In this document: positions 1-64,000 of the stretch, one piece after another | Layout: the number at the start of each line of letters is the position of its first letter | Position numbering within the stretch: position 1 is the stretch's first letter | Source: Syntrophaceae bacterium | GTDB lineage: Bacteria; Desulfobacterota; Syntrophia; Syntrophales; Smithellaceae | Direction of reading: 5' to 3' | Assembly (NCBI GenBank): GCA_003142535.1 | Contig: PLMQ01000068.1 | Span: forward strand, 95,000 to 158,999 | Length of the DNA stretch: 64,000 nucleotides | The notes under the pieces: generated by a model | Told to the model about the DNA's origin: nothing | Seen by the model: only the letters and a program-made list of their open reading frames with translations | The model's database searches: none | Translations under genes and position numbers: made by a program

Positions 1-167
1 TCGAGTTGGTGCGGTGTTTGGCCATCGCCGAGAAAGATGAGAATGAAACTGCTGTCCGGCGCTTCATGCCTTCTGACTTCGGTCAGTTGCAACGCTTCGC
101 GGTAAAAGGCAACACTTTTTTCTAAATTGAGGACATTGAAGTTATTATGGGCAAATGTGAATTGCAT
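1..167 (-). CDS. VOC/glyoxalase-family protein, N-terminal part only (gene runs off left edge)
   Basis: My own minus-strand translation from the ATG at 167-165 reads MQFTFAHNNFNVLNLEKSVAFYREALQLTEVRRHEAPDSSFILIFLGDGQTPHQLE. This is a typical lactoylglutathione-lyase-like VOC N-terminus. It is absent from the ORF track because it is truncated. Confidence 0.55.
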   Translation of the reverse strand, partial: MQFTFAHNNFNVLNLEKSVAFYREALQLTEVRRHEAPDSSFILIFLGDGQTPHQL

Positions 168-241
168 AAACTTGCTACCTCCAACTTTTTTCTTACAGCA
201 TTCTAAGATTCTTTGTATAACAGTATTAAACCCGCAATTAT

Positions 242-320
242 GTCATTCCGGCGAAAGCCGGTATCCAGAACTTATTTAATTTACTGGATTCCGTGTCGCG
301 CTTCGCTTGCACGGAATGAC
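242..320. repeat. Palindromic GTCATTCCGG-type repeat (family C), copy 1
   Basis: The outer inverted repeat is GTCATTCCG...CGGAATGAC. Inner hairpins are CCGGCgaaaGCCGG, ATCCAG...CTGGAT and CCGTG...CACGG. Related copies lie at 42812-42875 and 53513-53628. ORF 307..504 is a spurious translation of it. Confidence 0.7.
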
Positions 321-349
321 AAATAGAGGAATTTTACAACAATATCAAT

Positions 350-613
350 CTACAAAACAATCTTTACTGCCTTATGGGCTTTCAGAGCTTCATAAAGAGC
401 CGTGCGGTGAGATTCGCTTTCCACTGATAGCTCCACATTCAGGCAGTGATATTTGGCCTCTGCGCTGCTGCGGGAAGGAGAAACCTTATAGGAACGATCT
501 TTAATGATTTCTGCGACGGCAGACTTCATCTCATCGGCATCGGGCCCGATGATCTTGTAGACCCAATGGCAGGGATATTCCAAGTTAACTTTTTGTTTTT
601 CATTATCCGGCAT
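350..613 (-). CDS. DUF493 / YbeD-like small protein
   Basis: 87 aa. The YPCHWVYKIIG...VES motif pattern is typical of the UPF0250/YbeD family. Confidence 0.75.
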   Translation of the reverse strand: MPDNEKQKVNLEYPCHWVYKIIGPDADEMKSAVAEIIKDRSYKVSPSRSSAEAKYHCLNVELSVESESHRTALYEALKAHKAVKIVL

Positions 614-853
614 AGCATTCCATCCTTTCCACGCCCAGGCTATATGCCATAATCTGCCTAGCCGTCAATAAAATTCGGGTTCATCCGGTTCTTGCGTACT
701 TTCTAGTTTGCTGAGGGATTATACGGACAGCTTATTGCTCTCGCTTACATCTACAAAGTTTCAGTAGTGGGGATTCGCATAAATTGAGTATTACGGATCG
801 GAAGATAATAACGCCGAAATTAGCGGCATGTTAGCATCCGCTGAATTAGCTGG

Positions 854-1168
854 TTAGGTTTTTTCAATAAAGAAAACTAATACTTTTTCGGAAAGTTGTC
901 TGCCTCTATGCTTATGATCAGGGCCATCTGGAATGAAAATTCCGTCACCTGGTTTATAAATTATTTTTGAATTTTCATATTCAATTTCCATCTGGCCTTC
1001 GATGAGATAGCCATAGTGTCCCTTTTCACACCAATGGGATGGCATCTTTGTTAAGTACTCAACTAGACGAATACGTAAATTATTCTGATCGATATACTTG
1101 TGTCTCATCCCTTCAATTGGTGATTCCCATTCGAGTTTATCGAATTCTACCTTATACTGAACCATCAT
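854..1168 (-). CDS. Cupin domain protein
   Basis: 104 aa. A cupin_2-like core is present (GHYGYLIEGQMEIEYE...PGDGIFIPDGPDHKH). Confidence 0.65.
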   Translation of the reverse strand: MMVQYKVEFDKLEWESPIEGMRHKYIDQNNLRIRLVEYLTKMPSHWCEKGHYGYLIEGQMEIEYENSKIIYKPGDGIFIPDGPDHKHRGRQLSEKVLVFFIEKT

Positions 1169-1195
1169 CTGAACTCCAATTTTAAAGTCTAAAAA

Positions 1196-2155
1196 TTATT
1201 TAGTAAAATACATATACCACGGATACCTTGTGAATTCCGAAAATCCCATGCGCCTGTAAACCGGTGCGCCCAATTTGCTTGCCTGGAGCACCACAAACTG
1301 CGCACCTCGCCGGAATGCTTCGTTGGTGACAGCACAGACACATATCTCGGCCAGACCTTTACAGCGAGCGCTTGACACGGTTCCCACCCAATAGATACCG
1401 GCTATGGAGTGTGAAAAGGTGACCATAGCAGCGGAGACAGGATGATCTGCATCATAGGCTACCACCAGATAGTTATAAGGTCTTAGCAGCCTTTCGGGAG
1501 ATGCAAATATTTTTTCACCTATTTCTGTCGGCATGCCAAGGCTTTGATAACTTTGTATGACTACTGAAGCGAAATCGACAACACTGGATACTTTTGTAAC
1601 ATTACGAACTTCAATTCCTTTCAGCATCTTTTTATCGAAAAATGGTTTATCGATCAACATTCCCGGCGAATCGGATATCAAAAGCATCTTTTCTTGATGA
1701 CAAATGGATTCAATTTCTGCGTCCGCATGTTTTCGTATATGAATGCTGAAACCAGATTTTCTCGCACGATAAAATGACTGGATATGATCAAATACGTCGG
1801 CGCCGAAATGCCCCTCTACGTTACTCAAATACATTGCCACATTGGTGACGGGAGAATGGTCGGGGCCTTTCGTCAACACGAGATCATTTTGTTCGAATAT
1901 CTCGCTTTCTGCATTCCAGCGCGCCATCTCACGAATAAATTCTGCCAGATTAAGATCGCTGAGGTGTAGTACGTCTTCAGTATTCATAATCATCCCTAGT
2001 GGTTTATTAAAAACTCGCTGAAAAGGATATTCTCTGTTTTCCGCGATATATTTGATCGGTTTCACCATTTCGTCTTTGATTTTTGATAATACATCGCTTG
2101 TTAATAATTGAACTATAAGAATTTCGGTCTTGTATGTCAAGGAAAGCTTGGCCAC
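1196..2155 (-). CDS. GNAT-family N-acetyltransferase-like protein
   Basis: 319 aa. The C-terminal GNAT motif-A region reads SSARCKGLAEICVCAVTNEAF...VVLQASKLGAPVYRRMGFSEF. Confidence 0.55.
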   Translation of the reverse strand: MAKLSLTYKTEILIVQLLTSDVLSKIKDEMVKPIKYIAENREYPFQRVFNKPLGMIMNTEDVLHLSDLNLAEFIREMARWNAESEIFEQNDLVLTKGPDHSPVTNVAMYLSNVEGHFGADVFDHIQSFYRARKSGFSIHIRKHADAEIESICHQEKMLLISDSPGMLIDKPFFDKKMLKGIEVRNVTKVSSVVDFASVVIQSYQSLGMPTEIGEKIFASPERLLRPYNYLVVAYDADHPVSAAMVTFSHSIAGIYWVGTVSSARCKGLAEICVCAVTNEAFRRGAQFVVLQASKLGAPVYRRMGFSEFTRYPWYMYFTK

Positions 2156-2362
2156 AAAATTTTGCGGTGTCGATGCTTGTCGTCAGGATGAATTGTGTTT
2201 ATTGCGGATTGAAATACTGCATCTTCATCGAGGTTGACTATTTGTTTAGTTCAGGAAGAAAGATCACTGAAACAAGTACGCAAGAACTGGAAGAACCAAA
2301 ATTTGTGAGAGTTTGTTTAAAATATATCTTCATCCTACCACCGGAGAAGAAAAATATAAAAT

Positions 2363-2956
2363 TCAATTTTTCCGCCAGGGGAAAAACATGGGGACTCGTT
2401 TTTTATAATCAACATATTCCTGACCAAGACGCTTTGCCAATTCCGGTTCTTCCACTCTTTTTAATTCCCAATAATTAATGATAATAAAAAGCGGTGTAAA
2501 AATTAAAATCAGCGCCAATGAGTTGACCAGAATGCCCAGCCCAAACAATTGTATAAAAATTCCCGTGAGCATCGGATTGCGGGCGAATCGATAAGGGCCG
2601 TCGGTGACCAGCTTCGGCGGCGGGCTGAAAGGAACAGGTGTTCCTCTTACTTTTAAGAAATGAAAAACTGAAAAACACATGAGGATGAAGCCGGCGATAA
2701 TAACCGGTAAGCCGATGATGAGCGTCCACGGGTAACAGAATATTTTTGGTAATTGCAATATCTTATCCACAAGAAAAGACAGAAAAATGAACAGGCCAAT
2801 TAAGGCCAAATATGACAATCCGACAATCGGAGCTATAATAATTTTTATTTTCCAGTTTCCGGTAGCGACTTTGTAAATCAGCTCAATCCATTTTCCCGTT
2901 AAAGACATAAGCATCACCGGAAAATTAGTTAATTGGTAATTCGGCATGTGTTGCAA
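2363..2956 (-). CDS. Isoprenylcysteine carboxyl / phospholipid methyltransferase-family membrane protein
   Basis: 197 aa and polytopic. It carries GPYRFARNPMLTG and a C-terminal YKKRVPMFFP, typical of the ICMT/PEMT family. Confidence 0.7.
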   Translation of the reverse strand: MQHMPNYQLTNFPVMLMSLTGKWIELIYKVATGNWKIKIIIAPIVGLSYLALIGLFIFLSFLVDKILQLPKIFCYPWTLIIGLPVIIAGFILMCFSVFHFLKVRGTPVPFSPPPKLVTDGPYRFARNPMLTGIFIQLFGLGILVNSLALILIFTPLFIIINYWELKRVEEPELAKRLGQEYVDYKKRVPMFFPWRKN

Positions 2957-2995
2957 TGGGAAAACAGCTGCCTTGATTTGCTTTATGTAAATTGC

Positions 2996-3451
2996 TTATT
3001 TATTCTTTAATCTATCAGCATCAACAAGGTCCTGCGGCCGGGCGCTGGAACGTTTATTTTGCAAAAGATCGGTTTTAGAAATAAAATTTACCGGGATATT
3101 ATCAATATTCGCAATAACACGATTTTTATAACATTCTGCAAACGACACTCCATCAATTGATGTCAGTATCTCCAAACGCATCGGCGGAACTCCCATTCGG
3201 ATTACCTTTTTTTCCGTCAGAAAAATCTTTTTGTCCAATTCTGGTAGATTAAATCCAAACGCTCTCATCACATCAACTATTTTTGATGCATTAATTTCAT
3301 TTATTGAAATCCATATATCCAAATCGCCGGTTGCTCTTGGATAACCGTGGTAACCAACAGCATAACCGCCGATAACAAGGTATTCAATCTTCTTTAAGTT
3401 CAGTAACTGTAAGAACTCTTTGAAGTCTTGCGGAAACTCGATCATGGCCAA
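2996..3451 (-). CDS. Nucleotidyltransferase-fold protein (small stand-alone NTase family)
   Basis: 151 aa. The stretch KIEYLVIGGYAVGYHGYPRATGDLDIWI is the G-x-x-x...D-x-D signature of minimal NTases. Confidence 0.5.
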   Translation of the reverse strand: MAMIEFPQDFKEFLQLLNLKKIEYLVIGGYAVGYHGYPRATGDLDIWISINEINASKIVDVMRAFGFNLPELDKKIFLTEKKVIRMGVPPMRLEILTSIDGVSFAECYKNRVIANIDNIPVNFISKTDLLQNKRSSARPQDLVDADRLKNK

Positions 3452-3656
3452 ACATTGCCTTTCTCATGAACTCGATTACTTCCAACCTTTCCAGTGGACT
3501 ACGATCATGAAAGTAACCGCTATCATCGGCCTCATGTAAATTGACTATTTCAATAATATTCTTTTTAATTTTTGCTTCGATCATTTTATTCTGGTATCCG
3601 AATTTTATTTTCTTGTCGTTCTTTCTAAATTCTAACACATCTAGAAAGAAAAACAA
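3384..3656 (-). CDS. Hypothetical small protein overlapping the NTase gene start (possible partner or frameshifted N-terminus)
   Basis: 90-aa ORF whose 3' end overlaps 2996..3451 by 68 nt. I recognise no motif in it. Confidence 0.3.
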   Translation of the reverse strand: MFFFLDVLEFRKNDKKIKFGYQNKMIEAKIKKNIIEIVNLHEADDSGYFHDRSPLERLEVIEFMRKAMFGHDRVSARLQRVLTVTELKED

Positions 3657-3755
3657 TGCTTAATGTCCCGTATGGCTGGTCATTGGTTGTGCTTGAAAGT
3701 CCGTACGTTATGTGATAGTGCACTGCAACGAATAACATACCATACCGCCTTCATA

Positions 3756-3860
3756 CGGCTACCTTTGTTAGCAGCGTCGTCGGCTTCCTCAACGTATCAG
3801 TAAATATGCCTGCGGAGCCTCCTCCTTGCCGCCTCGGTATCCTGATGAAATCGGCATGGT
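3756..3860. repeat. Dispersed ~105-nt repeat (family B2), copy 1, just upstream of ileS
   Basis: It aligns almost end to end with 42416-42519 (CGGCTAnCTTTrTTrGCwGCGTCGTCGGCwTCCTCAACGTAT...GCCGCCTCGkTATCCT..GAAATCG..ATGGT). Confidence 0.75.
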
Positions 3861-3914
3861 GTAGAGTTGTATAAAATTTTACGCTAATAATTTAATATTT
3901 TACAGGAGCAACAA

Positions 3915-6704
3915 ATGGATTACAAAAGCACTTTGAATCTTCCCCAAACAGATTTTCCGATGAAAGCGAATCTGGCCCAGCGTGAGCCGGAAATGTTAAA
4001 AAAATGGGAAGAAATGGGCATTTATGAAAAAATCAGACAGACAGCCAAAGGAAGAAAACCCTATATTCTGCATGACGGCCCTCCTTATGCCAATGGAAGT
4101 ATTCATTTAGGAACGGCGCTCAATAAAATTCTCAAGGATTTAGTGATTAAGGCTAAGAACATGATGGGCTTTGACGGAGTTTATGTGCCGGGCTGGGATT
4201 GCCACGGCCTGCCGATCGAACATCAGGTGGATAAGGAATTAGGCGATAAAAAAAGCAAAATGTCGCAAGCCGACAAGCGCCGTGCCTGCCGCGTTTATGC
4301 CGAAAAATATGTCGGTATCCAGCGCGAACAGTTCAAAAGGCTGGGCGTTTTTGGTGAGTGGGAAAATCCTTATTTAACAATGGCCTATCCTTATGAAGCG
4401 GCGACTGTCGCGGAATTCGGCAAGCTCTATCTCAACGGCAGCATTTACAAGGGCAAGAAGCCCGTTTACTGGTGCGCGACTTGTAAAACCGCGCTGGCCG
4501 AGGCGGAAGTGGAATATGCCGATCACCATACGCCTTCGATTTATGTCAAATTCGCTGTCACTTCCGATATCGCCAAAGTTCTACCGCAACTTCAGGGGCA
4601 GAAAGTCAGCGCTGTCATCTGGACAACCACTCCCTGGACAATTCCCGCCAATCTGGCGATTGCGTATAAAGATGATTTCATTTACGTCGCCGTCAAGATT
4701 GATGAGGAAGTGCTGATTCTCGCCAAAGATATGCTTGATTACTGTCTGGATGCTTTCGGTTTCCGCAAGAAAAATTATGAAATTCTTGCCGAATTCAAAG
4801 GCGCTGTTCTGGAAGGTCAGAAGTGCGTTCATCCGCTGGTCAAAAGAGACAGCGTTCTGATTCTGGCTCCTTTCGTTACGTTGGAGGCTGGAACAGGCGC
4901 CGTGCACATTGCTCCCGGCCACGGTCAGGAAGACTATGAAATCGGTTTGGTATATGGACTCGATAATTACGCGCCGGTTGATGATGCCGGAAAGTTCACT
5001 GAAGATGTCGAACATTTCGCCGGACAGTTTGTTTTCGATGCCAATGAAAACGTCATCAAGAAGTTGGAGGAAGTGGGCGCTCTAATGGGGCACGTGCCGA
5101 TGCAGCATTCTTATCCGCATTGCTGGCGCTGTAAAAACCCGATTATTTTCCGTTCGACGGAACAGTGGTTCATCTCAATGGAGAAAAACGATTTGCGCAA
5201 GAAAGCGCTGAGCTGCATTGATCAGGTGCAGTGGATTCCCTCCTGGGGGCATGACCGTATTTACGGTATGGTGGAAAACCGCCCGGACTGGTGCATTTCG
5301 CGGCAGCGCTTGTGGGGCGTTCCCATTACCGTATTTTATTGCGCCAAATGCAAAAAAGAATTACTGACCAAAGAAATGCTGGATTATCTGGTGGGTCTGG
5401 TTGAAAAAAGCGGCGCAGATATCTGGTTTGAAAAAGAGGCCAAAGATTTAATGCCCAAAGGCACAAGCTGTCCGCACTGTAAAAACAAGGAATTTACTAA
5501 AGAAGTAAATATTCTGGATGTCTGGTTTGATTCGGGCGTAAGTCATGCGGCAGTATTGGAAAAACGCCCAAATTTAAGTTCGCCTGCCGATATGTATCTG
5601 GAAGGCTCTGATCAGCACCGCGGCTGGTTCCATTCCTCGCTTTTGGAATCCGTCGGCACGCGGGGTCGTGCGCCTTACTTAAGCGTGCTGACACATGGAT
5701 TTGTTGTGGACGGCGAAGGCAAAAAAATGTCCAAGTCTGTGGGCAACACCATTGAGCCGCAGGAAGTAATTGATAAATACGGAGCCGAAATTCTGCGGCT
5801 CTGGGTAGCAGCCGAAGATTATACCGACGATATCCGAATATCCGATGAAATTCTCAAACGGTTGGTAGAAGCCTATCGCCGGATTCGCAATACCAGCCGC
5901 TTTATTCTGGGTAATCTTTACGATTTCGATTTTAATTTCGCGATGGTTGACTACGCGCAAATGGAAGAAATGGACAAATGGGCGCTGCACCGTCTGCAGG
6001 AAGTAATCAAACGCGTGACCGAAGCTTATGAAAAACATCAGTTCCATGTCGTTTTCTATACGCTTTATAATTACTGTTCGGTGGATTTAAGCGCGCAGTA
6101 TCTGGATATTTTAAAAGACCGGCTCTATACGAATAAGGCGGATTCAGTGGCACGCCGTTCCGGCCAGAGCGCCATGTTCACGATTTTAAAGGCGATGACC
6201 AGCCTCTTGGCCCCTATTCTTACTTTTACCGCCGAAGAAGTCTGGGCTGCCTTGCCCGCCTGGAAAGGTAAAGAAGCCAGTGTTCATATGGCACAGTTTT
6301 CCCAAGTAAATGATCAATATTTTGATGCTGACTTGGGTGAGCGCTGGAAGGCGATGCTGGAAGCCAAAGCGGAAATTGCCAAAGCGATTGAACAGGCCAG
6401 GAAAGATAAGGTCATCGGTCATTCTTTAGATGCTTGCGTCAGCTTAGCGCCGACGGAAAAAATGCGGGGATTTTTGCAGAGCCACCTGGAAGACCTGCGG
6501 GCATTACTGATTGTTTCGCAATTGCAGTTAGTGGCGGAAAAAGAGATTGCCAACCCTTACAAGAGTGAGGAAATCAAGGGATTAACTGTCGGCGTGGCAA
6601 AGGCCAAAGGCGTTAAATGCGAGCGCTGCTGGATTTATTCGGAATCGGTAGGCGCGAATAGCGTGCATCCGACTGTTTGCGAACGCTGTGTGACTAACCT
6701 GTAA
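3915..6704 (+). CDS. ileS: Isoleucyl-tRNA synthetase
   Basis: 929 aa. Class I aaRS motifs are present ([16 protein letters not shown]), with a C-terminal Zn-ribbon (CERC...CERC). Full-length IleRS-like sequence. Confidence 0.98.
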
Positions 6705-6723
6705 AATAGCTCTGGAGATTATT

Positions 6724-7215
6724 GTGAAGAGAAATATTATTATCTTTATCCTAGGCGCGGCTGTGATTATCGTGCTCGATCAAATAACAAAAGCCGCTAT
6801 TGCCGCCCATTTTTCCCTGCATGAATCTTATGCCATTATCGATGGTTTCTTTAATCTCGTTTATGTAATGAATCCCGGCGCGGCTTTCGGTTTTCTGGCG
6901 GGAGCTTCCGCGACGTTTCGTTATATTTTCTTTATTGGCATTACTGTTCTGGCTCTTGTATTAATTATTTTTTATCTCCTCAAAAGCAAACCGCATAATA
7001 TACTAATTGTTTTGTCTCTGACGATGATCTTTGCCGGTGCTGTGGGGAACCTGATTGACCGGATTCGCTTCGGGTCAGTGGTGGACTTTCTCGATGTCTA
7101 TGTCGGCACCTGGCATTGGCCGGCCTTCAATGTTGCAGATTCGGCTATCTCCATAGGCGCTGCATTGATGATCTGGGAAATGATAGTAAACCGCAAAAAG
7201 GGAAATGCTTCTTGA
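6724..7215 (+). CDS. lspA: Lipoprotein signal peptidase (signal peptidase II)
   Basis: 163 aa with 4 TM segments. Motifs NPGAAFGF and FNVADSAI are present. GTG start with a GGAG RBS. Located directly after ileS. Confidence 0.9.
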   Translation: MKRNIIIFILGAAVIIVLDQITKAAIAAHFSLHESYAIIDGFFNLVYVMNPGAAFGFLAGASATFRYIFFIGITVLALVLIIFYLLKSKPHNILIVLSLTMIFAGAVGNLIDRIRFGSVVDFLDVYVGTWHWPAFNVADSAISIGAALMIWEMIVNRKKGNAS

Positions 7216-7264
7216 GATATATTTTCATTCGCCGGTTGAGGGAAATATACTGTTTGAGTAAAAT

Positions 7265-8296
7265 ATGAAATATTTTAATTTCGGCAACACAGGCATGAAT
7301 GTATCGGAAGTGGGATTTGGCTGCATTCCCATCATTCGTCTGCAGGCTAGTGAGGCGGTGAAGGTCTTACGTCATGCCTATGATAAGGGTATCAACTTTT
7401 ATGATACTGCCAATATGTACCGCGACAGTGAAGCCAAGATTGGCGAGGCTTTATCTCCTTTCCGGGACAAAATATTCATTGCATCTAAAACCACGAGGCG
7501 CGATGCCGCGGGATTGCGTGAAAATCTGGAAAACAGCCTGAGAATGCTCAAGACCGATTATCTTGATCTTTATCAATTCCATCAAGTTGCTAACGATACT
7601 GAATGGGAAAAGATTACTAGAGAAGGTGGCGCCTGGGAAGAAGCACAGAAAGCTAAAGAAGAGGGGAAGATCAGATTCCTCGGCGTTTCTTCGCACAATT
7701 TGCCAATGGCGATTAAGCTGGTGAAAACAGGATTGTTCAGCACTATTCAGTTTGCCTTCAATTTCATTGAGACCGATGCACAAGAACAACTGCATCCTTA
7801 TGCCCGGGAAAATGGAATCGGAATATTGATTATGAAACCATTCGCTGGCGGAGTGATTGATAATGCCGCAATTGCCTTCAAGTATCTGCGGCAGTCCCCC
7901 AGTATTCTGCCAATTCCCGGTTATGATTCCACAAAATCCGTAGATGAGATTGTATCTTTTTATGATCATCCCAACACAGTTACCGAAGATGATAAAAGGA
8001 TCATGGAGCGGTACCGCCGGGAATTGGGGGAAGTATTCTGCCGTCGTTGTGAATACTGCCAACCCTGTCCTAACGGTGTTATTATTACTCCGGCAATGGG
8101 TTATCCCATAGTTACCAGCCGCATGTCCCCCAGTGTTTCCGTCAATTTTTTGAAGATAGCAATGGAATCCGTGCCTAAATGCACGGAATGCGGACTCTGT
8201 GTGGAAAAATGTCCGTATGAATTGCCTATCCCGGAATTGCTAAAAAAGCATTATGATATGTATGAAACACACCGAGCTAAGTTGAGTCTAAAGTAA
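7265..8296 (+). CDS. Aldo/keto reductase with C-terminal 4Fe-4S ferredoxin-like domain
   Basis: 343 aa. The AKR N-terminus reads GFGCIPI...INFYDTANMY. The C-terminus carries CRRCEYCQPCP and CTECGLCVEKCP. Confidence 0.8.
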   Translation: MKYFNFGNTGMNVSEVGFGCIPIIRLQASEAVKVLRHAYDKGINFYDTANMYRDSEAKIGEALSPFRDKIFIASKTTRRDAAGLRENLENSLRMLKTDYLDLYQFHQVANDTEWEKITREGGAWEEAQKAKEEGKIRFLGVSSHNLPMAIKLVKTGLFSTIQFAFNFIETDAQEQLHPYARENGIGILIMKPFAGGVIDNAAIAFKYLRQSPSILPIPGYDSTKSVDEIVSFYDHPNTVTEDDKRIMERYRRELGEVFCRRCEYCQPCPNGVIITPAMGYPIVTSRMSPSVSVNFLKIAMESVPKCTECGLCVEKCPYELPIPELLKKHYDMYETHRAKLSLK

Positions 8297-8305
8297 AGTT
8301 AAATA

Positions 8306-8339
8306 AGCCCCGAGAGAAATTATCAATCGGGGCTTTTTG
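8306..8339. terminator. Bidirectional intrinsic terminator between convergent genes
   Basis: Stem AGCCCCGA / TCGGGGCT followed by TTTTT, lying between the stop at 8296 (+) and the stop at 8362 (-). Confidence 0.7.
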
Positions 8340-8361
8340 ATAAATACTATTCGATAAAATT

Positions 8362-9708
8362 CTAGAAGGTCAGCGTCAGTTTGTTAGTTACGATAAAGTC
8401 ATTAACGACCCCATTATTGTTGTTGGCTCCTTTGAAGTAATCACCTGTCCAGAGATAACCTAATCCGAGCATGTAACTCAAATTGTTGGTAATTTTGTAG
8501 GTTCCGACCAAATCAGCTTCCCAGCCGTAGGAACCGCCGACATAACCGGCTGGCTTTTTATCCGCTGTAGCATATGTCAGCGAAGCCATAACATCCAACT
8601 GTGCAATTGGTCTTACACCTATTCTGCCTTGATATAGTAAACCATTGGCAAAGGAAGACCCGAAACCATTAGTTGTTCCGACAGCCGTACTCGTAATTGC
8701 GCCGATCCAATAGCTGCGATCCCAGTTCCACATAAGCAAAGTGGGGCTCCAATCGCGGCCGCCGTTAAGAGTGCCGCCTTCTTGTGTATCCGAAGTAGTG
8801 GGATCATCACCGGAAACATAAGCTATGCTGCCCCCAAAATAGACAGGACTAAAAGTTGCGGTGGCGTCAACCCAGCCGGAGAAATTCTGCATTTTTACAT
8901 CACTGCCGAACGATGCGTCATCGTATACTTTTAGTTTACCGGTAGCATAGTTCAATTCCGCCTGGAGATCCACCGGTCCGATTTTGGCAACAGCGTAAGG
9001 CGTGAAAACATAATATGTCTTTTGATAATTATTTGGCGCCGGTCTGGTGTCCGCGTAACGATAGTAGTTTATGTTTAGGCCTGCTTTACCGTCTTTCCAG
9101 GTGAAAATTCCTTCAATACCATATTTGTCCTGATCCGCGTCACTCCAGGTAGCGGTGGTATTGGTGCCTTGTTGATTATAACTTGTGTCTTTCACTTTTG
9201 TATAAGCAAGATTAAGTGTTACCGGACTGATGGTATAAGAATATTTTATCCGGCCGGCAGGAGCATAACTGTTCCCGAATACCGTGCCGGTAGCTCCATC
9301 ATTCATGATACCAACAGCGAAAGCACCGATAGGCGAAGCATAATTAATATATGCCCAGTCAAAAGCGATATTTTCGTTTTCCGCCTGAGTTCCGTAAGAA
9401 TCAACGGCCAGAGTGATGCCGGGTGAAGTTCTGGGGCCATCCCAGACTCTTTCCAGGGCATCAACACGGGTAATTAAAGATAACCCGGGAGATACGACAA
9501 AATCAGTCTGCACGCGCAGTCTCTGATAGAAAAAGGCTGTGTTGAAGCCTTTTTCCGCCGACCCCGGATCTTTACTTAAGCCTATTTTATCCAGATAGGC
9601 ACCGGCAACATATAATTCGCCGCTGAATTTTACATCGACCGCTAAAGCCGATGTGCTGAAGACTGTCAAAATACCCAGCAAAAACAAAACCAACCATAAT
9701 CTCTTCAT
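8362..9708 (-). CDS. Putative outer-membrane beta-barrel porin
   Basis: 448 aa with a signal peptide (LGILTVFSTSALA). It shows an alternating aromatic/Gly-rich beta-strand pattern and a C-terminal KLTLTF ending in Phe. Confidence 0.6.
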   Translation of the reverse strand: MKRLWLVLFLLGILTVFSTSALAVDVKFSGELYVAGAYLDKIGLSKDPGSAEKGFNTAFFYQRLRVQTDFVVSPGLSLITRVDALERVWDGPRTSPGITLAVDSYGTQAENENIAFDWAYINYASPIGAFAVGIMNDGATGTVFGNSYAPAGRIKYSYTISPVTLNLAYTKVKDTSYNQQGTNTTATWSDADQDKYGIEGIFTWKDGKAGLNINYYRYADTRPAPNNYQKTYYVFTPYAVAKIGPVDLQAELNYATGKLKVYDDASFGSDVKMQNFSGWVDATATFSPVYFGGSIAYVSGDDPTTSDTQEGGTLNGGRDWSPTLLMWNWDRSYWIGAITSTAVGTTNGFGSSFANGLLYQGRIGVRPIAQLDVMASLTYATADKKPAGYVGGSYGWEADLVGTYKITNNLSYMLGLGYLWTGDYFKGANNNNGVVNDFIVTNKLTLTF

Positions 9709-10264
9709 TTTCTTTTTCCTCCTAAAAATATCGTTTTAAATTACGGCCCAAAAACGGGCATTTTCAGGCCACTCCACGTCAAGTTTCGTAAAACCGTAGG
9801 GAATATATAAGTTAAATGTTACAGTGTGATTACAGATCAATTAAGATATTAAAAAATAAACCAACCGAACTGAACAGTTTGCACGCCATTCTCATCTGTG
9901 ACGACAGCTTCCAGATATATAATGCCAATTTTTGTCTACCTCATTTTTATTTTCTCCTAAATATCTGATAATTTAACCATTTGAATTATGGATAATTTTT
10001 TACGACTATCGGTCACTAGCATATGAGAATAATCTTGTAAAGAAATATGTAGGGTAATTAGTAATAATTAGTAATAATTTAAGATATAGAGGATAAATTA
10101 ATCCCAAGAGGAACCGGATAAAGGCAATATTAAGACCTGACGAGTCTTTGTAATTTAAGATTTTTTAATTGAGATTATGAACGAAAATAAAATGTGAAGA
10201 AACTCAACCTGTTATCAATATTAGTTCAGGTATTTTGTCTTGAAATAAATCTAATGGTAAGCCG

Positions 10265-10555
10265 TTATATTTTTACGTCTCTTAATCTTTCCAGTTCTTC
10301 TTTGTAGCGTTCGGCTTGGGCTTTAACCAGCTCTATTTCTTCTTTAGCCTTTTCTAATTTTTCATCCTGCCGGTGTCTTTCTTCGCGAATTTTATCCTGG
10401 ATTTCATCAATGCCAACATATACGGCCAAGGCTCCGCCCAAGAGTAAACTGATCGGAAAGGCTCCTTTTAAAATCGTCATAAAATCCACCCACCAGAATA
10501 TCAGGCTGATCAGACCGAGAACTGCGACAATGACTCCTCCAATTAGCAAAGACAT
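10265..10555 (-). CDS. Small membrane protein with charged coiled-coil tail
   Basis: 96 aa with two N-terminal TM helices followed by an EERHRQDEKLEKAKEEIELVKAQAERYKEELERL tail. I recognise no family. Confidence 0.4.
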   Translation of the reverse strand: MSLLIGGVIVAVLGLISLIFWWVDFMTILKGAFPISLLLGGALAVYVGIDEIQDKIREERHRQDEKLEKAKEEIELVKAQAERYKEELERLRDVKI

Positions 10556-10733
10556 AATCTAACCTCCGAAGAAACTAAAAATCTGATTATAAAATTATTC
10601 TTTTTTTATCATGAAATATAAGCTTAGGCAAGTTGGAAATAGATGATTCATAATTAAAATATTGCTTGATTTAAAGTAATTCATCATTTAAATAATATCA
10701 TTTTACTGAATATAGGAATATATAGAGACTAAA

Positions 10734-11108
10734 ATGATAGAACCAAACTTTGCCAAAGGCAATAACCTGATTCCTGTTATCACTCAAGATGCTGATAGTA
10801 AAGAGGTTCTCATGCTGGCTTATATGAATCGCCAGGCATGGGAGACAACTTTGCAAACAGGTAAGGCCACTTATTGGAGCAGGTCTCGTAACTCTTTATG
10901 GTTAAAAGGGGAAACTTCCGGTCATGTCCAGTTGGTGAAAGAAATTTTTATTGATTGCGATAATGACACTATTTTGTTGCTTGTCGAACAATTAGGCGGT
11001 GCAGCCTGCCACACGGGCTATAAATCATGTTTTTACCGGAAAGTCGTGGATGGAAATTGCGTTGTTGTTGGAGAAAAGATTTTCAATCCGAAGGATGTAT
11101 ATAAATGA
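10734..11108 (+). CDS. hisI: Phosphoribosyl-AMP cyclohydrolase
   Basis: 124 aa, monofunctional. Motifs: [17 protein letters not shown] and CDNDT...GGAACHTG. Confidence 0.9.
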
Positions 11109-11977
11109 AAGTAGTGAAAATAGGTATTCCCAAGGGGAGTTTGGAGAATAATACGGTTGATTTGTTCAAGAAGGCAGGCTGGCGTATAACTTACGACAGC
11201 CGGAGTTATTTTCCTGATATCAACGATCCGGAAATATCCTGCACGCTGGTTCGGGCGCAGGAGATTTCACGCTACATTGAAGACGGAACACTGGATTTAG
11301 GACTTACCGGGATTGACTGGATTCTGGAAAATTCATCCGATGTTGTTGCAGTACAGGATTTGATTTATTCCAAAGTGTCCACGCGCCAGGCGCGCTGGGT
11401 ACTTGTAGTCCGCGAAGATTCGCCTTACCAATCAATCGAAGATATGGAAGGCAAAAAAATATCAACGGAACTTGTTAATTTTACAAAAAAATATTTTGCG
11501 GATAGAAAAATTAATGTTCATGTTGAATTTTCCTGGGGAGCAACGGAAGCCAAAGTAGTGGAAGGCCTTGTGGATGCTGTTGTTGAAGTAACCGAAACCG
11601 GCTCAACGATTAAAGCAAATAAATTAAAGATTATACATGAGTTAATGAAGACCAACACACAACTTATTGCTAACCGGTTGGCCTGGGATGATCCCTGGAA
11701 GCGAAAGAAAATTGAGCAAATCAGAACATTGCTCATGGGTTCATTATTGGCTATGGGTAAAGTTGGGCTGAAGTTGAATGTTTCCAAAGAAAATTTAGGA
11801 AGAGTCATGTTGCTGCTTCCTGCACTTAAGGCTCCAACAGTTTCCAGTTTGTATTCGGAAGAGTGGTTTGCTGTCGAGACGATAGTTGATTCAGGAATTG
11901 TTCGGGATTTGATTCCCATACTATTGGAGGCAGGTGCGCAGGGAATAATCGAGTATCCCCTGAACAAAGTTATTTAA
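11105..11977 (+). CDS. hisG: ATP phosphoribosyltransferase (long form)
   Basis: 290 aa. Its start overlaps the hisI stop by 4 nt. It shows LGLTGIDW and ETGSTI motifs plus a C-terminal regulatory domain. Confidence 0.9.
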
Positions 11978-11992
11978 CTGAGGGAGACAAAT

Positions 11993-12580
11993 ATGGCTAG
12001 AAAAGCTAGGATTGTCCGTAAAACAACAGAAACTGATATTCAGCTCACAATTGACCTGGACAATGCCACTGGCAGTAGCATTGATACGACAATTCCATTT
12101 TTCGACCACATGCTGGAGCTCTTCGCCCGGCATGGCTTCTTCAAACTTGTTATTAAAAGCAAAGGCGATACACATATTGATGATCATCATCTTGTAGAAG
12201 ACCTGGGTATTTGTTTAGGGCAGGCGGTAGGTCAGGCTTTGGGGAAGAAAACGGGAATTAATCGGTACGGGTCGGCATCAGTGCCTATGGATGAATGTCT
12301 GTGCCGTGTGGATTTGGATATATCGGGCCGGCCTTATTTGATATATAAAGTTAAGTTCGAACGGCGGAAAATAGGCGGTTTTGATCCGGCACTGGTCAAA
12401 GAATTTTTTAAAGCCTTTACTGATCACAGTGGTATAACATTGCATATCAACCTTGCTTACGGCAATAACAGTCATCATATAATTGAAGTAATATTTAAAA
12501 CATTTGCCCGTGCTCTGAGAAGTGCAGTTACGTTCAATGAAGATATCGACGGAGTCCTTTCCACAAAGGGAAGTCTCTGA
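11993..12580 (+). CDS. hisB: Imidazoleglycerol-phosphate dehydratase
   Basis: 195 aa. Motifs: GDTHIDDHHLVED and NSHHIIE. Confidence 0.95.
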   Translation: MARKARIVRKTTETDIQLTIDLDNATGSSIDTTIPFFDHMLELFARHGFFKLVIKSKGDTHIDDHHLVEDLGICLGQAVGQALGKKTGINRYGSASVPMDECLCRVDLDISGRPYLIYKVKFERRKIGGFDPALVKEFFKAFTDHSGITLHINLAYGNNSHHIIEVIFKTFARALRSAVTFNEDIDGVLSTKGSL

Positions 12581-12603
12581 GAGAAAATGGAGGAATATAT
12601 ACC

Positions 12604-13290
12604 TTGACTAATTTTCGCATCAAAAAGGCGTTTGGCATTATTGGATCATTACTAATTGCGTTTTTTATTTTGCCCTCAGTCGTTCCGGCTGAAGATATGA
12701 TTACAAGTGGAGGAAAGCGTCCGGTGCGGATTGCTATAATTCCTTTTCAGTCTCTTTTGCCGGAAGAAGGTTCAGGTAACGCAGTTATTTCTCCTATCCA
12801 CGGAGCGGGTTATTCCGGTGGTAAAATAGATAAAGGAGCAAATGAGATTGTAGGAGAACTTTTTACGGAAAAGCTGAACGCATTTAAAGACGTGAAAATC
12901 ATGCCGTCGGAGAAAGTAAACGCTTTTTATGGGCGCATTAATGCTGAATCGCTAAAAAAACCTGTCATTGATGTTTTGAAAAAAACGGGCGCAGAACTGG
13001 GAGTGGATATTTTGGCAGTTGGTTATGTTTTTCGTTATATGGAAAGAATTGGTTACGATTATTCCGCAGAAAAACCGGCATCGGTCGGTTTTGAAATTAG
13101 TTTCATTAATGTCAAAAATGGTGAAGCAATTTGGCACGGTGTCTTTGACAAGACTCAGAAGTCGCTGATGGAAGATGTCTTCCAGATTTCGTCTTTTTAT
13201 AAGGGCGGTGGAAAATGGCTTACTGCACGCCAGTTGACGCAACAGGGCTTAGACGAAGTTCTTAAAACTTTTTCCGGATTCGACTTTTAA
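12604..13290 (+). CDS. Exported protein of unknown function embedded in the his cluster
   Basis: 228 aa with a TTG start and a GGAGG RBS. It has a signal peptide (no lipobox Cys). I recognise no family motif with confidence. Confidence 0.45.
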   Translation: MTNFRIKKAFGIIGSLLIAFFILPSVVPAEDMITSGGKRPVRIAIIPFQSLLPEEGSGNAVISPIHGAGYSGGKIDKGANEIVGELFTEKLNAFKDVKIMPSEKVNAFYGRINAESLKKPVIDVLKKTGAELGVDILAVGYVFRYMERIGYDYSAEKPASVGFEISFINVKNGEAIWHGVFDKTQKSLMEDVFQISSFYKGGGKWLTARQLTQQGLDEVLKTFSGFDF

Positions 13291-13378
13291 AATATTATCC
13301 GGACTATATTTGTTTCCCATCTATGGCAATACCTGAACAAAGGGGAATTCAACCTGATATGCACAGTGGAGTTGTTGT

Positions 13379-14113
13379 TTGATCATTATTCCGGCAATTG
13401 ATATAAAAGACGGCAAATGTGTAAGGCTGGCCCAAGGAGATTTTGATCGGGTCACCGTATATGCCGATAATCCTGTGGAGATGGCTTTACTGTGGGAACA
13501 AAAGGGTGCCGAGCTAATTCATATAGTTGATCTTGATGGCTCACTTGCCGGACTGCCACGTAACGCGGACATTATATTGGAAATATGTAAAAAGGTGAAT
13601 GTTCCGATTCAGGTCGGGGGCGGAATAAGAAATATGGACACGGTTAATTATTACTTAAATAACGGTGTCGCCAGTGTTATCCTGGGAACAGCGGCCCTGC
13701 AGAATGAAACCTTTGTGCGTGCGGCGCAGAAAGCATATTCCGGAAAAATTATATTAGGTATTGATGCCCTCAATGGTAAAGTTGCCATTTGCGGCTGGAA
13801 GCAGAAGACGCAGGAAGATGCCATTGATCTTGCCCGGCGTTACGGGAACAGCGGTTTCAAGGCTATTGTTTATACCGATATAAGGCGAGACGGTATGGAA
13901 ACAGGTGTCAATATTGAGGCGACAAAAGCGTTGGCTGAAGCTGTTAATATGCCGGTTATTGCTTCCGGTGGTGTGGCAACAATTGCTGATGTGGAAAAAC
14001 TTAAGGCAGTTGAGGATTGCGGGATTTGCGCGGTAATTGTCGGACGGGCACTTTATTCCGGAGCAATTTCTCTGGAAGAAGCAATAAAAAAGGCAAGAAG
14101 GCCTCTTAATTAA
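13379..14113 (+). CDS. hisA: ProFAR isomerase (1-(5-phosphoribosyl)-5-[(5-phosphoribosylamino)methylideneamino]imidazole-4-carboxamide isomerase)
   Basis: 244 aa with a TTG start. Motifs: IIPAIDIKDGKCVRL, VGGGIR, ASGGV. Confidence 0.9.
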   Translation: MIIIPAIDIKDGKCVRLAQGDFDRVTVYADNPVEMALLWEQKGAELIHIVDLDGSLAGLPRNADIILEICKKVNVPIQVGGGIRNMDTVNYYLNNGVASVILGTAALQNETFVRAAQKAYSGKIILGIDALNGKVAICGWKQKTQEDAIDLARRYGNSGFKAIVYTDIRRDGMETGVNIEATKALAEAVNMPVIASGGVATIADVEKLKAVEDCGICAVIVGRALYSGAISLEEAIKKARRPLN

Positions 14114-14136
14114 AAAGATTGGGGAGCTAATCTATT

Positions 14137-14481
14137 ATGTCCGAATGCATATTTTGTAAAATAGTTAGAGGAGAGATTCCCTGCTCTCGGGTTTATGAAG
14201 ATGATAAGATGCTGGCTTTTGATGACATTCAGCCGATGGCACCGGTTCATGTTATCATTATTCCTAAGCAGCATTTTTCAACGCTTTTGGATATCGATGT
14301 AAAAAACATTAATGTCGCGGGTGATTTAATTTTTGCTGCCCAGAAGGTTGCCAAACTCAAAGGAATTGACGAGAAAGGATTCCGTACAGTCATTAACTGC
14401 AATGCCGAAGGCGGGCAGGTAGTGTTTCATTTGCATATGCACGTACTCGGTGGCAGAAAACTGCATGATGAATTGGGCTAA
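14137..14481 (+). CDS. HIT-family (histidine triad) protein
   Basis: 114 aa. The N-terminus reads CIFCKI and the histidine triad reads HLHMHVLGG. Confidence 0.9.
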   Translation: MSECIFCKIVRGEIPCSRVYEDDKMLAFDDIQPMAPVHVIIIPKQHFSTLLDIDVKNINVAGDLIFAAQKVAKLKGIDEKGFRTVINCNAEGGQVVFHLHMHVLGGRKLHDELG

Positions 14482-14494
14482 TTAATCTTAGAAG

Positions 14495-14950
14495 GTGATG
14501 ATTATGGATTTAAACGTAAAGATAAATGCAGAAATGATTACTGCGGCTAAAGCTAAAGACAAAATCAGGCTTTCGGCCATCAGGATGTTAAAAACAGCAT
14601 TGCACAACAAAGAAATTGAGTTAATCCGTCCGTTAAACGAGACCGAAACGTTGCAGCTATTAGCAGCAATTGTCAAGCAGCGAAAAGATTCCATTGAGCA
14701 GTTTGCCAAAGGTGGCAGGACCGATCTGGTGGAGAAAGAAGAAGCGGAATTAAAAGTTATTCAGGAATTCATGCCGGCTCAAATGTCGGAAGCGGAAGTA
14801 GAGGCTATAATCAAAAAGGCAATTGCGGAAGCCGGTGCTGTGTCGGTGAAGGATATGGGTAAGGTAATGAAAGTTCTGATGCCGCAGTTGACAGGCAAGG
14901 CCGATGGGAAAATGGTAGGCGAGAAAGTTAAAGCGCTTTTATCCGAATAA
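14495..14950 (+). CDS. GatB/YqeY domain protein
   Basis: 151 aa with YqeY-like helical repeats (AAKAKDKIRLSAIRMLKTAL...GKAMKVLMPQL-like). Confidence 0.8.
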   Translation: MMIMDLNVKINAEMITAAKAKDKIRLSAIRMLKTALHNKEIELIRPLNETETLQLLAAIVKQRKDSIEQFAKGGRTDLVEKEEAELKVIQEFMPAQMSEAEVEAIIKKAIAEAGAVSVKDMGKVMKVLMPQLTGKADGKMVGEKVKALLSE

Positions 14951-15010
14951 TGGGTTGTTTATCAGTAGAAAATTGGCAGGATTAAATCAAAGACGGGTAA
15001 AAATACTCTA

Positions 15011-16774
15011 GTGCGTTTTGATGACAGCAAGATTGAGGAAATCAAAAGCAGGGTAGATATTGTCGAACTTGCTTCCGAGTTCCTGACTTTAAAAAAAGCA
15101 GGTAGAAATTATTTAGGGCTGTGCCCTTTTCATCAGGAGAAAACACCGTCATTTACGGTCAACCGCGAAAAGCAGATATTTTACTGTTTCGGTTGTGGCG
15201 AAGGTGGCAATGCCATTACCTTCCTGATGAAAATTGCCAATAAAACTTTTCCGGAAGCGATCAAGGATTTAGCGGAGAAAACGGGAGTTGTCTTACCGCC
15301 GCGGCTTACAAGTAAAGAAGGCCGTGAGAAAGATACCGTAAGAGAGAACATCTCCAATTTAAATTTAAGGGCGGCGCAACAGTATGCCCGTAATTTGTAT
15401 TCTCCTGTCGGCAAAGGTGCCCGGGATTATTTGCAAAACAGGGGAATAACTGAAGAAACAGTAAAACAATTCCGGCTGGGTTATGTGTCGGATACATGGC
15501 GCTCTTTGACAGATTACATTGAAAATAGTGGTACTTCCCTGAAACTGGCCGAGCAGGCAGGGCTGGTCATTGCCGGGAAAGAGGGCAGTTACTATGACCG
15601 CTTTCGCGGCCGGTTGATTTTTCCTATTGAGAATGTCTTTGGTGAAATTGTCGCCTTTGGCGGCAGAATTTTGGAAAAGGGTGAACCGAAATACCTGAAT
15701 TCTCCGGAATCACCCGTTTATATCAAGGGCAGGAACTTATACGGGTTGAATAAGACAAAAGAGGAAATCCGTAAAAAAGGTTTTGCTCTTATTGTTGAAG
15801 GTTATTTTGATTTAATTTCTCTGTGGAACGTGGGTATCGGTAATGCCGTCGCCACTCTGGGCACTGCGCTGACCAGAGATCACCTTGAGCTGTTGCGTCG
15901 ATACACGGTGGAAGTTGTCGCTCTTTTTGATCCGGATGAGGCAGGAAGAAAAGCCTTAGACCGCAGCCTGGAACTATTTTTGGGAATGAATATACGGGCA
16001 AAAGCGTTGGTTCTACCAGGAGGCTTCGATCCTGATGATTATGTAAAGAAATTCGGCAAGGATAGACTGGAAGAATTGATTTCCCACGCTCAACCGTTGA
16101 GTGATTATTATATCGAAAATGTTTTAGGTGGTGGCAAGACATTTGAAGAAAAGCGGGAGAAGGTTAAAACAGCGATAGAGTTCATAAATAAGATTAATGA
16201 CAAGAATGAAAAGGACCTATTTATAAAACGCATTGCGGAGAAAACAGGCATTAATCAAGAATTGTTGATTAAGGAGGTCTACAAGAAGGAAGTACATATA
16301 AAGCAGAAGAGTGCAGAACAAAAACAGAATCTAAAAATTCATATTGATCCTGTGGAAGTAAATTTAATCCGCCTTTTATTGGAATATCCGCAGAAAACGG
16401 TACAGGTGGAAAGTGAAAATATCTTGGATTATTTCCTCCAGCCGGAGTTAAAGGATTTAGGGGCGAAAATTATTGAAATATATAAGCTGTTGGGTTCTGT
16501 TGATATAGGTGTAATTCTTCCTACAGATGAAGATACACCTTTGCGCGAAAAAATATTCCAATTAATGATGGAAGCTCTGCCTGCCGATGATGTAATGGTT
16601 GATAAGATTTTTGCCGACAACATCCGGCAAATTCAGAAGAAGTGGTATAAGGATCAGCATCAACAGATTAAATTAAAGCTGGGCAAAGCCCAGGAAAACG
16701 GAAATGAGGAGTTGTTAAATAAGCTGCTGCAGGAAAAGAAAAATCTGATTAGTAAAGAACGAGAACTGCGGTAA
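15011..16774 (+). CDS. dnaG: DNA primase
   Basis: 587 aa with a GTG start. A CHC2 zinc finger is present (CPFHQEKTPSF...CFGCGEGG), plus a TOPRIM domain (VEGYFD, DPDEAG). Confidence 0.95.
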   Translation: MRFDDSKIEEIKSRVDIVELASEFLTLKKAGRNYLGLCPFHQEKTPSFTVNREKQIFYCFGCGEGGNAITFLMKIANKTFPEAIKDLAEKTGVVLPPRLTSKEGREKDTVRENISNLNLRAAQQYARNLYSPVGKGARDYLQNRGITEETVKQFRLGYVSDTWRSLTDYIENSGTSLKLAEQAGLVIAGKEGSYYDRFRGRLIFPIENVFGEIVAFGGRILEKGEPKYLNSPESPVYIKGRNLYGLNKTKEEIRKKGFALIVEGYFDLISLWNVGIGNAVATLGTALTRDHLELLRRYTVEVVALFDPDEAGRKALDRSLELFLGMNIRAKALVLPGGFDPDDYVKKFGKDRLEELISHAQPLSDYYIENVLGGGKTFEEKREKVKTAIEFINKINDKNEKDLFIKRIAEKTGINQELLIKEVYKKEVHIKQKSAEQKQNLKIHIDPVEVNLIRLLLEYPQKTVQVESENILDYFLQPELKDLGAKIIEIYKLLGSVDIGVILPTDEDTPLREKIFQLMMEALPADDVMVDKIFADNIRQIQKKWYKDQHQQIKLKLGKAQENGNEELLNKLLQEKKNLISKERELR

Positions 16775-16793
16775 AAACTATTGAAGAATCATT

Positions 16794-17034
16794 GGTATGA
16801 ATCCCAAAACGCGCTTTGGGATTCATACCCTCCGCTGCGCGGGATAATTCGACCAGCAAACTTCAGCGTACTTTGTTTCTGAAGTTTGGGTCTCATTACA
16901 ACTTATCAATTCCGACTTGTGACCTTTAGGTTATACGTTTCACTTTCGGAATTGGAGTTTCACGACCACCGCTTACGCGGGATTGTTCAACATACCAATT
17001 TCCCTACACTTCGTTATGGAAATTGGAGTTTCAC
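16794..17034 (-). repeat. Modular multi-hairpin repeat (family A), two tandem units, minus orientation
   Basis: The reverse complement reads GTGAAAC-TCCAATTTCC..GGAAATTGG-TAT-GTTGAACAATCCCGC..GCGG, then a full unit with hp1, GTTGTAATGAGAC-hp2, GTCGAATTATC and the GGGTATGAATCCCAAAGC...TTGGGATTCATACC hairpin. Confidence 0.85.
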
Positions 17035-17059
17035 GAATAAATTATTTGGGAGATACCAA

Positions 17060-18811
17060 ATGGCTAAAGAAATACAATCAGATGAATTTAAAAAGTTAAT
17101 TACACTGGGTGAAGAAAAGGGCTTTTTAACATACGATGATGTTAACGATATGTTACCGCCGGATGTTACTTCTTCCGACCAGATAGATGATATTATAATG
17201 CTTTTCGGAGAAAAGAATATTGATATCATAGATACGGAGCAGGGAGACAAGCTGGTCATGAAAAAGACGCCGGAAGATGTAGTCCCGGTGAAATTTCCGG
17301 AAGCTCTCGCACTTGTGCCCGGTGCAGGTAAAACGGGCGATCCAGTGAAGATGTACCTGCGGGAGATGGGCCTGGTATCACTTTTGAGCCGCGAAGGCGA
17401 AGTGGAAATAGCAAAAAAGATTGAAGAAGGCGCACGGGAAACAATGTCGGCAATTTTCCGGCTTTCGGTTTCCATTAATGAAGTACTCAATATCGGTGAA
17501 AAATTAATCACCGGCGAGATAAGGGTTAAATATGTTGTCGATAATGTTGAAGATGAAGAAGGTTTCGTTGAGGAAGATGAACACAAAATAAGAGTATTAA
17601 AGCTGATTGATAGAATCAAGCTGTTCGATGACAGGAACGAAGTATTGCGCGCGAAGCTCAAATCAAAAACAATGCGGCCCAAGCAACGCCTGTTATTAAC
17701 TGCCGAACTGGAAAAGAACACGAAGAATATCATTACCCTTTGCCGGAAAGTTCGTTTCAGCAAGAAGCAAATGCATCGTTTTGTTGCCCGATTGCGTTAC
17801 TATGCCGATGAAATTGAAAGAGGCGAAAGAGTAATCAACCAATATAAAAAGGAAACGGGATTGAATTTGGCTCAACTGGAAAAAGCCTGGGTGAAAATGA
17901 AAAAATCCAAACAGGATGAAAAGCGTGCGGCTAAAGAAGCGCGTGTTTCCATTGAAGTCTTAAAGAAAAGCCAGTCTGCCATTACCGAGGCGCAGAAAAG
18001 AATAAAGCATATTGCCCGCGAAGTGGGTATCCCTACGGCAATCTTAAAAACAATTGTTGATTCCATTGAAGAAGGTGAAAGCAAGGCTGAAACAGCCAAG
18101 AGAAAGTTGGTGGAAGCAAACTTGCGTCTGGTTGTAAGCATTGCCAAGAAATATACCAACCGTGGTTTACAGTTTCTGGATTTGATTCAGGAAGGCAATA
18201 TCGGTTTGATGAAGGCGGTGGATAAATTTGAATATCAACGCGGCTATAAATTTTCTACTTATGCCACCTGGTGGATCAGGCAAGCGATAACACGAGCTAT
18301 TGCCGATCAGGCGCGGACGATTAGAATACCTGTCCATATGATTGAGACCATCAATAAACTTATCCGTACTTCGCGCTATCTGGTGCAGGAATTGGGACGC
18401 GAACCGACTCCCGAAGAGATTGCCAATAAAATGGAATATCCGTTGGAAAAGGTTCGCAAGGTTTTAAAAATCGCGAAGGAACCTATTTCTCTGGAAACAC
18501 CGATTGGTGAGGAAGAGGACAGCCATCTAGGCGATTTTATCGAAGACAAAAAAATTATGTCTCCTTCGGAAGCTACGATCAGCATGGATCTGGCGGATCA
18601 AACAAGAAAAATTCTCTCTACACTGACGCCGCGGGAAGAAAAAGTATTACGTATGCGTTTTGGTATCAGCGACAGACTCAGCTCTATGGCCGAAGATGAA
18701 AGTGGCGCACAGATAAAATTAATGGAAGCGTTGTTGCAGGAGCCTGAAATAGTAGAGGTGCCGGAAGTGAAAAAGTCAAAAACGTCTTTCCGCAAACGGG
18801 CGGCAAAATAG
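17060..18811 (+). CDS. rpoD: Primary-type sigma-70 factor RpoD, with aberrant C-terminus (region 4.2 missing)
   Basis: I place the start at ATG 17060 ([13 protein letters not shown]). The upstream 58 codons of the ORF translate repeat family A. Region 2 ([27 protein letters not shown]), region 3 and region 4.1 ([15 protein letters not shown]) are present. The last 47 aa are unrelated to the sigma-70 4.2 helix-turn-helix. Confidence 0.85.
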
Positions 18812-18813
18812 TA

Positions 18814-18842
18814 TTGACAAGCACTATATTTGGGTATATCAA
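18814..18842 (+). promoter_or_regulatory. Candidate sigma-70 promoter for the tRNA gene
   Basis: A perfect -35 TTGACA lies at 18814-18819. The possible -10 is TATATC (15-nt spacer) or TATCAA (17-nt spacer). It sits ~45 nt upstream of the tRNA 5' end. Confidence 0.3.
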
Positions 18843-18887
18843 AACACACCTTGATGCACTGAATACATACAAGTAAAGGAAATGGCG

Positions 18888-18963
18888 GGGCCCATAGCTC
18901 AATTGGTAGAGCCACCGGCTCATAACCGGTAGGTCCCTGGTTCGATCCCAGGTGGGCCCACCA
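18888..18963 (+). tRNA. tRNA with CAU anticodon (elongator Met, or Ile2 if lysidine-modified)
   Basis: Manual cloverleaf. Acceptor stem GGGCCCA/TGGGCCC. D arm GCTCaattggtaGAGC. Anticodon arm ACCGG-CTCATAA-CCGGT. T arm CCTGGttcgatcCCAGG. Encoded CCA. It is not initiator-like: position 1-72 is paired and there is no GGG/CCC anticodon stem. Confidence 0.9.
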
Positions 18964-19113
18964 GAAAAAATTGAGAAAAAATGATTAAAACGATAAAACA
19001 AATTTTTCAGGAAAGCGGCTGTCATTCAGTCAGTGCCGTGAATGGTGCAATAAAGCGAACAATGTCATCAGTCCACGGCACAGGTAATTCCAGAATAAAC
19101 CTGTTTTTTTAAA

Positions 19114-19141
19114 ATGCACCCATAAAGGTGCATTTTTTTTA
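19114..19141 (+). terminator. Intrinsic terminator
   Basis: Stem ATGCACC / GGTGCAT followed by a run of 8 T. Confidence 0.7.
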
Positions 19142-19144
19142 TTC

Positions 19145-19299
19145 GTGAAACTCCAATTCTGCAAGCGAAGCGCAGCGGAAGTGGCAAGTTGAATCCACTT
19201 GTAGTGGACTACGCAATGCCGCATAGCGGGAGGTATCAACCACAAAGCTCGCTTAGGAATCAGTTTCCAAAGCTTACTTTGGGGTTGATATCCGTGATC
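19145..19299 (+). repeat. Modular multi-hairpin repeat (family A), divergent copy
   Basis: Layout: GTGAAAC-TCCAATTCTGC aagcgaagc GCAGCGGAAGTGG-CAA-GTTGAAT-..CCGCataGCGG-GAG-GTATCAA..CTTTGGGGTTGATATCC-GTGATC. Confidence 0.75.
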
Positions 19300-19317
19300 T
19301 AAAAAAGGAGAAGCGTA

Positions 19318-20037
19318 TTGAAAGAACAATTATTGTTGTTAATTGAACTTCAGGAGTGTGACTCACAGCTGGTGATGTTTGATAGTAAGAAAAAGTATTT
19401 GCCGCACAAGCTAGCCAGGTTGGATGAAAAATTTCACACATTTAAAGAAGAAACGGAACAGAACAAAATAAAATATGATGAGCTGAAGACACGTCACAGC
19501 GAAAGTGAAAACAAGATTAAGAAAATAAATGAGGGTATGGTAAAAACCAAAGAAAGGCTTCTGGAAGTAAAGAACAACAAGGAATATCAAGCCATGCTCA
19601 AAGAAATAGAAACCGCCGAGGCATCGCGCGGTGATGTGGAAACTGATATTATCAAAATATTGGATGAATTGGATAAGCTTTTTGTTTTTGTTAAAAAAGA
19701 TCAGGTGACTCTGGATGAATACAGGAAACAGTATCAGGAAGAAAAAAAGCTTATGGAAACTGAGTTAAACTCAATCGATACTGACTATACCAATTGGGAG
19801 CAAAAGAGGAATGATTTGATAAAGAAAGTTCCTGCAGATCTTTTGTCCCGGTATGAAAAAATAAGAAACAGAAATAACGGCGTTGGTGTTATTTCTGTTT
19901 GGAAGGCCGTTTGTAACGGCTGCCACATGAATATTCCACCGCAGCTTTACAATGAATTGCAGAAATCCGCAGAATTGCTTGCCTGTCCCAATTGCAACAG
20001 GATAATGTACTTCCAGAATATGGAAAAGCCAGTGTAG
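19318..20037 (+). CDS. Coiled-coil protein with C-terminal C4 zinc ribbon (COG1579/DUF164-like)
   Basis: 239 aa with a TTG start and an AAGGAG RBS. A long coiled coil is followed by CNGCHMNIPP...CPNCNRIMY. Confidence 0.75.
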   Translation: MKEQLLLLIELQECDSQLVMFDSKKKYLPHKLARLDEKFHTFKEETEQNKIKYDELKTRHSESENKIKKINEGMVKTKERLLEVKNNKEYQAMLKEIETAEASRGDVETDIIKILDELDKLFVFVKKDQVTLDEYRKQYQEEKKLMETELNSIDTDYTNWEQKRNDLIKKVPADLLSRYEKIRNRNNGVGVISVWKAVCNGCHMNIPPQLYNELQKSAELLACPNCNRIMYFQNMEKPV

Positions 20038-20042
20038 ATTTT

Positions 20043-20453
20043 ATGGAGAAACAAAATTATCGGCTCTATAGCGATGGTGCCTGCCGCGGTAATCCCGGTG
20101 AGGGTGGTGCCGGAGCAGTTATCACCGATGCCGAAGGGAATGCTGTTTGGGAGGGCAAAGAATATCTGGGACACTGCACCAACAATATTGCCGAATACAA
20201 AGCGCTGATATTGGGATTAAAGGGAGCGCTGCAGGAAGGCTATAAGAAGTTGTATGTTTACATGGATTCAGAGCTCCTCGCTAAACAAATCAATGGTTCT
20301 TACAAAGTAAAGAATGAAAATTTAAAAGTATTAATGCGGGAAGTCCGCAGTCTGCTTTCTTCTTTTGAATCAGTTCAAGTTAAGCACGTTCTGCGCTGCC
20401 ACAATGCCAGGGCTGATAAATTAGCCAACCTAGCGATTGATATAAATAATTAA
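20043..20453 (+). CDS. rnhA: Ribonuclease H (RNase HI family)
   Basis: I place the start at ATG 20043 (MEKQNYRLYSDGACRGNPGEGGAGAVI). The motifs TNNIAEYKALILGL and the C-terminal HNARADKLAN are present. Confidence 0.85.
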   Translation: MEKQNYRLYSDGACRGNPGEGGAGAVITDAEGNAVWEGKEYLGHCTNNIAEYKALILGLKGALQEGYKKLYVYMDSELLAKQINGSYKVKNENLKVLMREVRSLLSSFESVQVKHVLRCHNARADKLANLAIDINN

Positions 20454-20544
20454 TACCCTATAGCACAATCATTTACTAGGCAGAATCATAATCACGGAAG
20501 AAAACTTGAAAGAAAAATCAATCAAGTGTAAACTTTAATCTAGG

Positions 20545-20920
20545 TTGGAGAAGAGTAGATGATCGCCGGCGGAATTTGTCCGCTGGAGGAAAGTCCGGGC
20601 TCCACAGGGCAGGATGGTCGCTAACGGCGACCGGGGGTGATCCCAGGGAAAGTGCCACAGAAAAAATACCGCCCGGCTATTTGCCGGGTAAGGGTGAAAA
20701 GGCGAGGTAAGAGCTCACCGTTTTCCGGGTGACCGGAAAAGCATGGTAAACCCCATCCGGAGCAAGACCAAATAGGAGAATGTTTGAGGGCTGCCCGCCT
20801 GATGTTCTCGGGTAGAGTCGCTAGAGGCAACAGGCAACTGCTGTCCCAGATGAATGATCATCACCGCGCCGCGGGTAACCAAGACGCGGGACAGAACCCG
20901 GCTTACGCTCTTCTCCGTGC
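20545..20920 (+). ncRNA. rnpB: RNase P RNA, bacterial type A
   Basis: The universally conserved GAGGAAAGTCCGGGCTCCACAGGGCAGG and ACAGAACCCGGCTTA are present. P1 pairing joins GGAGAAGAG (5') to CTCTTCTCC (3'). The ORFs called here are spurious. Confidence 0.9.
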
Positions 20921-20933
20921 CTTAAATAAAAAA

Positions 20934-20966
20934 TTCCCCGCCGGAATAACCAGCAGGGGATTTTTT
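20934..20966 (+). terminator. Intrinsic terminator after rnpB
   Basis: Stem TTCCCCGC...GCAGGGGA followed by TTTTTT. Confidence 0.65.
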
Positions 20967-20985
20967 AATTTAATTGGATTTATTC

Positions 20986-21209
20986 GTGAAACTCCAATTC
21001 CGAAAGCGCACGCATAACCTAAAGGTTACAGGTCGGAATTGGTAAGTTGAACAATCCCGCAAAGCAGAAGGTAATGAGACTCAAACTTCAAAAGCGAAGC
21101 GAAAAGAAGTTTGTTAGTCGAATTATCTCGCATAAGTAGGGATATAATCTCTCGCAGCTTGATGCGGAATCGGTTTCCAAAGCTTGCTTTGGAATTGGCA
21201 TCCGTGATT
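20986..21209 (+). repeat. Modular multi-hairpin repeat (family A), rearranged module order
   Basis: hp1 is TCCAATTCCGA...TCGGAATTGG. It is followed by GTTGAACAATCCCGC, then GTAATGAGAC-hp2 (TCAAACTTCA...GAAGTTTG), GTCGAATTATC, and ends ...TTTCCAAAGCttgCTTTGGAATTGGCATCC-GTGATT. It abuts the ppsA stop. Confidence 0.8.
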
Positions 21210-21211
21210 TT

Positions 21212-23626
21212 TTATTTCTTTATACCTAAATCCTTTTCCGTTTTTAATATATCAATGGTTGTTTTGATTACGGTATCCGAATTCAGAGAAATGCTGCTGA
21301 TACCGCACTGGACCAGAAATCTGGCAAATTCAGGATAATCACTGGGTGCCTGGCCGCAAATGCCTATTTTCTTGCCCATTTTGTTAGATTCAGTGATGGC
21401 CTGACGGATAAGTTCTTCCACCGCGGCGTTTCTTTCATCGAAAATATGAGAAATCTGGGCGGAATCTCGGTCCAACCCGAGAGTAAGCTGAGTCAGGTCA
21501 TTGGAACCGATGGAGAAGCCATCGAATATTTTACCAAACTCCTTGATGAGAACGACATTGCTGGGAATTTCCACCATCATGTAAATTTCCAGAGAGTTTT
21601 TACCCTGCACCAGCCCTTTTTTCGCCATCAGTTCAATAACATTCTTACCTTCGGCAACAGTGCGGCAAAAAGGAATCATGAGCTTCACGTTGGTCAGCCC
21701 CATTTCATCACGGACTTTCAACATTGCCTCACATTCAAGTGAAAAAGCCTCGCGGTAGCGAGGATCATAATAACGCGATGCTCCGCGGAAACCGATCATC
21801 GGGTTTTCTTCATCCAACTCAAAGAAGGAGCCGCCCATCAAACCTGCATATTCGTTGCTCTTGAAATCGCTCATGCGTACGATAGCATCATTGGGATAAA
21901 AAGCGGCGGCGATTTTTGCTACGCCCTGCGCCAGCTTGTCCACAAAGAAATCACCTTTATTTGCATATCCCTGAGTGAGCTTGTCAATATCTTTACGGAC
22001 TTTTTCATCGGTAACTTTCTCCGGGTGAATTAACGCCATCGGGTGAATAGCAATGAAATGAGTAATGATAAACTCCAGGCGTGCCAGCCCTATGCCGTCA
22101 TTGGGTATTGCTGCCAGTTTGAAAGCATTATCGGGATTGCCCACGTTCATCATGATTTTGGTTCTGGGGCGATTCATTTCCTGGGCATTTATCCGGTGAA
22201 TATCATATTTTAAAATACCGCTGTAAACATTGCCTACTTCGCCTTCCGCACAGGAAACCGTGGCTTCAGAAATATTTTGCAGAATCGTGGTCCCATTACC
22301 CGTACCGACAATGCAGGGTACACCCAATTCGCGGCTGACAATGGCGGCATGGCAGGTACGCCCACCCTTGTTGGTAACGATAGCCGAAGCAATTTTCATA
22401 ATCGGTTCCCAGTCGGGATCGGTCATATCAGAAACAAGTACCTCACCTTTGCGGAATCTTCTAATTTCATTTACGGATTCTATGACATGTACAGGCCCGG
22501 CGCCGATTTTGGAACCAACGCTCGTGCCTTTGACAATAGGTTCTTTTTTATCCAGAAGTACGTAGTCTTCCAGAACGTTTATATCTTTTTGTGATTGCAC
22601 TGTTTCCGGTCGTGCTTGCAGGATGAAGAGGCCATTGGTTTTGCCGTCCTTGCCCCATTCAATATCCATCGGCTTGAAGTAGCCGGCTTTTTGTGAATAA
22701 TGATCTTCAATAATCATAGTCCACTTGGCCAGTGTAAGTATTTCATCATCATTCAAACAAAAACGATTGCGGTCTTCCAGCGGCACAGGATTGACCACTG
22801 TTGATTCGCTGTCTGTCTCGGAAGCATAAATCATTTTAATTTCTTTAGTCCCTAGTTTTTTCTGAATGATCGGCCGGTAGCCTGTTTTTAAAGTCGGCTT
22901 GAAGACATAAAATTCATCAGGGTTGACGGTTCCCTGAACGACTGTTTCGCCCAGACCGTAAGCGCCGGTAATCAGAATCGCATCTTTAAACCCCGTTTCG
23001 GTATCTATGGAGAAAATAACACCGGAAGATGCCAGGTCGGAACGCACCATTTTCTGCACGCCGATGGAAAGGGCAACAGACATGTGATCGAATCCTTTGT
23101 CAACACGGTAAGAAATAGCCCGGTCGGTATACAGCGAGGCAAAACATTTTTTACAGGCATCAATCAAAACATCTTCACCGCGGATATTCAGGAATGTTTC
23201 CTGTTGGCCGGCAAAGCTGGCATTCGGGAGATCTTCAGCCGTGGCAGAACTGCGGACGGCGACATCGGTATTCGGGCCGTATTCGTCGCAAAGCTTTTTA
23301 TAGGCTTTGATAATTTCCTTACGCAGGTCATCGGGGAATTTGGCATTGTAAATAAGGGAACGAATTTTCTGGCCGCGTTCGGATAAATTTCTTATATCGT
23401 GCGTATTCACGTCGGAAAGTAACTTTTTGATTTCTTCCTCGATGCCGGCATGTGATAAAAGGTGGCGGTAGGCGTAAGCCGTGATTGCAAAGCCATCTGG
23501 TATATTGACACCTTTGGAAATCAGTTCTTTTCTCATTTCGCCTAAAGAAGCATTCTTGCCGCCGACCTGGGCGAGATCGGCAAGCTCGATGGAATCAAAC
23601 CATAATATCAGTTTATTGTCTTTCAT
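21212..23626 (-). CDS. ppsA: Phosphoenolpyruvate synthase
   Basis: 804 aa. It shows an ATP-grasp N-terminus, a phosphohistidine swivel domain (GGRTCHAAIVSRELGVPCIVG) and a PEP-utilizer C-terminal domain (SIGSNDLTQ). Confidence 0.95.
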   Translation of the reverse strand: MKDNKLILWFDSIELADLAQVGGKNASLGEMRKELISKGVNIPDGFAITAYAYRHLLSHAGIEEEIKKLLSDVNTHDIRNLSERGQKIRSLIYNAKFPDDLRKEIIKAYKKLCDEYGPNTDVAVRSSATAEDLPNASFAGQQETFLNIRGEDVLIDACKKCFASLYTDRAISYRVDKGFDHMSVALSIGVQKMVRSDLASSGVIFSIDTETGFKDAILITGAYGLGETVVQGTVNPDEFYVFKPTLKTGYRPIIQKKLGTKEIKMIYASETDSESTVVNPVPLEDRNRFCLNDDEILTLAKWTMIIEDHYSQKAGYFKPMDIEWGKDGKTNGLFILQARPETVQSQKDINVLEDYVLLDKKEPIVKGTSVGSKIGAGPVHVIESVNEIRRFRKGEVLVSDMTDPDWEPIMKIASAIVTNKGGRTCHAAIVSRELGVPCIVGTGNGTTILQNISEATVSCAEGEVGNVYSGILKYDIHRINAQEMNRPRTKIMMNVGNPDNAFKLAAIPNDGIGLARLEFIITHFIAIHPMALIHPEKVTDEKVRKDIDKLTQGYANKGDFFVDKLAQGVAKIAAAFYPNDAIVRMSDFKSNEYAGLMGGSFFELDEENPMIGFRGASRYYDPRYREAFSLECEAMLKVRDEMGLTNVKLMIPFCRTVAEGKNVIELMAKKGLVQGKNSLEIYMMVEIPSNVVLIKEFGKIFDGFSIGSNDLTQLTLGLDRDSAQISHIFDERNAAVEELIRQAITESNKMGKKIGICGQAPSDYPEFARFLVQCGISSISLNSDTVIKTTIDILKTEKDLGIKK

Positions 23627-23873
23627 TAAATCCTCCTGAGAAATATTTATCCCGCCTTGGCGGGATGTCGCATCATATATATAATGATTTCATCGGCTCC
23701 TGCTGAAGTGGCTCCACAAAATATTGGTCATTTAAGGTTGCGCGTATCTACCAGTTTTGATTTCTGAAGTCAATTAAAATATCCTATAAGGATAATCAAT
23801 GATATCAAGAAGATAAATATATATTGCGAGCGGCAAATAAACGTTTATTTTTATATGGAAAAGTAAATTTGGA

Positions 23874-23905
23874 ATAAAAAAAGGCCGAATTAAATTCGGC
23901 CTTTT
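23874..23905 (-). terminator. Intrinsic terminator after the Cache-protein gene
   Basis: A perfect 11-bp palindrome, AAGGCCGAATT a AATTCGGCCTT, is followed on the minus strand by a U-run. It starts 3 nt after the stop codon. Confidence 0.8.
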
Positions 23906-23907
23906 AG

Positions 23908-25230
23908 TTATTTATCATCATCTTCGTCGTCATCATCGAACGCGAGAGGTGATTGCGAGCCCTCCGGCACTTCCGATTGTATCGACCGGTTAATGCCGCG
24001 TACTAGCAGCCACATAATGAGGAAGAGTATAATCATGGAAGCAATCAGTATGAAGATAATTGTTGCCGTCCATGATTTAGCTTCCTTGTCAATACTTTTT
24101 GAGGCTTTAATGGCCGCCTCATTATATTTTTCTACGTCTATGCCCATTCCGACCCAGCCGAATCCGGCAGGAGCGGGGTAACTGGCAGCATAAAACTTGA
24201 TCGGAGCGTAAGCCACAAATATCGTATGGCCGCCGAACTTATAAGATTTAGTTCCGGCATTTCCCGCTGCAGCATCCTTTGCTATCAGGGGAAGATTGGT
24301 ATCGGTATAACCCATCATGTTGAAGTTAAGAACTTCTTCGCCGTTTTTCATCAGAGCTGAGGCAGTTTTTTCCGTTAGCGATTGCACAGGAATGCCTTCT
24401 TTAGTTAATCCCCCAATGTGAAAATCATTGGGATGAACTATGACAAAACCGCGGCTATCAATCATGTATGCATAATTGCCGGTGGAAGCATCGGCTTTTA
24501 GCACCTGGTCAGCCTGCGTAGGAATTACCTGATTGGTGTATTTAGCCAGATGCCGATAATCCAACGTCAGGACAATGATGCCGGCAAAACCCTCTTTGCC
24601 GAATACCGGGGTGGCGAAACGTACAACACCGGAAAAACTCTTTCCCTTTTCGAATTCCTGCTTGGTCACATACCACCCGGTAACCGGAGAAACGTAAACA
24701 TCGCCTTTATTAAGATCTTTAGTTTTAGCAAAATAAGTTTCCATCTTGTAAGCGGTGCTGGCGGAATTGCTGACATTTTTTAACTTATCTGCGGTCATCG
24801 TATGCCCATTGACAATTTTAATTGTTTCCCGGCCGGTTTTGTCGATAAGGGACATTTCCGTATAAACTGGGGCAGATGTCAGCCGGATTTTTTTACCATC
24901 CTTTATCCAGATGGTTTTATTGCTTTCTTTTAGAAATTGTTTATAAACGATGTCATTAGCAGGAAGAATGGTTGCGGTAAGAACATCCTTCTTTCTTTCA
25001 TTGAGAAAGTTGGCAACTTCTTCGGCTGTGTTAATGGCACGTATCTTAATTTCTTCCTGGGACTTTTGATCGAGCACATTCACAGCTCGCTCTTTTATGG
25101 TAACCCCCAGCTTAAACATGCCGTTGGCAATTAAAAACGCCATGAGTGATAAGGGGATTACGATAAGCAGGAAGAAGACACCTCCTACAGTAAAAAACTG
25201 CTTATCTTTTTTAGTTTCAGACATTACCAT
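23908..25230 (-). CDS. Membrane protein with periplasmic double-Cache-like domain and no output domain (acidic tail)
   Basis: 440 aa. One TM segment lies near the N-terminus and another near residue 390. The ~350-aa extracytoplasmic region is Cache-like (SPVTGWYV..., YAYMIDSRGFVIVHPN). The cytoplasmic tail is only ~35 aa and ends DDDDEDDDK. Confidence 0.65.
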   Translation of the reverse strand: MVMSETKKDKQFFTVGGVFFLLIVIPLSLMAFLIANGMFKLGVTIKERAVNVLDQKSQEEIKIRAINTAEEVANFLNERKKDVLTATILPANDIVYKQFLKESNKTIWIKDGKKIRLTSAPVYTEMSLIDKTGRETIKIVNGHTMTADKLKNVSNSASTAYKMETYFAKTKDLNKGDVYVSPVTGWYVTKQEFEKGKSFSGVVRFATPVFGKEGFAGIIVLTLDYRHLAKYTNQVIPTQADQVLKADASTGNYAYMIDSRGFVIVHPNDFHIGGLTKEGIPVQSLTEKTASALMKNGEEVLNFNMMGYTDTNLPLIAKDAAAGNAGTKSYKFGGHTIFVAYAPIKFYAASYPAPAGFGWVGMGIDVEKYNEAAIKASKSIDKEAKSWTATIIFILIASMIILFLIMWLLVRGINRSIQSEVPEGSQSPLAFDDDDEDDDK

Positions 25231-25273
25231 TCCCCCTAACCTTTGTTAATTTTGTAGTTAATTTATTTAATTA

Positions 25274-25648
25274 TTAACCCAAAAAATAACGCATGTAAGG
25301 GTTAGCATAAAGTAATACAAGAGAAACGACCAATGCATAAATAGCGATTGATTCAGCCATAGCCATACCGACCAGCATGGTCATCATGATTTTGCCTTGT
25401 ACACCGGGGTTTCTTCCTACAGCGGAGCATGCGCCGCTGGCGGCTGTTCCAATGCCTAACCCCGCACCAACTGCTCCCACTCCGATAGCAATACCTGCTG
25501 CCAGCATTGCGCCGACGGCAAAAATCGCCTTGGAATAAGACTCACCTGCCGGAATTGTTTCCGCAGCAAAAACGATGGGGCTCGCTAAGAGCATAACTAC
25601 TATTGCAGTAAATGCTGTTAAAATTCTTTTACCAAATTTGCGTGACAT
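25274..25648 (-). CDS. atpE: F-type ATP synthase subunit c-like protein with N-terminal signal-peptide-like extension
   Basis: 124 aa. The C-terminal ~75 aa form a typical c-subunit hairpin (GLGIGTAASGACSAVGRNPGVQGKIMMTMLVGMAMAESIAIYALVVSLVLLYANP) with the carboxylate Glu. The first ~30 aa look like a signal peptide (ASPIVFAAE). No other atp gene is adjacent. Confidence 0.8.
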   Translation of the reverse strand: MSRKFGKRILTAFTAIVVMLLASPIVFAAETIPAGESYSKAIFAVGAMLAAGIAIGVGAVGAGLGIGTAASGACSAVGRNPGVQGKIMMTMLVGMAMAESIAIYALVVSLVLLYANPYMRYFLG

Positions 25649-25759
25649 TTTTTTCTCCTTTCCTCTCTATAATTATAATAATTTAACGCCTCTCCACTAA
25701 CATAAATCAAATATCATGAAAAGAGGAATTATCTCCAAATTAAAACAGACTAAAAGTTG

Positions 25760-25775
25760 TGCAGGATATGTGCCA
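25760..25775 (-). promoter_or_regulatory. Sigma-54 (-24/-12) promoter for the atpE-like/Cache operon
   Basis: The minus strand reads TGGCACatatcCTGCA. This matches TGGCAC-N5-TTGCW with correct GG...GC spacing. It lies ~112 nt upstream of the ATG at 25648, and a sigma-54 activator gene is divergently adjacent. Confidence 0.6.
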
Positions 25776-26003
25776 GTGCCGAAGATGAAAAGCTTTCTTC
25801 CTAAAGTGTTAAAATATTTGCTTATTATTTTTTTGTGAAAATCAAATGAATTTCTTTTTGGTGATGAAATTTAAAGTTTTGTTAAATTATTTGAAATGGA
25901 ACATTAAAAAATACAGAATTTTAAGACATCCGATTATTACATAATTGCAGCGTGTTGGAATGGTCCGTAATTAATAATAATCTCAATTTTATATATATTT
26001 TGA

Positions 26004-26264
26004 TTGAAATTTTACTGTTTGACCGTTAGGATTGCCAATAGTAATATTTTAAAAAATGCAAAGGAATCATTAAGGCATAAATATATGCAGGAACTTTTGA
26101 CTGCTATTACTTACCCTGTAGTCTGGCTTATTTGTTCTCACGTTTTGAAAATTGAAAGCGGTTTGGCGAAACTGCTTATTTCGTTGACAGCAGCAATTTT
26201 AGTTTATGTCCTGATCGGAATAAAACGATCTGCGGATGAAAATAATAAGAAGGAAGAGAAATAA
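26004..26264 (+). CDS. Possible small membrane protein (weak call)
   Basis: 86-aa ORF in an AT-rich region. Two hydrophobic segments are visible in the MQELLTAITYPVVWLICS...LISLTAAILVYVLIG part. There is no clear RBS. Confidence 0.25.
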   Translation: MKFYCLTVRIANSNILKNAKESLRHKYMQELLTAITYPVVWLICSHVLKIESGLAKLLISLTAAILVYVLIGIKRSADENNKKEEK

Positions 26265-26359
26265 TATTATCATTCCCAATTCACCATCAAAGAAAGACCG
26301 ATGAAGAAGACAATCATGGTCATCGGTTTAGGAAGAGGTAAGGCACTTCTATAGCTATT

Positions 26360-28933
26360 ATGAAAATACGCATTTGGTTGGCCAGCGCGACTGTAATTAT
26401 CTTAATTCTGCTGCTTGCCTTGACAGTTAATCATGCCCGGGAAAAGGATATGGTAGAGCTCTTCAGCCGACAGCAGCTTGCCCATGTCCAAAATACTGCA
26501 ACAAGAATGGCCGATATTTTCTTGCAGGTCGGGAAAAATGTTGCTTTATTTTCTCATTTTGATCCTCAGCTAAAAATACCTTCCGCAGAAATTGACAGTA
26601 ATTACAAAATATTTTCTTCCGGCTGGGAAAACACTCTTAATACAGTTGTCCTGTTTGATGCCGCAGGCAGGATAAAGCGCATTTATCCGCAGGATACCTT
26701 CCCCGCAATAAATTTGTCCGATCACTTTAAGGCTCTCCAGAAAAAACAACAACAGTATTTAGGTCTGGCTTTAACGGAACGATCACGGGCAGTCAACTTA
26801 AAACAAAAAACGGACTGGTATCTGGTGGTCGGCTGCCCTCTCCGGCGCCAAGACGGCAAATTTGCTGGAGCATGGATGGTTTCCTTCTCTCTGGCGGCAG
26901 TTGTGGATAAATATGAAAAGCAAACCAGAGATAATGAATTGGGAGATCTCTGGCTGATCGATGAAAAGCAACAGATAATTATTCATCCCGATTCAGCATT
27001 TATCGGGAAGAACATTAAAGACCTGTTGCGCAACGATAAGGAAGCGCAAATTGATTTTTCATCAGACAAAAGTGCTTACTTTGAAGCAGTAGTGCGCCAG
27101 AGTGATAAAAAGCAGCAGCGCAGTGTAGTTGCTTTTTCTCCGCTGCAGGCGGGAGATAAAAAATGGATTCTTTTTGTTGTTGCTCCGTACAGCCAGGTAA
27201 TTTCCCCTGTTCGTAAAACTTTTGTTTATACTCTTTTCAGCTCATTATTACTGATTTTGGTAGTTGTTATTGTCGGTATATCTTTTGCTTTTAAAGAAGG
27301 CAAAAACCTGCGCGTCAAGGAAGAGCAGAAAAGATTGAAAGAGCGGGAGGACTGGCAGGAAAAACTGCTGCGGGAAAAGAAAACCATCGACGGCATTATT
27401 GAAGGTTCGCCAATACCTTCGTTCGTTATCAATAGGGAGCATAAAGTTATCTTGTGGAATCGTGCTTGCGAGGAGCTGACCGGCTATCCCGCAAGCGAGA
27501 TGGTTAACACAGACAAGCATCATATACCTTTTTATTCGGTCAAGAGGCCGGTCATCGCCGATTTGATAGTTGATCGGGATTTAGAAGGGTTGAGTAAATA
27601 TTATGGCGCGAAGAAAGTAAAAAAATCAGAAAAAGTGCTCGGAGCTTATGAAGCCACCGATTATTTTGAGAACCTTGGCGGCTGCAGCCGGTATCTGTAT
27701 TTTTTAGCATCCCCTATATATGATGAAAGAGGGGAAATAATTGCGGCAATTGAAACGCTGCAGGATGTTTCGCGCGAGGAGGAGCTGGCCAGGAGCTTGC
27801 GCGAATACGCGGAAACACTGCAAAATGAATTGGCCCAGAATATTGAATTGCGGCGTGAAATTGAGGAGCTCTATAGCTATCTCCAAACCATAGTCAAGAG
27901 TCTACCGGATAAAATATATGAGCTGGATGGAAATGGCATTGTCAATTATATGAGCCGAGGCTTGAAGAAAGAAGGGGGTCGTTCTTCTCGTGAATTCAAA
28001 GGCAAATACTTTTTGGATTTTGTTGCTCCCGAAGACAAGGATTTTGTCTGGGCCAGATGGCAGGAAGCAAAAAAAGGTATTTATAAACCCTACGAAATAG
28101 AAGCCATAGCAAAGGACGGCAAAAGAGTAAATCTTCTGATTACAACATCCCCGGTAATCGGCACCGACCGCTATCTTGTGGTGCAGCGTGATATAACAGA
28201 ATTTAAAAATCTGGAAAAAAAGCTTTATGAAAGCCAGAAACTTGCTGCCTTGGGGCAGTTTTCGGCGGGTATTGCCCATGAGGTGCGCAATCCACTTTCT
28301 TCGATCAAGATGAGTTTACAGATACTGGGAAAGCGCATGAATCCTGCCGGTAATGATTTAAAGAGATTTAAAATTGCCGAGAAGGAAGTGGAACATCTCG
28401 AAGAGTTGGTCAATAATGTTTTAATATTCGCCAAACCGGTAGATCCGCAAAAGGTGCCGGTCGATTTGGCCAAGGTGCTGGAGCAGGCATTGGCTATGGC
28501 GGAAAAGGGAATTGCCGATAAACATATAGATGTGCAGACAAAGTACGAAGAGATTCCCATGATTGCAGCCGATCCGGCGATGCTCGTTGATACTTTTTTG
28601 AATATTATCCGTAATGCAGCAGAAGCGGTAGAAGATGGGGGCATTATTTTAATTTCTTTGCAATGCCCTGAGAGAAGTAATGAGGCTGTGGTTATCCGGA
28701 TTGAAGACAACGGTTGCGGCATTGACTCCGAAGACATGCCCCATTTATTTAATCCTTTCTTTACACGGAAAAAATATGGTACAGGATTGGGGCTTTCTCA
28801 GGTTAAGAAAATAATTGATCTCCATCAGGGGACTATTGACATTACGAGCGAGAAAGATAAGGGGACAACAGTTCTTGTCACGCTGCCGGTGGAGTCGGAA
28901 AAAGCGCGGCTGGCCGTGCCCTTGAACAAATAA
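26360..28933 (+). CDS. Sensor histidine kinase (periplasmic Cache-like domain, PAS domains, HisKA, HATPase_c)
   Basis: 857 aa. Two TM segments flank a ~270-aa periplasmic domain. The H-box reads FSAGIAHEVRNPL, the N-box NIIRNAAEA, and the G-boxes DNGCGI and GTGLGL. Confidence 0.9.
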   Translation: MKIRIWLASATVIILILLLALTVNHAREKDMVELFSRQQLAHVQNTATRMADIFLQVGKNVALFSHFDPQLKIPSAEIDSNYKIFSSGWENTLNTVVLFDAAGRIKRIYPQDTFPAINLSDHFKALQKKQQQYLGLALTERSRAVNLKQKTDWYLVVGCPLRRQDGKFAGAWMVSFSLAAVVDKYEKQTRDNELGDLWLIDEKQQIIIHPDSAFIGKNIKDLLRNDKEAQIDFSSDKSAYFEAVVRQSDKKQQRSVVAFSPLQAGDKKWILFVVAPYSQVISPVRKTFVYTLFSSLLLILVVVIVGISFAFKEGKNLRVKEEQKRLKEREDWQEKLLREKKTIDGIIEGSPIPSFVINREHKVILWNRACEELTGYPASEMVNTDKHHIPFYSVKRPVIADLIVDRDLEGLSKYYGAKKVKKSEKVLGAYEATDYFENLGGCSRYLYFLASPIYDERGEIIAAIETLQDVSREEELARSLREYAETLQNELAQNIELRREIEELYSYLQTIVKSLPDKIYELDGNGIVNYMSRGLKKEGGRSSREFKGKYFLDFVAPEDKDFVWARWQEAKKGIYKPYEIEAIAKDGKRVNLLITTSPVIGTDRYLVVQRDITEFKNLEKKLYESQKLAALGQFSAGIAHEVRNPLSSIKMSLQILGKRMNPAGNDLKRFKIAEKEVEHLEELVNNVLIFAKPVDPQKVPVDLAKVLEQALAMAEKGIADKHIDVQTKYEEIPMIAADPAMLVDTFLNIIRNAAEAVEDGGIILISLQCPERSNEAVVIRIEDNGCGIDSEDMPHLFNPFFTRKKYGTGLGLSQVKKIIDLHQGTIDITSEKDKGTTVLVTLPVESEKARLAVPLNK

Positions 28934-28944
28934 GGTAAGAGTGT

Positions 28945-30327
28945 ATGCCAAGTATTCTTGTTATTGATGATGACTCTTCTATCCGGGAAACGCTCGATTT
29001 GTATTTAACGGAAGAAGGCTACAAAGTAGAAACAGCCGCCAACGGGACAGAAGGTTTGAATAAGTATGTGCAGCATCCGGCGGATGTTGTGATTCTGGAT
29101 ATTCGCCTGCCGGATGTTGATGGTTTTGCCGTTCTGGAAGATCTCAAAGAGGAAAATGAAAACGTCAAAGTAATTATGATTACCGCTTATCATGACATGG
29201 AAACCACGATCACTGCCATGAAAGGTGGCGCTTTTGATTATATCCATAAGCCGGTCAATGTTGATGAACTGGATATGGCGATTAAAAAGGCACTCAAGTC
29301 TCTGGAGATGGAACAAAAGATCGAAGGCCTTTTGACGGAACCATCACGCAGTTTTCGGGTTGGTGATATTGTCGGCACCGGCAATGAAATGCGCGAAATT
29401 TTTAAAACCATTGGTATTGTTTCGCAAAGCAGAACAACCGTGCTTATTCAGGGTGAAAGTGGCACAGGAAAAGAACTGATTGCCAAGGTTATTCATCATA
29501 ATACATCACCGGACGAACCTTTTATTGCCGTCAACTGTTCGGCAATTGTCGAGACGTTATTGGAATCGGAATTATTCGGCCATGAAAAAGGATCATTTAC
29601 CGGCGCGATTGCCCGTAAACTGGGCAAATTTGAACTGGCGCGCTATGGCACAGTATTTCTCGATGAAATCAGTGAAATGTCCATCAACCTGCAGGCCAAG
29701 CTCCTGCGGGTTTTGCAGGAAATGGAATTCGAAAGGGTAGGCGGCAAAGATAAGGTCAAAGTTAGCGCACGAATTATGACGGCGACTAATAAAGATTTGA
29801 AGACTATGGTCAAAGAAGGAAGATTTCGTGACGATTTATATTACCGTTTGAATATTGTCGCCATCAACATTCCGCCATTACGTTCGCGTAAGCAGGATAT
29901 ACCGCATTTGATGAACTATTTGCTGGCGAAAATCAATCTTGATTTGCACAAGAAAGTCATCGGTGTTTCCGATGAGATGATGAAAATATTCATGAAATAT
30001 AATTGGCCGGGGAATGTGCGTGAGCTGGAAAATTTACTTGTCCGGGCTTGTGTTGTGGCTAAAGGACAGGTTTTAAGCAAAAGTGATTTTCCGGAACTGG
30101 GCGGAGAAGAAGCCCTCAAAACTCAATCCGAAATAATGGAAGATATTGCGAAACCTTCTTTGCCGGGCAAGCTTTTAACTCTGGATCAAGTGGAAGAGCG
30201 CTACATTATAAAAGTAATTCGGGAAACGGATAAAAACAAAGGGGAAGTTTGCGAAATTCTGGGAATTTCCCGCCCTACGTTTGAACGGAAGCTGGAGAAG
30301 TATGGGATTGTCTTTGAGCGGGAATAG
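28945..30327 (+). CDS. Sigma-54-dependent response regulator (NtrC family)
   Basis: 460 aa. It has a receiver domain (DD...D phospho-acceptor context VILDIRLPDVDG), an AAA+ domain with GESGTGKE and the GAFTGA-type loop (GSFTGA), and a C-terminal Fis-type HTH. Confidence 0.95.
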   Translation: MPSILVIDDDSSIRETLDLYLTEEGYKVETAANGTEGLNKYVQHPADVVILDIRLPDVDGFAVLEDLKEENENVKVIMITAYHDMETTITAMKGGAFDYIHKPVNVDELDMAIKKALKSLEMEQKIEGLLTEPSRSFRVGDIVGTGNEMREIFKTIGIVSQSRTTVLIQGESGTGKELIAKVIHHNTSPDEPFIAVNCSAIVETLLESELFGHEKGSFTGAIARKLGKFELARYGTVFLDEISEMSINLQAKLLRVLQEMEFERVGGKDKVKVSARIMTATNKDLKTMVKEGRFRDDLYYRLNIVAINIPPLRSRKQDIPHLMNYLLAKINLDLHKKVIGVSDEMMKIFMKYNWPGNVRELENLLVRACVVAKGQVLSKSDFPELGGEEALKTQSEIMEDIAKPSLPGKLLTLDQVEERYIIKVIRETDKNKGEVCEILGISRPTFERKLEKYGIVFERE

Positions 30328-30449
30328 GGGCTGTTGAAAAATGCCTATCTGCGGCGTTGCGCTCCGTTCGCGTCGCTGCGACCTACGAAAAGTAGGTCTC
30401 ACTCCACGATACTCGCGCGCCTTGCATCTAAGTATTTTTGAACAGCCCC
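30327..30449 (+). repeat. ~123-nt structured repeat (family B1), copy 1
   Basis: Outer stem GGGGCTGTTGAAAAAT / ATTTTTGAACAGCCCC with a central hairpin CCTACgaaaaGTAGG. It is homologous in reverse orientation to 59609-59729. Confidence 0.8.
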
Positions 30450-30562
30450 ATATTATTTAGAGTCGGAAAGAAAAATGTTATTTCAAGACCTGACCCATTT
30501 CTTTTCTGTGGACATTTAATTTTGAAATCTAGATATTATGCGAAATCACGGAAGGAGGGTTT

Positions 30563-31576
30563 ATGAAAAGTGCACAAAAAATAATTTTTGGACTATTGTT
30601 TACATTAACTTTTCTTACTTCACCAGTTCAAAGCGAAGGATTGAAGAATGACAAATCGAATATTCCTACAGATAATAAAGACATCACAACCAGAGAACAA
30701 TTTTTAGGTCCTTTCAAATTAGGCGAACCAAAGAACGACGTAGTAAAGAAATTAGGAGAAGCTGGTTTAACAGATTCGGACAGAATGCTCTTTAAGGATA
30801 ATTGGACAGCTTGGATAGACCAAAAGAAAATGACCTTAAAAGGTCTTGCATATAGTGAACCTCTCGGGATTAAAGATGAATCTGCTTATCCAAAAACATC
30901 TAAGTCAATTACCATTGGTAGCAAATTAATTGAAGTGGCGCAGGTATATGGTAAGCCTGACTCAACTCTTACTGGGAAGTCACCATTTATCTTAAGGAAT
31001 AGTGAATTGTCTTTAATATATGTGCATTCAACAAAGGGATTATGGATAATTTTCTCCAATAGCAAGCCTTACAGCGGCACATATGATTGGAGGGTCATTA
31101 GTATTGCTATAGGCAATGAAGATGTAATAGAAAATATGGTTTACGGGTCACAGGCTTATGCTACAAAGCCAATAACACCTAGCAAGAAAAGTCATATTAT
31201 TAGCGACTATGAAAAAAAATATGGGAAAGAAAAGGAATTAGAAATCTTTGATGATTACATGTATGTACTTCAGGTAGCAATTTTTGACTATATAAAATCA
31301 ACTGGTGAGTATATTGTTACTCCGTTATTGATATTACCGAAAGATAAAGCAATTTTAAAAGAGTTTAATAGCAAGCTATCTGAAGATGGTCCATTGTCAA
31401 AGAAATTAGAAAGTCAGTCAAAAAAAGTTGTCATATTAAAGCATAACATCTCATTGGGCCATCTAGAACAAATAGTTAAAAGAGTAGAAAAGATCAAGGA
31501 TGAACTCGCTTCCGAGGAATTTGCAGATTACAACGCCATTTTGTTGAGACAAATACAACAAAAAAAGAAACCCTGA
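30563..31576 (+). CDS. Secreted hypothetical protein (AT-rich gene)
   Basis: 337 aa with an AGGAGG RBS and a signal peptide (LLFTLTFLTSPVQSE). I recognise no motif. It is visibly more AT-rich than its neighbours. Confidence 0.5.
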   Translation: MKSAQKIIFGLLFTLTFLTSPVQSEGLKNDKSNIPTDNKDITTREQFLGPFKLGEPKNDVVKKLGEAGLTDSDRMLFKDNWTAWIDQKKMTLKGLAYSEPLGIKDESAYPKTSKSITIGSKLIEVAQVYGKPDSTLTGKSPFILRNSELSLIYVHSTKGLWIIFSNSKPYSGTYDWRVISIAIGNEDVIENMVYGSQAYATKPITPSKKSHIISDYEKKYGKEKELEIFDDYMYVLQVAIFDYIKSTGEYIVTPLLILPKDKAILKEFNSKLSEDGPLSKKLESQSKKVVILKHNISLGHLEQIVKRVEKIKDELASEEFADYNAILLRQIQQKKKP

Positions 31577-31663
31577 TTTTTTGAAGGAAAAAGAGGGTCA
31601 AATCTTTGCTCTTAACATTTCAGGTTTGTAATTCCGCTAAGGCTAGCTATTCCTGACTTTCCG

Positions 31664-31731
31664 GTGGTTAACCACTTCTAACGTGACAAAAATAATGATT
31701 ATTCTTGACAATGGTTAACGTGTAAGTTAAC
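31664..31731. promoter_or_regulatory. Candidate operator: three GTTAAC-centred palindromes upstream of the XRE gene
   Basis: GTGGTTAACCAC lies at 31664-31675, and GTTAAC-N6-GTTAAC at 31714-31731. These overlap TTGACA (31705) and TATAAT (31733) hexamers. Confidence 0.3.
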
Positions 31732-31805
31732 ATATAATCATGCACAAATCTGTTGATGAAAAGTGTAGCTGCGCAGAAGATATTTTCTAAGCAGGAGGAA
31801 AAAAC

Positions 31806-32081
31806 ATGAGTGATCTTAAAAAATATATAGCAGATAGAAAAAAGAGGGATAAGAAATTTTCCGTGGGATTTGATGAAGGTTACGAACAGTTCAAAATCGG
31901 GGTTATGTTGCGTCAGGCAAGAGAGTCAGCAGGATTAACTCAAGATGAACTTGCGAGTCGGCTTAAAACAAAGAAAACGGCAATTTCAAGAATTGAAAAT
32001 CATGCCGAAGATATTAAGTTGTCAACATTAGAACGAGTTGCCAAAGCGCTGGGGAAACAATTGCAAGTTCACATTGCATAG
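31806..32081 (+). CDS. XRE-family helix-turn-helix protein (HigA-like antitoxin architecture)
   Basis: 91 aa with an AGGAGG RBS. The HTH reads LRQARESAGLTQDELASRLKTKKTAISRIEN. Confidence 0.8.
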   Translation: MSDLKKYIADRKKRDKKFSVGFDEGYEQFKIGVMLRQARESAGLTQDELASRLKTKKTAISRIENHAEDIKLSTLERVAKALGKQLQVHIA

Positions 32082-32146
32082 CAATAGTCAGGCCGCACGC
32101 CATCCGGCAAAAACATTTGACTGAAATTAAAACATATTTTTAAATT

Positions 32147-32752
32147 ATGAAAATTACTAGTGCGGAATTTGTGAAGAGCGCGGTTTGGCCGCCGCAGTAT
32201 CCCGAGGCGGTATTGCCGGAGATTGCCTTTGTGGGGCGATCGAATGTTGGCAAATCATCTTTAATCAATACACTGGTTGCCCGCAAGAATCTGGCCAAGA
32301 CCAGCAATACTCCTGGGCGCACCCAACTTATCAATTTTTTCACCATTAACGAAAAGCTCTCTTTTGTTGATTTGCCCGGCTATGGTTTTGCCAAAGTATC
32401 CCAATCAGTGAAGAAAGACTGGGGAGATATGATCGAAGCCTATCTTAAAGAACGCCAGAATCTTGCTTTGGTAATTTTTATTCTGGATATTCGCCGCAAT
32501 CCCAGCGTTGATGATTTAGCATTGCGCGATTGGCTGGAAAGCTACCGCCTGCCTTATTTATATATTCTGACCAAGGTTGATAAATTGTCTAATAATCAGG
32601 CGGCATCTCAAAGGCGCGCTATTGAAAAAGAATTGCGTGTATCCTCGGGAAAAACAATTCTTTTTTCGGCCAAAACGCAAAAAGGTAAAGATAAAATCTG
32701 GCAGGCGCTGGACGATCATCTGGCACGTCTTAAAGACCAAATACCGGACTGA
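32147..32752 (+). CDS. engB: Ribosome biogenesis GTPase YihA/EngB
   Basis: 201 aa. G1 is GRSNVGKSS, G3 is DLPGYG, G4 is TKVDK. Confidence 0.9.
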   Translation: MKITSAEFVKSAVWPPQYPEAVLPEIAFVGRSNVGKSSLINTLVARKNLAKTSNTPGRTQLINFFTINEKLSFVDLPGYGFAKVSQSVKKDWGDMIEAYLKERQNLALVIFILDIRRNPSVDDLALRDWLESYRLPYLYILTKVDKLSNNQAASQRRAIEKELRVSSGKTILFSAKTQKGKDKIWQALDDHLARLKDQIPD

Positions 32753-32976
32753 TTTTTCCCATCTATATCTCAGAATTAAACATGCACCATATAAATCCTG
32801 AACGGCGGTCACAATATTATCTGATATATTCGAAAGTTAGCAAAAGAATAGAGACAAAATGGTCATCTGCCCTTGACATGGTTATTAAATTATGTTAGCC
32901 CACGCAGTCTAGTCTGACATTGAATCAGACAGTTTTTTACCAAAGTGTTTACATAGAATTAACGAGGTGTAATTCA

Positions 32977-35900
32977 GTGCTGAAAGATAACGAAAAAGTT
33001 GGTGCAGTAATGGTTGTTGGCTCGGGAATCGCCGGTATTCAGGCGTCCCTCGATCTGGCCAATTCCGGAATGAAAGTATATCTGGTGGAAAATGGAATCA
33101 GCATCGGCGGTGTCATGGCCCAGCTCGATAAAACTTTCCCGACAAACGACTGTTCCGCCTGTATATTATCCCCGAAACTGGTGGAAGTCGGACGCCATCC
33201 CAATGTTGAAATAATGACTCGCCGTACGGTGGAATCAGTCGAGGGCGAACCCGGTCGCTTTAAAATAAAAATGACTCGCGCCCCGCGTTTTGTTAATCTC
33301 GATAAATGTACCGGCTGCGGTGATTGCGCCAATGTCTGCCCGGTTTCTGTTCCTTCCGAATTCAACGGCAATTTAAGTGAGAGAAAAGCGATCTACCGCC
33401 ATTTCCCGCAGGCGATTCCCAGCGGTTTTGCCATCGATAAACTGGGAACTTCTCCCTGTAAAGCCGGTTGCCCCACGCACATCAGCGTGCAGGGCTATGT
33501 GGCTCTCATTGCCGCCGGTAAATATAAAGAAGCTCTGAAACTTATTAAAAAGGATAACCCGTTCCCGTCAGTTTGCGGACGTGTTTGTAATCATCCCTGC
33601 GAAGCAGCCTGCAAAAGAGGCGAGGTCGAGCAGCCGATTGACATCATGCACTTAAAGCAGTTTGTGGCTGATATGGATTTAAATGATGCAGAGAAATTTA
33701 TCCCGGAAATAAAAGAAAAGAAAAATAAGAAAGTGGCGATTATCGGCGCCGGCCCGGCCGGTCTTTCCGCCGCTTATTATCTGGCCATCGAAGGCTATGA
33801 TATTGAAGTATTTGAAGCACTGCCCGTTGCTGGTGGTTGGCTCACCGTCGGTATTCCCGAATATCGTCTGCCGAAAAACATCATCAACGCCGAAATCAAG
33901 ATTATTGAGGCATTGGGCGTTAAGATCAAATTGAACACCCGAGTCGGCAAAGATATTACGCTCGATCAACTCAAAAAGAATTATGACGCCGTATTCATCG
34001 GCTGCGGTTCACATATCAGCTCCAAACTGGACATTCCCGGCGAGGATTTGCAAGGCGTCATTCATGGTATTGATTATTTAAAGAAGGTAAATCTTGGCGA
34101 CAAAGTATTCCTGGGCAACCGTGTTGCCGTAGTCGGCGGCGGTAACGTCGCGATGGATGCAGTGCGCACGGCAGTCAGAACAGGCTCGAAGGAAGTTTTC
34201 ATTCTCTATCGCCGGACACGCGCCGAAATGCCTGCAGCTCCGGAAGAAATTGAAGAAGCGCTCGAAGAAGGAATCAAGATGGAATTTCTGGCGGCACCGG
34301 TGCGAATTATCGGTAAAGACGGCAAAGTCTCCGCCATCGAATGCCTCCGTATGGAATTAGGCGAGCCCGATGCCAGTGGCCGCCGTCGTCCTGTCCCCGT
34401 TAAAGGTTCCGAATTTAAAATCGCAGTTGACGCCATTGTTCCGGCTATCGGCCAGGCCAACGAGTTATCCTTTATCAGCAAAGAATCTGGTGTTGCCATT
34501 AATAAATGGAATAACATAGATACTGATGCGGTTACCTTTGCGACAAGCGTTCCCGGCATTTTCGCCGGCGGCGACGTAGTCACCGGCCCGGCAACGGCGG
34601 TTAAGGCTATTAATGCCGGTAAAGAAGCTGCAATTTCGATTGATCTTTATCTGAAAGGCGAGGATATCCAAGCTGGTCGCGCCCATGACTGGACCAAAGG
34701 ATTGGCAGATCAGGCCGACACCAAGAATGTCAAAAAAGTGAAGAGAATTCATTATCCTTTGATGGATTCCGAAGAAAGAAGAACAAACTTCAAAGAAGTT
34801 GGTCTGGGTTTCACCGAAGAGCAGGCGAAAGCCGAAGCCGCGCGCTGTCTTTCCTGCGGTATCTGTTCCGAATGTTATCAATGCGTTGATGCCTGTATTG
34901 CCAAAGCCATCGACCACAATATGACATTTGAAGAAGAAACAATTGAAGTCGGTGCCGTTATCGCTTCACCGGGTTTTGAAATATTCGACGCCCGGCTGCG
35001 CGGCGAATACGGTTACGGCATTTATAAAAATGTTGTCTCCAGTATTCAGTTTGAACGTATTCTGTCTGCTTCCGGTCCTTTCTTCGGCCATGTGCAGAGA
35101 ATTTCCGACGGCAAAGAGCCCAAGAAGATCGCTTTCATTCAGTGCGTCGGTTCCCGCGATACATCCTGCGATAACAGTTGGTGTTCATCGGTTTGCTGTA
35201 TGTATGCCACCAAGGAAGCGATTATCGGCAAGGAACACGCCAAAGGGTTGGAACCAACAATTTTCTACATGGACATTCGCGCGCACGGCAAGGATTTCGA
35301 CCGCTTTGTCAATCGCGCCAAAGATGAATACGGCATCCGTTATATCCGCTCGATGCCTTCGGCAATCAAGGAATTGCAGCAGAGCAATAATCTGCTCATG
35401 ACTTATGTTTCGCAGGACGGCAAATTAATCGAAGAAGAATTTGATATGGTTGTTCTTTCCGTGGGACTCACGCCGCCCAAAGATTCTAAAAAGATCTCCT
35501 CCAGTCTTGGCATTGAGCTTGAAGAACACGGCTTCTGCAAGACTTCTTTGGAAAACCCTGTGCAGACCTCGCGTCCCGGAGTTTTCGTCTGCGGAGCATT
35601 CGGCGGTCCCAAAGATATTCCCGAAACGGTTATGGAAGCCAGCGCTGCTGCCGCCTGCGCGGAAGGATTGTTGGCAGCCAAACGCGGCACGCTGACAATC
35701 GCCGAGGAAGTACCGGAGGAAAAAGATTTGCGTGGCCAGGCAGTACGCACCGGTGTTTTTGTCTGCCATTGCGGTATCAATATCGGCGGCGTTGTGAACG
35801 TTCCTTCCGTCAGAGATTATGCGGCAACCTTGCCGACAGTTGTTTACACTGCGGACAATCTTTTCACCTGCTCACAGGATACAGCCGTAAAAATGGGTGA

Positions 35901-37404
35901 AGTTATCAAGGAACAAAATTTAACCAGAGTTGTCGTGGCCTCCTGTTCACCGCGTACGCATGAAGGCCTGTTTCAGGAAAACTGTGAAAAGGCCGGTCTC
36001 AACAGGTATCTATTTGAGATGGCCAACATCCGCGATCAGGATTCCTGGGTGCATATGCATGAGCCGGAAGCGGCAACGCAAAAAGCCAAAGATTTAGTGC
36101 GAATGGCTGTAGCCAAGGCGCAATATTTAAAACCGCTGAAGCCCGGTCAGCTTTCCGTCAATCACGCGGCTTTGATTATCGGCGGCGGCTTGGCCGGTAT
36201 GACAGCGGCGCTTTCTCTGGCTGATCAGGGTTTTGCTTCTTATATCGTCGAAAAAGAAGATCAACTGGGCGGCAATTACCGTTATTTATATAAAACTCTC
36301 GAAGGGCTAGATACCCGAAAGCATCTAAAGGCGCTTTTGGAAAAGGTTTATAAAAATCCATTAATCACAGTAGCCACAAGCGCTCAGATTAAGAAAATCG
36401 ACGGCTTCATCGGTAATTACAAAACAACCGTGCAGGCCAAAGATGGTGAAAAAGTATTCGAACACGGTATTGTGATTGTCGCTACAGGTGCTTATGAAAA
36501 TAAGCCGAAAGAATATCTCTACGGTCAGAACGCCAAAGTTAAAACACAAAGAGAACTGGAAAGCTTGATTTACGAGAAGTCGGCCAGCTTGGCGTCGGCG
36601 AAAAATATTGTCATGATTCAGTGCGTCGGTTCCCGCGATAAAGAGAGGCCCTATTGCAGCCGTTATTGTTGCAGCGAAGCCGTTAAGAATGCTCTGGAAT
36701 TAAAAGCTGCTGATCCTTCGCGTGATATCACCATCATTTATCGGGATATCCGCACGTTTGCTTTCAAGGAAGATTATTACAAACAGGCGCGCGAGGCGAA
36801 TATAAAATTTATCTCTTATGAAGAGGACAGAAAGCCGGAAGTTGTCGCGGCTGGCGATAAGATAACGGTAAAGGTTCTGGATCCGATTCTCAATGAAGTC
36901 GTCAGCCTGCCCGCTGATATCGTGGCCTTGAGTGTTGGCGTTGTGCCGAATCCGGAAAACGCCGCAATCGGCCAGATGCTAAAGGTGCCAACCAATCAGG
37001 ACGGTTTCTTCCTCGAAGCGCACGTTAAATTGCGCCCGGTTGATTTCCAGACGGATGGCGTATTTATGTGCGGTATGGCGCATTCGCCGAAGTTCAGCGA
37101 TGAATCTGTCACGCAGGCCAATGCGGCGGTATCGCGCGCCTGTACAATTCTGACCCAAGATTTCATCGAGGCGGAAGGAAAGACGGCTTATGTCAACAAA
37201 GAGCGCTGTTCGGCTTGTGGGCTTTGTGAAATTAACTGTCCGTTCAGTGCAATTATGGTTAATGTCAACGAAGGTTGTGCTGAAGTCAATGCCGTCCTTT
37301 GCAAAGGCTGCGGTGTCTGCACGGCATCCTGCCGTATGAACGCCGTGGATTTGAACGGCTTTAACAACGAAGAAGTATTAGCTCAAATTGAGACAATAAA
37401 TTAA
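32977..37404 (+). CDS. hdrA: Giant tandem HdrA-like flavoprotein with inserted NfnB/GltD-like NAD(P)H module
   Basis: I place the start at GTG 32977 (GAGGTG RBS 7 nt upstream); the ORF is open from 32920. HdrA unit 1 carries VVGSGIAGIQASLDLA..DKTFPTNDCSACIL. Inserted into it are a GltD-type Cys cluster (CGRVCNHPCEAAC) and two Rossmann folds (IIGAGPAGL, VVGGGNVAMD). Unit 1 then resumes (IQCVGSRD..CSSVCCMYATK). A complete second HdrA follows (VFVCHCGINIGG, IIGGGLAGM, IQCVGSRD..CSRYCCSEA, C-terminal 2x CxxCxxCxxxC). Confidence 0.85.
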   Translation: MLKDNEKVGAVMVVGSGIAGIQASLDLANSGMKVYLVENGISIGGVMAQLDKTFPTNDCSACILSPKLVEVGRHPNVEIMTRRTVESVEGEPGRFKIKMTRAPRFVNLDKCTGCGDCANVCPVSVPSEFNGNLSERKAIYRHFPQAIPSGFAIDKLGTSPCKAGCPTHISVQGYVALIAAGKYKEALKLIKKDNPFPSVCGRVCNHPCEAACKRGEVEQPIDIMHLKQFVADMDLNDAEKFIPEIKEKKNKKVAIIGAGPAGLSAAYYLAIEGYDIEVFEALPVAGGWLTVGIPEYRLPKNIINAEIKIIEALGVKIKLNTRVGKDITLDQLKKNYDAVFIGCGSHISSKLDIPGEDLQGVIHGIDYLKKVNLGDKVFLGNRVAVVGGGNVAMDAVRTAVRTGSKEVFILYRRTRAEMPAAPEEIEEALEEGIKMEFLAAPVRIIGKDGKVSAIECLRMELGEPDASGRRRPVPVKGSEFKIAVDAIVPAIGQANELSFISKESGVAINKWNNIDTDAVTFATSVPGIFAGGDVVTGPATAVKAINAGKEAAISIDLYLKGEDIQAGRAHDWTKGLADQADTKNVKKVKRIHYPLMDSEERRTNFKEVGLGFTEEQAKAEAARCLSCGICSECYQCVDACIAKAIDHNMTFEEETIEVGAVIASPGFEIFDARLRGEYGYGIYKNVVSSIQFERILSASGPFFGHVQRISDGKEPKKIAFIQCVGSRDTSCDNSWCSSVCCMYATKEAIIGKEHAKGLEPTIFYMDIRAHGKDFDRFVNRAKDEYGIRYIRSMPSAIKELQQSNNLLMTYVSQDGKLIEEEFDMVVLSVGLTPPKDSKKISSSLGIELEEHGFCKTSLENPVQTSRPGVFVCGAFGGPKDIPETVMEASAAAACAEGLLAAKRGTLTIAEEVPEEKDLRGQAVRTGVFVCHCGINIGGVVNVPSVRDYAATLPTVVYTADNLFTCSQDTAVKMGEVIKEQNLTRVVVASCSPRTHEGLFQENCEKAGLNRYLFEMANIRDQDSWVHMHEPEAATQKAKDLVRMAVAKAQYLKPLKPGQLSVNHAALIIGGGLAGMTAALSLADQGFASYIVEKEDQLGGNYRYLYKTLEGLDTRKHLKALLEKVYKNPLITVATSAQIKKIDGFIGNYKTTVQAKDGEKVFEHGIVIVATGAYENKPKEYLYGQNAKVKTQRELESLIYEKSASLASAKNIVMIQCVGSRDKERPYCSRYCCSEAVKNALELKAADPSRDITIIYRDIRTFAFKEDYYKQAREANIKFISYEEDRKPEVVAAGDKITVKVLDPILNEVVSLPADIVALSVGVVPNPENAAIGQMLKVPTNQDGFFLEAHVKLRPVDFQTDGVFMCGMAHSPKFSDESVTQANAAVSRACTILTQDFIEAEGKTAYVNKERCSACGLCEINCPFSAIMVNVNEGCAEVNAVLCKGCGVCTASCRMNAVDLNGFNNEEVLAQIETIN

Positions 37405-37444
37405 GAAAAGCGGTGCGATGATCGCGTCGTGTGATGGAGCATGT

Positions 37445-37885
37445 ATGGCGGAAAATTTGGCAAAAGAAAGTTGGGAACCGAAAATTGTTGCGATCGTCTG
37501 CAATTGGTGCACTTACGCCGGAGCGGATCTGGCGGGCATCAGTAGAATTCAGTATCCGCCCAATGTGAGAATTATTCGTGTTCCCTGCACCGGCAGGATT
37601 AATCCTTTTTACATCGTGAAAGCGCTGCAAGGCGGAGCCGACGGAGTTCTGGTTTCCGGTTGTCATCCCGGCGAGTGCCATTACATAACAGGGAATTTAG
37701 TCGCCCGCCGCAAGTTTGCCACATTAAAACGTTTTCTGAATTACATCGGCCTCGAAGGCGACAGAACAATGTTTACCTGGGTTTCCGCCTCCGAAGGCGA
37801 CCGCTTTGCGCAAGTCATCAGAGGTGTGACCGCCAAGGTTAAAGCTCTGGGGCCGGCAAAAAAAATGCTCAAGAAAATTGGTTAA
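37445..37885 (+). CDS. mvhD: MvhD/FlxD-like iron-sulfur protein (methyl-viologen-reducing hydrogenase delta-subunit family)
   Basis: I place the start at ATG 37445 with a GGAG RBS. The stretch IVAIVCNWCTYAGADLAG...RVPCTGRINP...GADGVLVSGCHPGECHY is characteristic of the family. Confidence 0.85.
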   Translation: MAENLAKESWEPKIVAIVCNWCTYAGADLAGISRIQYPPNVRIIRVPCTGRINPFYIVKALQGGADGVLVSGCHPGECHYITGNLVARRKFATLKRFLNYIGLEGDRTMFTWVSASEGDRFAQVIRGVTAKVKALGPAKKMLKKIG

Positions 37886-37918
37886 TTGGGAAAATAGATT
37901 ATAGACGGGGAATCAATA

Positions 37919-38926
37919 GTGGAAAACATCGATACGAAATTACGAGAAGTTGCTAAAAGGCTGCTTTTGGAAAAGAAGGTTGACGTCATTATCGGCTATG
38001 AAAAAGGAACGCTGCCCATGACGGCAACACCTTGCTTTGTATCCACAGAGGCGGAAGCCGACAAGTTGGTATTTAATGACCTCTGCACGCAGAATTTAGC
38101 CAAATTTGTGCATGACCTGATAACTAATCATAAGAATTCGCAAAAGCGCGTCAAACCGGAAGACCGCAAAAAGAAGATTATCGGCGTTGTCGCCCGCGGT
38201 TGCACAACCCGCTCTCTCATTATTCATTTACAGGAGAGGCAGTATGGCCGCGATGAAGTCTATATCATCGGCGTGCCCTGTGAGGGGTATGTGGATAGAA
38301 AAAATCTGGCGAAGAGTTTGCAGCAGGCCGAAATACTGGATGGAACTATTGAAGGCGGACAATTGAAAATAAAAACAGCAGCGGGCGATAAGACAGTTGC
38401 TTTTAAGGACGTGATTGCTCCCAATTGCGTAGTCTGCCGTTTTAATAATCCGATTATCTCCGATATTATGATTGGCTCTCCGGCTCCGGCCATGAACCCT
38501 GATAATGAATACAGCAAAATTAACGAATTTGAGAAAAAATCTATTGAAGAGCGCTGGGCGTATTTTACCAAAGAAATGGAAAAGTGCATCCGCTGTAACG
38601 CCTGCCGTCAGGCTTGCCCTTCCTGCTACTGCCCGACTTGCTTTGTGGAGCAGAGTCAACCACAATGGGTAGGCATCGGCGAGGATAAGACCGATACGCA
38701 GGTATTTCAATGCATGCGCCTGTACCACATGGTTGGTCGCTGCGTGGATTGTGGGTCGTGCATTTCCGTTTGCCCGATGGGTGTTGACCTGCGCAATTAT
38801 TTGAAAAAGATAGATAAAGATTGTGTTGAATTATTCGGCAGCCGCGCCGGTTCTTCGATGGAAGACATGCCGCCGCTGGGCAAATACAGTGAACAGGATA
38901 AAGAAGATTTTATCTTCAACCCATAA
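37919..38926 (+). CDS. Fe-S oxidoreductase subunit (FlxC-like), paralog of 51588..52451
   Basis: 335 aa with a GTG start. Cys motifs: CIRCNACRQACPSCYCPTCF and CVDCGSCISVCP. The assignment to FlxC rests on context only. Confidence 0.55.
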   Translation: MENIDTKLREVAKRLLLEKKVDVIIGYEKGTLPMTATPCFVSTEAEADKLVFNDLCTQNLAKFVHDLITNHKNSQKRVKPEDRKKKIIGVVARGCTTRSLIIHLQERQYGRDEVYIIGVPCEGYVDRKNLAKSLQQAEILDGTIEGGQLKIKTAAGDKTVAFKDVIAPNCVVCRFNNPIISDIMIGSPAPAMNPDNEYSKINEFEKKSIEERWAYFTKEMEKCIRCNACRQACPSCYCPTCFVEQSQPQWVGIGEDKTDTQVFQCMRLYHMVGRCVDCGSCISVCPMGVDLRNYLKKIDKDCVELFGSRAGSSMEDMPPLGKYSEQDKEDFIFNP

Positions 38927-38952
38927 TTAGTTTGAGTAAAGAAAAGGTGAAT

Positions 38953-39480
38953 ATGGAAACTTTTTTGGAAGAAGTAAATAAGAAAATAGACGGCGTGCCG
39001 ATTCAGCGCTGTTATCACTGCCGCAAGTGCACCGCGGGTTGCCCTGTTGCTTCTCACATGGAATACAACCCCAATAAGGTTGTCAAGATGATTCAAAACG
39101 GCAAGCGCGAGGAAGTGCTCAAAAGCTCAACAATCTGGCTTTGTCTTTCCTGTGAGACCTGCATTACCCGCTGCCCCAATCAGGTGGATATTGCCCGGAT
39201 GATGGATGTACTGCGGCAGATGGCAATCGAATCTGGAGCCGGTGCTCGCGAGAAGAATGTTTTGAAGTTCCATAAAGCATTCCTTGCCGGAATTAAGCGT
39301 GGCGGGCGTATCAATGAACCAATGATGATGGCTGAGTATAAACTCACGTCGGGAGATCTTTTCTCGGACGTTCTTATGGCGCCGGGTATGTTCCTGAAAG
39401 GAAAGCTGTCGCTTCTGTCTCCGCGGACCAAGGATATGAAATCGCTTAAAAGTATTTTTGAGAAAACAAAAAGTATATAA
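38953..39480 (+). CDS. hdrC: Heterodisulfide reductase subunit C-like
   Basis: I prefer ATG 38953 (AAGGTG RBS); the ORF is open from TTG 38932. Two motifs are present: CYHCRKCTAGCP and CLSCETCITRCP. Confidence 0.8.
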   Translation: METFLEEVNKKIDGVPIQRCYHCRKCTAGCPVASHMEYNPNKVVKMIQNGKREEVLKSSTIWLCLSCETCITRCPNQVDIARMMDVLRQMAIESGAGAREKNVLKFHKAFLAGIKRGGRINEPMMMAEYKLTSGDLFSDVLMAPGMFLKGKLSLLSPRTKDMKSLKSIFEKTKSI

Positions 39481-39555
39481 TGGTAAAATTGTTTCGTGTC
39501 GAACCATAGCTGGTTTGATATTGAGAAGTAACAAGCATAAAAGGAGGCTACTCTC

Positions 39556-40404
39556 TTGAAAGTTTCATATTATCCGGGCTGCTCACTACACGCGACGGGA
39601 AAAGAATATGATCAATCCATGAAAGCGGTCAGCCGCGCGCTGGGTATTGAATTAAAAGAAGTTGAAGACTGGTCCTGTTGCGGAGCATCATCGGCGCACA
39701 GCACCAATTTTGATCTGTCTATTGCTTTATCTGCCCGTAATCTGATTGCCGCGGAGAAGAACGCCATGGATGTCATGGTTCCCTGTGCTGCATGTTTTAA
39801 TCGTTTCAAAATGGCCGAACATCAGTTGAAGGCCAATAAGGAACTGAAATCAAAAATTGAAGGTGTTGTGGGTGCCAAATATCAGGGCGGCATCGCGATC
39901 CGCAATCCCATTGATATCATCTATAATGAGATCGGTGTGGATGCGCTGGCGGCAAAAGTTGCTAAACAGCTTGCCGGATTGAAACCAGTCTCTTATTACG
40001 GCTGTTTATTGCTCCGTCCGCCGGAGGTTTGCGAATTTGAAAATTACGAAAATCCGTACATGCTCGACAAGATATTAGGCGTGCTGGGTGCTGATGTTCG
40101 CAACTGGTCTTATAAAACTGATTGCTGCGGTGGATCTCTGGCCATCAGTAAAACGAAAATTGTTGTGGGCATGGTGGATAAGTTGATGAAGGCGGCGAAG
40201 GAAGCAGGCGCCAACTGTGTAGTTACAGCCTGTCCGCTTTGTATGGCCAATTTGGATATGCGTCCCAGCAAAAAATACAAATTGCCGGTTTTTTATTTTA
40301 CAGAATTGATTTCTCTGGCACTTGGTGTGGAAGGGGCGAAGGACACTTTCAAATCGCATATCTTTGATCCACAGCCACTGCTGAGAGAGTTAAAGCTTAT
40401 TTAA
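39556..40404 (+). CDS. hdrB: Heterodisulfide reductase subunit B-like (two CCG domains)
   Basis: 282 aa with a TTG start and an AAGGAGG RBS. Motifs: YYPGCS, WSCCGAS, VPCAACF, YYGC, TDCCGGSL, TACPLC. Confidence 0.85.
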   Translation: MKVSYYPGCSLHATGKEYDQSMKAVSRALGIELKEVEDWSCCGASSAHSTNFDLSIALSARNLIAAEKNAMDVMVPCAACFNRFKMAEHQLKANKELKSKIEGVVGAKYQGGIAIRNPIDIIYNEIGVDALAAKVAKQLAGLKPVSYYGCLLLRPPEVCEFENYENPYMLDKILGVLGADVRNWSYKTDCCGGSLAISKTKIVVGMVDKLMKAAKEAGANCVVTACPLCMANLDMRPSKKYKLPVFYFTELISLALGVEGAKDTFKSHIFDPQPLLRELKLI

Positions 40405-40440
40405 TTTTTTACATAACGAAATTCTTTATTAGGAAAAAAT

Positions 40441-41463
40441 ATGGAAAAACGGTTGATCAAGAAAGATGCGCTGGTGGGTATTGCCAAAAAGATGGCGGAG
40501 GAATTGACGGTTTGGGCTCCGGTGAAAAAAGAAGATAACGTGCTTTTCACGCCGCTCACCAAGGATGCGGAGCCTTTTTTCGCATATCTGAATTCCAAAA
40601 ACGCGCCCAAGCAGGTATTCTTTCCGCATACGGAAACGCTCATGAAATACACCCGCACACCAAAGGGAATGGTTTTTTCGGCGGAAGAAAATAAGGCGGG
40701 AAAAACGGTTCTTTTCGGCGTCCGTCCCTGTGACGCGCACAGCTTTGTTCTGCTGGATATGCTTTTTGATCAGGAAAAGTATAAGGATCAATACTACATC
40801 ACCAAAAGAAACAATACCACAGTCATTACTCTGGCCTGTGCCGAGCCTCCTTATGCTACCTGTTTTTGTACATCGGTTGATGGCGAGCCCGTTTCGGCAG
40901 ATGGAGCGGATATAGTTCTGACAGATATCGGTAGTGAATATCTGGCGGAATTTATTACACCCAAAGGTGAAAAACTGGCCAAATATTTTGGCGAGACTAA
41001 AGCCGATGCCGTGGCCGAAACAAAGAAAAAGGAAATTGCCGAAAAAGCAAAGAAAGCAATCAAATCCAAAATACCGGCACATGAAGTAAAACCGATTCTG
41101 GATAATAACTTTGAGCATCCCTTCTGGGCGACAATCCACGGCAAATGCCTCGCCTGCGGCACTTGCACCTATATGTGCCCGACCTGCCATTGCTTTGATA
41201 TCAGCGATGAAGCTAAAGCAAGCGACGGCGTGCGGATTCGTTCTTGGGATTCCTGCATGTTTCCGCTTTTCACCAAGGAAACGTCGGGCCACAATCCGCG
41301 GATATCGCAAAAAGAAAGATGGCGCCAGCGCGTCATGCACAAATTCAAGTATTATGTGGATAATTTCAATGCCATCGCCTGCGTAGGTTGCGGCCGCTGT
41401 GTCATGTCCTGTCCCGTTAATATAGATATTAGAAAAATTATTGAAGATATTTCAAAATTATAA
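40441..41463 (+). CDS. 4Fe-4S subunit, FlxB / sulfhydrogenase-beta / AsrA-like
   Basis: 340 aa. Motifs: CLACGTCTYMCPTCHCFD and CVGCGRCVMSCP. Paralog of 52456..53505. Confidence 0.65.
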   Translation: MEKRLIKKDALVGIAKKMAEELTVWAPVKKEDNVLFTPLTKDAEPFFAYLNSKNAPKQVFFPHTETLMKYTRTPKGMVFSAEENKAGKTVLFGVRPCDAHSFVLLDMLFDQEKYKDQYYITKRNNTTVITLACAEPPYATCFCTSVDGEPVSADGADIVLTDIGSEYLAEFITPKGEKLAKYFGETKADAVAETKKKEIAEKAKKAIKSKIPAHEVKPILDNNFEHPFWATIHGKCLACGTCTYMCPTCHCFDISDEAKASDGVRIRSWDSCMFPLFTKETSGHNPRISQKERWRQRVMHKFKYYVDNFNAIACVGCGRCVMSCPVNIDIRKIIEDISKL

Positions 41464-42317
41464 TGATGGAGTCAGTAATGCAAAATCCTTATATACCGTA
41501 TCCCGTTGAGGTCACCAAAATAATCACGGAAGTAGACACGAAAGATATCAAGACTTTCCGTTTAAAATTCGTAAATCCGGAAGACGAAGAAAAATTCAAG
41601 TATATTCCCGGCCAGTTCGGCGAGCTTTCCATTTACGGCAAGGGTGAATCTCCAATCGGTATAGCGTCATCACCCACTCAGAGGGGCTATATTGAATTTA
41701 CAGTACAGAAAGCCGGCGTTGTGACATCCGCTTTGCACGAAATGGAAGAAGGAACCCTGATGGGTGTCCGCGGCCCGATGGGCAATTCCTGGCCGATTAA
41801 GTTTCTGGAAGGAAAGAATATTGTCATTGTCGGCGGCGGTTTTGCTTTTACGACTTTGCGTTCTTTGATCAACTACATGATTCATGAGAATAACCGCAAG
41901 CGCTTCGGCAAAATAACCGTAATTTACGGTGCCAGAAATCCCGGTTTGCTGATTTATAAAGACGAACTTATCGAATGGCAAAAAAGAGACGACCTGAACA
42001 TAAATGTCACCGTGGATAAAGGTGATGCAACGTGGAAGGGTAGGGAAGGTTTTGTTCCGACAGTTTGCAAGGAAGTTGCACCGAGTGCGGAAAATGCAGT
42101 TACAGTTATCTGTGGCCCGCCGATCATGATTCGCTTTACACTGCCGGTCTTTTTTGATTTGGGCTTCAAGAAAGAAAACATCATCACTTCGCTGGAAATG
42201 CGCATGAAGTGCGGCATCGGCAAATGCGGCCGCTGCAACGTCGGCAGTAAGTATGTCTGCAAAGATGGACCGGTGTTTTCGCTGGCGGAGCTTGATAAAC
42301 TAACCAAAGAATACTAA
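41463..42317 (+). CDS. FAD/NAD(P)-binding oxidoreductase with C-terminal 2Fe-2S site, FlxA / sulfhydrogenase-gamma / AsrB-like
   Basis: 284 aa with a TAATG overlap onto the upstream gene. Motifs: PGQFGELS, VGGGFAFTTLRSL, CGIGKCGRCNVG. Paralog of 53688..54551. Confidence 0.75.
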   Translation: MMESVMQNPYIPYPVEVTKIITEVDTKDIKTFRLKFVNPEDEEKFKYIPGQFGELSIYGKGESPIGIASSPTQRGYIEFTVQKAGVVTSALHEMEEGTLMGVRGPMGNSWPIKFLEGKNIVIVGGGFAFTTLRSLINYMIHENNRKRFGKITVIYGARNPGLLIYKDELIEWQKRDDLNINVTVDKGDATWKGREGFVPTVCKEVAPSAENAVTVICGPPIMIRFTLPVFFDLGFKKENIITSLEMRMKCGIGKCGRCNVGSKYVCKDGPVFSLAELDKLTKEY

Positions 42318-42415
42318 TACCATTCCGCTTGTAATTGCCTTTGTAAGCGGCAATTACCGGCAAGGAAAGAGTTTTATTTATCGATGCGCTCCCTATGGGA
42401 TGCGCACCCGGTCAT

Positions 42416-42519
42416 CGGCTAACTTTATTGGCTGCGTCGTCGGCATCCTCAACGTATTGTAACATACGTCTGCGGTGCCTCCTTCTGGCCGCCTCGTTAT
42501 CCTTTGAAATCGAAATGGT
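42416..42519. repeat. Dispersed ~105-nt repeat (family B2), copy 2
   Basis: It aligns with 3756-3860 and contains a perfect hairpin ACGTATtgtaacATACGT. Confidence 0.75.
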
Positions 42520-42570
42520 ATTTAAATCGTAAGAAATACCCTATCGTTCAATTACTACAAAAAAGAATCA

Positions 42571-42762
42571 TTAAGTCCGGTTTCTTTCTTTCAAAACCCA
42601 GATCGCCAGAAGGGCTAAGACCAGAGCGGCAAGGGCACTGGGCCAGACGGGAATATCAAATCCTGCCGCAACTATCTTTACCCCCAAAATAAAGCGGCAT
42701 AATTGAGCGACAGCCAAGAAAATAAAGAAAATACCTGCTACTAATGATGCGGGTCGTTTCAT
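42571..42762 (-). CDS. Small two-TM membrane protein
   Basis: I place the start at ATG 42762 (MKRPASLVAGIFFIF...) with an AGGAGG RBS 6 nt upstream. The longer ORF start at 42816 lies inside repeat family C. Confidence 0.5.
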   Translation of the reverse strand: MKRPASLVAGIFFIFLAVAQLCRFILGVKIVAAGFDIPVWPSALAALVLALLAIWVLKERNRT

Positions 42763-42811
42763 AATGAACCTCCTGAAAAGATATTTACTGCTGTTATAAT
42801 TTTCCTCATTT

Positions 42812-42875
42812 GTCATTGCCGGACTTGACTTGTGCCCTTTAGGGTATTAGGTGATCAGGTTATCCGGCAATCCAG
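42812..42875. repeat. Palindromic repeat family C, partial/divergent copy
   Basis: The sequence is GTCATTGCCGGAC...TGTGCCCTTTAGGGTA...ATCCGGCAATCCAG. It shares the TGTGCCCTTTAGGGTA core with 53513-53628. Confidence 0.6.
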
Positions 42876-42889
42876 GAAACAAATAGAAC

Positions 42890-43240
42890 TTATCTTCCGG
42901 GGACGACAATGCGGGATGATTCCTGCCGCTGCATTTCCTTGGCCTCGGCAATCATCTGCTGAACCGCTTTTTCAATAGCCGCCGGTAATTTTTCCGCTGC
43001 CTCACTGAGATTCTTTGCCCCTTCGATTATGCACTGTAGAGGAATTGCTCCATTGGGGGTCATAAGCTGGGTTATTCCCGCATAAATGGCCTCCCGGCTC
43101 TCGTCAACCGAGCAGTCAACCTTGATGGGTGTAAGGCGCCGGATTGTGGCAGAAGAAAGATCCGTAAACGACTCTTCCCTGTAAAGATTATTGGGATTTA
43201 TTTTGATATCAGTTATTTTAGTTTCATTAGCGCCGCTCAT
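42890..43240 (-). CDS. Conserved-looking cytoplasmic hypothetical protein
   Basis: 116-aa ORF with coding-like composition. I recognise no motif. Confidence 0.45.
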   Translation of the reverse strand: MSGANETKITDIKINPNNLYREESFTDLSSATIRRLTPIKVDCSVDESREAIYAGITQLMTPNGAIPLQCIIEGAKNLSEAAEKLPAAIEKAVQQMIAEAKEMQRQESSRIVVPGR

Positions 43241-43443
43241 TGTTTGCTCCTTTATACGGAATGAATTCTTAACCTAAATACACTGGAAAGTTTGTCTGGT
43301 CAAATAATTAGTTTATGGGTTATTTTTTTAGTGGCAAATGTTAAGGATAAAGATTCGACCCCGATTGTTTCCGCGTAAGAGGCAAGGTCTGCCGCGTTAC
43401 CAGTAATGGTGTAATAAAATACGCTTTGGCCTGAAAGTATTGA

Positions 43444-43680
43444 TTACAATAATGTCTTGTCAATATTACCCGGGCCGCCGCATTCCGGCGTGTAGCAGGA
43501 AACGTTTCTGAATTCACATTTTCGAAAGCAGGATGGACATTGTTCCGGAATGTCTTCAGCTTTCAGAATGTAGCCGCATTCCCTGCATTTCCAGAACGTC
43601 TGCCCGCAGGAAGGACATTTGTCCTCGTCAAAAGCCGTTTCGGATTTGTACCCGCAGATTGCACATTCTTTAACAGCCAT
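43444..43680 (-). CDS. Rubredoxin-like / zinc-ribbon protein
   Basis: I place the start at ATG 43680 (AAGGAG RBS 8 nt upstream). Four CxxC pairs are present: CAICG, CPSCG, CRECG, CPSC. Confidence 0.6.
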   Translation of the reverse strand: MAVKECAICGYKSETAFDEDKCPSCGQTFWKCRECGYILKAEDIPEQCPSCFRKCEFRNVSCYTPECGGPGNIDKTLL

Positions 43681-43766
43681 ATCAAGGTCTCCTTTACATT
43701 CGTCATTCTGCCATTTAGGGTAAGTCAAGCAATTTTAATTGTCGGAAAGCCGCTTCTGGTAAGGCT

Positions 43767-43807
43767 TTCCGAAGACTAACAAATTAAATACAGCCATCCC
43801 GGATATT
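43767..43807. repeat. 41-nt direct repeat, copy 1 (pairs with 45507-45547)
   Basis: Copy 1 reads TTCCGAAGACTAACAAATTAAATACAGCCATCCCGGATATT. Copy 2 reads TTCCGAAGACTAATAAATTAATTAGAATTGTCCCCGATATT. About 34 of 41 positions are identical. Confidence 0.65.
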
Positions 43808-43822
43808 TTTCGAAAGAATAAT

Positions 43823-45247
43823 TTACTCCTGTTTTATTTTTCTGATTGCCGGGGGATTCCATCTTCCATCAAGCGCTTCTGCTTTGGGCGAATACAAGCG
43901 CATAGTGACTGCAAAGCGGCCCTGCGCGGGCGCTGGAAGCCAGTTCGATTCCTTGTCGGCTCCCGGCGATTCGTTCTGCAGGTAAATATCCAGCGAACCA
44001 TCGGCGTTGAATTTCAAATTATTGTAATTGCCGATAGCGAAACGGTCGAGCGGGTTTCCAACCTGGAACCTCTCCGCATCATACATGGTTATCGACCAAA
44101 AGGCTTCTACAGGCGGCAGTTCATCCTTAGTAAAATGCATAACATACTTGCTCACTCCCTCCAGCGGCTTGCCGTCAGCGTCGGCTGCACTATTCGGGTA
44201 GATGGCATCTTCCGGCTGGTTCGCCCCCAGTCCGCCCATAGCGATAATAGCGCGTTTGAGGTAGCTGTTGCCATACACACCCATCGTGTCGGTGCTCATC
44301 TGCCAGCCGTTGACGACCCGTTCAAGCGTAAGCCCTTTCTGCTTCATTAACTTGAGCCCATCCGCAACGGCGCGCTCAAGCCCTGCCTTGACTTCGGGAG
44401 GCGTTTTATTAATATCGAAGCTTTTGCCGGGTTCGATGCCAATGCGCTTCAGACGTTCAATCTGAGACCAGTCGGTAATGTGCGGAGGAGTCACTTTCAT
44501 CAGTTCGGCTGCATAGCTGAAGTACCTGGCGGCCGGCATGGTGTTTACCTGCATAAGCGGCGGCGTTTTCATATCAACATTAGGATTGGCAATGAACTTG
44601 GCCGGCTGGGCTTTCTTGCCCCATTGGGATAGCGGCGTAACCTTATAGCCGGCCTGAATCTTGTGCACTGCCTCATAATCACCGGTACCGTTAGTTTGAG
44701 TCCGACCGATGATCCAGACATAGGAAGTGGGCGACTCGATACGCTCAATCCCTTTGGGCAGTTTACCTCTCCATCCCGGACGCACCACTGCAAAACTGGC
44801 TGCCTTTGTTCCACTGGTTCTCTTTCCGGGGGCAGCAAAGACATCCGTCCACATGTCCAGCATCTCCAGCAGGTAATAGCGTCCGTTGGTATCAGGAGCG
44901 GAAATAATCATAGGCTCCGAGGTCAGATCAAGCCATGCCGATGAATAGAGTGCATCGAAACAGGGACTAACTACAGTGTGAAATTTTGCCGGTGGAAAGG
45001 TCGGGGCATTGATGAAAGTATTAATCGGCCCAAATCCTGGTTTTGCTCCCGCCGGCAAATTGGTTATTACCTGCCGCGTTATGTCCATAGAGATGAGTGG
45101 ATAGAAATAATAGTAAGCCTCAATACCAATCTCGTATGCCTCTTTCTCCGTAATCTCCGTCGCTGATAGGTTGCCCGGAGTTGTTATAATCAACAATAAT
45201 GACGACAATGTTACGGCAAGAGCAATAATTTTGTCTTTCACCTTCAT
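43823..45247 (-). CDS. DUF1254/DUF1214 domain-containing exported protein
   Basis: 474 aa with a signal peptide. N-terminal pattern EAYYYFYPLISMD; C-terminal pattern FWSITMYD...DGSLDIYLQ...NWLPAP...RLYSPK. Confidence 0.75.
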   Translation of the reverse strand: MKVKDKIIALAVTLSSLLLIITTPGNLSATEITEKEAYEIGIEAYYYFYPLISMDITRQVITNLPAGAKPGFGPINTFINAPTFPPAKFHTVVSPCFDALYSSAWLDLTSEPMIISAPDTNGRYYLLEMLDMWTDVFAAPGKRTSGTKAASFAVVRPGWRGKLPKGIERIESPTSYVWIIGRTQTNGTGDYEAVHKIQAGYKVTPLSQWGKKAQPAKFIANPNVDMKTPPLMQVNTMPAARYFSYAAELMKVTPPHITDWSQIERLKRIGIEPGKSFDINKTPPEVKAGLERAVADGLKLMKQKGLTLERVVNGWQMSTDTMGVYGNSYLKRAIIAMGGLGANQPEDAIYPNSAADADGKPLEGVSKYVMHFTKDELPPVEAFWSITMYDAERFQVGNPLDRFAIGNYNNLKFNADGSLDIYLQNESPGADKESNWLPAPAQGRFAVTMRLYSPKAEALDGRWNPPAIRKIKQE

Positions 45248-45277
45248 AAATTACACCTCCCATTATTGATATTTATT

Positions 45278-45461
45278 GTGAAACTCCAATTTCGCGAACG
45301 AAGCGAAGCGAAATTGGCAAGTTGTAATGAGACCCAAACTTCAGAAACAAAGTGCGCTGAAGTTTGCAGGTCGAATTATCCTAGGCAAAGCCTAGGGAAC
45401 AATCCCACGTAGCGGAGGGTATAATACCCCGCAGCTTGCTTTGGGGTTCATACCCGTGGTT
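45278..45461 (+). repeat. Modular multi-hairpin repeat (family A), full-length copy
   Basis: Layout: GTGAAAC-TCCAATTTCGC..GCGAAATTGG-CAA-GTTGTAATGAGAC-CCAAACTTCAG..CTGAAGTTTG-CAG-GTCGAATTATC-CTAGGCaaaGCCTAGG-GAACAATCCC..GCGG-AG-GGTATAATACCCC..CTTTGGGGTTCATACCC-GTGGTT. Confidence 0.85.
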
Positions 45462-45506
45462 GAAAAATATTGGTTGAAACGCCGCAGCGCCATATCTGAT
45501 AATGCA

Positions 45507-45547
45507 TTCCGAAGACTAATAAATTAATTAGAATTGTCCCCGATATT
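45507..45547. repeat. 41-nt direct repeat, copy 2
   Basis: See 43767-43807. It lies immediately 3' of the DUF4276 gene stop. Confidence 0.65.
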
Positions 45548-45553
45548 CCTCTT

Positions 45554-46120
45554 CTAAAAATGTGTTTCTATAAAATTACGAAAAGGAACAAAAGACGGGC
45601 AACGCTTCGTTACCTTTTCGATCGAAAGTTTCTTGGCAATTTTTTCGTTGTGTTTAGTATTCATGTAAATTCTTTCACCTTTAGAGCAGATGCGTATCAA
45701 TTCGCCAAGATGTTCTTTGGGCGAGTTAATTGTTTCGGGAAATCCTTTAATATTGGGTTTCTGATTCAGATTCATTGCGCTTTTTATAGCATCTGGATCA
45801 CTTAGAAGCCAAGCTTCAAATTCTTGTACTGGTATACAGATTAAATAATTTGCGATAGCACACGGATCTAAAGCTGCCTGGATCTTTATATGTAACTCAT
45901 TGAGAATATGTGAATCGCGATCGTGAATAACAACCAAAGCAGAGCATCCCTTCTGCTTTAGTTGATTTGCCCACGCATTGCATTTACGCTTGATTTTCCC
46001 ACATCCTTTACCAACAAATTTTTTTATTCCTATTTGTTCATTATTTGCAATCCTATGGATTAATACCTTGGCGGATTCCACATCAGAATCATCCTCGGCG
46101 ATTATTCCTATCTTACTCAT
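45554..46120 (-). CDS. DUF4276-like (TOPRIM-like) protein, partner of the upstream ABC ATPase
   Basis: I place the start at ATG 46120 (MSKIGIIAEDDSDVES...) with a GGGAGG RBS. It overlaps the ATPase stop by 8 nt (ATGAGTAA). Acidic motifs occur in TOPRIM order: IIAEDDSD, VVIHDRD, PVQEFEAWLL. The family name is from memory. Confidence 0.7.
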   Translation of the reverse strand: MSKIGIIAEDDSDVESAKVLIHRIANNEQIGIKKFVGKGCGKIKRKCNAWANQLKQKGCSALVVIHDRDSHILNELHIKIQAALDPCAIANYLICIPVQEFEAWLLSDPDAIKSAMNLNQKPNIKGFPETINSPKEHLGELIRICSKGERIYMNTKHNEKIAKKLSIEKVTKRCPSFVPFRNFIETHF

Positions 46121-47357
46121 TATCAAGGCCTCCCTCTCTCCAGTATTCGCCAAGATTTCCTGATTCCTCAAGATATCCGCGCAGCACTTTGTAATCATTC
46201 TTACTCATAGATTTGCTCAATTGTGTTGCTATTGTGCCTTTATTGGGCTGACGTTTAACTAAAACAAGATTTTCTGGATCCAAATGATCAAGAACGAAAT
46301 CGGAGTGCGTACTAATTACAATCTGTTTCTGTTTTGATTGAGACTTGATTAAAGAAATAATGCTACTTAACAAGCCATGATGAATACATACTTCTGGTTC
46401 TTCAATCAGCAATAATTTACTTTCGTCTGTTAAAATATAAAAAAGCAATGCTAATGTTTTAAAAGTACCTTCAGAAAGTTGATTTGGTGACAACTGGCTA
46501 CCATCAACAGAAAAGCTTGGAACAATAAGCTGTCTATTTCTTTCAATCTTCGTTATTTTACCGCCTGATTGAACATTATAGGAACTTGACGGCATGTTAA
46601 CTTCATTAAATGAAATGTCATCAATAAGTCCTATCCCCTCCTTATTAACAGTGCTTAGATAACGTTTATACTGTTTATCTTTTGCTTTATAAGACTTATA
46701 CAAATCTAAGATAAATTGGTCATGGCCTGCAAAAGAACGAGGCCTTCTCAACGGTCTATTTTCTTCTAGTTCTATAGATACTGGACTTCTTGATGGATCT
46801 GAAAATTGGCTTGCGCTGTAATAACTTATTCCATTAAAGAAGAGGGCTATGTCAGTTAGAATTTGATGCTCATTATCTGACAACAATGGTCTCGATCTTC
46901 GTTTAAGATAAAACCATCTTTCTCGCATGATTCTTCTATAATCTGAGTCAGATTGATCTCCCACATATTTAAATTGTTCATGATATGTGATAAATTCTAT
47001 TGGAATATTTATCCATTTTGATTTTTCAGGAAATTTCCATTTAACATTTGAGAATTGGACATCATCATTATTTCGTTCATCAGTTTCAAAATAAATTATC
47101 CCATCCATAAATATCGATTTTGTTGAATCCACAAGCTCTGCTCTAATTTTACAATGATTATATGAAGCTTCATCCATGTGGTGCGGGAGAGAAGAAGATC
47201 TAGCGCGCCAAATTTTTCGCAGAAGTAGAATAGCGTTTAATATATTGCTTTTACCAGCGCCATTTATACCTATGAGACCAGTCAATTCATTTTGTAATGG
47301 AAAGACAGTTTTAATGCATGAACGATAAGTTTGAATTTTTAGAGATTTAAGTTTCAT
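46113..47357 (-). CDS. ABC-type (AAA_21/AAA_15, OLD/RecF-like) ATPase
   Basis: 414 aa with an AAGGAG RBS. Walker A is GINGAGKSN. An ~250-aa insert is followed by an ABC-signature-like LSEGTFKTLAL, a Walker B LLLIEEPE and an H-loop VISTHS. Confidence 0.85.
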   Translation of the reverse strand: MKLKSLKIQTYRSCIKTVFPLQNELTGLIGINGAGKSNILNAILLLRKIWRARSSSLPHHMDEASYNHCKIRAELVDSTKSIFMDGIIYFETDERNNDDVQFSNVKWKFPEKSKWINIPIEFITYHEQFKYVGDQSDSDYRRIMRERWFYLKRRSRPLLSDNEHQILTDIALFFNGISYYSASQFSDPSRSPVSIELEENRPLRRPRSFAGHDQFILDLYKSYKAKDKQYKRYLSTVNKEGIGLIDDISFNEVNMPSSSYNVQSGGKITKIERNRQLIVPSFSVDGSQLSPNQLSEGTFKTLALLFYILTDESKLLLIEEPEVCIHHGLLSSIISLIKSQSKQKQIVISTHSDFVLDHLDPENLVLVKRQPNKGTIATQLSKSMSKNDYKVLRGYLEESGNLGEYWREGGLDNE

Positions 47358-47787
47358 TAATATTCTCCTTGCTAAGTATACTGTCGATTTATCGGGATAA
47401 TTTTATTTCCAATTATCACTAAATATTACATCACTAATGTTCATATTTTATTTCTTTTCAGTGGCTCACACCTAATACGATGGACTAAGTTGTCAAAAAT
47501 AATACAACTTCTTAGAAACATTGCAAGAAAAACTTAACATTACGATATTTTAGCTTTTTTTGCTTTTTTTAACGAAATCCGGCGACTTGCCCGGAATATC
47601 CGGCATTCGCCGGATGAATTACACTTATTAATACCGGCATCTGCTTAAGCACGCCGGTGATTTTTGAGGTAATTCAATTTGAATTTGCGATTTTAGCTTT
47701 CATGTGTTAGTAAACTGCGCGTTAATCAGATGGCATAAATCCATTAAAAAATCAGTTTATGTTCATCAGGAAGTACAGGAGAAACAA

Positions 47788-48963
47788 ATGTCTATTGCAA
47801 CACCATTTCTGGAAATGTCCCAGGCGATTGTTGATGCCGGCGGCGAGGCGCTGAAAAAATGTTATCAGTGCGGCACCTGCACGGGCACCTGTCCCTGGAC
47901 ACCAATCACCCATTTCAATATCCGCATGCTGGTCAGGATGAGCCAGCTTGGCCTCGAAGGCATCGAAGATAATATGTGGGGCTGTTCCACTTGTAAATTT
48001 TGTGTGGACAGATGCCCCCGGGGCGTGGAAATCATTGATCTGGTGCGGGCTATAAGAAGTGTATATAGCATGGGCGGTATGTTGCCGCAGAGCCTGCGGG
48101 CGTTTGTCGGTAGCATGTCGGCACGGGGCAATCCATGGTCGGGCGATCAGGAAAAAAGAAACGATTGGGCAAAAGGAAAATATCCGCTTTATACAGCCGA
48201 TAAAGAATATCTCAACTGGACATGCTGCACTTCTGCGTTCGATCCCCGCAATGTTCATGTAGCCAAAGCAACGGCGGCGCTGCTGGATGCTGCGGGTTTA
48301 AGCTGGGGGCTGCCGAGTACGGCGGTCAACTGCTGTGGCGAAAGTCTTAGTAAAGTTGGCGATAGTGAGCTCTTTGAAAGGCTCAAGACCAATAATCTGC
48401 AATTCTTTGATAATAACGAAGTTAAAAAGATGATCGTCGCTTCGCCGCACTGTCTGGATACTTTTACCAAGCAATACGGGCGCGACTATAAAGTTATCCA
48501 TTTAAGCGAGCTCTTGGCCGATTTGATTAAAGCCGGAAAGCTGACGCCGAAGAAAGATTTAGGCGGAATAAAAGTTACCTATCATGATCCCTGCTATCTG
48601 GGACGGCACAACCAGGTTTACGATGCACCGCGCGAAGTCCTGCAAGCCATACCGGGAATTGATTTTATCGAGATGGGCAGAAACAGAGAGCAGAGCATGT
48701 GTTGCGGCGGTGGCGGTGGCGGACTATGGATGGAAAAGATGAAAGGCGAACGCCTGAGCGATCTGCGTATTGAAGAAGCGCTCGCGACCGGTGCGACAGT
48801 GTTGGCAACGGCTTGCCCGTATTGCATAACGATGTTTGAAGACAGCGTTCGCACATTGAATGCCGAAGATAAAATTAAGATTAAGGATGTGGCGGAGCTG
48901 TTGCTGGAAAGCTTGGATATTAATGTGGCCGAGCCGGTTGCTGATGTTTGTACCACCAGTTAA
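47788..48963 (+). CDS. HdrD-like Fe-S/CCG-domain protein (fused HdrC+HdrB-type)
   Basis: I place the start at ATG 47788 (AGGAG RBS); the ORF is open from 47704. Motifs: CYQCGTCTGTCP, CSTCKFCVDRCP, then two CCG domains (VNCCGES, SMCCGGGGG, TACPYC). Confidence 0.8.
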   Translation: MSIATPFLEMSQAIVDAGGEALKKCYQCGTCTGTCPWTPITHFNIRMLVRMSQLGLEGIEDNMWGCSTCKFCVDRCPRGVEIIDLVRAIRSVYSMGGMLPQSLRAFVGSMSARGNPWSGDQEKRNDWAKGKYPLYTADKEYLNWTCCTSAFDPRNVHVAKATAALLDAAGLSWGLPSTAVNCCGESLSKVGDSELFERLKTNNLQFFDNNEVKKMIVASPHCLDTFTKQYGRDYKVIHLSELLADLIKAGKLTPKKDLGGIKVTYHDPCYLGRHNQVYDAPREVLQAIPGIDFIEMGRNREQSMCCGGGGGGLWMEKMKGERLSDLRIEEALATGATVLATACPYCITMFEDSVRTLNAEDKIKIKDVAELLLESLDINVAEPVADVCTTS

Positions 48964-48978
48964 AATGAAAAAATATTC

Positions 48979-49100
48979 TCTCCCCCTTTTTTAAAGGGGG
49001 ATCAAGGGGGATTTTGTGGTGGTTGTGATTTCAGAGGCTTTATTTGACGCTTTGCCAAAATAAAGCCTCCCCTAACCCCTCTTTATAAAAGAGGGGAATC
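48979..49100. repeat. G/C-tract hairpin repeat cluster (family D)
   Basis: Three hairpins are visible: TCCCCCTTTtttAAAGGGGGA, AGGCTTTATTT..AAATAAAGCCT and CCCCTCTTTataaAAGAGGGG. Confidence 0.6.
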
Positions 49101-49197
49101 ATGAGGCGGGGACGTTACTAATGGTTAGGGCTAGAGCATTGACTCTTTAGATAGATTTTGATAAAAAAGTAAAAGCAATTTTTAGGGAGAAAGTTTA

Positions 49198-51147
49198 ATG
49201 AGCAGAATTGGTGTTTTTGTTTGCCACTGCGGTTTGAATATAGCAAAGACAGTGCGGGTGAGCGAACTTGTGGAATTTGCCCGGACGCTGCCCGATGTTG
49301 TTGTTGCCGAAGAATATAAGTTCATGTGTTCCACACCGGGTCAGGAACTGATTCAGAATGACATCAAAAAATACAAGCTCGACAGAGTAATTGTTGCCGC
49401 TTGTTCACCACTGATGCACGAGAAAACGTTCCGCAAAGTTATTGCAGCCACAGGTCTGAATCAATATCTCCTCACGATTGTCAACGTAAGGGAGCAAACA
49501 TCCTGGGTAACCAGTGATATCGAGGTAGGCACAGCCAAGGGCAAGGCACTGATTAACGGTGCGGTTTACCGCGCACGTTTGTTAAGTCCTTTGGTATCAC
49601 GTGTTATTGATGTAAATCCCGACATAGTGGTCGTGGGCGGTGGCATCGCAGGAATTCAGGCCGCGCTGGAGTTGGCCGATACCGGGAAACAAGTTTATCT
49701 GGTGGAAAAAAGCCCCACTATCGGCGGCCATATGGCGCAGTTTGACAAAACATTTCCCACGCTGGATTGCTCTGCCTGTATTCTGACGCCGAAGATGGAC
49801 GCTGTTTTGCAGCATAAAAATATCAAGATGATGACTTACTGCGAAGTTACCGAGGTAAAAGGCTATGTCGGCAATTTCGATATTATTGTTAAACAAAAAG
49901 CACGCTACGTCGATCATGATAAGTGCAATGCGTGTCTTGCCTGCACGGAGAAATGCCCCGGCAAGGGCGTATCCGAATGGGATGAAGGCCTGGCCAAGAA
50001 GAAAGCCATTTCCATTCCTTTCCCGCAGGCTGTGCCGCAAAAACCGGTAATCGACCGCGACTCCTGCACGTTTTTCCTGAAAGGCAAATGCCGCCTGTGT
50101 GAAAAGGTCTGCGAGCAAAAAGCAATTGATTTTGAACAGCAGGATACTTTTGTCAATATCAAAGCCGGCGCGATAATTGTCGCCACCGGTTACGATTTAA
50201 TGGATACCAAACCACTTGTGCAATACGGCTACGGCAAACTTCCCGGCGTTTATTCCGCATTGGAAGTAGAGCGCCTTTTCAATTCAGCCGGTCCTACGGG
50301 CGGCAAAGTGACGCTGCGCGACGGTTCGGAGCCCAAGTCTATCGCTATCCTGCACTGCATCGGCAGCCGTGATAAAAATAATCATGAACATTGCAGCAGA
50401 GTCTGCTGTATGTATTCGCTGAAGTTTGCGCATCTCTTCAAAGAGAAGACATCCGCCGATGTTTATCAGTTCTACATCGATATGCGGGCGGCAGGCAAAG
50501 GTTATGAGGAATTTTACAACCGGATAATTGAAGAAGATGTGAAGTTCATCCGCGGTAAGGGTGCGCGCATTACCGAAAGCAAGGAAGAGCCGGGCAGGCT
50601 GGTTGTCGAGGCGGAAGATACAATTACCACCAAATTTATCAATCTGCCGGTGGATATGGTTGTCCTTTCTCCGGCTATTGTTCCGCGCGCGGATGCCAAA
50701 GATGTGCAGCGTATGTTTAATCTCAGCTCCGACAAGCACGGCTTCTTTATGGAGCGGCATCCGAAACTGGCGCCGCTTTCCACAATGACAGAAGGCGTTT
50801 TCATTGCCGGTGTCTGCCAGGGGCCGAAAGATATTCCCGACACAGTTGCTCAGGCGCTGGGCGCGGCGGCAGAAGTGCTAACAATTGTTTCCAAGGATAA
50901 AATGGAACTGGAAGCTACAACAGCGATTGTTAATCCGGCTGTGTGCTGCGGCTGCCAGAATTGTGTTCGCGTTTGTCCCTATGGAGCGCCTTCCTTTAAC
51001 GAGCAAAAAAATGTTTGCGAAATCAACGAAGCTTTATGCAAAGGCTGCGGCCAGTGTGCGGCGGCGTGCCCGACTTCGGCGATTATTGCCCGTCATTTTA
51101 CTAACGAGCAAGTATTAGCCGAAATTGAAGGATTGATGGAATACTAG
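49198..51147 (+). CDS. hdrA: Heterodisulfide reductase subunit A (canonical length)
   Basis: 649 aa. Motifs: GVFVCHCGLNI, VVGGGIAGIQAALELA, DKTFPTLDCSACIL, LHCIGSRD..CSRVCCMY, and a C-terminal 2x[4Fe-4S] (CCGCQNCVRVCP, CKGCGQCAAACP). Confidence 0.95.
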   Translation: MSRIGVFVCHCGLNIAKTVRVSELVEFARTLPDVVVAEEYKFMCSTPGQELIQNDIKKYKLDRVIVAACSPLMHEKTFRKVIAATGLNQYLLTIVNVREQTSWVTSDIEVGTAKGKALINGAVYRARLLSPLVSRVIDVNPDIVVVGGGIAGIQAALELADTGKQVYLVEKSPTIGGHMAQFDKTFPTLDCSACILTPKMDAVLQHKNIKMMTYCEVTEVKGYVGNFDIIVKQKARYVDHDKCNACLACTEKCPGKGVSEWDEGLAKKKAISIPFPQAVPQKPVIDRDSCTFFLKGKCRLCEKVCEQKAIDFEQQDTFVNIKAGAIIVATGYDLMDTKPLVQYGYGKLPGVYSALEVERLFNSAGPTGGKVTLRDGSEPKSIAILHCIGSRDKNNHEHCSRVCCMYSLKFAHLFKEKTSADVYQFYIDMRAAGKGYEEFYNRIIEEDVKFIRGKGARITESKEEPGRLVVEAEDTITTKFINLPVDMVVLSPAIVPRADAKDVQRMFNLSSDKHGFFMERHPKLAPLSTMTEGVFIAGVCQGPKDIPDTVAQALGAAAEVLTIVSKDKMELEATTAIVNPAVCCGCQNCVRVCPYGAPSFNEQKNVCEINEALCKGCGQCAAACPTSAIIARHFTNEQVLAEIEGLMEY

Positions 51148-51157
51148 GAGAAGATTT

Positions 51158-51580
51158 ATGGAATTTGAACCAAAGATACTGGGTATAGCCTGCAACTGGT
51201 GTACCTACACAGGGGCGGATCTTGCCGGAACGACGCGCCTGAAATATCCGCAGAACCTGCGCGTTGTCCGGGTCATGTGCTCCAGCCGGATCAATCCTTC
51301 GTTTATATTCCGGGCGTTTCAACTGGGCGCGGATGGAGTCCTCGTCGGTGGCTGCCATCCCGGCGATTGCCATTATAATACAGGGAATCTTTATGCACGC
51401 CGCAGGCTCGCGGTAACAAAAAAAATACTCGACTTTGCCGGGTTGGAGCCTTCCCGTTTCCGTGTGGAATGGATTTCCGCCTCCGAAGGCAATAAGTTTG
51501 CCGAAGTGGTGAAAGAATTTACCGAGCATGTGCAGATCCTGGGACCGCAGACCAAGTTCAAGATCGCGGGGGTGTCTTAA
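51158..51580 (+). CDS. mvhD: MvhD/FlxD-like iron-sulfur protein
   Basis: 140 aa. The stretch ILGIACNWCTYTGADLAG...RVMCSSRINP...GADGVLVGGCHPGDCHY is characteristic. Paralog of 37445..37885. Confidence 0.9.
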   Translation: MEFEPKILGIACNWCTYTGADLAGTTRLKYPQNLRVVRVMCSSRINPSFIFRAFQLGADGVLVGGCHPGDCHYNTGNLYARRRLAVTKKILDFAGLEPSRFRVEWISASEGNKFAEVVKEFTEHVQILGPQTKFKIAGVS

Positions 51581-51587
51581 ACAAGAT

Positions 51588-52451
51588 ATGACTAACTTTA
51601 AACAGATCGAAGAAAATTTAAAAAAGGAAGCGAAAAAGCTGCTGGAAGCTGGCAGTGTGGCGGTTGTGCTGGCTTACACCAAAGGTGCCGATGAAAAACA
51701 TCCCCAGCCCTTTGCTGCCAAAAAAGCAGACGATGTTGCCAATATTATATTTAACGAATACTGCAATCATAATCTGGCCCGCTATATTGTGAGATACGCG
51801 CCCGGAACAAAAATCGCGGTGGCCGTCAAAGCTGCCGACAGCCGGGCAGTGGTGGTGCTGATTCAGGAAGAAAAAATCAAAAGAGAAAATTTAATACTGC
51901 TGGGTATTCCGGTAAGCGGGATGAAAAACCAGAAAACCGGTGAAATTATCGACGAGAAGACAACCGGCGGATTAACCAATCCCGTTGTCTATGACGTACT
52001 GCTTGGTGAAGAAATCCATACCGGCAAACCTGTTTCACCTTACACGGTTTTGGAGCAGTACGAAAAAATGGATAAGGACGCACGGTTTGCCTTTTGGAAA
52101 GCTCAGTTCGATAAATGCATCCGCTGCTATGCCTGCCGCAAGGCCTGCCCGATGTGCTATTGCGATCCGTGCTTTATTGATCAGACTAAACCGCGGTGGG
52201 CGGATAAATCTCCCCAGTCGCACGGCAATCTCATGTATCATCTGACGCGCTTCCAGCATCTGGCCGGGCGCTGCATCGATTGCGGAGAGTGCACCCGCGC
52301 CTGCCCGGTAGATATTCCGCTATACCTGTTCCACAAGAAGGTGGCGAAAGATTGCGAGGAAATGTTCAAGCAGGCTGCCGGCATGAAGATTGAGGATAAA
52401 CTGGTAATGGTGGATTTCCGCGTGGAAGATTCCGACAAAATTTTGGAGTAA
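51588..52451 (+). CDS. Fe-S oxidoreductase subunit (FlxC-like), paralog of 37919..38926
   Basis: I place the start at ATG 51588 (MTNFKQIEE); the longer ORF would overlap mvhD. Motifs: CIRCYACRKACPMCYCDPCF and CIDCGECTRACP. Confidence 0.55.
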   Translation: MTNFKQIEENLKKEAKKLLEAGSVAVVLAYTKGADEKHPQPFAAKKADDVANIIFNEYCNHNLARYIVRYAPGTKIAVAVKAADSRAVVVLIQEEKIKRENLILLGIPVSGMKNQKTGEIIDEKTTGGLTNPVVYDVLLGEEIHTGKPVSPYTVLEQYEKMDKDARFAFWKAQFDKCIRCYACRKACPMCYCDPCFIDQTKPRWADKSPQSHGNLMYHLTRFQHLAGRCIDCGECTRACPVDIPLYLFHKKVAKDCEEMFKQAAGMKIEDKLVMVDFRVEDSDKILE

Positions 52452-52455
52452 TGTA

Positions 52456-53505
52456 ATGGCCGCATCCGTATTGAAAAAAGTAGTAATCGAAAAAATAAAT
52501 GAAGTCGCTGCCGTGCTCATGCAAAAGGGGACGCTCATTGCTCCTGTCAAAGAAGAAGCAGGCGCGAATTTCCGCGAAATAAAAGATCCCAAAGATATTT
52601 ATCTCGATTATTACAACAGCATCCTCAGCCCCAAAATGGTTTTCTTTCCCCAAATGGAAGATTTCGTTAAATATCAACTGGCCAAGCCGAAAGCAGATGC
52701 CAAAATTGTCGAGATGAATTTAAAGCCCGCCTTTTTATTCGGCGTGCGCCCCTGCGACGTAAAAAGCTTTGAGATTCTGGACAAACATTTTTATGCTTCG
52801 GGCATTATCGATACCTACTGGAAAGCCAGACGTGATAACACAACAATCATTGGTTATGCTTTTGATTTGGATAAGCCGGTCGATTCCGCAGATTTCTACA
52901 ACACGCTGGGCATCGGTGCCGCTGATCCCGAAGGCAGCGATATCTTCATAGTGAAAAAAGACAAAGAACTGCTGCTCAAAGGAATCACGAAAAAGGGCGA
53001 GGCGCTGCTGGGCGAGCTTTCTATGCTGGAAAAAGCTGACGCCAAAGATGAAAAATATTTCACCGATTATGTGAAGAAGGGCAAAGAAAAGAAAACGCGC
53101 TTCATGAAAGTGGATGATAAGGCTGTTGCGAAAAAATATGAGGATATCTTTGAAAATAATGAATACTGGACAAAGATGTCCGATGCCTGCCTGAGCTGTG
53201 GCGTTTGTACGTTCGTCTGTCCGACCTGCTATTGCTTCGATATTTGCGATGAAACAATCTTTGGTAAGGGAACAAGGCGCCGCATCTGGGATGCCTGTAT
53301 GTTTACGGACTTTACGCTGGAGACGAGCGGCCATAATCCGCGCACCAAGGTATCGCAGAGATTAAGACAGAAGGTCTGCCATAAATATTCATTTTCGGTC
53401 AGAAAGTACGATGTCATTTCCTGTGTCGGTTGCGGACGCTGCACGCGTTCCTGCCCGGTGAATATTGATATATACTCGATGGTGGAAGAAGCGACAAAAT
53501 TATAA
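52456..53505 (+). CDS. 4Fe-4S subunit, FlxB / AsrA-like, paralog of 40441..41463
   Basis: 349 aa. Motifs: CLSCGVCTFVCPTCYCFD and CVGCGRCTRSCP. Confidence 0.65.
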   Translation: MAASVLKKVVIEKINEVAAVLMQKGTLIAPVKEEAGANFREIKDPKDIYLDYYNSILSPKMVFFPQMEDFVKYQLAKPKADAKIVEMNLKPAFLFGVRPCDVKSFEILDKHFYASGIIDTYWKARRDNTTIIGYAFDLDKPVDSADFYNTLGIGAADPEGSDIFIVKKDKELLLKGITKKGEALLGELSMLEKADAKDEKYFTDYVKKGKEKKTRFMKVDDKAVAKKYEDIFENNEYWTKMSDACLSCGVCTFVCPTCYCFDICDETIFGKGTRRRIWDACMFTDFTLETSGHNPRTKVSQRLRQKVCHKYSFSVRKYDVISCVGCGRCTRSCPVNIDIYSMVEEATKL

Positions 53506-53512
53506 TTATGTG

Positions 53513-53628
53513 GTCATTCCGGCGCAGGCCGGCTTTGTGCCCTTTAGGGTAAATCCAGGCGTCGTCCCGACGAAAGTCGGTAACCAATTTTATTATATTA
53601 CTGGATGCCGGATCAAGTCCGGCATGAC
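53513..53628. repeat. Palindromic repeat family C, inserted between flxB-like and flxA-like genes
   Basis: The sequence is GTCATTCCGGCGCAGGCCGG..TGTGCCCTTTAGGGTAAATCCAG...CTGGATGCCGGAtcaagTCCGGCATGAC. Confidence 0.75.
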
Positions 53629-53687
53629 AAATTAGGTTTTTTAAAGTTATAACTGTAAAAAAGCATATATGCAAAAAATAAGGAAAA

Positions 53688-54551
53688 ATGATGATGAGCA
53701 ATAACCCTTACATTCCAATGCCGGTGACCATCACCAAGATAATCAATGAAGTCGATACCAACGATATCAAGACATTCCGGCTGACTTTTCAGAATAAAGA
53801 AGATGAACAAAAATTTAAATACCTGCCCGGACAGTTTGCTGAACTTTCTATTTTCGGCAAGGGCGAATCACCCATTGGTATTGCTTCATCGCCTACGGAA
53901 CCGGGCTATGTGGAATTCACCGTACAAAAAGCGGGAGTAATTGTACCGGGGCTGGTCACCGCAGCGCTGCATGATCTGGAAGAAGGCGCCGAAATCGGTA
54001 TGCGCGGCCCGTTGGGTAAATCATGGCCCATTGAATTTCTGGAAAAGAAGAATATCGTGGTTGTGGGCGGCGGCTTTGCCTTTACAACTTTGCGTTCGCT
54101 CATCAATTACATGCTGCATAAAGACAATCGTAAACGTTTCGGAGAAATTACTGTTGTTTATGGTGCGCGGAATCCCGGCCTGCTTCTTTATAAAAATGAA
54201 CTGGCTGCCTGGGAAAAAAGAGACGATATTAAAACCAATATTACCGTGGATAAGGGGAATGAAAGCTGGAAGGGCAGGGAAGGCTTTGTGCCCAATGTCT
54301 GTAAAGAAGTTGCACCCAGCCCGAAAAATACAGTTGCGGTCATCTGCGGTCCGCCTATCATGATCAAGTTTACACTGCCGGTATTTTACGATTTAAAATT
54401 TGCCAAAGAAAATATTCTAACATCGCTCGAGATGCGGATGAAATGCGGCATCGGCAAATGCGGCCGCTGCAATGTCGGCTTCAAATACGTTTGCAGCGAC
54501 GGCCCGGTTTTTTCCATGGCCGAACTCGAAGAACTGCCACGCGATTTTTAG
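53688..54551 (+). CDS. FAD/NAD(P)-binding oxidoreductase, FlxA / AsrB-like, paralog of 41463..42317
   Basis: 287 aa. Motifs: PGQFAELS, VGGGFAFTTLRSL, CGIGKCGRCNVG. Confidence 0.75.
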   Translation: MMMSNNPYIPMPVTITKIINEVDTNDIKTFRLTFQNKEDEQKFKYLPGQFAELSIFGKGESPIGIASSPTEPGYVEFTVQKAGVIVPGLVTAALHDLEEGAEIGMRGPLGKSWPIEFLEKKNIVVVGGGFAFTTLRSLINYMLHKDNRKRFGEITVVYGARNPGLLLYKNELAAWEKRDDIKTNITVDKGNESWKGREGFVPNVCKEVAPSPKNTVAVICGPPIMIKFTLPVFYDLKFAKENILTSLEMRMKCGIGKCGRCNVGFKYVCSDGPVFSMAELEELPRDF

Positions 54552-54614
54552 CCATAGGCCTATAAAATCTGGGAATCCAGTTAAGAAAGAACGGGTAAAA
54601 ATTGTCTGTTCATT

Positions 54615-55250
54615 TTATCGAATCAGCAAGAGAATCGTCCGATACATAAAATAGAAACCAAATCCGATCAGAAATATTCCGGCAATTAAAGAAATAAATC
54701 CCGTTGTCTTTTTATTGATAAAATTCTTGCCGAAGTGCAACACAGCAGCCAAAGAAAAAACCCAGAGAAAACAGCCAAGTAAAATGGAAAGGCAAGAGAA
54801 GAAAGCGGAAATATTAGTCACTGTATTGGTTTGCGAGGCAAACAGCGCGCCGAAAACACCTGTCCACCAAACAATGGTCATCGGGCTGGATATTGCCAGT
54901 ACATAGCCCGTAATGTAAGAGTTGCTGAATAATTGTTGTGGTGATTTGCTTTTGTTTTCCGAGTGGCGAAAAAACTCTTTAACGCTGAGGGCGCCCAGAT
55001 AAATCAGGATAATGCTTCCGACAATGCCTAAGAAAATTTTCATAAAGGTAATGTTTAAAAAAGTGGTCAGGCCGAAGAAAATAAGTGTTAAGTAAGTGGC
55101 ATCGGCGGACATCGCACCCGCGCCGGTCAGGAAAGCCTGCTTAAAGCCGGAGTTCAAGCCGCGTTTGATTATTTCCAGATTGACCGGTCCGATCGGGGCG
55201 GCCAGCGTCAGCCCTAAAAGTATGTTTTGCAGTAGTGAATATTTTTCCAA
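54615..55250 (-). CDS. LysE-family amino-acid exporter
   Basis: 211 aa with 6 TM segments. The N-terminus reads LGLTLAAPIGPVNLEIIKRGL. Confidence 0.8.
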   Translation of the reverse strand: MEKYSLLQNILLGLTLAAPIGPVNLEIIKRGLNSGFKQAFLTGAGAMSADATYLTLIFFGLTTFLNITFMKIFLGIVGSIILIYLGALSVKEFFRHSENKSKSPQQLFSNSYITGYVLAISSPMTIVWWTGVFGALFASQTNTVTNISAFFSCLSILLGCFLWVFSLAAVLHFGKNFINKKTTGFISLIAGIFLIGFGFYFMYRTILLLIR

Positions 55251-55389
55251 ATTAAAAAGTTCCTGTTTGTCGATTAAAAGAGCAATACATTACATCTCCG
55301 TGGTTGTCAATTTTGCATATCTGTCATATACTATTTGATGATTTAAACTATATTAAGCAGAAACGAATCTTTCTTAATTGGAATATAAA

Positions 55390-55980
55390 ATGAGTAAAAT
55401 ATCAGACTTGATTTTTTTCCGCGATAAGCATGTCTGCCCATGGTGGTTATGCTTTACGTTTGATAACATTTTCCGTAATCTGATCCATAATCCGTATAAA
55501 ATCCTGAGTCCGTACATAAAAGTAGGAGATACGATTTTGGATATTGGGCCGGGAATGGGTTATTTTACAATTCCGATGGCGAAGATGACCGGTGCGGAAG
55601 GCCGGGTGATTGCAGCGGATATTCAGGAGAGGATGCTCCTTGCTCTTAAAAGGCGAGCGGAAAACGCTGGTGTAGATAAACGAGTGATTGTGCATTTGAG
55701 TTCTCCCGATTCATTGGCTATAAAAGAGAAAGTAGATTTTATTCTGGCATTTTGGATGGTGCATGAAGTACCGGACAAAAAGCGGTTTTTGAGCGAACTT
55801 TTTTCGGTATTGAAAGATAACGGGGCTTTTCTACTGGCTGAACCGGCTATTCATGTTACAAAAGCTAACTTTGCAGAAACAGTAAATTTAGCCGTGCAAG
55901 CGGGATTCATTATTTGCGCCCAACCTGAAATATTTTTAAGCCGGACTGTTTTATTAGTGAAACAACAATTCGGAAAGTGA
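55390..55980 (+). CDS. Class I SAM-dependent methyltransferase
   Basis: Motif I is ILDIGPGMGYFT. ATG 55390 is chosen; the alternative is TTG 55378. The last 8 codons and the stop are supplied by repeat family A. Confidence 0.75.
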   Translation: MSKISDLIFFRDKHVCPWWLCFTFDNIFRNLIHNPYKILSPYIKVGDTILDIGPGMGYFTIPMAKMTGAEGRVIAADIQERMLLALKRRAENAGVDKRVIVHLSSPDSLAIKEKVDFILAFWMVHEVPDKKRFLSELFSVLKDNGAFLLAEPAIHVTKANFAETVNLAVQAGFIICAQPEIFLSRTVLLVKQQFGK

Positions 55981-56066
55981 AGCGTATCCGAATTGGTAAG
56001 TTGAACTATCCCGCACAGCGGAGGGTATGAACAGCAAAGCTTGATTTGTTGTTCATGCCCGTGGTT
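55957..56066 (+). repeat. Modular multi-hairpin repeat (family A), short form lacking hp2/hp3
   Basis: Layout: GTGAAAC-AACAATTCGGA..TCCGAATTGG-TAA-GTTGAACTATCCCGCacaGCGG-AG-GGTATGAACAGCAAAGC..TGTTGTTCATGCCC-GTGGTT. Confidence 0.8.
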
Positions 56067-56181
56067 ACAAAATCACCCCAGTGATTATCCTTGGTGTCAG
56101 TGGGTAGTGTGGATGAAAAGGAGTGCATCCATCAATTACCCGTTAAGAAGATATACAAAAAAAATAAAGGGCGATTTACCC

Positions 56182-56607
56182 ATGAAAAAAGAGAAGCCGA
56201 AAGCAAAACAAAAAACAAAGCCGAAGCGTAAACGCAAAAGCAGAATAAAATATTTAATTCTTTTATTATTTATGGCTATTGCGGTTTTTATCATTTATTC
56301 TATTGCCACTTATCATCTGCCTGTTTATTCCTATGAAAGCTCCGATAGAGGAATGGCGGAGATGGAAGCTCCCTTAAAAGGACGCACACTGGACGTTATT
56401 GAAGCACGTTTTGCAAAGTATAAGCAATGGAAGTCCCAAGATGATTTGCGGCTTTATCGGACAAGTAAAAGAACATGGTCTGTTCCTCTGCTTTGGTTGG
56501 ATGGGCTGACTCATCGCCGCTGGGAAATCCCTTATATGGAACCATCCACTAATCCCAAGTACAAATACTATGAAGAAATGGAACAGCAGCCCCAAAATAG
56601 AAAGTAG
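56182..56607 (+). CDS. Hypothetical membrane-anchored protein with Lys-rich N-terminus
   Basis: I prefer the start at ATG 56182 (MKKEKPKAKQKTKPKRKRK, then a TM segment). The upstream part of the ORF translates the repeat. Confidence 0.4.
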   Translation: MKKEKPKAKQKTKPKRKRKSRIKYLILLLFMAIAVFIIYSIATYHLPVYSYESSDRGMAEMEAPLKGRTLDVIEARFAKYKQWKSQDDLRLYRTSKRTWSVPLLWLDGLTHRRWEIPYMEPSTNPKYKYYEEMEQQPQNRK

Positions 56608-56923
56608 ATACTCCACAATATATAAACTCGATAATTTAGAATTGGTATAAGAGGTTTGTTTGATGAAAGATCATCAGTTTGGCTGTGTCCGTTTGATCAG
56701 CGGAGAGAATAGGAGGAAGATATCCTTTTCCCACTCGGTTTTTTGGGCGATTACGATCTGACCTCATTTGCCCGTGGTATGGTGATGTTTATTCGGATAT
56801 TGATGAAACTATCAGTTCAGTCAGGCGTCTTAAGGTAAGGAAAATCTTGACTTGACAAAACAGCCAAATTAGTCCTAATTTAATTAATTATAGGCATAAT
56901 TACATACTTAGAGGAGAAATAAA

Positions 56924-57802
56924 ATGGACAAAGACAACCAAACAATTACCTTGAAGGATGGTCGTAAACTTGGTTTTTCCGAACATGGGGATCTCAACGG
57001 GAAACCCGTATTTTTTATGCATGGCAACCCGTCATCAAGATTTTTACGCTACCCCGATGACTCGGCAAAAAACCTCGGTCTTCGCATTATAACTCCTGAT
57101 CGTCCCGGTATGGGGCTTTCCGATTTTAAGCCTAATCGGAAACCGATGGATTTGCCGGACGATATGGTTCAGCTCGCCGATCATCTCAAAATCAACACCT
57201 TCTCGATTTTTGGCGCATCTGCGGGCGGAGTTTACACACTGGCTTGTGCGCGTAAAATTCCGGAGAGGCTGGAAAAAGTTGTAGTGCTCAGCGGCGGAGC
57301 TCCTTTCAATTACGCGGCTGATCCGTTTCAAGGTATGGCGAAAAATTGGAAAAAGATATTTGTCATGTTCCAAAAATTTCCCGTTTGGCTCCAGAAACTG
57401 ATGCTCTGGATTGGCAAAAGAAAACTCGACAAAGACCCCGAAGCGGCATATCAAAAAATGGTTCTCGATTCGTGCCACAACGAAGCTGATAAAAAAATTG
57501 CACTTGATCCTGCCTTGAAAGCATGGGTTATTGGACACAGCGGCGAATCAATGCGTCAGGGAACAAGAGGCGTGATCCACGAAATGAAGATAGTTCTCTC
57601 ACCCTGGGACTTCAATCCTGCAGATATTAAAAAGCATGTTGATTTGTGGTACTGGGAAGATGATCCTCTCGTACCCATTCAGATGGGCAAATATCTGGCA
57701 TCCGTTATACCCAATAACACGACTCACTTTTTCCCGGGTGGCGGGCATCTGGCCGCTCTTGGAGCTTGGAGAGATGTGCTAAAATCGATTACTGGAAAGT
57801 AA
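56924..57802 (+). CDS. Alpha/beta hydrolase
   Basis: 292 aa with a GAGGAG RBS. HGNPSS is present, with a nucleophile elbow GASAGG and a C-terminal GGGH. Confidence 0.85.
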   Translation: MDKDNQTITLKDGRKLGFSEHGDLNGKPVFFMHGNPSSRFLRYPDDSAKNLGLRIITPDRPGMGLSDFKPNRKPMDLPDDMVQLADHLKINTFSIFGASAGGVYTLACARKIPERLEKVVVLSGGAPFNYAADPFQGMAKNWKKIFVMFQKFPVWLQKLMLWIGKRKLDKDPEAAYQKMVLDSCHNEADKKIALDPALKAWVIGHSGESMRQGTRGVIHEMKIVLSPWDFNPADIKKHVDLWYWEDDPLVPIQMGKYLASVIPNNTTHFFPGGGHLAALGAWRDVLKSITGK

Positions 57803-57973
57803 ATATCTGCGCGAAGCTGCAATCATCCTTATCGAGGTTGATTGCAGCTTCCGTAAAATCTACTGATGTTGAGCTATTATCCGATCTACGTCCAATCTCC
57901 TGCCTTTGAGTATATAGATAATCTTTAAACAATAACACTAAAATGCAAGCCTGCATTTTTCCAGTATTCATTT

Positions 57974-58168
57974 GTGAAACTCCAATTTCCATAACGAAGT
58001 GTGTAACCTAAAGGTCACAAGTGGAAATTGGTAAGTTGTAATGAGACCCAAACTTCAGCCCTGAAGTTTGCAGGTCGAATTATCCCTAAAGCGAAGCTAG
58101 GGGAAACAATCCCGCACAGCGAAGGGTATGATAATCAGCAGCTTACTTTGGGGTTCATACCCGTGATT
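57974..58168 (+). repeat. Modular multi-hairpin repeat (family A), full-length reference copy
   Basis: All five hairpin modules and all conserved linkers are present (see findings). Confidence 0.85.
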
Positions 58169-58261
58169 TTTAATTCCTGTATTTCTTGCTGGAGATTTGA
58201 CTTGATAAAATAACAACTCGATTGTAAAAGAAAAAGACATAAAATTGTTCGGAGGCCGGAA

Positions 58262-59560
58262 GTGTATTGGGAAAAAGATGTCGAAACAATTGACCGGAAG
58301 AATCTGGAAAAACTTCAATTAAAGAAACTGAAAAATACACTCAATAAAGCGGTAAATTCTTATTATTACGGCAAAGCATTTAAAGAAAAGGGAATTAATG
58401 CCAATTCAGTAAAATCATTGAAAGATATTCAGAAAATCCCTTTCACGACAAAAGACGATTTGCGCGAACACTGGCCTTATGGTTTTGTGGCGGTGTCGAA
58501 AGATGATCTTGTGCGGATGCATTCGTCTTCGGGGACAACCGGCCGCGCCACGGTGGTATTCCACACAACCAACGATATCACCGTCTGGACGAATCTTTTA
58601 GCGCGCTGCATGTATATGGCCGGCATGCGCAAAAGCGATGTCTTCCAGAATATGATGACTTACGGCCTTTTTACCGGTGGTCTTGGTTTTCACTACGGAG
58701 CGGAAAAAATTGGCGCGCTGGTTATTCCGGCAGGTTCGGGCAACAGCAAACGCCAGATTCAATTAATGATGGATTTCGCCACAACAGTAATTCATGTAAT
58801 CCCCAGTTACGCCTTGCACCTCTCGACAGTTTTTACGGAACTCAAGCTCGATCCCCGCAAAGATACCAAAGTAAGGATAGCCTTTGTCGGCGCGGAGCCT
58901 CATACGGAAAAAATGCGGCGTAAGATTGAAGCAATCTATGGCTACCAAGCATTTAATTCTTACGGCTTATCGGAAATGAACGGGCCGGGTGTGGCCTTTG
59001 AATGCCCTTATCAGCAGGGCATGCACATCTGGGAGGATAGTTTTCTGGTAGAAATAATTGATCCTAAAACGCTGCAACCGGTTGCCGATGGAGAAGAAGG
59101 TGAGCTGGTGATGACGACATTGCAGCGGGAGGGCATGCCGATTTTACGTTATCGCACAAAGGACTTAACCAGAATCATACCGGAACCATGTTCCTGCGGG
59201 CGCACGCACCGTCGCATTGAACGAATCAAAGGCCGGACGGATGATATGCTGATTATCAAGGGTGTTAACATCTTCCCGATGCAAATTGAAAAGAGACTCA
59301 TGGAGATTCCCGGTGTGGGCACGAACTTCCTGATTGTTCTGGAACGCGAAGAATTTAACGATTCCCTGACCGTAAAAGTGGAGGTGGGTAAAGAATTTTT
59401 TTCCGGTGAATTAAAACAATTAGAGATGTTAAGAAAGAAAATCAGCGAAGAACTGAAAAGCGAAATATTGATTACGCCCAAGATTGATTTGGTGGAACCG
59501 GATAGTATTCCTAAGGGGGAGGGGAAGGCAGTAAGAGTTATCGACAACAGGCGGGACTGA
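58262..59560 (+). CDS. paaK: Phenylacetate-CoA ligase family protein
   Basis: 432 aa with a GTG start and a GGAGG RBS. The AMP-binding motif is SSGTTGRATVV, and the sequence is PaaK-like over its full length. Confidence 0.9.
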   Translation: MYWEKDVETIDRKNLEKLQLKKLKNTLNKAVNSYYYGKAFKEKGINANSVKSLKDIQKIPFTTKDDLREHWPYGFVAVSKDDLVRMHSSSGTTGRATVVFHTTNDITVWTNLLARCMYMAGMRKSDVFQNMMTYGLFTGGLGFHYGAEKIGALVIPAGSGNSKRQIQLMMDFATTVIHVIPSYALHLSTVFTELKLDPRKDTKVRIAFVGAEPHTEKMRRKIEAIYGYQAFNSYGLSEMNGPGVAFECPYQQGMHIWEDSFLVEIIDPKTLQPVADGEEGELVMTTLQREGMPILRYRTKDLTRIIPEPCSCGRTHRRIERIKGRTDDMLIIKGVNIFPMQIEKRLMEIPGVGTNFLIVLEREEFNDSLTVKVEVGKEFFSGELKQLEMLRKKISEELKSEILITPKIDLVEPDSIPKGEGKAVRVIDNRRD

Positions 59561-59608
59561 TTGGTTGTTAAAACATAAAAATGAATTAGAAAATAAACAA
59601 TTTTAAAA

Positions 59609-59729
59609 GACCTCGCAAAAAGCTCCAGAGGCAAGGCGCACAAATCACGAGGAATGAGACGTACTTTTTGCATACGTCGCAATGACGAGAGACGCAGTGC
59701 AACGCGGCATATGGACTCTTTCCGAGGTC
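59609..59729 (-). repeat. ~121-nt structured repeat (family B1), copy 2, between paaK and the ACT gene
   Basis: Its reverse complement aligns with 30327-30449 (GCGTTGC, GTCTCAyTCC, GCGCCTTGC blocks). The outer and central stems carry compensatory differences. Confidence 0.8.
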
Positions 59730-59749
59730 GTCAACAAGAGGAGAATATT

Positions 59750-60202
59750 ATGATTGCTCATCAGCTTTCCATTTTTGCCGAAAATAAGCCGGGAAAACTT
59801 GCCCACGTAACCAGTGTACTGGCTAAAGAAAAAATAAGTATTCGGGCAACGACGATATCGACTTCGGATACGTTTGGCGTCGTTAGCCTGATTGTTGATG
59901 ATCCCAAACGGGCGGAAGCAGCACTAACTAAAGCCGGAATGACTGTCCATTTACGTGAAGTATTGGCCATCCTTATTCCCGACAAGCCCGGCGGGCTGGA
60001 TAAACTCACTCAATTGCTGCTTAAAGAGGAAATTAACATTAATAATGCTTACGGTTTTGTTCTGGAGAGCTCCAAAAAAGCAGTATTTGTGGTTGATGTG
60101 GATCAAACGGAAAAAACAGAAAAAATTCTGGAAAAGCATGGCTTCCAGACATTGGATACAGCTGCACTTTCGGCTATTGAGCCCTCACATGCAGCAAAAT
60201 AG
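59750..60202 (+). CDS. ACT domain protein (two ACT repeats)
   Basis: I place the start at ATG 59750 (AGAGGAG RBS). Motifs: QLSIFAENKPGKLAHV and ILIPDKPGGLDKL. This is the common paaK partner gene. Confidence 0.8.
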   Translation: MIAHQLSIFAENKPGKLAHVTSVLAKEKISIRATTISTSDTFGVVSLIVDDPKRAEAALTKAGMTVHLREVLAILIPDKPGGLDKLTQLLLKEEININNAYGFVLESSKKAVFVVDVDQTEKTEKILEKHGFQTLDTAALSAIEPSHAAK

Positions 60203-60225
60203 AAAAAGGCAAAAGGAATAATATT

Positions 60226-60660
60226 ATGACGCATGCAGATAAAGGTAAATATTTTCAGAAACATCCCGGCCAGGCAAAAATAGATGATATCCTGCAGCAG
60301 GATATTCTGCAGAAAGTAAAGAATAACAATATTGCCTGTCCGGCTGCGGAAGAAATTGCGCAAAGAAAGGGAGTGGCATTGGGTGAAATCGGGATTGCTC
60401 TGGACCTTTTAAATATTAATATTACCGAATGCCAGTTAGGCCTTTTTGGTTACAGTCCGCAAAAGAAGATTGTTCGGCCCGCCAAAGAAATTGCGCCTGA
60501 TTTAAAACAAGCTATTAATGATGCGCTGAGTGGCGGCCGTCTGCCTTGTGCTGCGGCCTGGGCGATAGCTAAACAACTTAATCTGCCGCGCATGAAAGTT
60601 TCGGCCGCCTGTGAAACATTACAAATTAAAATCAAACCTTGTCAGTTAGGAGCGTTCTAA
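60226..60660 (+). CDS. Hypothetical protein with internal Cys-flanked duplication ending CQLGxF
   Basis: 144 aa with two ~38-aa repeats: IACPAAEEIA...ITECQLGLFG and LPCAAAWAIA...IKPCQLGAF. Confidence 0.5.
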   Translation: MTHADKGKYFQKHPGQAKIDDILQQDILQKVKNNNIACPAAEEIAQRKGVALGEIGIALDLLNINITECQLGLFGYSPQKKIVRPAKEIAPDLKQAINDALSGGRLPCAAAWAIAKQLNLPRMKVSAACETLQIKIKPCQLGAF

Positions 60661-61367
60661 AAATTAATTTCGATATAGCTTTCCAGCAGGCGGATCATCA
60701 AATCGGCATTTTTACGGGCGCCGGCGATAATCTCATCCATGCCCAGAGGTTTTTCCAGTAAACCATTGCCAAAATTGTCGATAGAACAGGCAGAAGCGTA
60801 AGGCAAATCCAGTTCCAGGGCAATAACAGCCTCGTTGGCCATGGTCATACCGACGATATCCGCATAATTGGCCATCATTCTAATTTCCGCTTTTGTTTCC
60901 AGCCGCGGTCCCGGCGTTTGCCAGTAAGTCCCTTTTTCCACAACCTGAATCTGGCAATTCCGGGCAGCTTTGATCAGCTTTTGGCGCACTTCTTCATTTA
61001 AAGAAGGAGTGGTATGGGTGGCGCTGTTCTGATGAATGCTGGGAGTGGCTGTCAGCGTGAGGAAATCATCGGGAACGACAATCATGCCGGGGCATAAATC
61101 CTTTCTTAAAGATCCAGTAGAGTTGATGCCCACAACTTCTGTTACACCCAGGTCTTTTAGTGCTTGCAAATTGGCGCGATGGTTAATTAAGTGCGGTAGA
61201 ATATGTTTTTTGGGGTCATTGCCGTGACGGGGAATCAGAACGATTTTATTGGTAATATAGGCAAATGATTGGCCAAATTCGGTATTCAGCTTTTTTGTCT
61301 GGTAATTTTTAAAAAGGTTGCTTTTTCCCACGATAATTGTGCCGGAGAGGACACCTAACATACCCAT
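60657..61367 (-). CDS. MTAP-family purine nucleoside (methylthioadenosine) phosphorylase
   Basis: 236 aa. Motifs: IPRHG...H.ILPHLINHRANLQALKDLGV, plus GPRLET and the MT..E pattern. Confidence 0.8.
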   Translation of the reverse strand: MGMLGVLSGTIIVGKSNLFKNYQTKKLNTEFGQSFAYITNKIVLIPRHGNDPKKHILPHLINHRANLQALKDLGVTEVVGINSTGSLRKDLCPGMIVVPDDFLTLTATPSIHQNSATHTTPSLNEEVRQKLIKAARNCQIQVVEKGTYWQTPGPRLETKAEIRMMANYADIVGMTMANEAVIALELDLPYASACSIDNFGNGLLEKPLGMDEIIAGARKNADLMIRLLESYIEINF

Positions 61368-61505
61368 AAAATCATCCTTTCATAGTGTCTTATTATAGAA
61401 CATATAGCCGATTAGCAACAAAAAAGTGCCGCCAAATAGCATTTGACTTTTTTCAGTCCGCTGTGACATAAAGACGCCTAATTAAAATTCAGGGGAGTAT
61501 AAGCA

Positions 61506-61835
61506 ATGAGTAGCCAATATGTAACTGCTGCTACTGAAGATAACTTTGAAGCTGAAGTTTTAAAAAGCGGCAAACCGGTACTTGTTGATTTTTGGGCTCC
61601 CTGGTGCGGGCCATGCAAGGCTATCGGTCCCGTGGTTGAGGAACTTGCTGAACAACTAAAAGACAGCGTAAAAATTATGAAATTGAATGTTGATGAAAGC
61701 CAGAAAACGGCTCTTAATTACAATGTGCGGAGCATTCCCACCCTTATTCTGTTTAAGGAAGGAAAAGTATTCGACACGCTCATCGGCCTTGTTCCCAAAG
61801 AGAGGCTGGAAACTTTTATCAAGAAGGGTTTATAG
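61506..61835 (+). CDS. trxA: Thioredoxin
   Basis: 109 aa with the WCGPC active site. Confidence 0.95.
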   Translation: MSSQYVTAATEDNFEAEVLKSGKPVLVDFWAPWCGPCKAIGPVVEELAEQLKDSVKIMKLNVDESQKTALNYNVRSIPTLILFKEGKVFDTLIGLVPKERLETFIKKGL

Positions 61836-61840
61836 TTAAA

Positions 61841-62584
61841 ATGGCAGGAAATAAAGTGAAGTTTAAGATAGTTATCTGTACGTTATTAATATTATTTTGT
61901 TTGAGTGGTTGCTCGCTCTCCTCGATATTTTCGTTTTTTAAGAAGGAGCCTTTAGTAAAAGGAACCCCGGAGGGTTTATATAATCGAGGGGCTACGGAAT
62001 TTCAGGATGGCAGTTATAAAAAATCCAGAGAGTATTTTACGCGCCTCAAAGATGAATATCCTTTGCACGAACTGGCCCTTTTAGCGGAACTGGGAATTGC
62101 CGATTCTTTTTTCAGTGATAAAGAATACATTGAGGCGGAAGGCGCTTACAGCGACTTTATCAGAATGCATCCCACCAATGAAAATATTCCTTATGTTGTC
62201 TATCAAATGGGGATGTGCCATTACAAGCAAATAGGAAAAATTGATCGTGATCAGACGGAAACTATCAAAGCCCGAAAAGAATTTGAAAGGCTCATTGCGC
62301 GTTTTCCGGAAAGTAAATTCTCTATCGCTGCTGAAAAGTTACTGCGGGAATGTAAACAAAAAATTGCAGAACAGGAATTTTATATCGGACAATTCTATTT
62401 TCGCAAGAAAGAGTATCAGGCAGCTTTAAAACGGTTTGAATCTATTGCCCGTGAATACGCTAATATTGGTCTTGATTACAAAATTGAATATTATATCGAA
62501 GAAACCAAAAAAAAGATCGCCACAGAAGACAAGTTAAAGAGGGAAGAAGAACAGAAGCAGAAGCTGAAAGCTGCGAAAAAATAA
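61841..62584 (+). CDS. bamD: Outer membrane protein assembly factor BamD
   Basis: 247 aa with a lipobox (LSGC). It has TPR-like repeats and the YxxGxFYFRKKEY pattern. Confidence 0.8.
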   Translation: MAGNKVKFKIVICTLLILFCLSGCSLSSIFSFFKKEPLVKGTPEGLYNRGATEFQDGSYKKSREYFTRLKDEYPLHELALLAELGIADSFFSDKEYIEAEGAYSDFIRMHPTNENIPYVVYQMGMCHYKQIGKIDRDQTETIKARKEFERLIARFPESKFSIAAEKLLRECKQKIAEQEFYIGQFYFRKKEYQAALKRFESIAREYANIGLDYKIEYYIEETKKKIATEDKLKREEEQKQKLKAAKK

Positions 62585-62702
62585 AACATTAACTCTCTGT
62601 TTAGCACATGTTTTTACATAGCGTGGTTTTCAGTTTGGCAAAAGCGGTAGCGGGTGTAATAAAACAAGCTTTAAGGCGAAATAAGGTTTTGATTCATGCC
62701 CG

Positions 62703-64000
62703 TTATCCATTTTGATTCCTTATTATTCGAATAATTTCCTGCCTTGCAAATTCCTGATTTTCCGATGTGTCCATTACAAAGTAATTTTCAGCGGGGAATT
62801 CTCTGATTTCATCAAAGTCCTTTTTTTGTTCCAGAAATATTTCCCAGCGGCCGTCTGAAGCATTATCTTTTTCCCGCATTCGCGTATCCAGCCGTTTTTT
62901 AACTATTTCTTCACGGCAGGTGCATTCAATTACATAAAAAGGGACCTCAAGGTTACGTGCTAAATTCATCGCCTTTTCGCGTTCGCTGCGTCTTTTGAAA
63001 GATGCGTCAATAATTACAGACTTGCCGTGTTCAATTTGGGAAGATGCCAGTTCGTATGCTTTATCATAGGTACGACGGGAAATATCGTCGGAATAAATTC
63101 CCTGACTGAAATCTTCATAATGCCGGGTCGAAGGCGTGATATTGAGTAGTTCTTTGCGCAGAACGTCAGTGCGAATAATTGCGGCGCCGAATCGTTCAGC
63201 GAAAATCCGCGCCTGATAACTTTTCCCGCTACCCATAAGCCCGGCGGTTAAAATCAAAGCAGGTTTTTCCAGACGTGTCGCGTATGACGTGGCTAGGTCA
63301 AAATAACGTCCGGCAGTGTTGGTAATTAGCTTTCGTTCGCTTGCCGGGATTTCCTTTTGATCAAGACGGAAACTGATTACTTTTCCGCGTACGTAAGCGT
63401 AATAGCAACGATAAAAATTAAGCAGGCTCAGCATTTCGTAATCTCCGGAATACCGGAGATATGCCTGCACAAAAGCATCCGCCTGCCGGGAATAACCATT
63501 GAAATCAAGGTCCATGGTCAAAAACGCTACTTCGGCTGCAGTATCGGCAAAACGGAATCTTTCATTAAATTCTATGCAGTCAAATATTATTATTTCGTCG
63601 GCAACGCATATATGTTCCAAATGTAAATCTCCATGACAATCACGGATTTTGTGGTCGGTTATTCTTTTCTCGAAGAGATTCTTTTTTGTGCTTAGAAATT
63701 TCTCTACATATTCTTTGATGAATTTGTATTGGTATTCGGGAATAGTAGTATTAACATAGTTTAATGTCTGGATGAAGTTTTCCTTATGATTATGGCGGAT
63801 TGTGGCGATACTGCCCATTTCGTCAATCCGGCCGCCCGTTTCCGCAAGCTTGTGAAAAGCGGCGATTTTTCCGGCAATAGCGTCCATTATTTTGTCATCG
63901 GCCTGGCCATTGGCCAGAAGTGTTTTGAGCATTCTATCTTGCGGCAATTTTTTCATTCGTACGGCATATTCGACCACTTTTTCTCCCGCTCCCAGAATAA
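62703..64000 (-). CDS. Bifunctional phosphotransferase-like / P-loop kinase protein, N-terminus beyond right edge
   Basis: The reading frame stays open to position 64000. An APH-like kinase core (HGDLHLEHI, IFDCIEF) is followed by a P-loop kinase domain (GLMGSGKS). Confidence 0.75.
   Translation of the reverse strand, partial: ILGAGEKVVEYAVRMKKLPQDRMLKTLLANGQADDKIMDAIAGKIAAFHKLAETGGRIDEMGSIATIRHNHKENFIQTLNYVNTTIPEYQYKFIKEYVEKFLSTKKNLFEKRITDHKIRDCHGDLHLEHICVADEIIIFDCIEFNERFRFADTAAEVAFLTMDLDFNGYSRQADAFVQAYLRYSGDYEMLSLLNFYRCYYAYVRGKVISFRLDQKEIPASERKLITNTAGRYFDLATSYATRLEKPALILTAGLMGSGKSYQARIFAERFGAAIIRTDVLRKELLNITPSTRHYEDFSQGIYSDDISRRTYDKAYELASSQIEHGKSVIIDASFKRRSEREKAMNLARNLEVPFYVIECTCREEIVKKRLDTRMREKDNASDGRWEIFLEQKKDFDEIREFPAENYFVMDTSENQEFARQEIIRIIRNQNG

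Follow-up and report, generated by a model that had tools for sequence, protein, structure and literature searches.

A sigma-54-linked ATP synthase c-subunit paralog and an output-less dCache membrane protein in a conserved regulatory module of Syntrophales

Introduction

The number and nature of the c subunits set the ion/ATP ratio of an ATP synthase. In some phyla, it is normal that the atp genes are dispersed over the genome and that atpE stands alone. Aquifex aeolicus and the Campylobacterota have such scattered atp genes, together with c subunits that carry N-terminal signal peptides. Proteins that accompany the c subunits have been described as well. AtpI/UncI and AtpZ are encoded by accessory genes of atp operons and are involved in c-ring assembly or have a Mg2+-related role. 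In the V-ATPase, the transmembrane (TM) helices of Voa1/Ac45 (ATP6AP1) and ATP6AP2 sit inside the c-ring.

Promoters that depend on sigma-54 are silent without an activated enhancer-binding protein. In one of these proteins, NtrC, the D54E substitution causes constitutive activity. Besides a kinase and a regulator, two-component systems can have a third component, as illustrated by MgrB for PhoQ and by YycH/YycI for WalK.

Smithella and Syntrophus are syntrophic oxidisers of fatty acids and alkanes, living on the smallest free-energy increments known. Such oxidisers must run their ATP synthase both ways, with the reverse direction driving reverse electron transport. In a recent review, the ion/ATP ratio is described as genetically fixed per species (PMC7594442). 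In Podospora anserina, differential transcription of the structurally distinct c paralogs Atp9-5 and Atp9-7 results in a different ATP synthase yield (PMC4956034). An N-ATPase has also been reported for Syntrophus aciditrophicus (PMC2881411). In the literature searched, nothing relevant was found on a c subunit under sigma-54 control or on the presence of two atpE genes in either Smithella or Syntrophus, and the sigma-54 regulon surveys that were searched make no mention of an ATP synthase rotor subunit as a target. Here, a locus is described in which a c-subunit gene is preceded by a sigma-54 promoter element. It is located in a 64-kb stretch of DNA, further called the window, from a Smithellaceae (Syntrophales) genome.

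Organization and Conservation of the Module

Comparison of loci, combined with sequence analysis, identified a five-gene module that is conserved in Syntrophales (Table 1). In one operon, the gene of a small membrane protein is followed by those of a dCache/PAS histidine kinase and an enhancer-binding response regulator of the NtrC type. The other operon, which is divergent from the first, encodes the c-subunit paralog c1 and a TM-dCache-TM protein without output domain, further called Cache. Upstream, it has a putative dyad enhancer and a sigma-54 -24/-12 promoter, its RBS is strong, and it is closed by a terminator; a strong terminator after the Cache gene had already been recognized in a preliminary description of this DNA. 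The stop codon of c1 and the listed Cache ORF (23908-25230, minus strand, 440 aa, with its first ATG at 25230) are separated by 43 nt. Homologues begin with MSETKK, which makes the second ATG, at 25224, the likely true start of Cache.

The c1 family is present in at least 180 species-level genomes, and the best 80 of 180 were examined. In 74 of 75 species-level genomes, c1 and Cache are neighbouring genes, so the co-conservation that the preliminary description had proposed to look for is indeed found. The divergent operon is kept in 55-56 of 60 loci, with the kinase linked to c1 in 55 and the regulator in 56. In one locus (L075), c1 is retained and Cache and the kinase are both missing, and in four others (L038, L059, L062, and L079) the c1/Cache pair is intact and the two-component system is not adjacent.

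Other atp genes had been described as missing near c1. In agreement with this, tblastn of the window with Smithellaceae atpB, atpI and atpZ queries was negative, and c2, the second c-subunit paralog discussed below, was not found elsewhere in the window either. Beside c1, atpB, atpI and atpZ are absent in 79 of 80 loci, the exception being L067, in which atpZ-atpI-atpB abut the c1 module. The designation of c1 as a lone gene needs qualification, since Syntrophales have two c-subunit genes at dispersed positions, of which c1 is one. In about 38 loci, the module is accompanied by an AtpZ-like gene (PF09527, 31.3 bits versus a cut-off of 26.6), which is absent from the window itself.

Table 1. 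Features of the module in the 64-kb window.
Feature	Coordinates	Strand	Basis or remark
Intrinsic terminator of the two-gene operon	23879-23905	-	12-bp stem, 3-nt loop, T-run
Cache, membrane dCache protein: TM1, periplasmic double-Cache, TM2, short cytoplasmic tail	23908-25224	-	Pfam, AlphaFold, Foldseek
c1, F-type ATP synthase c-subunit paralog, 124 aa	25274-25648	-	PF00137, c-ring alignment
Predicted 5′ untranslated leader, ~100 nt	25649-25748	-	Inferred transcription start
Sigma-54 -24/-12 element TGGCAC-N5-CTGCA (TGGCACatatcCTGCA)	25760-25775	-	Only such site in 64 kb
Dyad upstream activating sequence, right arm (TTTAACAAAACTTTAAAT)	25869-25886	-	Near-invariant columns in alignment; unique in window
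Dyad upstream activating sequence, left arm (TTTAATGTTCCATTT)	25894-25908	-	Conserved block in alignment of 80 upstream regions; unique in window
Small conserved membrane protein, ~59 aa	26085-26264	+	First gene of divergent operon; counted from conserved Met
Sensor histidine kinase: TM, dCache, TM, two PAS regions, HisKA, HATPase	26360-28933	+	Domain profiles
NtrC/AtoC-type response regulator, sigma-54 enhancer-binding protein	28945-30327	+	REC, AAA+ with GSFTGA, HTH_8

The c1 Subunit and Its Paralog c2

The c1 protein matches PF00137 over the full length of the profile (residues 49-112, 64.7 bits, cut-off 24). It has the hallmarks of the family, i.e., GxGxGxG in helix 1, a GRNPG loop and the helix-2 Glu in AMAESIAIY, which justifies its earlier assignment as a textbook F-type c subunit. 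It aligns with solved c-rings, including the ion-binding Glu, with 4BEM as the best PDB match, and its hairpin is nearly invariant across 80 species. Orthologues are annotated by NCBI as 'ATP synthase F0 subunit C'. Since the atp genes of other phyla can also be scattered, the missing atp neighbours do not exclude c1 from the F-type c subunits. Nevertheless, c1 stays below every NCBIfam c-subunit equivalog cut-off (NF009998, 76.4 versus 116; TIGR01260, 41.7 versus 43.95), and on these profiles it is a divergent c-subunit subfamily. Identity as an N-ATPase c subunit was considered and rejected (TIGR03322, 70.9 bits versus a cut-off of 130.85), with no N-ATPase genes adjacent and no Na+ signature in c1.

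Residues 1-28 of c1 (25565-25648) constitute a basic-hydrophobic, signal-peptide-like extension that ends in VFA-AE. By pattern inspection only, it is of the Sec type, with MSRKFGKR as n-region, ILTAFTAIVVMLLASPIV as h-region and VFA-AE as A-x-A-type site. In the family consensus of c1, the FA-AE site is retained, and one resembling it is found in c2. The extension is predicted to be a cleavable signal peptide. Part of it is covered by NCBIfam NF006295, a model of 105-aa c subunits (query residues 17-119). The signal-peptide-like N-terminus had been pointed out before as an extra feature of this protein; it is present, but it is no peculiarity of c1, as the sigma-70-driven c2 carries one too.

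This second paralog, c2, is present in Syntrophales. Its promoters are of the TTGACA-N17-TAGAAT type, i.e., near-consensus sigma-70, and are conserved across clades; a sigma-54 element was not found upstream of the c2 genes. Both paralogs represent discrete conserved families with fixed differences. Their helix-2 faces are almost identical and there is no obvious difference in ion-binding residues, and both look H+-coupled. In several loci (L020, L021, L023, L024, L026, L030, L031, and L041), c2 is convergent to the Cache gene. One of these, L041, is a closed 2.9-Mb chromosome with c2 and the module in one genome, and same-genome proof of c1 and c2 comes from the L041 clade only. In MAGs named Smithella or Smithellaceae, c2 orthologues are located 5-6 kb from atpZ-atpI-atpB. 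As L067 has the same three genes beside c1, proximity of c2 to atpB is no universal argument for c2 as the housekeeping copy.

For Smithella itself, two entries annotated as Smithella sp., c1 HOG91845.1 and c2 HOG89796.1, are 2049 accession numbers apart. This proximity is only suggestive of c1 and c2 in one Smithella, and no single Smithella assembly with both was found, the look-ups giving metagenome contigs from different samples. Because the second paralog exists, c1 is probably not the only atpE of the window's genome, although the Smithella evidence is circumstantial and the window covers 64 kb. The preliminary description had allowed for the case that c1 is the sole atpE; the presence of c2 in Syntrophales speaks against it.

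The Output-Less Cache Protein

The Cache protein scores 43.8 bits against Pfam dCache_1, just below the cut-off of 45, and many of its orthologues have precomputed PF02743 hits. Its AlphaFold model (pLDDT 79.8, with the ectodomain mostly above 85) displays a double-Cache fold between two long helices. Foldseek compares this model with a probability of 1.00 to the dCache domains of Mlp24, vpHK1S-Z8, PctA, and TlpC, the closest PDB matches being the ligand-binding domains of the first three. No transmitter domain was detected in the ~30 residues after TM2, which end in FDDDDEDDDK. This agrees with the initial description of an output-less ectodomain held between two TM helices. The acidic tail, [F/Y]-(D/E)6-9-K, is found in 74 of 74 loci, and TM1 is the most conserved segment of the protein, with 73% invariant columns versus 24% in the ectodomain. 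The nearest relatives (31-50% identity) bear HAMP, PAS, GAF, HisKA, or MCP domains. Cache is not a recent duplicate or decoy of the sensor of the neighbouring kinase, as BLASTP between them gives an E-value of 0.037 over 19 residues.

A distant clade of output-less Cache proteins has 38% identity and the same acidic tail. The gene is directly preceded by that of a signal-peptide-bearing c subunit, and rnfABCDGE is located directly downstream of the pair. Simple identity does not bring the c subunit of this clade nearer to c1 than to c2. The promoter of the pair is sigma-70-like; no sigma-54 site was found, nor a two-component system in 13 kb of context. Since the pair occurs in this distant lineage with neither a sigma-54 site nor a two-component system in view, the c-subunit/Cache pairing is more fundamental than its regulation. 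The pairing noticed earlier in the window is real, and it extends beyond the loci with this type of control. The closest output-bearing relative of Cache (50% identity) is a kinase that is embedded in an Mrp-type antiporter cluster. Since ion-motive neighbours were not seen for two more distant relatives, a general tie of this dCache subfamily to ion-motive machinery is only a hint.

Promoter and Upstream Activating Sequence

The promoter element, TGGCACATATCCTGCA, is the sole match to TGGCAC-N5-YTGCW in the 64-kb window, where 0.14 matches are expected by chance. It has the -24 GG and -12 GC at exact spacing, agrees with TGGCAC-N5-TTGCW and ends 111 nt before the ATG of c1 (25648). Besides by the element itself, sigma-54 dependence is indicated by the adjacent regulator with a Sigma54_activat domain and by a conserved upstream dyad as its putative binding site. 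In orthologous loci, TGGCAY-N5-NTGCA is found upstream of c1 in 83 of 83 cases, 83-159 nt before the ATG, while an equal -24/-12 score is reached by only 1.5% of shuffled sequences. Conservation of the motif in related genomes had been proposed beforehand as a check, and both the element and its conservation are thereby confirmed. The -24/-12 element and the RBS are the only conserved blocks in otherwise diverged upstream DNA. The Shine–Dalgarno sequence, GAAAGGAG at 25655-25662, is invariant across 16 diverse loci. A structured or riboswitch-like 5′ leader was rejected, as RNAalifold predicted no consensus base pairs for a set of 16 diverse leaders.

As for the enhancer, TGAAAT half-sites had been put forward as candidates. 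These are not conserved in the 80-locus alignment; the element that is conserved is the dyad listed in Table 1, about 95-135 nt upstream of the promoter element; the wider range for its distance from the -24 element is about 95-205 nt. Its right arm is a probable binding site of the NtrC-type regulator. The right-arm core, AAYRNRWYNTTNAW, occurs in 71 of 82 loci and in 22 of 1640 shuffles (1.3%); a symmetry of 11/13 or better is shown by the dyad in 50 of 82 loci and by 43 of 410 shuffles. Both arms form a perfect 13/13 palindrome in L039, and the left arm is degenerate in the window's genome. The early enhancer consensus TTNAAY-N5-RTTNAA has no match in the window, because the right arm there has a T at the R position.

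The Divergent Two-Component System

The first gene of the divergent operon is listed with a TTG start at 26004. It is found by tblastn upstream of the kinase in nearly all loci (46-90% identity over residues 28-85) and is called as a gene of 59-70 aa in L001 and L004. Its product has no Pfam match. The kinase and the regulator were correctly recognized in the preliminary description as a divergent pair with a GSFTGA loop in the latter. The regulator has the REC domain (PF00072, 109 bits), the AAA+ domain with GSFTGA loop (PF00158, Sigma54_activat, 221 bits) and the C-terminal HTH (PF02954, 37 bits) of the NtrC family. Orthology with AtoS/AtoC or NtrB/NtrC was rejected. The regulator is no AtoC or NtrC orthologue, because its scores are below the NCBIfam equivalog cut-offs (AtoC, 469.6 versus 714; NtrC, 417.1 versus 558.6); the kinase scores 259.5 versus 646 for AtoS.

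The phospho-acceptor motif ILDIRLPD is conserved in all regulators except that of L075, in which Asp54 is replaced by Glu (ILEINLPD). As L075 is also the only locus without the kinase, it fits a switch that is controlled by phosphorylation. Altogether, the sigma-54 element in 83 of 83 loci, the dyad, and the divergent kinase and regulator in 55-56 of 60 loci strongly support, at the level of comparative sequence analysis, that the two-component system controls the c1/Cache operon, as was proposed from the window alone.

Proposed Function and Alternative Explanations

For the function of the module, we favour, at about even odds, that c1 is an alternative rotor subunit, induced by a signal and provided with its own membrane partner. 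Support for the regulation is good, whereas the function is what we infer. The kinase would sense an extracytoplasmic and/or cytoplasmic cue and phosphorylate Asp54 of the regulator, which would then bind the dyad and activate the sigma-54 RNA polymerase. By this route, c1 would be the inducible and c2 the constitutive isoform. Once produced, c1 would most likely enter the F1Fo c-ring, alone or mixed with c2, because all features of a working rotor subunit are kept: the GxGxGxG packing helix, the R-N-P loop for docking of gamma/epsilon, and the Glu of helix 2. Its presence there would alter a property of the rotor, e.g., ring size and with it the H+/ATP ratio, carboxylate pKa, or stability. 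Cache would act with c1 inside the membrane, possibly as an assembly helper or a ligand-dependent regulator. Cache is probably not an ordinary signalling protein, since the pair persists without the two-component system and the sigma-54 promoter. From L075, which has c1 without Cache, it follows that c1 does not strictly need Cache; the joint loss of Cache and the kinase in that locus also fits a signalling role for Cache. That Cache is a physical subunit of the c1-containing rotor or Fo, with its conserved TM helices packing in or against the c1 ring, would be a far-reaching variant that we hold to be improbable.

Several alternatives to c1 as an induced rotor subunit were weighed. Cache could be an accessory or feedback sensor of the neighbouring kinase without direct relation to the c-ring, leaving c1 as the only real output. 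Cache is indeed a complete sensor input module with kinases and chemoreceptors as nearest relatives, it would be co-induced by the two-component system, and L075 misses it together with the kinase while having the D54E regulator. However, the pair is intact in four Syntrophales loci without an adjacent two-component system and in the distant lineage, where the promoter is sigma-70-like and 13 kb of context reveals no two-component system. Moreover, the protein is no duplicate of the kinase's sensor domain (BLASTP E = 0.037, 19 residues), and its linkage to c1 (74/75) is tighter than its linkage to the kinase (55/60), which leaves this explanation unlikely, though worth keeping in mind. Alternatively, c1 and Cache may form a separate membrane device outside F1Fo, e.g., a ligand-controlled ion conduit or scaffold. 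The tight two-gene linkage without other atp genes, the strong conservation of TM1 and the acidic tail, and the general link to ion homeostasis suggested by the Mrp-embedded kinase relative and the rnf-adjacent distant pair would suit such a device. Yet c1 keeps the R-N-P loop and the c2-like helix-2 face needed to couple with a, gamma, and epsilon, many genomes have an AtpZ-like gene in linkage with the module, and L075 keeps c1 alone. We also know of no bacterial F-type c-ring working outside an ATPase. This device is a rather improbable option.

It is similarly doubtful, and if anything a shade more so, that c1 is the main housekeeping c subunit, expressed from an unusual promoter, with c2 as an accessory or specialised copy. 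The extreme conservation of c1, in at least 180 species-level genomes, would be expected of such a gene, atpZ-atpI-atpB lie beside the module in L067, and scattered atp genes with a lone atpE are normal in some phyla. The sigma-54 promoter, however, would make a housekeeping gene depend on a sensory kinase, and it is c2 that has the near-consensus sigma-70 promoter conserved across clades and that is located 5-6 kb from atpZ-atpI-atpB in Smithellaceae. Lastly, motif and pairing might be coincidental, or c1 a decaying duplicate. A motif match in a single window, taken alone, has a 14% chance expectation, but with the motif in 83 of 83 loci at a constant position, the c1 hairpin nearly invariant across 80 species and the operon structure conserved, the comparative data refute this reading, to which we attach virtually no credence.

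If c1 is indeed induced as an alternative rotor subunit, the combination of an inducible c1 with a Cache partner suggests that energy-starved syntrophs are able to refit or regulate their ATP synthase when needed. Two c genes throughout the order, one constitutive and one switched by a kinase and sigma-54, would provide a testable case for such an on-demand rotor change. Should Cache turn out to be a subunit of the c1-containing rotor or Fo, an F-type ATP synthase would bear a ligand-binding domain at its periplasmic side. Combined with a signal-induced substitution of c1 for c2, this would enable syntrophs, which live at the thermodynamic limit, to change their H+/ATP ratio, or to clutch the ATP synthase, on an external chemical or ionic cue. 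The c-subunit/Cache pairing in two distant lineages is unaccounted for by the described roles of Cache domains or ATP synthase accessory proteins, and it could point to a novel way in which rotary ATPases are regulated or assembled. Furthermore, the module offers a defined set of promoter, enhancer, and regulator for expression studies in organisms that are central to methanogenic digesters.

Comparison with Known Systems

Like the genomes described here, Acetobacterium woodii, the source of the F1Fo structure 4BEM, has more than one c-subunit gene, and its isoforms share one ring. However, the A. woodii genes lie together in the atp operon and are co-expressed, whereas c1 and c2 are at separate loci with different sigma factors. 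In addition, one of the A. woodii subunits is a duplicated, four-helix V-type-like protein in a Na+-coupled ring; here, two-helix paralogs are found that both look H+-coupled. The functionally closest precedent for an isoform switch is that of Atp9-5 and Atp9-7 in Podospora, although that system is mitochondrial and developmentally regulated, and has no two-component system, sigma-54, or partner membrane protein (PMC4956034). N-ATPase operons likewise bring a second F-type c subunit into the same genome, but c1 differs from these by having neither an atpDCQRBEFAG operon nor a Na+ signature. With Aquifex and the Campylobacterota, c1 shares the cleavable-looking N-terminal extension and the lone atpE. 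In those bacteria there is a single housekeeping c subunit, whereas here both paralogs are extended and one of them is under sensory control.

Regarding Cache, Voa1/Ac45 and ATP6AP2 are comparable in having a large non-cytoplasmic domain, a short cytoplasmic tail, conserved TM helices and a tie to a rotor ring, and they offer a model for a possible association of Cache with c1. They belong to V-type enzymes and have no sequence or fold relationship with Cache, whose association with c1, an F-type subunit, is deduced from gene linkage only. AtpI/UncI and AtpZ resemble Cache as non-catalytic membrane proteins encoded beside c-subunit genes, but Cache is unrelated to them in sequence and is a large protein with a ligand-binding ectodomain. 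At the regulatory level, the module follows the design of NtrB/NtrC and AtoS/AtoC, with a kinase, a REC/AAA+/HTH regulator, a -24/-12 promoter and, 100-200 bp upstream, a dyad. Among the NCBIfam models, the regulator matches AtoC best (469.6 bits), and its target here is an ATP synthase rotor subunit.

Operon Layout and Regulatory Sequences

Inspection of ORFs, Pfam matches and motifs bore out in every particular the features described earlier between 23908 and 30327 of the window: a c-subunit gene (c1, a name also used for its orthologues) and the gene of an output-less Cache protein behind a sigma-54 element, divergent from the genes of a histidine kinase and an NtrC-type regulator. The c1 product matches PF00137 (ATP synthase subunit C) with 64.7 bits and can be aligned with c-rings of known structure, the Glu that binds the ion included, the best PDB match being the Acetobacterium woodii ring 4BEM, which confirms the F-type assignment; it scores below every NCBIfam equivalog cut-off. 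The small membrane protein encoded first in the divergent operon (~59 aa) apparently has two hydrophobic segments and matched no Pfam family; it may be a kinase accessory protein.

Features of the window and of homologous loci (L numbers) from other genomes
Feature	Locus	Position	Strand	Remark
Sigma-54 -24/-12 element TGGCACATATCCTGCA	window	25775-25760	minus	downstream of AT-rich intergenic region
Dyad arms	window	25894-25908 and 25869-25886		about 95-135 nt upstream of -24 element
Leader, ~100 nt, Shine-Dalgarno GAAAGGAG	window	between promoter and c1 ORF	minus	
Leader block	window	25700-25730	minus	between promoter and RBS
c1 ORF, 124 aa	window	25648-25274	minus	
Spacer, 43 nt	window	between c1 and Cache ORFs	minus	
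Cache ORF, 440 aa	window	25230-23908	minus	probable real start 25224
Terminator, 12-bp stem	window	23905-23879	minus	after Cache ORF
Small membrane ORF	window	about 26085-26264	plus	first gene of divergent operon
Kinase, dCache/PAS/HisKA/HATPase	window	26360-28933	plus	divergent
Regulator, REC, sigma-54 AAA+ domain, HTH_8, GSFTGA loop	window	28945-30327	plus	divergent
dnaG and rpoD (housekeeping sigma-70)	window	15011-18811	plus	upstream
tRNA	window	18888-18960	plus	
CT398-like zinc-ribbon and RNase H-like genes	window	19318-20453		overlapping ORFs, after dnaG/rpoD
RNase P RNA, bacterial class A	window	20547-20920	plus	327.8 bits
HdrA-like flavin/FeS oxidoreductase, 1494 aa	window	32920-37404	plus	a few kb past regulator
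MvhD/FlpD protein	window	37418-37885	plus	
Ferredoxin-like protein	window	37919-38926	plus	
64-aa and 80-aa AtpZ-like genes	L001	12139-12333 and 12427-12669		
c2	L041	12081-12464	minus	closed 2.9-Mb chromosome
atpZ-atpI-atpB	L067	1470-2761		adjoin regulator gene
Regulator	L075	7585-8964	minus	
c1	L075	9456-9818	plus	
19-nt tandem repeat	L086	about 9750-9830		just upstream of c2 promoter
Distant c-subunit/Cache pair	L104	718-1080 and 1303-2607		
Distant pair and following rnf region	L106/L107	1235-1597, 1820-3124, 3231-8253		
P0378 kinase and antiporter cluster	L109	6424-19417		

The sigma-54 pattern has a single match in the 64-kb window, where 0.14 would be expected by chance. Its conservation in related genomes is clear as well: TGGCAY-N5-NTGCA is the best match in 83/83 upstream regions, 83-159 nt before the ATG, a score reached by 1.5% of shuffled 450-mers. 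In pairwise-diverged intergenic DNA, this element and the RBS are the only conserved blocks. Alignment of the upstream regions anchored on the sigma-54 element yielded a second conserved element, the dyad TTNAAYGTTTTRTT ... AACAAAACRTTAAA, which is a perfect 13/13 palindrome in some genomes, e.g., at locus L039. The core of its right arm is found in 71/82 loci and in 22/1640 shuffles, a symmetry of at least 11/13 in 50/82 loci and in 43/410 shuffles. In Smithella-type loci, its distance to the -24 element is nearer 180-200 nt. The TGAAAT half-sites that the preliminary description had put forward as a possible upstream activating sequence are not conserved in the aligned upstream regions and are rejected as an enhancer; the dyad is the element that is conserved.

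A search for conserved RNA structure in the leader found none. The leader does hold a moderately conserved block, ATTTCCYCTTTYC ... GATTTATGTTA, in which no structure is detectable. It may act as a translational enhancer, as the U-rich region does for E. coli atpE, or represent a short uORF (ATGATATTTGATTTATGTTAG).

At 20621-21017, several of the listed ORFs run across the RNase P gene and are spurious; RNase P RNA also follows the module in L001. The HdrA-like, MvhD/FlpD and ferredoxin-like genes probably encode electron-bifurcation machinery, and in L001 and L004, too, the module is flanked by genes of this type.

Conservation of the Module in Syntrophales

MAGs from Smithella, Smithellaceae and Syntrophales contain homologues of c1 and the Cache protein. 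With each GTDB species represented by a single genome, a scan returned at least 180 genomes that encode a close relative of the c subunit, the best 80 of which were fetched. Among loci with enough flanking DNA, the Cache gene lies directly 3′ of the c-subunit gene in 74 of 75, establishing the co-conservation of the pair, while a divergent kinase is present in 55/60 and a divergent regulator in 56/60. The small ORF is found 5′ of the kinase almost everywhere in the fetched loci. The five-gene module is conserved order-wide.

The exceptions are informative. Four loci (L038, L059, L062, and L079) keep the c1/Cache pair, the sigma-54 element and the enhancer, and have no adjacent two-component system. 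L075 has kept c1 and the regulator and has neither the kinase nor the Cache gene. Alone among the regulators of the examined loci, that of L075 has its phospho-acceptor Asp replaced by Glu (ILEINLPD vs. ILDIRLPD). The D54E substitution makes NtrC constitutively active, and the L075 regulator looks like a constitutively active switch.

In ~38 of the 80 Syntrophales loci L006-L085, the module is joined by two small membrane genes, one AtpZ-like (PF09527, 31.3 bits vs. a cut-off of 26.6) and one of 64 aa; both are absent from the window. Smithella types have them downstream of the Cache gene, L041 types beyond the regulator. In L067, a MAG labelled Syntrophobacterales, atpZ-atpI-atpB adjoin the regulator gene of the c1 module.

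A Second c-Subunit Paralog

The c1 of the window represents one of two c-subunit families. In eight loci, a second c-subunit gene (c2) lies ~0.4 kb beyond the Cache gene in convergent orientation; in L041 its stop is ~340 nt after the Cache stop. Searching with c2 retrieved a separate family, 123-128 residues long, with members annotated from Smithella sp. and Smithellaceae MAGs; there, c2 is a lone gene, 5-6 kb from atpZ-atpI-atpB. In Smithellaceae (L086-L093), it sits between genes for an AsnC-type regulator and an RF-1-like protein. In the L041 clade, c1 and c2 demonstrably occur in the same genome; for Smithella, the sole support is a pair of 'Smithella sp.' TPA accessions, HOG91845.1 (c1) and HOG89796.1 (c2), 2049 apart. 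Neither c2 nor atpB was found when searched for in the 64-kb window.

Both families are internally conserved with fixed differences, the loop reading GRNPG in c1 and GRNPE in c2 and helix 2 MAMAESIAIY and LAMIESLAIY, respectively, at a hairpin identity of 53-59%. Each has a signal-peptide-like extension, whose end reads FA|AE in c1 and, as a rule, xA|A in c2 (e.g., VFA|AP, AMA|AA). They also differ at several helix-1 positions, from which ring size is not deducible. According to a review, it is the GxGxGxGxG motif that fixes the c-ring stoichiometry of a given species (PMC7594442). Aligned with the Ilyobacter and A. woodii rings, both families lack the Na+ signature, being without the helix-1 Gln and the Thr at Glu+2; this agrees with the published H+ specificity of the Syntrophus F-ATPase (PMC2881411).

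The c2 promoter is conserved and near-consensus sigma-70, ATTCTTGACA-N17-TAGAAT or TAGATA, and no sigma-54 element was found at c2. In L086 (one Smithellaceae contig), the 19-nt repeat ACCATGACAGGATAAGTTT is present in three tandem copies; L087 has two.

The Output-Less Cache Protein

The Cache protein scores 43.8 bits against dCache_1, for a cut-off of 45. Modelled with AlphaFold (mean pLDDT 79.8, most of the ectodomain higher than 85), it folds into a double-Cache domain that sits on a stalk helix and is flanked by two TM helices, and Foldseek matched it to the dCache domains of Mlp24, vpHK1S-Z8, PctA, and TlpC at probability 1.00. After TM2 only a tail of ~30 residues follows, ending FDDDDEDDDK, so that the protein is output-less, as had been proposed. 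An exhaustive profile search returned only 454 representative relatives. Since the closest longer ones (kinases, HAMP/GAF proteins and one chemoreceptor) share the whole TM-dCache-TM module at 31-50% identity, the Cache protein is a sensor input module whose transmitter was lost or never present. Sequence comparison rejected the idea that it is a copy of the adjacent kinase's sensor.

Two segments stand out. The acidic tail, in which [F/Y] is followed by 6-9 Asp/Glu within the last 12 residues, is shared by 74/74 Syntrophales Cache proteins, and TM1 is the most conserved part, with 73% invariant columns vs. 24% in the ectodomain. Receptors do not usually have a TM1 as conserved as this, and the pattern suggests specific contacts within the membrane.

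Among relatives of the Cache module that do carry an output, the closest is P0378, a PAS/GAF histidine kinase of 1138 aa whose sensor is 50% identical, encoded in a cluster of Mrp/Mnh-type multi-subunit cation/proton antiporter genes, together with Usp proteins. A second output-less clade is represented by P0380 (MCD6281303.1, NCBI 'Deltaproteobacteria bacterium'), with 434 aa, 38% identity, the same TM1 pattern and an acidic tail. Directly 5′ of its gene lies that of a 120-aa c subunit with a signal-peptide-like extension (MCD6281302.1), and directly 3′ of the pair are rnfABCDGE and nfn-like genes. The promoter of this pair is sigma-70-like (TTGCAT-N17-TATAAA); a TGGCA-N7-TGCA element was not found upstream, nor is a two-component system visible within 13 kb. 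The c-subunit/Cache pairing extends beyond the sigma-54/two-component context. For two more distant Cache relatives, an ion-antiporter or Rnf-type context was looked for and not seen.

Working Model and Comparison with Known Systems

The kinase would phosphorylate the regulator, which would bind the dyad and activate sigma-54 polymerase at the -24/-12 element; one transcript would then carry c1 and the Cache gene, ending at the terminator. This predicted logic is well supported, and the control of the operon by the divergent two-component system, as first suggested in the preliminary description, draws support from the conserved sigma-54 element, the dyad and the divergent kinase/regulator genes. 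Because sigma-54 promoters are strictly activator-dependent, while c2 has a consensus sigma-70 promoter, we infer that c1 would be an inducible and c2 a constitutive isoform. Probably rotor-competent, c1 would enter the F1Fo ring and alter a rotor property. As for the signal, the proximity of Mrp and Rnf genes is a hint that it could reflect the status of ions or energy.

For the Cache protein, we infer that it would work with c1 in the membrane, because the pair persists in loci without the two-component system and recurs as the distant rnf-linked pair, and because the TM1 of the Cache protein is conserved. The joint loss of kinase and Cache gene in L075 weakens this partnership and is the main support for another reading, in which the Cache protein is a co-sensor of the neighbouring kinase. 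We consider such a co-sensor role unlikely. The module opens the remodelling or regulation of the rotor in energy-limited syntrophs to direct testing.

The literature search returned no report of a bacterial c subunit under two-component/sigma-54 control, nor of genetic coupling between a c subunit and a Cache-domain protein. The system of the window works like the NtrC/AtoC-type sigma-54 switch, but is not orthologous to it, as it scores under the NtrC and AtoC equivalog cut-offs. Lone atpE genes with a signal peptide are known from Aquifex and Campylobacterota. The occurrence of more than one c-subunit isoform has precedents in the mixed c-ring of A. woodii and in the differentially expressed Atp9-5 and Atp9-7 genes of Podospora (PMC4956034). 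The c-subunit isoform and the sigma-54 two-component switch are known kinds. To the preliminary description, the present analysis adds the second paralog c2, with same-genome proof for the L041 clade, the order-wide module and the rnf-adjacent pair.

Follow-up and report, generated by a model that had tools for sequence, protein, structure and literature searches.

The candidate phage-defence system HEC-01 ('Hma-embedded candidate 01') was described by Payne et al. as an ABC ATPase together with a TOPRIM protein carrying an OLD-like metal site, and it was found embedded in Hma systems (10.1101/2024.01.29.577857). The representative chosen by its discoverers gave E. coli no protection against any phage used (10.1101/2024.01.29.577857). 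A representative from a cold seep did protect E. coli B, with an effect on one or more of the phages T4, T5 and T7 (PMC12881386). The study gave no fold-change for HEC-01; in some environmental microbiomes it places HEC-01 with the candidate systems of highest abundance (PMC12881386). A published study counts the DUF4276 family among the TOPRIM members (PMC12065111), and this family is among the annotated domains of MAD3-MAD4, the ABC-ATPase and TOPRIM pair of the MADS system (PMC11464382). The TOPRIM protein of PARIS, AriB, is a tRNA-cleaving enzyme kept sequestered by AriA (PMC11464382), and OLD has been reported to act as a tRNase once activated (10.64898/2026.07.10.737580). For HEC-01, we found no report of substrate, trigger or mechanism in the literature searched. 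The substrate of Gabija, unlike that of PARIS and OLD, is DNA and not tRNA. To our knowledge, the HEC-01 model in PADLOC does not require embedding in Hma.

Here we compare these systems with a pair of adjacent, co-directional genes found in a 64,000-nt stretch of a Smithellaceae chromosome (hereafter the window). The features of the pair are as follows:

46113..47357, minus strand: HEC-01A-like ABC ATPase gene (ORF, 414 aa)
45554..46120, minus strand: HEC-01B-like DUF4276/TOPRIM gene for a putative nuclease (ORF, 188 aa)
46113..46134, minus strand: translational-coupling junction, with the Shine-Dalgarno (SD) sequence GGGAGG at 46129-46134, an 8-nt spacer and then ATGAGTAA at 46113-46120
47358..47382, minus strand: short 5' leader, with the SD sequence AGGAG at 47365-47369
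46096-46094 (E9), 45922-45914 (D67xD69) and 45817-45815 (E102), minus strand: putative catalytic residues of the DUF4276 protein, to which D13 also belongs

The two ORFs overlap by 8 nt (ATGAGTAA, minus strand), so that the ATPase stop TAA (46115-46113) lies within the same few nucleotides as the start ATG of the DUF4276 gene (46120-46118), which runs to a TAG at 45554-45556. The SD sequence GGGAGG of the second gene is itself encoded by conserved EGG residues at the C-terminus of the ATPase. The ORF listing also contains a longer, 214-aa alternative for this gene with a start at 46198; the 46120 start is favoured because of the N-termini of homologues and the family-wide overlap. The ATPase carries a Walker A motif (GINGAGKSN, G30-K36, with K36 as its lysine), a Q-loop (Q184), the signature-like LSPNQLSEGTFKTLAL (S290-G297), a Walker B motif (LLLIEEPE, E319/E320) and an H-loop (STHS, H351), and the small protein carries the motifs IIAEDDSD, HDRD and QEFEAWLL. 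The two ORFs, their motifs other than the Q-loop, the GGGAGG ribosome-binding site and the overlap at 46120 were found as a preliminary description of this DNA had given them. It had also noted that the pair is more AT-rich than the flanking hdr/flx genes; indeed, the composition is foreign, with a GC content of 0.31-0.39 across 45400-47800 versus 0.45-0.53 in the flanks, and GC3 values of 0.25 and 0.32 for the pair versus 0.43-0.57 for host genes.

The domains predicted from the motifs were recovered by Pfam. The ATPase matched AAA_21 (1.6e-23) and AAA_15 (1.2e-18), and the small protein matched DUF4276 (PF14103; 2.2e-18, 67.6 bits against a gathering cut-off of 30.2) over profile positions 2-191 of 192, its sole Pfam match at E <= 1. 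The AAA_21 and DUF4276 matches are far beyond chance. Among the 138 PADLOC models matching the ATPase, several HEC-01A models ranked at the top, the best being PDLC04175 (6.2e-27); AbiLi was matched at 2e-23, the match to the mad3 profile was weak (1e-17), and AriA was matched through the generic AAA_21 profile only. Some PDB depositors call AriA an 'antitoxin'. The motif residues of the ATPase were invariant or nearly so among 60 homologues. Its AF2 model (pLDDT 85) matched the ABC ATPases Rad50 and PtuA (E ~1e-12, prob 1.0), and the predicted fold is that of an ABC ATPase; a PDB search found no close relative with a solved structure.

For the small protein, HEC-01B models made up 21 of the 24 PADLOC matches, with residues 1-182 aligned to positions 1-186 of 197 in PDLC04196 (2.8e-16); no AriB model was among these matches. 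PADLOC, which had been proposed as a check, thus called the pair HEC-01A/HEC-01B, and on these profile matches the pair is identified as HEC-01, a catalogued candidate phage-defence system. Two statements of the preliminary description have to be revised accordingly. The pairing is not uncharacterised, as PADLOC already lists it as HEC-01 (10.1101/2024.01.29.577857), the literature counts DUF4276 as a TOPRIM (PMC12065111) and MAD3-MAD4 has been listed (PMC11464382). Nor does the DUF4276 variant lack functional tests, HEC-01 having been assayed with a negative (10.1101/2024.01.29.577857) and a protective (PMC12881386) outcome.

The acidic cluster of the small protein had been proposed to belong to a TOPRIM fold, and structure prediction gave a TOPRIM-like model. 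The AF2 model of the DUF4276 protein (pLDDT 94.7) has a core of four beta-alpha units. Its top PDB match in Foldseek was the TOPRIM region of BpOLD (6nk8, prob 0.99), and its best viral match was an RloB-like protein (prob 1.00, TM 0.57, ~12% identity); these TOPRIM matches ranked highest, though with modest statistics (E 3e-3 and 8.5e-4, TM ~0.5-0.57). In the model, E9 follows the strand formed by residues 3-8 and D67xD69 the strand formed by residues 61-65, which is the TOPRIM layout of a Glu after beta-1 and a DxD after beta-3. E9 and D67xD69 were invariant in both homologue alignments, and across 46 representatives (28-54% identity) the sole invariant residues were E9, D13, D67, D69, E102 and W104. 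We regard the protein as probably TOPRIM-like, its model being a confident one. Neither a Pfam Toprim model nor RloB (PF13707) matched the protein in Pfam, and the resemblance to RloB is structural only. A PDB sequence search with the DUF4276 profile gave no meaningful match, and there is therefore no close relative with a solved structure. An hhalign comparison of the DUF4276 profile with the Toprim domain of the window's own DnaG (probability 0.5%) was uninformative.

Pairing of the two genes is near-obligate across the family, and the two proteins diverge together. In 57 of the 58 DUF4276 loci with enough upstream sequence, the ATPase gene abuts on the same strand, as anticipated if the genes co-occur. 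Of 77 related loci, 67 have the start of the second gene overlapping the stop of the first (by 8 nt in 36 and by 4 nt in 23), and the identities of the ATPase and DUF4276 proteins co-vary (r = 0.92, n = 47). No third gene recurred among the 144 neighbouring ORFs of 19 loci, where the neighbours were mixed and included some integrase, nSTAND, TIR and methyltransferase genes.

Compared with the described systems, the pair has the gene order of HEC-01, an ABC ATPase followed by a small TOPRIM-like protein, and its OLD-like acidic metal site, but the present copy is a solitary one, set in a core metabolic region of an uncultured Smithellaceae and not in Hma. Its neighbours are flx-hdr genes and genes for a DUF1254/DUF1214 protein and a rubredoxin-like protein, with no Hma (helicase-methylase-ATPase) system among them. 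MADS is similar in that MAD3-MAD4 likewise consists of an ABC ATPase (AAA_15/21) and a TOPRIM protein of the DUF4276 family (PMC11464382, PMC12065111), yet the present proteins scored far below the NCBIfam equivalog cut-offs (62 versus 420 bits for MAD3, 17.5 versus 160 for MAD4) and belong to a different subfamily, and no other MADS gene, such as the methyltransferase, was found among the neighbours. AbiL is likewise split into an ABC ATPase (AbiLi) and a small TOPRIM partner, but that partner (AbiLii) is RloB-like (PF13707), whereas the small protein here belongs to Pfam DUF4276. PARIS, on which the mechanism proposed below is modelled, also separates an AAA_15/21 ABC ATPase from a TOPRIM effector; AriB, however, is a DUF4435 protein (PF14491) of ~35 kDa, and the effector here is a DUF4276 protein of ~21 kDa. 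The class 1 OLD proteins (P2 Old, BpOLD, TsOLD) and Gabija GajA combine an ABC ATPase with a TOPRIM carrying E and DxD residues in one polypeptide, in contrast to the separate, overlapping genes found here, and Gabija adds the helicase GajB, with no helicase near the present pair. Because the Pfam, PADLOC, fold, pairing and neighbourhood results all came out as predicted, the assignment to the split ABC-ATPase and TOPRIM class (OLD, PARIS, AbiL) made at the outset is right. Two other systems were considered and set aside: PD-T4-4, considered as the known DUF4276 system, which according to the literature pairs a PD-(D/E)xK nuclease with a P-loop NTPase instead, and 'Toprim-TA', whose Toprim nuclease and SF2 helicase form another architecture.

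The pair was acquired horizontally, and it is intact and self-contained. Close homologues (50-66% identity) carried the labels of archaea, CPR bacteria, Bacteroidota, Chloroflexota and Desulfobacterota, a patchy distribution, and their genomic contexts all differed. The pair was absent from the matching position in all 80 related Smithellaceae loci, with the ATPase, DUF4276 and DUF1254 genes all missing, in line with the variable neighbourhood that had been suggested as a check. At the nucleotide level, the loci L179 and L182, its nearest relatives in unrelated contexts, were 83.5% and 85% similar, respectively, and this over no more than the stretch from window position 47382 (47371 for L182) to 45558/45556. 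The DNA common to these hosts thus consists of the two ORFs and ~25 nt, the 5' leader being the only non-coding part that travels along, and the unit moving between hosts is the two ORFs alone. Phage carriage was rare in IMG/VR, where a DUF4276 relative was found in only 4 contigs and the full pair in only one. Within its host species the pair lies on the chromosome and is fixed, being carried by all 17-22 contigs, and the metagenome sources JGI, ENA and Logan together gave 22 contigs with the identical protein. The contigs that encode exactly this DUF4276 or this DUF1254 protein included no strain variant without the pair, and the short ones break in a dispersed repeat.

This repeat and the insert that holds the pair are located as follows:

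42318..47703, no strand assigned: variable insert of 5.4 kb, flanked by the core genes flxA_L and HdrD419
45265-45460: dispersed repeat, left of the pair

The insert occupies a variable hotspot. In ~45 related Smithellaceae species loci, the distance from the end of flxA_L to HdrD419 is 150-300 bp, and the cargo at the equivalent junction in other species was AbiE (AbiEi/AbiEii), MazF, an NTase pair, GmrSD with HEPN, or an IS. Here, the insert encodes, all on the minus strand, hyp116, the rubredoxin-like protein, the DUF1254/DUF1214 protein and the HEC-01 pair; the genes other than the pair have a host-like GC content and zero PADLOC matches. No further recognisable defence gene was found beside the pair within the window, and no mobility gene nearby. 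The boundaries were much as the preliminary description had drawn them, with repeats on the left, an AT-rich gap on the right and paralogous metabolic clusters on both sides. The left-boundary repeat (45474-45547) has a copy at 43734-43807 and extends over 45467-45551 when defined as an nhmmer module, the 3' module described below, and the dispersed repeat lies beside it; the gap (GC 0.33) measures 346-430 bp depending on the HdrD start, and the flx-hdr clusters match at 73% (41721-42020 versus 53955-54254).

We consider it probable that the locus is a horizontally acquired HEC-01-type conflict module in a Smithellaceae (Smithella-like) chromosome, with a mechanism resembling that of PARIS, OLD and AbiL. 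By analogy with these systems, its most likely function is that of an ATPase-controlled TOPRIM nuclease in abortive-infection defence. Translational coupling would supply the ABC ATPase and the DUF4276 TOPRIM nuclease in a fixed proportion, and we infer that the two proteins form a complex in which the ATPase keeps the metal-dependent nuclease inactive. A phage-derived trigger would then be sensed by the ATPase, and ATP binding or hydrolysis through K36 and E320 would release or activate the nuclease. With E9, D67xD69 and E102, the nuclease would cut nucleic acid, presumably tRNA or DNA as in the systems above, upon which translation or replication would stop and the infection would be aborted. 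HEC-01 may in this respect be PARIS-like, with a sequestered nuclease that becomes a tRNase on release.

A selfish addiction cassette of the toxin-antitoxin type would look much the same, with the TOPRIM nuclease as toxin and the ATPase as a protein antitoxin that serve post-segregational killing or genomic stabilisation with no real anti-phage benefit. The translational coupling and obligate pairing would suit it, as would the toxin-antitoxin modules that fill the same hotspot in relatives (MazF, AbiEi/AbiEii, the NTase pair), the 'antitoxin' label of AriA in some PDB entries and the absence of phage protection in the first HEC-01 test (10.1101/2024.01.29.577857). However, one HEC-01 representative did protect against phage (PMC12881386), and the pair is chromosomal and fixed in the 17-22 contigs of its species, so there is no plasmid to stabilise. 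Mechanistically, moreover, such a cassette is inseparable from abortive-infection defence, PARIS and AbiE being both toxin-antitoxin-like and defensive. We therefore hold a purely selfish role to be unlikely. That the pair is a detached or accessory part of a larger multigene system (MADS MAD3/MAD4, Hma or restriction-modification), inactive alone, is less probable still. HEC-01 was discovered inside Hma systems (10.1101/2024.01.29.577857), multigene MADS contains an ABC ATPase and DUF4276 pair in MAD3/MAD4 (PMC11464382, PMC12065111), and weak matches to the MAD3 and MAD4 models were indeed obtained; yet these fall far under the equivalog cut-offs given above, the window insert holds no methyltransferase, helicase or other mad gene, the 19 related loci show no recurring partner, and the DNA common to different hosts is the two ORFs only.

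Two further readings are highly improbable. The TOPRIM domain is also found in RecR, and the ATPase weakly matches RecF, Rad50 and SMC models and structures, as might a housekeeping accessory of DNA repair or recombination modelled on RecF (ABC ATPase) with RecR (TOPRIM) or on Rad50-type complexes. Nevertheless, none of the NCBIfam repair models came near its cut-off (RecF, for instance, reached 33 bits versus 172), and a housekeeping role fits poorly with a pair of foreign composition that is missing at this position in 80 of 80 related Smithellaceae loci and spread patchily over bacterial phyla and archaea at 50-66% identity. The low GC content, the adjoining repeats and the lack of a mobility gene close by might also mark what is left of a past transfer, decaying and without function, but both ORFs are intact and of full length, all catalytic residues that are invariant in the family are kept, neither the SD sequences nor the overlap is damaged, and the identical protein recurs on 22 contigs from JGI, ENA and Logan metagenomes.

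Taken alone, the locus adds another example to a candidate defence system that is already catalogued, and it therefore changes little. What the analysis adds concerns the family: the genes are almost always paired, overlapping and diverging together, conservation across the family is confined to the catalytic E/DxD/E set, and the mobile unit is just the two ORFs. As no solved structure or reported mechanism was found, biochemical work could reasonably start from a well-behaved representative whose active-site residues are defined.

Two lineage-specific modules, identified by nhmmer, flank the pair:

47498..47620, minus strand: 5' module, upstream of the pair
45467..45551, minus strand: 3' module, directly after the DUF4276 stop

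The 5' module was found by nhmmer only in the window and at three sites in a defence/toxin-antitoxin island of the closest relative (L015), there upstream of different cargo. It contains a promoter-like TTGCAA-16-TATTAT (47526..47499) and a GC-rich palindrome; promoter and terminator scans gave counts not above shuffled expectation, and this promoter-like element is included in that statement. The 3' module is known in four copies, two in the window and two in L015, each 0-67 nt past a stop codon; the second window copy (43727-43811) follows the DUF1254/DUF1214 gene. Its fold is not significantly stable (z-scores from -1.0 to +1.1 over the copies). Both modules were absent from IMG/VR, and an Rfam scan returned nothing in or near the locus. 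An integron/attC reading of the 3' module was rejected, as by eye its four copies, the only ones, are without R''/R' boxes (RYYYAAC...GTTRRRY) and have no stable fold; the annotated window ORFs include no integron integrase or recombinase. A tentative reading, to which we give little weight, is that the pair is cargo of a previously undescribed, integrase-less cassette system of Smithellaceae, in which a promoter-bearing 5' module of ~100-120 nt and a 3' module of ~80 nt may bracket unrelated defence or toxin-antitoxin cargo. If true, this would imply module-guided exchange of cargo and a 'plug-in' expression slot for immune genes. The hotspot and the common flanking modules hint at how syntrophic Smithellaceae exchange immune cargo, which could bear on phage pressure in methanogenic peat and hydrocarbon-degrading communities. 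Here the modules bracket the HEC-01 pair; in the closest relative, at the same hotspot between the flx-hdr clusters, they bracket an NTase pair and an operon of GmrSD+HEPN+HTH.

The ABC ATPase and the small DUF4276 protein are encoded on the minus strand by two ORFs:

46113-47357, minus strand: gene A, 414-aa ATPase
45554-46120, minus strand: gene B, 188-aa DUF4276 protein

As read from the sequence, the gene B ATG (46120-46118) overlaps the gene A TAA (46115-46113) within ATGAGTAA, and GGGAGG lies at 46129-46134, 8 nt upstream of that ATG. An ORF listing also gave a longer gene B of 214 aa starting at 46198, but the 46120 start is favored because of the N-termini of homologs and the family-wide start/stop overlap. 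This overlap was found in 67 of 77 related loci (8 nt in 36 loci, 4 nt in 23, 1 nt in 6 and 11 nt in 2), counted with the in-frame start closest to the stop, a rule that biases toward small spacings; 59/77 share one of two recurring overlaps, the 8-nt ATGAnTAA or the 4-nt ATGA. The gene B Shine-Dalgarno sequence is coded by the conserved E408-G409-G410 near the ATPase C-terminus, and the same bases are thus under both coding and regulatory constraint. The coupled ORF pair of the preliminary description was present in all its parts, as were the motifs it listed in the ATPase (Walker A GINGAGKSN with K36, LSEGTFKTLAL, LLLIEEPE, STHS) and in the small protein (IIAEDDSD, HDRD, QEFEAWLL).

The large protein matched AAA_21 (1.6e-23) and AAA_15 (1.2e-18) in Pfam, as had been predicted. 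In an alignment of 60 homologs, invariant or nearly invariant positions were found in Walker A (G30, N32, G35, K36), the Q-loop region (Q184), the signature (S290-G297) and Walker B (E319, E320), together with H351. Its AF2 model (pLDDT 85) matched the ABC ATPases of Rad50 and PtuA (E ~1e-12). The top PADLOC-DB model was HEC-01A (6.2e-27), the ATPase of the candidate defense system HEC-01 ("Hma-embedded candidate 01"), and the generic ATPase models AriA, AbiLi, Old, GajA and mad3 ranked below it.

The small protein likewise gave the expected Pfam match to DUF4276 (2.2e-18, 67.6 bits against a cut-off of 30.2), and its best PADLOC-DB model, over the full length, was the TOPRIM-like HEC-01B (2.8e-16). 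Its structure was modeled very confidently (pLDDT 94.7, pTM 0.90) with four beta-alpha units ahead of a helical C-terminal part. A Foldseek comparison with 350,542 PDB chains ranked Burkholderia pseudomallei OLD first, through its C-terminal region that contains the TOPRIM domain (6nk8, prob 0.99, E 3e-3), with Thermus OLD also among the matches; among viral protein models the top match was an RloB-like protein (prob 1.00, E 8.5e-4, TM 0.57). The model shows the TOPRIM signature, with E9 right after strand 1 and D67xD69 right after strand 3. Across 46 cluster representatives at 28-54% identity, chosen distant on purpose, the sole invariant positions were E9, D13, D67, D69, E102 and W104. The top structural matches and the E and DxD placement support the proposed TOPRIM-like character, but because the match statistics are modest and no Pfam Toprim model matched the small protein, the fold comparison is supportive rather than decisive. 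The reading agrees with two published analyses (10.1101/2024.01.29.577857; PMC12065111).

All members of the close DUF4276 subfamily have C59 and C174 and nearly all have C40, and C174 is kept at ≥90% in the distant alignment. These cysteines fall outside the TOPRIM acidic site and may bind a structural metal or be joined in a disulfide. The family is moderate in size: when 1.84 billion cluster representatives were searched with its profile, 2316 proteins were returned at E ≤ 1e-3, 478 at 1e-10 and 142 at 1e-30, and with few exceptions they are stand-alone and 185-200 aa long. One representative of 448 aa (P0367) carries the DUF4276 domain at its N-terminus and may be a fusion variant.

The two genes travel together. 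A same-strand ATPase homolog abuts the DUF4276 gene in 57 of 58 loci (DUF4276 relatives at 31-87% identity with at least 1250 nt of upstream sequence), and sequence identity to the window protein rises and falls together for A and B (Pearson r = 0.92, n = 47). Homologs at 50-66% identity bear the source labels Nitrososphaeria, Nanoarchaeia, Woesearchaeota, Moranbacteria, Desantisbacteria, Dehalogenimonas, Pelotalea, Desulfobulbaceae, Chryseobacterium and Niabella. Every context inspected was different, one consisting of housekeeping genes in a peat MAG and another having a Dam-like methylase nearby. The two nearest relatives (83.5-85% nucleotide identity) lie in unrelated contexts, and similarity is confined to window positions 47382 to 45556, so that the common DNA amounts to the two ORFs and a ~25 nt leader.

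Two further contexts fit carriage on defense or genomic islands. In the MAG L010, where NCBI labels the protein as Nitrososphaeria archaeon, the pair adjoins a CAP12-PCTIR_TIR protein (L010 5016-6296). In Pelotalea chapellei (L013) it adjoins a phage-type integrase and a fragment of an ISL3 transposase (2219-3535, 8803-9129).

The pairing had been regarded as uncharacterised and the DUF4276 variant as lacking functional validation; neither view holds. The type is already catalogued in PADLOC as HEC-01, described as an ABC ATPase with a TOPRIM protein bearing an OLD-like metal-binding site (10.1101/2024.01.29.577857), and judged by its sequence the pair is HEC-01 in those features that could be tested. 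The representative chosen by the discoverers gave no protection against any of their phages (10.1101/2024.01.29.577857), whereas one from a cold seep did protect E. coli B, against at least one of the phages T4, T5 and T7 (PMC12881386). A published analysis assigns DUF4276 to TOPRIM as a new member and names Mad4 as a homolog (PMC12065111), and MADS3-4 and AbiL have been added to the list of ABC ATPase and TOPRIM systems (PMC11464382). The pair differs from PARIS in having no DUF4435, and from AbiL in the strict sense, which has RloB, in having no RloB Pfam match. Nor is it MADS, since it lacks the partner genes and both proteins are far below the NCBIfam equivalog cut-offs (MAD3, 62 bits against 420; MAD4, 17.5 against 160). 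In OLD and Gabija, by contrast, ATPase and TOPRIM are fused, and Gabija adds a helicase. PD-T4-4 was wrongly considered a DUF4276 carrier; in the literature it has a PD-(D/E)xK nuclease and a P-loop NTPase. The remaining value of the locus lies in the HEC-01 mechanism and in the hotspot and flank-module architecture.

The broader interpretation as an ATPase and TOPRIM conflict module is supported by the Pfam, PADLOC, active-site conservation, pairing and mobility evidence, and the best-supported reading is an ATPase-controlled TOPRIM nuclease acting in abortive-infection defense. Coupled translation would set the stoichiometry of ATPase and nuclease, and the ABC ATPase would restrain the nuclease and sense the trigger. 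On activation, the E/DxD/E metal site would be exposed and the nuclease would cut tRNA or DNA. We infer complex formation, trigger, substrate and abortive outcome by analogy with PARIS (PMC11464382), OLD (10.64898/2026.07.10.737580) and Gabija. The main rival is a purely selfish, TA-like role, which cannot be told apart cleanly from this defense model. Dependence on a larger system is poorly supported: among 144 neighboring ORFs in 19 loci no recurring third gene was found. Housekeeping genes predominate among those neighbors, and a few encode integrase, nSTAND3, TIR or methyltransferase proteins. A housekeeping repair role for the pair is poorly supported, as is the idea that it is a pseudogene.

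The window is core chromosome, with IleRS, DnaG, RpoD, RNase P RNA, PPDK and two flx-hdr clusters. These clusters, kept in most Smithellaceae relatives, flank the insert and are paralogous as claimed (40441-42317 and 52456-54551), sharing a 300-nt stretch at 73% identity and duplicated flxA/flxB pairs. Scanning species-representative genomes with the neighboring HdrD-like protein placed the host among the Smithellaceae, as a Smithella-like bacterium. The interval from flxA of the left cluster to the HdrD-like gene is 150-300 bp in ~45 related Smithellaceae species versus 5.4 kb in the window (42318-47703), and ATPase, DUF4276 and DUF1254 genes were found in 0/80 related loci. Among contigs of this species encoding the exact DUF4276 or DUF1254 proteins, no variant without the pair was found. 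Other accessory cargo occupies the junction in other species:

L015 (closest relative) 1-9487: HTH gene; HEPN_RiboL-PSP and GmrSD_N operon; NTase pair; AbiEi/AbiEii
L048 2097-5431: MazF, AbiEi/AbiEii
L018 5705-9941: HSDR_N-like protein, IS3-type transposase, RNase_H_2 protein

The pair thus occupies a hotspot where conflict-type cargo recurs, and the junction, with a core metabolic operon on either side, has the look of a site of frequent chromosomal integration. As claimed, the pair segment is AT-rich (GC 0.31-0.39 versus 0.45-0.53 in the flanks; GC3 0.25 in gene A and 0.32 in gene B, versus 0.43-0.57 in thirteen other window genes), and the repeats to its left and the AT-rich gap of 346-430 bp to its right are both real.

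The non-coding flanks of the pair are common to different cargo in L015:

47498-47620: 5' module, TTGCAA-16-TATTAT promoter-like site and GC-rich palindrome
45467-45551: 3' module
43727-43811: 3' module, second copy
L015 6087-6188, 7424-7511, 8993-9027, 3308-3386, 3847-3924: 5' and 3' modules

L015 has three copies of the 5' module, two of them upstream of minus-strand operons, and two copies of the 3' module; every 3' copy begins 0-67 nt after a stop codon. Beyond these copies, neither module was found in the window, all compared loci or IMG/VR. The modules may mark a lineage-specific cassette-exchange slot, or else be local duplications. A canonical attC reading was rejected, with no R boxes, no stable fold (z -1 to +1) and no integrase nearby.

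Two other repeats are present:

19132-19298, 20973-21208, 45265-45460, 55944-56027, 57966-58168: dispersed intergenic repeat, ~200 nt, MITE/REP-like
16934-17036: dispersed repeat, inverted copies
3756-3843, upstream of the IleRS gene, and 42416-42503, just downstream of the left-cluster flxA: 88-nt repeat, 82% identity

The dispersed repeat, with the core GTGAAACTCCAATT...AATTGGYAAGTTG, had no Rfam match, and the 88-nt repeat had none at the gathering threshold. One dispersed copy separates the pair from the DUF1254/DUF1214 gene, and short metagenome contigs of this species break within this repeat, ~95 nt upstream of that gene. The 88-nt copy downstream of flxA is kept in L018, L046 and L052. 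At the far end of the window, a 424-aa ORF (62703-63977, minus strand) encodes AAA_33 and Zeta_toxin-like kinase domains.

Follow-up and report, generated by a model that had tools for sequence, protein, structure and literature searches.

A nested hairpin repeat family of Smithellaceae as probable small, non-autonomous mobile DNA

How do bacterial repeats move that have no room to code for anything? Outside a single case the question remains open, and that case is the REP/BIME/REPIN repeats, which are mobilised by RAYT transposases (enzymes of the Y1 HUH kind). The IS200/IS605 elements are as a rule strongly biased towards one replication strand. The small dispersed repeats (SDRs) of Nostocaceae, in a description attributed to Elhai and colleagues in 2008, are said to be very small, hairpin-forming, nested in other repeats and polymorphic in their insertion, and they reportedly come without target duplications and without a known transposase; to our knowledge, that description holds nothing like a 50-nt unit with tandem G.A pairs and a triloop mini-hairpin. 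These repeats (SDR4-6) are cited in PMC3116915 (ref. 43) and PMC5861425, and in its treatment of HIP1-rich cyanobacteria the latter places no SDR-like repeat outside Nostocaceae.

Here, we describe a repeat family from quite different bacteria, with a structure that covaries, sites that are filled in one genome and empty in another, a target motif, and copies nested within copies. Our starting point was a window of 64 kb (the whole stretch of DNA that was analysed), and the host of that window is a Smithellaceae bacterium (Syntrophales). A first-pass annotation had named six loci there; exactly the same six came back from a blastn-short self-search, which otherwise returned one 14-nt chance match (298-311), and all 11 hairpin units that a covariance model of the unit finds in the window (E 1e-19 to 6e-6) lie inside them, the best match elsewhere in the window having E=0.34. 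The core of that annotation—an undescribed, modular, mosaic, interspersed multi-hairpin element with no gene, tRNA, CRISPR array or terminator behind it—is well supported by what follows.

The building block is a hairpin of 50-55 nt. The annotation had treated hp1 and hp2, the first two hairpins, as separate parts; both are present, but they are not distinct types, being two versions (M1 and M2) of one unit and so paralogues. Each unit has an outer helix, RTGARAC/GTYGAAY (R1-T-G-A-R5-A-C-N8 with R43-G-T-Y46-G-A-A-Y50), with tandem G.A/A.G pairs inside it; a 2-nt bulge between this helix and a 10-bp stem whose sequence is free yet complementary; and a loop of 12 nt that holds a 2-bp GC-NNA-GC triloop mini-hairpin. 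The distal hp1 stems had been read as differing and complementary (TTCC/GGAA, CCGA/TCGG, TCGC/GCGA, CGGA/TCCG), and so they are. Of 137 units, 96 have an inner length of exactly 35 nt, 137 being the number of matches to the strict unit pattern in about 1.5 Mb of related DNA (shuffled DNA gives 0).

Covariation in this unit is strong. Among 89 distinct units, compensatory changes occur at 12 of the 16 pairs; stem pairing holds in 93.7% of cells vs 79.5% in shuffles (a level that 0 of 500 shuffles reach), changes on both sides occur in 203 cells vs 50 in shuffles, and slid controls give 8-49% pairing. The outer pairs 1-50 (GC 66, AU 22) and 5-46 (AU 66, GC 22) covary independently of each other, the M2-type units (GAC...GTC) having G-C at 5-46 in 22 of the 89, and the mini-hairpin is 97% paired. 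The stem of hp5, a tail hairpin, covaries more weakly and more noisily (60% Watson-Crick vs 44% with shuffled partners). The annotation had taken the complementary stems as a sign of selection on structure; the covariation is real, but structural selection is one reading of it, and amplification from different master copies or copying from arm to arm would give the same. Nor does it tell us which strand, or which nucleic acid, folds: G:T and A:C mismatches in the main helix are equally frequent (21 vs 21), and that equality gives no indication either way.

Elements consist of one to three such units together with tail hairpins, the minimal element being one unit plus a terminal hairpin, ATCCCGC-NNN-GCGGGAT-T. 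Within any element the units always run head-to-tail, and the left hairpin (the unit) is unlike the right hairpins (hp4 and hp5) in both sequence and size. Consecutive hairpins and linkers, as first described, are indeed the parts, but the linear string into which they had been placed does not hold; hairpins are nested within hairpins instead, and the elements look as if they had been assembled that way. That is, hp5 lies within the 3' arm of hp4, M2-type sub-elements lie at GTTG^AAC or GAGGG^TAT, hp3 belongs, as terminal hairpin, to a sub-element of the hp2 type that has been inserted, and a mini-module of 18-20 nt, TAACCTAAAGGTCAC, lies in loops (it had been noticed in some hp1 loops as a nested hairpin, AACCTAAAGGTyAC, and our reading agrees). 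Nested sites include GTTG^TAATGAGAC (21 cases) and GGAGGG^TAATGAGAC (5 cases), with no obvious target motif shared with TTATT, the motif beside whole elements. The mini-module core has 50 matches at up to 2 mismatches, mostly in the loops of M1, of M2, of a second repeat family and of the mini-module itself, a few being unrelated genomic sequence; one copy (L049) has the mini-module, and it is missing from the orthologous copy in L009. The second repeat family is the GCCAACAAAGATAGC context beside some units; a tmRNA reading of that context was rejected, ARAGORN finding none.

The six loci illustrate most of these arrangements. Locus A (minus strand, 16794..17034; 16794-17036 by blastn-short) lies in the spacer that runs from the dnaG stop (16774) to the rpoD start (about 17051), antisense to both genes, and consists of two tandem elements in minus orientation, as first reported. 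One, A1 (17034-16965), is a minimal element of unit, hp4 and TGGTC; the other, A2 (16964-16794), has an M1 unit with a nested mini-module, an M2 unit, hp4, hp5 and AATGATT. The covariance model places the three units at 16985-17034, 16899-16959 and 16847-16896. The dnaG-rpoD operon of the window includes a sigma-70 region 1.1, and the window also carries Hdr/Flox-like clusters. These features, together with the Smithellaceae source of every genome match, led us to reject a cyanobacterial origin, which the style of the sequence had suggested. The remaining five loci are on the plus strand. Locus B (19145..19299; 19143-19299 by blastn-short) is one element, made of a degenerate M1 unit whose middle part diverges (19145-19194 by the covariance model), hp4, a long hp5 and the right end GTGATC; it lies directly 3' of a terminator T-run plus ATTC, behind tRNA-Met and a conserved stretch of about 190 nt, with a CT398-like gene downstream. 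Locus C (20986..21209; 20984-21209 by blastn-short), also one element, runs M1 unit with mini-module, hp4, nested M2-type sub-element, long hp5 and GTGATT, so the earlier observation that the hp4 block precedes hp2 here was correct; its units are at 20988-21050 and 21074-21123 (covariance model). It follows the RNase P RNA (20547-20920, Rfam) and a terminator, and it adjoins the stop (21212) of a convergent PEP-synthase-like gene.

Locus D (45278..45461) is one element between two minus-strand genes and antisense to both (the start of a DUF1254/DUF1214 gene and the end of a DUF4276 gene, by Pfam), in the order M1 unit (45279-45326), M2 unit (45327-45376, both by the covariance model), hp3 (CCTAGGCAAAGCCTAGG), hp4, hp5 and GTGGTT. 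Locus E (55957..56066) has the canonical 110-nt form, with one unit (55957-56006, covariance model), hp4, hp5 and GTGGTT, and it does lack hp2 and hp3, as had been said; a methyltransferase open reading frame (55378-55980) takes its final codons and its stop from the first 24 nt of this element. Locus F (57974..58168) lies behind an alpha/beta-hydrolase gene and its terminator, with an AMP-binding (PaaK-like) gene downstream. Here the M1 unit (57974-58038; 57978-58038 by the covariance model) has a nested mini-module at about 58003-58022 and is followed by an M2 unit with a shortened loop (58041-58080, covariance model), hp3 (58081-58104), hp4 (58108-58125), hp5 (58124-58162) and the right end GTGATT (58163-58168). 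Two independent metagenome contigs (L001 and L002) carry an identical copy of locus F, so the similarity among copies is not an artefact of assembly.

The family extends far beyond the window. A pattern scan returned more than 95 stretches, all from MAGs of Smithella, Smithellaceae or Syntrophaceae; the matched stretches (713 kb) contain 182 units, and the family is present in at least 25 MAGs. Metagenome contigs carry it too: loci centred on rpoD, with RpoD identity of 71-89%, hold 32 units in 21 of 80. In plasmid and phage collections, blastn gave no match to the element. Pattern matches in IMG/VR were of two kinds: three of the GTGAAAC pattern are chance matches that the covariance model does not score, and seven of the ATGAGAC type are real units by that model. 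Copies differ by 4.2 in 20 nt within a genome and by 4.9 between genomes, with zero identical pairs; very recent bursts are not apparent. Searches of the literature with strings of the element found nothing beyond unrelated primer matches, and they found no report of repetitive hairpin elements in Smithella. The family is thus abundant in Smithella-like syntrophs and apparently undescribed.

What happens at a site when an element arrives? About 60 relatives have a dnaG-rpoD spacer of 8-30 nt; that of the window measures 276 nt, that of L112 242, that of L143 176 and that of L111 99 (in which the element affects the dnaG stop codon). Comparison of L145 (empty) with L143 (filled), and of L103 with the window, shows that the element stands precisely on the 3' side of a TTATT which the empty site already has. 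Between filled and empty orthologous sites no duplication of the target is seen, nor are the two ends (GTGAAAC... and ...GTGATT) terminal inverted repeats. The empty counterpart of locus B in L103 reads ...ttttttttatcc|taaaaaag; this site behind tRNA-Met is empty in about 55 loci and filled in L116, L120/L122, L146, L151, L158, L172 and the window, and these fillings are independent and belong to different subfamilies. For locus C, an empty site was not recovered, the RNase P 3' flank being unmatched in the closest relatives. Of 124 left flanks, 94% have T at -2 and 88% have it at -5, TTTATT, TTATTC and TTATTT predominating, and the right flank is random. Top-level insertion is orientation-specific, immediately 3' of a T-rich TTATT(Y), and in many cases this motif is an intrinsic terminator's T-run or an opposite-strand AATAAA upstream of a ribosome-binding site. 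An older copy can serve as well: new copies lie directly 3' of its GTGRTY end, which gives tandem arrays. Clean filled and empty sites together with a directional target point to insertion events.

Relative to flanking genes, copies are co-directional in 22 cases, antisense in 17, convergent in 20 and divergent in 10. By local GC skew, a noisy proxy for replication direction, orientation is even (60:65), at high skew too; by the same noisy proxy, the copies are on the G-rich strand in 5 of 6 cases in the window and in 10 of 13 on one contig of 2.09 Mb. At one orthologous site, the internal composition of the element turns over rapidly. As terminators the elements were rejected, having no T-tails, and as promoters as well, there being no excess of sigma70-like sequences (the consensus TTGAAC-19 nt-TATAAT is mis-spaced, and its orientation to genes is random). 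The absence of a gene-orientation preference, of T-tailed terminators and of a promoter excess, along with the rapid turnover, suggests elements that are selfish and not strand-specific.

We therefore read these loci as copies of a small, non-autonomous mobile DNA family specific to Smithellaceae (Syntrophales) and moved by an HUH single-strand route, and we give this reading as a whole a probability of roughly 0.55. That the family is mobile and non-autonomous we hold to be very likely; the HUH mechanism, taken as a separate part, is tentative and has less than even odds. The elements would be moved by an enzyme acting in trans that recognises the geometry of the hairpins and their conserved flanks, most plausibly a transposase for single-stranded DNA of the HUH/Y1 type (IS200/IS605 or RAYT kind), and the larger copies would arise by nesting, as further hairpin modules insert into existing ones. 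Such an enzyme fits the ends, the tandem G.A pairs and the GNA-type triloops, and both of these last features are stable in single-stranded DNA. The annotation had likewise pointed from the REP/BIME repeats to RAYT or IS200-type enzymes. That suggestion keeps its standing as a suggestion: it gains from an insertion style like that of IS200/IS605, but it loses from head-to-tail units, from the even orientation by the GC-skew proxy and from the search for the enzyme itself. Queries with IS608 TnpA, IS200 TnpA and the E. coli RAYT gave only noise (tblastn, E>0.5) in about 1.5 Mb of related DNA, the window yielded neither a Y1/HUH transposase nor a RAYT, and the open reading frames that lie from one unit to the next encode housekeeping functions (DapF, Dut, LeuA/D, aconitase, RNase HII and others) with no RAYT among them. 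An autonomous copy of 1-2 kb was not seen either, no left and right ends being paired at 0.25-5 kb.

Perhaps the mover belongs to no known class of transposase. We think it rather unlikely, though well worth stating, that hairpins are here inserted into hairpins by such a system, with modules of 18-20 nt going to defined hairpin positions (for example between the A and the G of a GCGAA^GC triloop) and 50-nt units, their geometry like that of a protein ruler, going beside TTATT. If so, the unexplained, very small mobile repeats that have been reported up to now only from Nostocaceae would have a second, independent example, and one with copies and variants numerous enough to work out the rules of insertion.

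Could the elements instead be working RNAs? A functional structured RNA kept by selection (a stabiliser of 3' ends in cis, an attenuator or a processing site, as for REP/BIME, or else a small RNA) would account for the strong folding of the element as RNA (-41.9 kcal/mol, z = -3.8), for covariation that reaches three pairs of the outer helix, for the strand-specific tandem G.A pairs and bulge, for the 94% of pairing that is kept despite about 20% divergence among copies in the variable core, and for the many copies directly behind genes or terminators. We nonetheless find it improbable. Copies show no preference for the sense over the antisense orientation, main-helix mismatches show no excess of the G:U type over A:C, hairpins have no T-tail after them, and orthologous sites are mostly empty, with the filled ones differing in composition. 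The triloops are of the GNA/NNA type and not GNRA or UNCG, the loops typical of stable RNA hairpins. Rfam, moreover, recognises only the RNase P RNA and the tRNA-Met in the window at gathering score, and the elements stay blank even at E<=10.

A role for RNA as an intermediate seems less probable still. Reverse transcription and integration (by a group II intron reverse transcriptase, for instance), with template switching to produce chimeric and nested forms, would explain the T-rich targets and, by copy-choice, the mosaics with sharp module boundaries and the 18-20 nt modules in loops; but there is no poly-A or other tail and no target duplication, with respect to transcription the copies point both ways, and no reverse transcriptase was found near the elements or in the window. 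(An RVT_3 match at 19992-20453 is an RNase H-type domain, not a reverse transcriptase.)

The core of an integron attC site is GTTRRRY. Least likely of all, the units are sites for a host protein that structures or recombines DNA (attC-like, or of the IHF/gyrase type), spread mainly by recombination and duplication, for although the fixed inner length of 35 nt and the conserved flanks with a free stem resemble a protein ruler, and M1 (AAC...GTTGAAC) resembles that attC core, M2 (GAC...GTC) does not keep the AAC/GTT triplets that define attC, the units are dispersed genome-wide between housekeeping genes with no cassette array beside an integrase, and sites are cleanly filled or empty beside a directional target.

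With a small mobile DNA family as the preferred reading, what does it matter? The family offers hundreds of copies per genome, sites that are cleanly empty or filled, a target with a direction and a defined, covarying unit, so that both the recognition rules and the enzyme become testable. In uncultured syntrophs the elements also remodel the ends of genes and the spacers of operons (the dnaG-rpoD spacer, the C-terminus of the methyltransferase and the L111 dnaG stop are examples), they will mislead gene callers and screens for non-coding RNA in Syntrophales MAGs, and they could be used as strain-typing markers in Smithella populations.

Several known families come close in one respect or another. 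Classical MITEs have terminal inverted repeats and target-site duplications, and the elements here have neither; the same two features separate them from Correia and ERIC. BOX of Streptococcus pneumoniae shares the modular plan, in which a varying number of middle modules is framed by a 5' and a 3' module, and BOX, Correia/NEMIS, ERIC and RPE-type repeats are likewise intergenic and now and then supply the stop codon of a gene (as in locus E and L111); all are unrelated in sequence, however, and none has a fixed 35-nt hairpin unit or nested mini-hairpins. As for integrons, the attC comparison fails on the M2 units and on the absence of a cassette array beside intI. REP/BIME/REPIN repeats are alike in being extragenic, in having hundreds of copies, imperfect palindromes (of 20-40 nt in REP) and mosaics, and in that a brief conserved motif precedes the palindrome (GTAG in REP, RTGA in this family). 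They differ in that the 5' motif here is RTGARAC and not GT[AG]G and the stem sequence is free, in that REPINs are inverted doublets whereas our units are strictly head-to-tail, in that hairpin-in-hairpin nesting is not a feature of REP, and in that no RAYT gene was seen here in about 1.5 Mb of related DNA.

IS200/IS605 elements and their PATEs are close in the manner of insertion. There, too, neither terminal inverted repeats nor target duplications occur, hairpins stand at both ends or close to them, and insertion is 3' of a specific short motif (a tetra- or pentanucleotide in PATEs) that is retained at the left flank; here, the right end (GTGATT) is similar to the target (TTATT), and it is behind this right end that new copies insert. 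The differences are that neither TnpA nor TnpB was found here, that the left hairpin begins at the very end of the element, and that the two end hairpins, alike in IS608 and expected to be so in a PATE, are unlike here (unit vs hp4/hp5). In behaviour the SDRs of Nostocaceae are also similar: tiny hairpin repeats (here the mini-module of 18-20 nt), nesting, polymorphic sites and no target duplication are common to both, and the hosts differ in phylum, cyanobacteria there and Thermodesulfobacteriota here.

The six loci in the window (A, 16794-17034, minus orientation; B, 19145-19299; C, 20986-21209; D, 45278-45461; E, 55957-56066; F, 57974-58168) are copies of a real, abundant and apparently undescribed nested-hairpin mobile repeat family of the Smithellaceae, and we put at roughly 0.9 the probability that the family is mobile and non-autonomous. 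The first-pass annotation had claimed a repeat at six places, and a blastn-short self-search of the window with those six sequences as queries recovered all six and, otherwise, one 14-nt chance match. Direct reading bears out its details: two tandem elements in minus orientation at locus A; no hp2 or hp3 in the 55957 copy (locus E); hp4 ahead of hp2 in the 20986 copy (locus C); a nested AACCTAAAGGTyAC hairpin in some hp1 loops; and distal hp1 stems that differ between copies and keep their complementarity. Its layout of consecutive hairpins, hp1 to hp5, stands with two amendments: hp1 and hp2 are not separate parts, being two versions of one unit, and hp3, which is indeed present, is the terminal hairpin of an M2-type sub-element (a unit plus its own terminal hairpin) itself inserted as a module. 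A tRNA had been excluded as an explanation, and ARAGORN finds only a single tRNA in the window. No known Rfam family explains the elements, which have no match in the window even at E<=10; the only Rfam matches there are an RNase P RNA (20547-20920) and a tRNA-Met (18888-18960). Locus F recurs at 100% identity in metagenome contigs L001 and L002 (L-numbers denote the related loci used for comparison), which rules out an assembly artefact as the source of the similarity.

The window holds the dnaG-rpoD operon, his genes, ileS and two Hdr/Flox-like clusters, and no transposase was found in it; a cyanobacterial origin, to which the style of the sequence had pointed at first, was rejected. Copies occur well beyond the window: when a single genome of each species is scanned, the hp1 pattern falls in >95 stretches among the matches listed, all in Smithella, Smithellaceae or Syntrophaceae MAGs (at least 25 assemblies) recovered from bog, fen and lake-sediment samples; Smithella is placed in the order Syntrophales. 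Counted with a unit covariance model (R1), there are 11 units in the window, every one within the six loci, 182 per 713 kb of MAG loci and 32 per 705 kb of rpoD-centred metagenome loci, and this density of ~0.1-0.2 per kb would extrapolate to several hundred units per genome. Plasmid and phage records contain no copy. ATGAGAC/ATGAAAC-type units with long terminal hairpins do lie on seven IMG/VR contigs classed as viral (L186-L192; e.g., L190:2008-2057, 3005-3054 and 7925-7974), often directly 3' of CCTCCT (a ribosome-binding site read on the opposite strand), a context for which another target preference or misclassification of host DNA could account.

The canonical element, from mining of related loci, is ~111 nt long and reads GTGAAAC-[TCCAATTCCG..loop..CGGAATTGG]-TAAGTTGAACAATCC-[CGC-NNN-GCG]-GAGG-[GTATAAT..TCATAC]-CCGTGRTT; sizes cluster at 110-113, 128-138, 152-157 and 173-216 nt, and no 1-2 kb form was found among the loci mined. 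Its unit starts R1-T-G-A-R5-A-C-N8, continues with a 10-bp stem of free sequence whose arms enclose a 12-nt loop (consensus AAGCGAAGCGYA), and ends with the return stem, a 2-nt bulge and R43-G-T-Y46-G-A-A-Y50, followed by WATCC. The strict pattern has 137 matches in ~1.5 Mb vs 0 in shuffled DNA; of these matches, 96 have an inner length of exactly 35 nt, and a nested insert is present in the majority of those that are longer. The same flanks are common to at least 10 different stems (e.g., TCCAATTCCG, CCAAACTTCAG, CCAAGCTTCAG, TCAAATTTCA, CCAGATATTGT, TCGAATTACAG and TCCTATTCCGC).

Insertion of hairpins into other hairpins describes the copies best. When the canonical tail, ATCCCGC-NNN-GCGG[AGGGTAT..ATACCCGT]GATT, is set against full-form hp4, ATCCCGC-NNN-GCGGGAT (in L019, L026, L034 and L080), hp5 is, as read from sequence, located inside the 3' arm of hp4. 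The loop of hp5 sometimes holds ACCCC..GGGGT, which sometimes holds a CCGCAGCTTGCTGCGG hairpin in turn, and such loop inserts give rise to the 111-nt and 136-nt forms. M2-type sub-elements enter at GTTG^TAATGAGAC (n=21) and GGAGGG^TAATGAGAC (n=5). A mini-module of 18-20 nt, made of the core TAACCTAAAGGTCAC plus TATAG or RNG, has 50 matches at <=2 mismatches, a few of which are unrelated genomic DNA; the majority are in the loops of M1 or M2 units, of a second repeat family or of the mini-module itself. Its 20-nt form sits exactly between the A and G of the GCGAA^GC triloop; L049 has it and the orthologous L009 copy does not. In tandem elements, the new copy lies directly 3' of the older copy's GTGRTY end (locus A, L043 and L085). 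At the post-terminator site that locus B fills in the window, L120:7150-7600 and L122:4380-4830 carry many tandem repeats of a related variant of the unit, TTCGAC-TCAAATTTCAG..CTGAAATTTG-CTAGTCGAACTTATCC-CGC..GCGGGG-TTAGTTCCACGAATAGGAG, so arrays are able to grow to >400 nt.

Empty and filled sites carry the case for mobility. Among 80 orthologous loci from an RpoD metagenome scan (71-90% identity), the dnaG-rpoD spacer is 8-30 nt in ~60, and it reaches 276 nt in the window, 242 in L112, 176 in L143 and 99 in L111, with elements of one orientation and differing internal composition. Comparison of empty with filled sites (L145 vs L143, L103 vs the window) shows that the element went in exactly 3' of a TTTATT(T/C) which the empty site already has, without target duplication. 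The site after tRNA-Met is empty in ~55 loci (e.g., L103: ...ttttttttatcc|taaaaaag) and has been filled independently by different subfamilies in L116, L120/L122 (the tandem array), L146, L151, L158, L172 and the window, always in one orientation and directly 3' of the terminator T-run plus A(T)T. Left flanks (n=124) are mostly TTTATT, TTATTC or TTATTT, with T at -2 in 94%, -5 in 88% and -6 in 78%, and TA precedes ATGA-type units in every case. Of the right ends, 61 read GTGATT, 29 GTGGTT and 12 GTGATC; the 12 nt 3' of the right end are random. Presence and absence between close relatives (L143/L145, window/L103) show turnover. Divergence among copies of one assembly is barely below that between assemblies (4.2 vs 4.9 differences per 20 nt, no identical pairs), which indicates an old family with no current burst.

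How might such elements move? Insertion is directional, 3' of TTATT(Y), without duplication or terminal inverted repeats; a hairpin occupies the left extremity and a second lies 6 nt short of the right end, which resembles the target and attracts new copies. IS200/IS605 elements and their miniature derivatives show this pattern, and from it we tentatively propose that a Y1 HUH enzyme moves the family by single-strand "peel and paste" transposition. That the stems are free in sequence while the inner length is held at 35 nt would point to a protein reading hairpin geometry plus flanks. Against an HUH mechanism we count the dissimilarity of left and right hairpins, the housekeeping nature of ORFs between neighbouring units, the small difference in divergence within and between assemblies, and an orientation relative to local GC skew, a noisy proxy for replication direction, that is even (60:65), also at high skew; a lean to the G-rich strand in the window (5/6) and in one 2.09-Mb contig (10/13) we take as chance. 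Neither the window nor 1.5 Mb of related loci yielded a Y1 or RAYT gene, weak evidence since a single-copy gene is expected only ~0.5 times in 1.5 Mb. On balance, we hold the HUH mechanism to be possible, on the doubtful side.

The compensatory changes claimed at first, of which selection on structure is one reading, are upheld by 89 distinct 50-nt units (alignment A1) compared with the structure we had named: 93.7% of cells pair vs 79.5 +/- 0.5% in shuffles (0/500 reach 93.7%), 203 cells vs 50 are changed on both sides, and 12 of 16 pairs show compensatory change. Pairing falls to 8-49% when the partner is slid by 1-3 columns. Outer pairs 1-50 (GC 66, AU 22), 5-46 (AU 66, GC 22) and 8-43 (UA 77, CG 7) covary cleanly within each pair and change independently between pairs, as seen in the recombinant forms GTGAGAC...GTCGAAC and ATGAAAC...GTTGAAT. 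Columns 3-4 with 47-48 form tandem G.A/A.G, bases that the search pattern demanded yet that persist even in the divergent units of AATGACAC type. Within the loop lies a 2-bp mini-hairpin, GC-NNA-GC, 97% paired (GC 63, AU 18), its triloop GAA in 48 of 89 units and its third base nearly always A; hp4 is built on the same C-NNA-G design. In single-stranded DNA, unusual stability is a property of GNA triloops of the d(GCGAAGC) type and of tandem G.A pairs, whereas the loops preferred in stable RNA hairpins are GNRA or UNCG. These types hint at a DNA form and do not prove it, and the consensus folds well under both parameter sets (RNA z = -3.8, DNA z = -4.2). A primary strand-specific RNA role is probably not the answer: orientation is unrelated to flanking genes (co-directional 22, antisense 17, convergent 20, divergent 10), the elements have no T-tails and no excess of sigma70-like promoters, and main-helix mismatches are equally G:T-type and A:C-type (21 vs 21), all of which argue against it. 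The observations are in keeping with selfish DNA, each copy of which decays once inserted.

Insertions also rewrite gene ends: element E (55957-55980) provides a methyltransferase ORF with its final 8 codons and its stop, and in L111 (~2740-2760) the dnaG frame enters an element and takes its stop codon from it. Immediately beside element D lie genes for an AAA_21/AAA_15 ATPase (46113-47357, minus) and, following the ATPase, a DUF4276 protein (45554-46198, minus); together (45554-47357) they look like a two-gene defence-type pair. The paralogous clusters at 32920-42317 and 47704-54551 each contain a large flavin/FeS oxidoreductase with FlpD/CCG/Fer4 (Hdr/Flox-like) and DHODB-type electron-transfer subunits, which matches syntrophic energy metabolism. 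Between tRNA-Met and an intrinsic terminator (19111-19136), ~170 nt kept in ~70 orthologous loci (18964-19136) include a gccgtga...tcacggcac hairpin, lack an Rfam match, and could represent a small RNA, so far unannotated, that is transcribed together with tRNA-Met. The second repeat family, at ~3740-3862 (minus) between an ORF (2996-3451, minus) and ileS (3915-6704, plus), has 19 further copies (e.g., L013:6500-6900, L062, L095 and L151) and is a long imperfect hairpin of ~125 nt with complementary ends and core ...GGCGGCAAGGAGGAGGCGACGAGGCGTATT..ATACGTTGAGGAAGCCGAC..GCCAACAAAGATAGCGCTTTGATTTAGAATTGGTAT; it has no Rfam match, we rejected a tmRNA identity, and it hosts nested M1 units as well as the mini-module of 18-20 nt.

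The nested-hairpin family belongs among the small non-autonomous bacterial repeats, for which its structural unit is unusually well defined, and no paper containing it was found as far as text is searchable. It lacks the inverted doublets and GTAG of a REPIN, the terminal inverted repeats and duplication of a classical MITE, and does not consistently keep the AAC/GTT triplets of attC, and all three were rejected. Its modular build recalls BIME and BOX elements, and IS200/IS605 and their PATE derivatives are closest in insertion style. Closest in behaviour, compared by description only, are the small dispersed repeats (SDRs) of Nostocaceae, which are nested, tiny and have no known enzyme. SDRs have been placed among repeats of unknown origin (PMC3116915), and no counterparts were found outside Nostocaceae among the cyanobacteria examined (PMC5861425).
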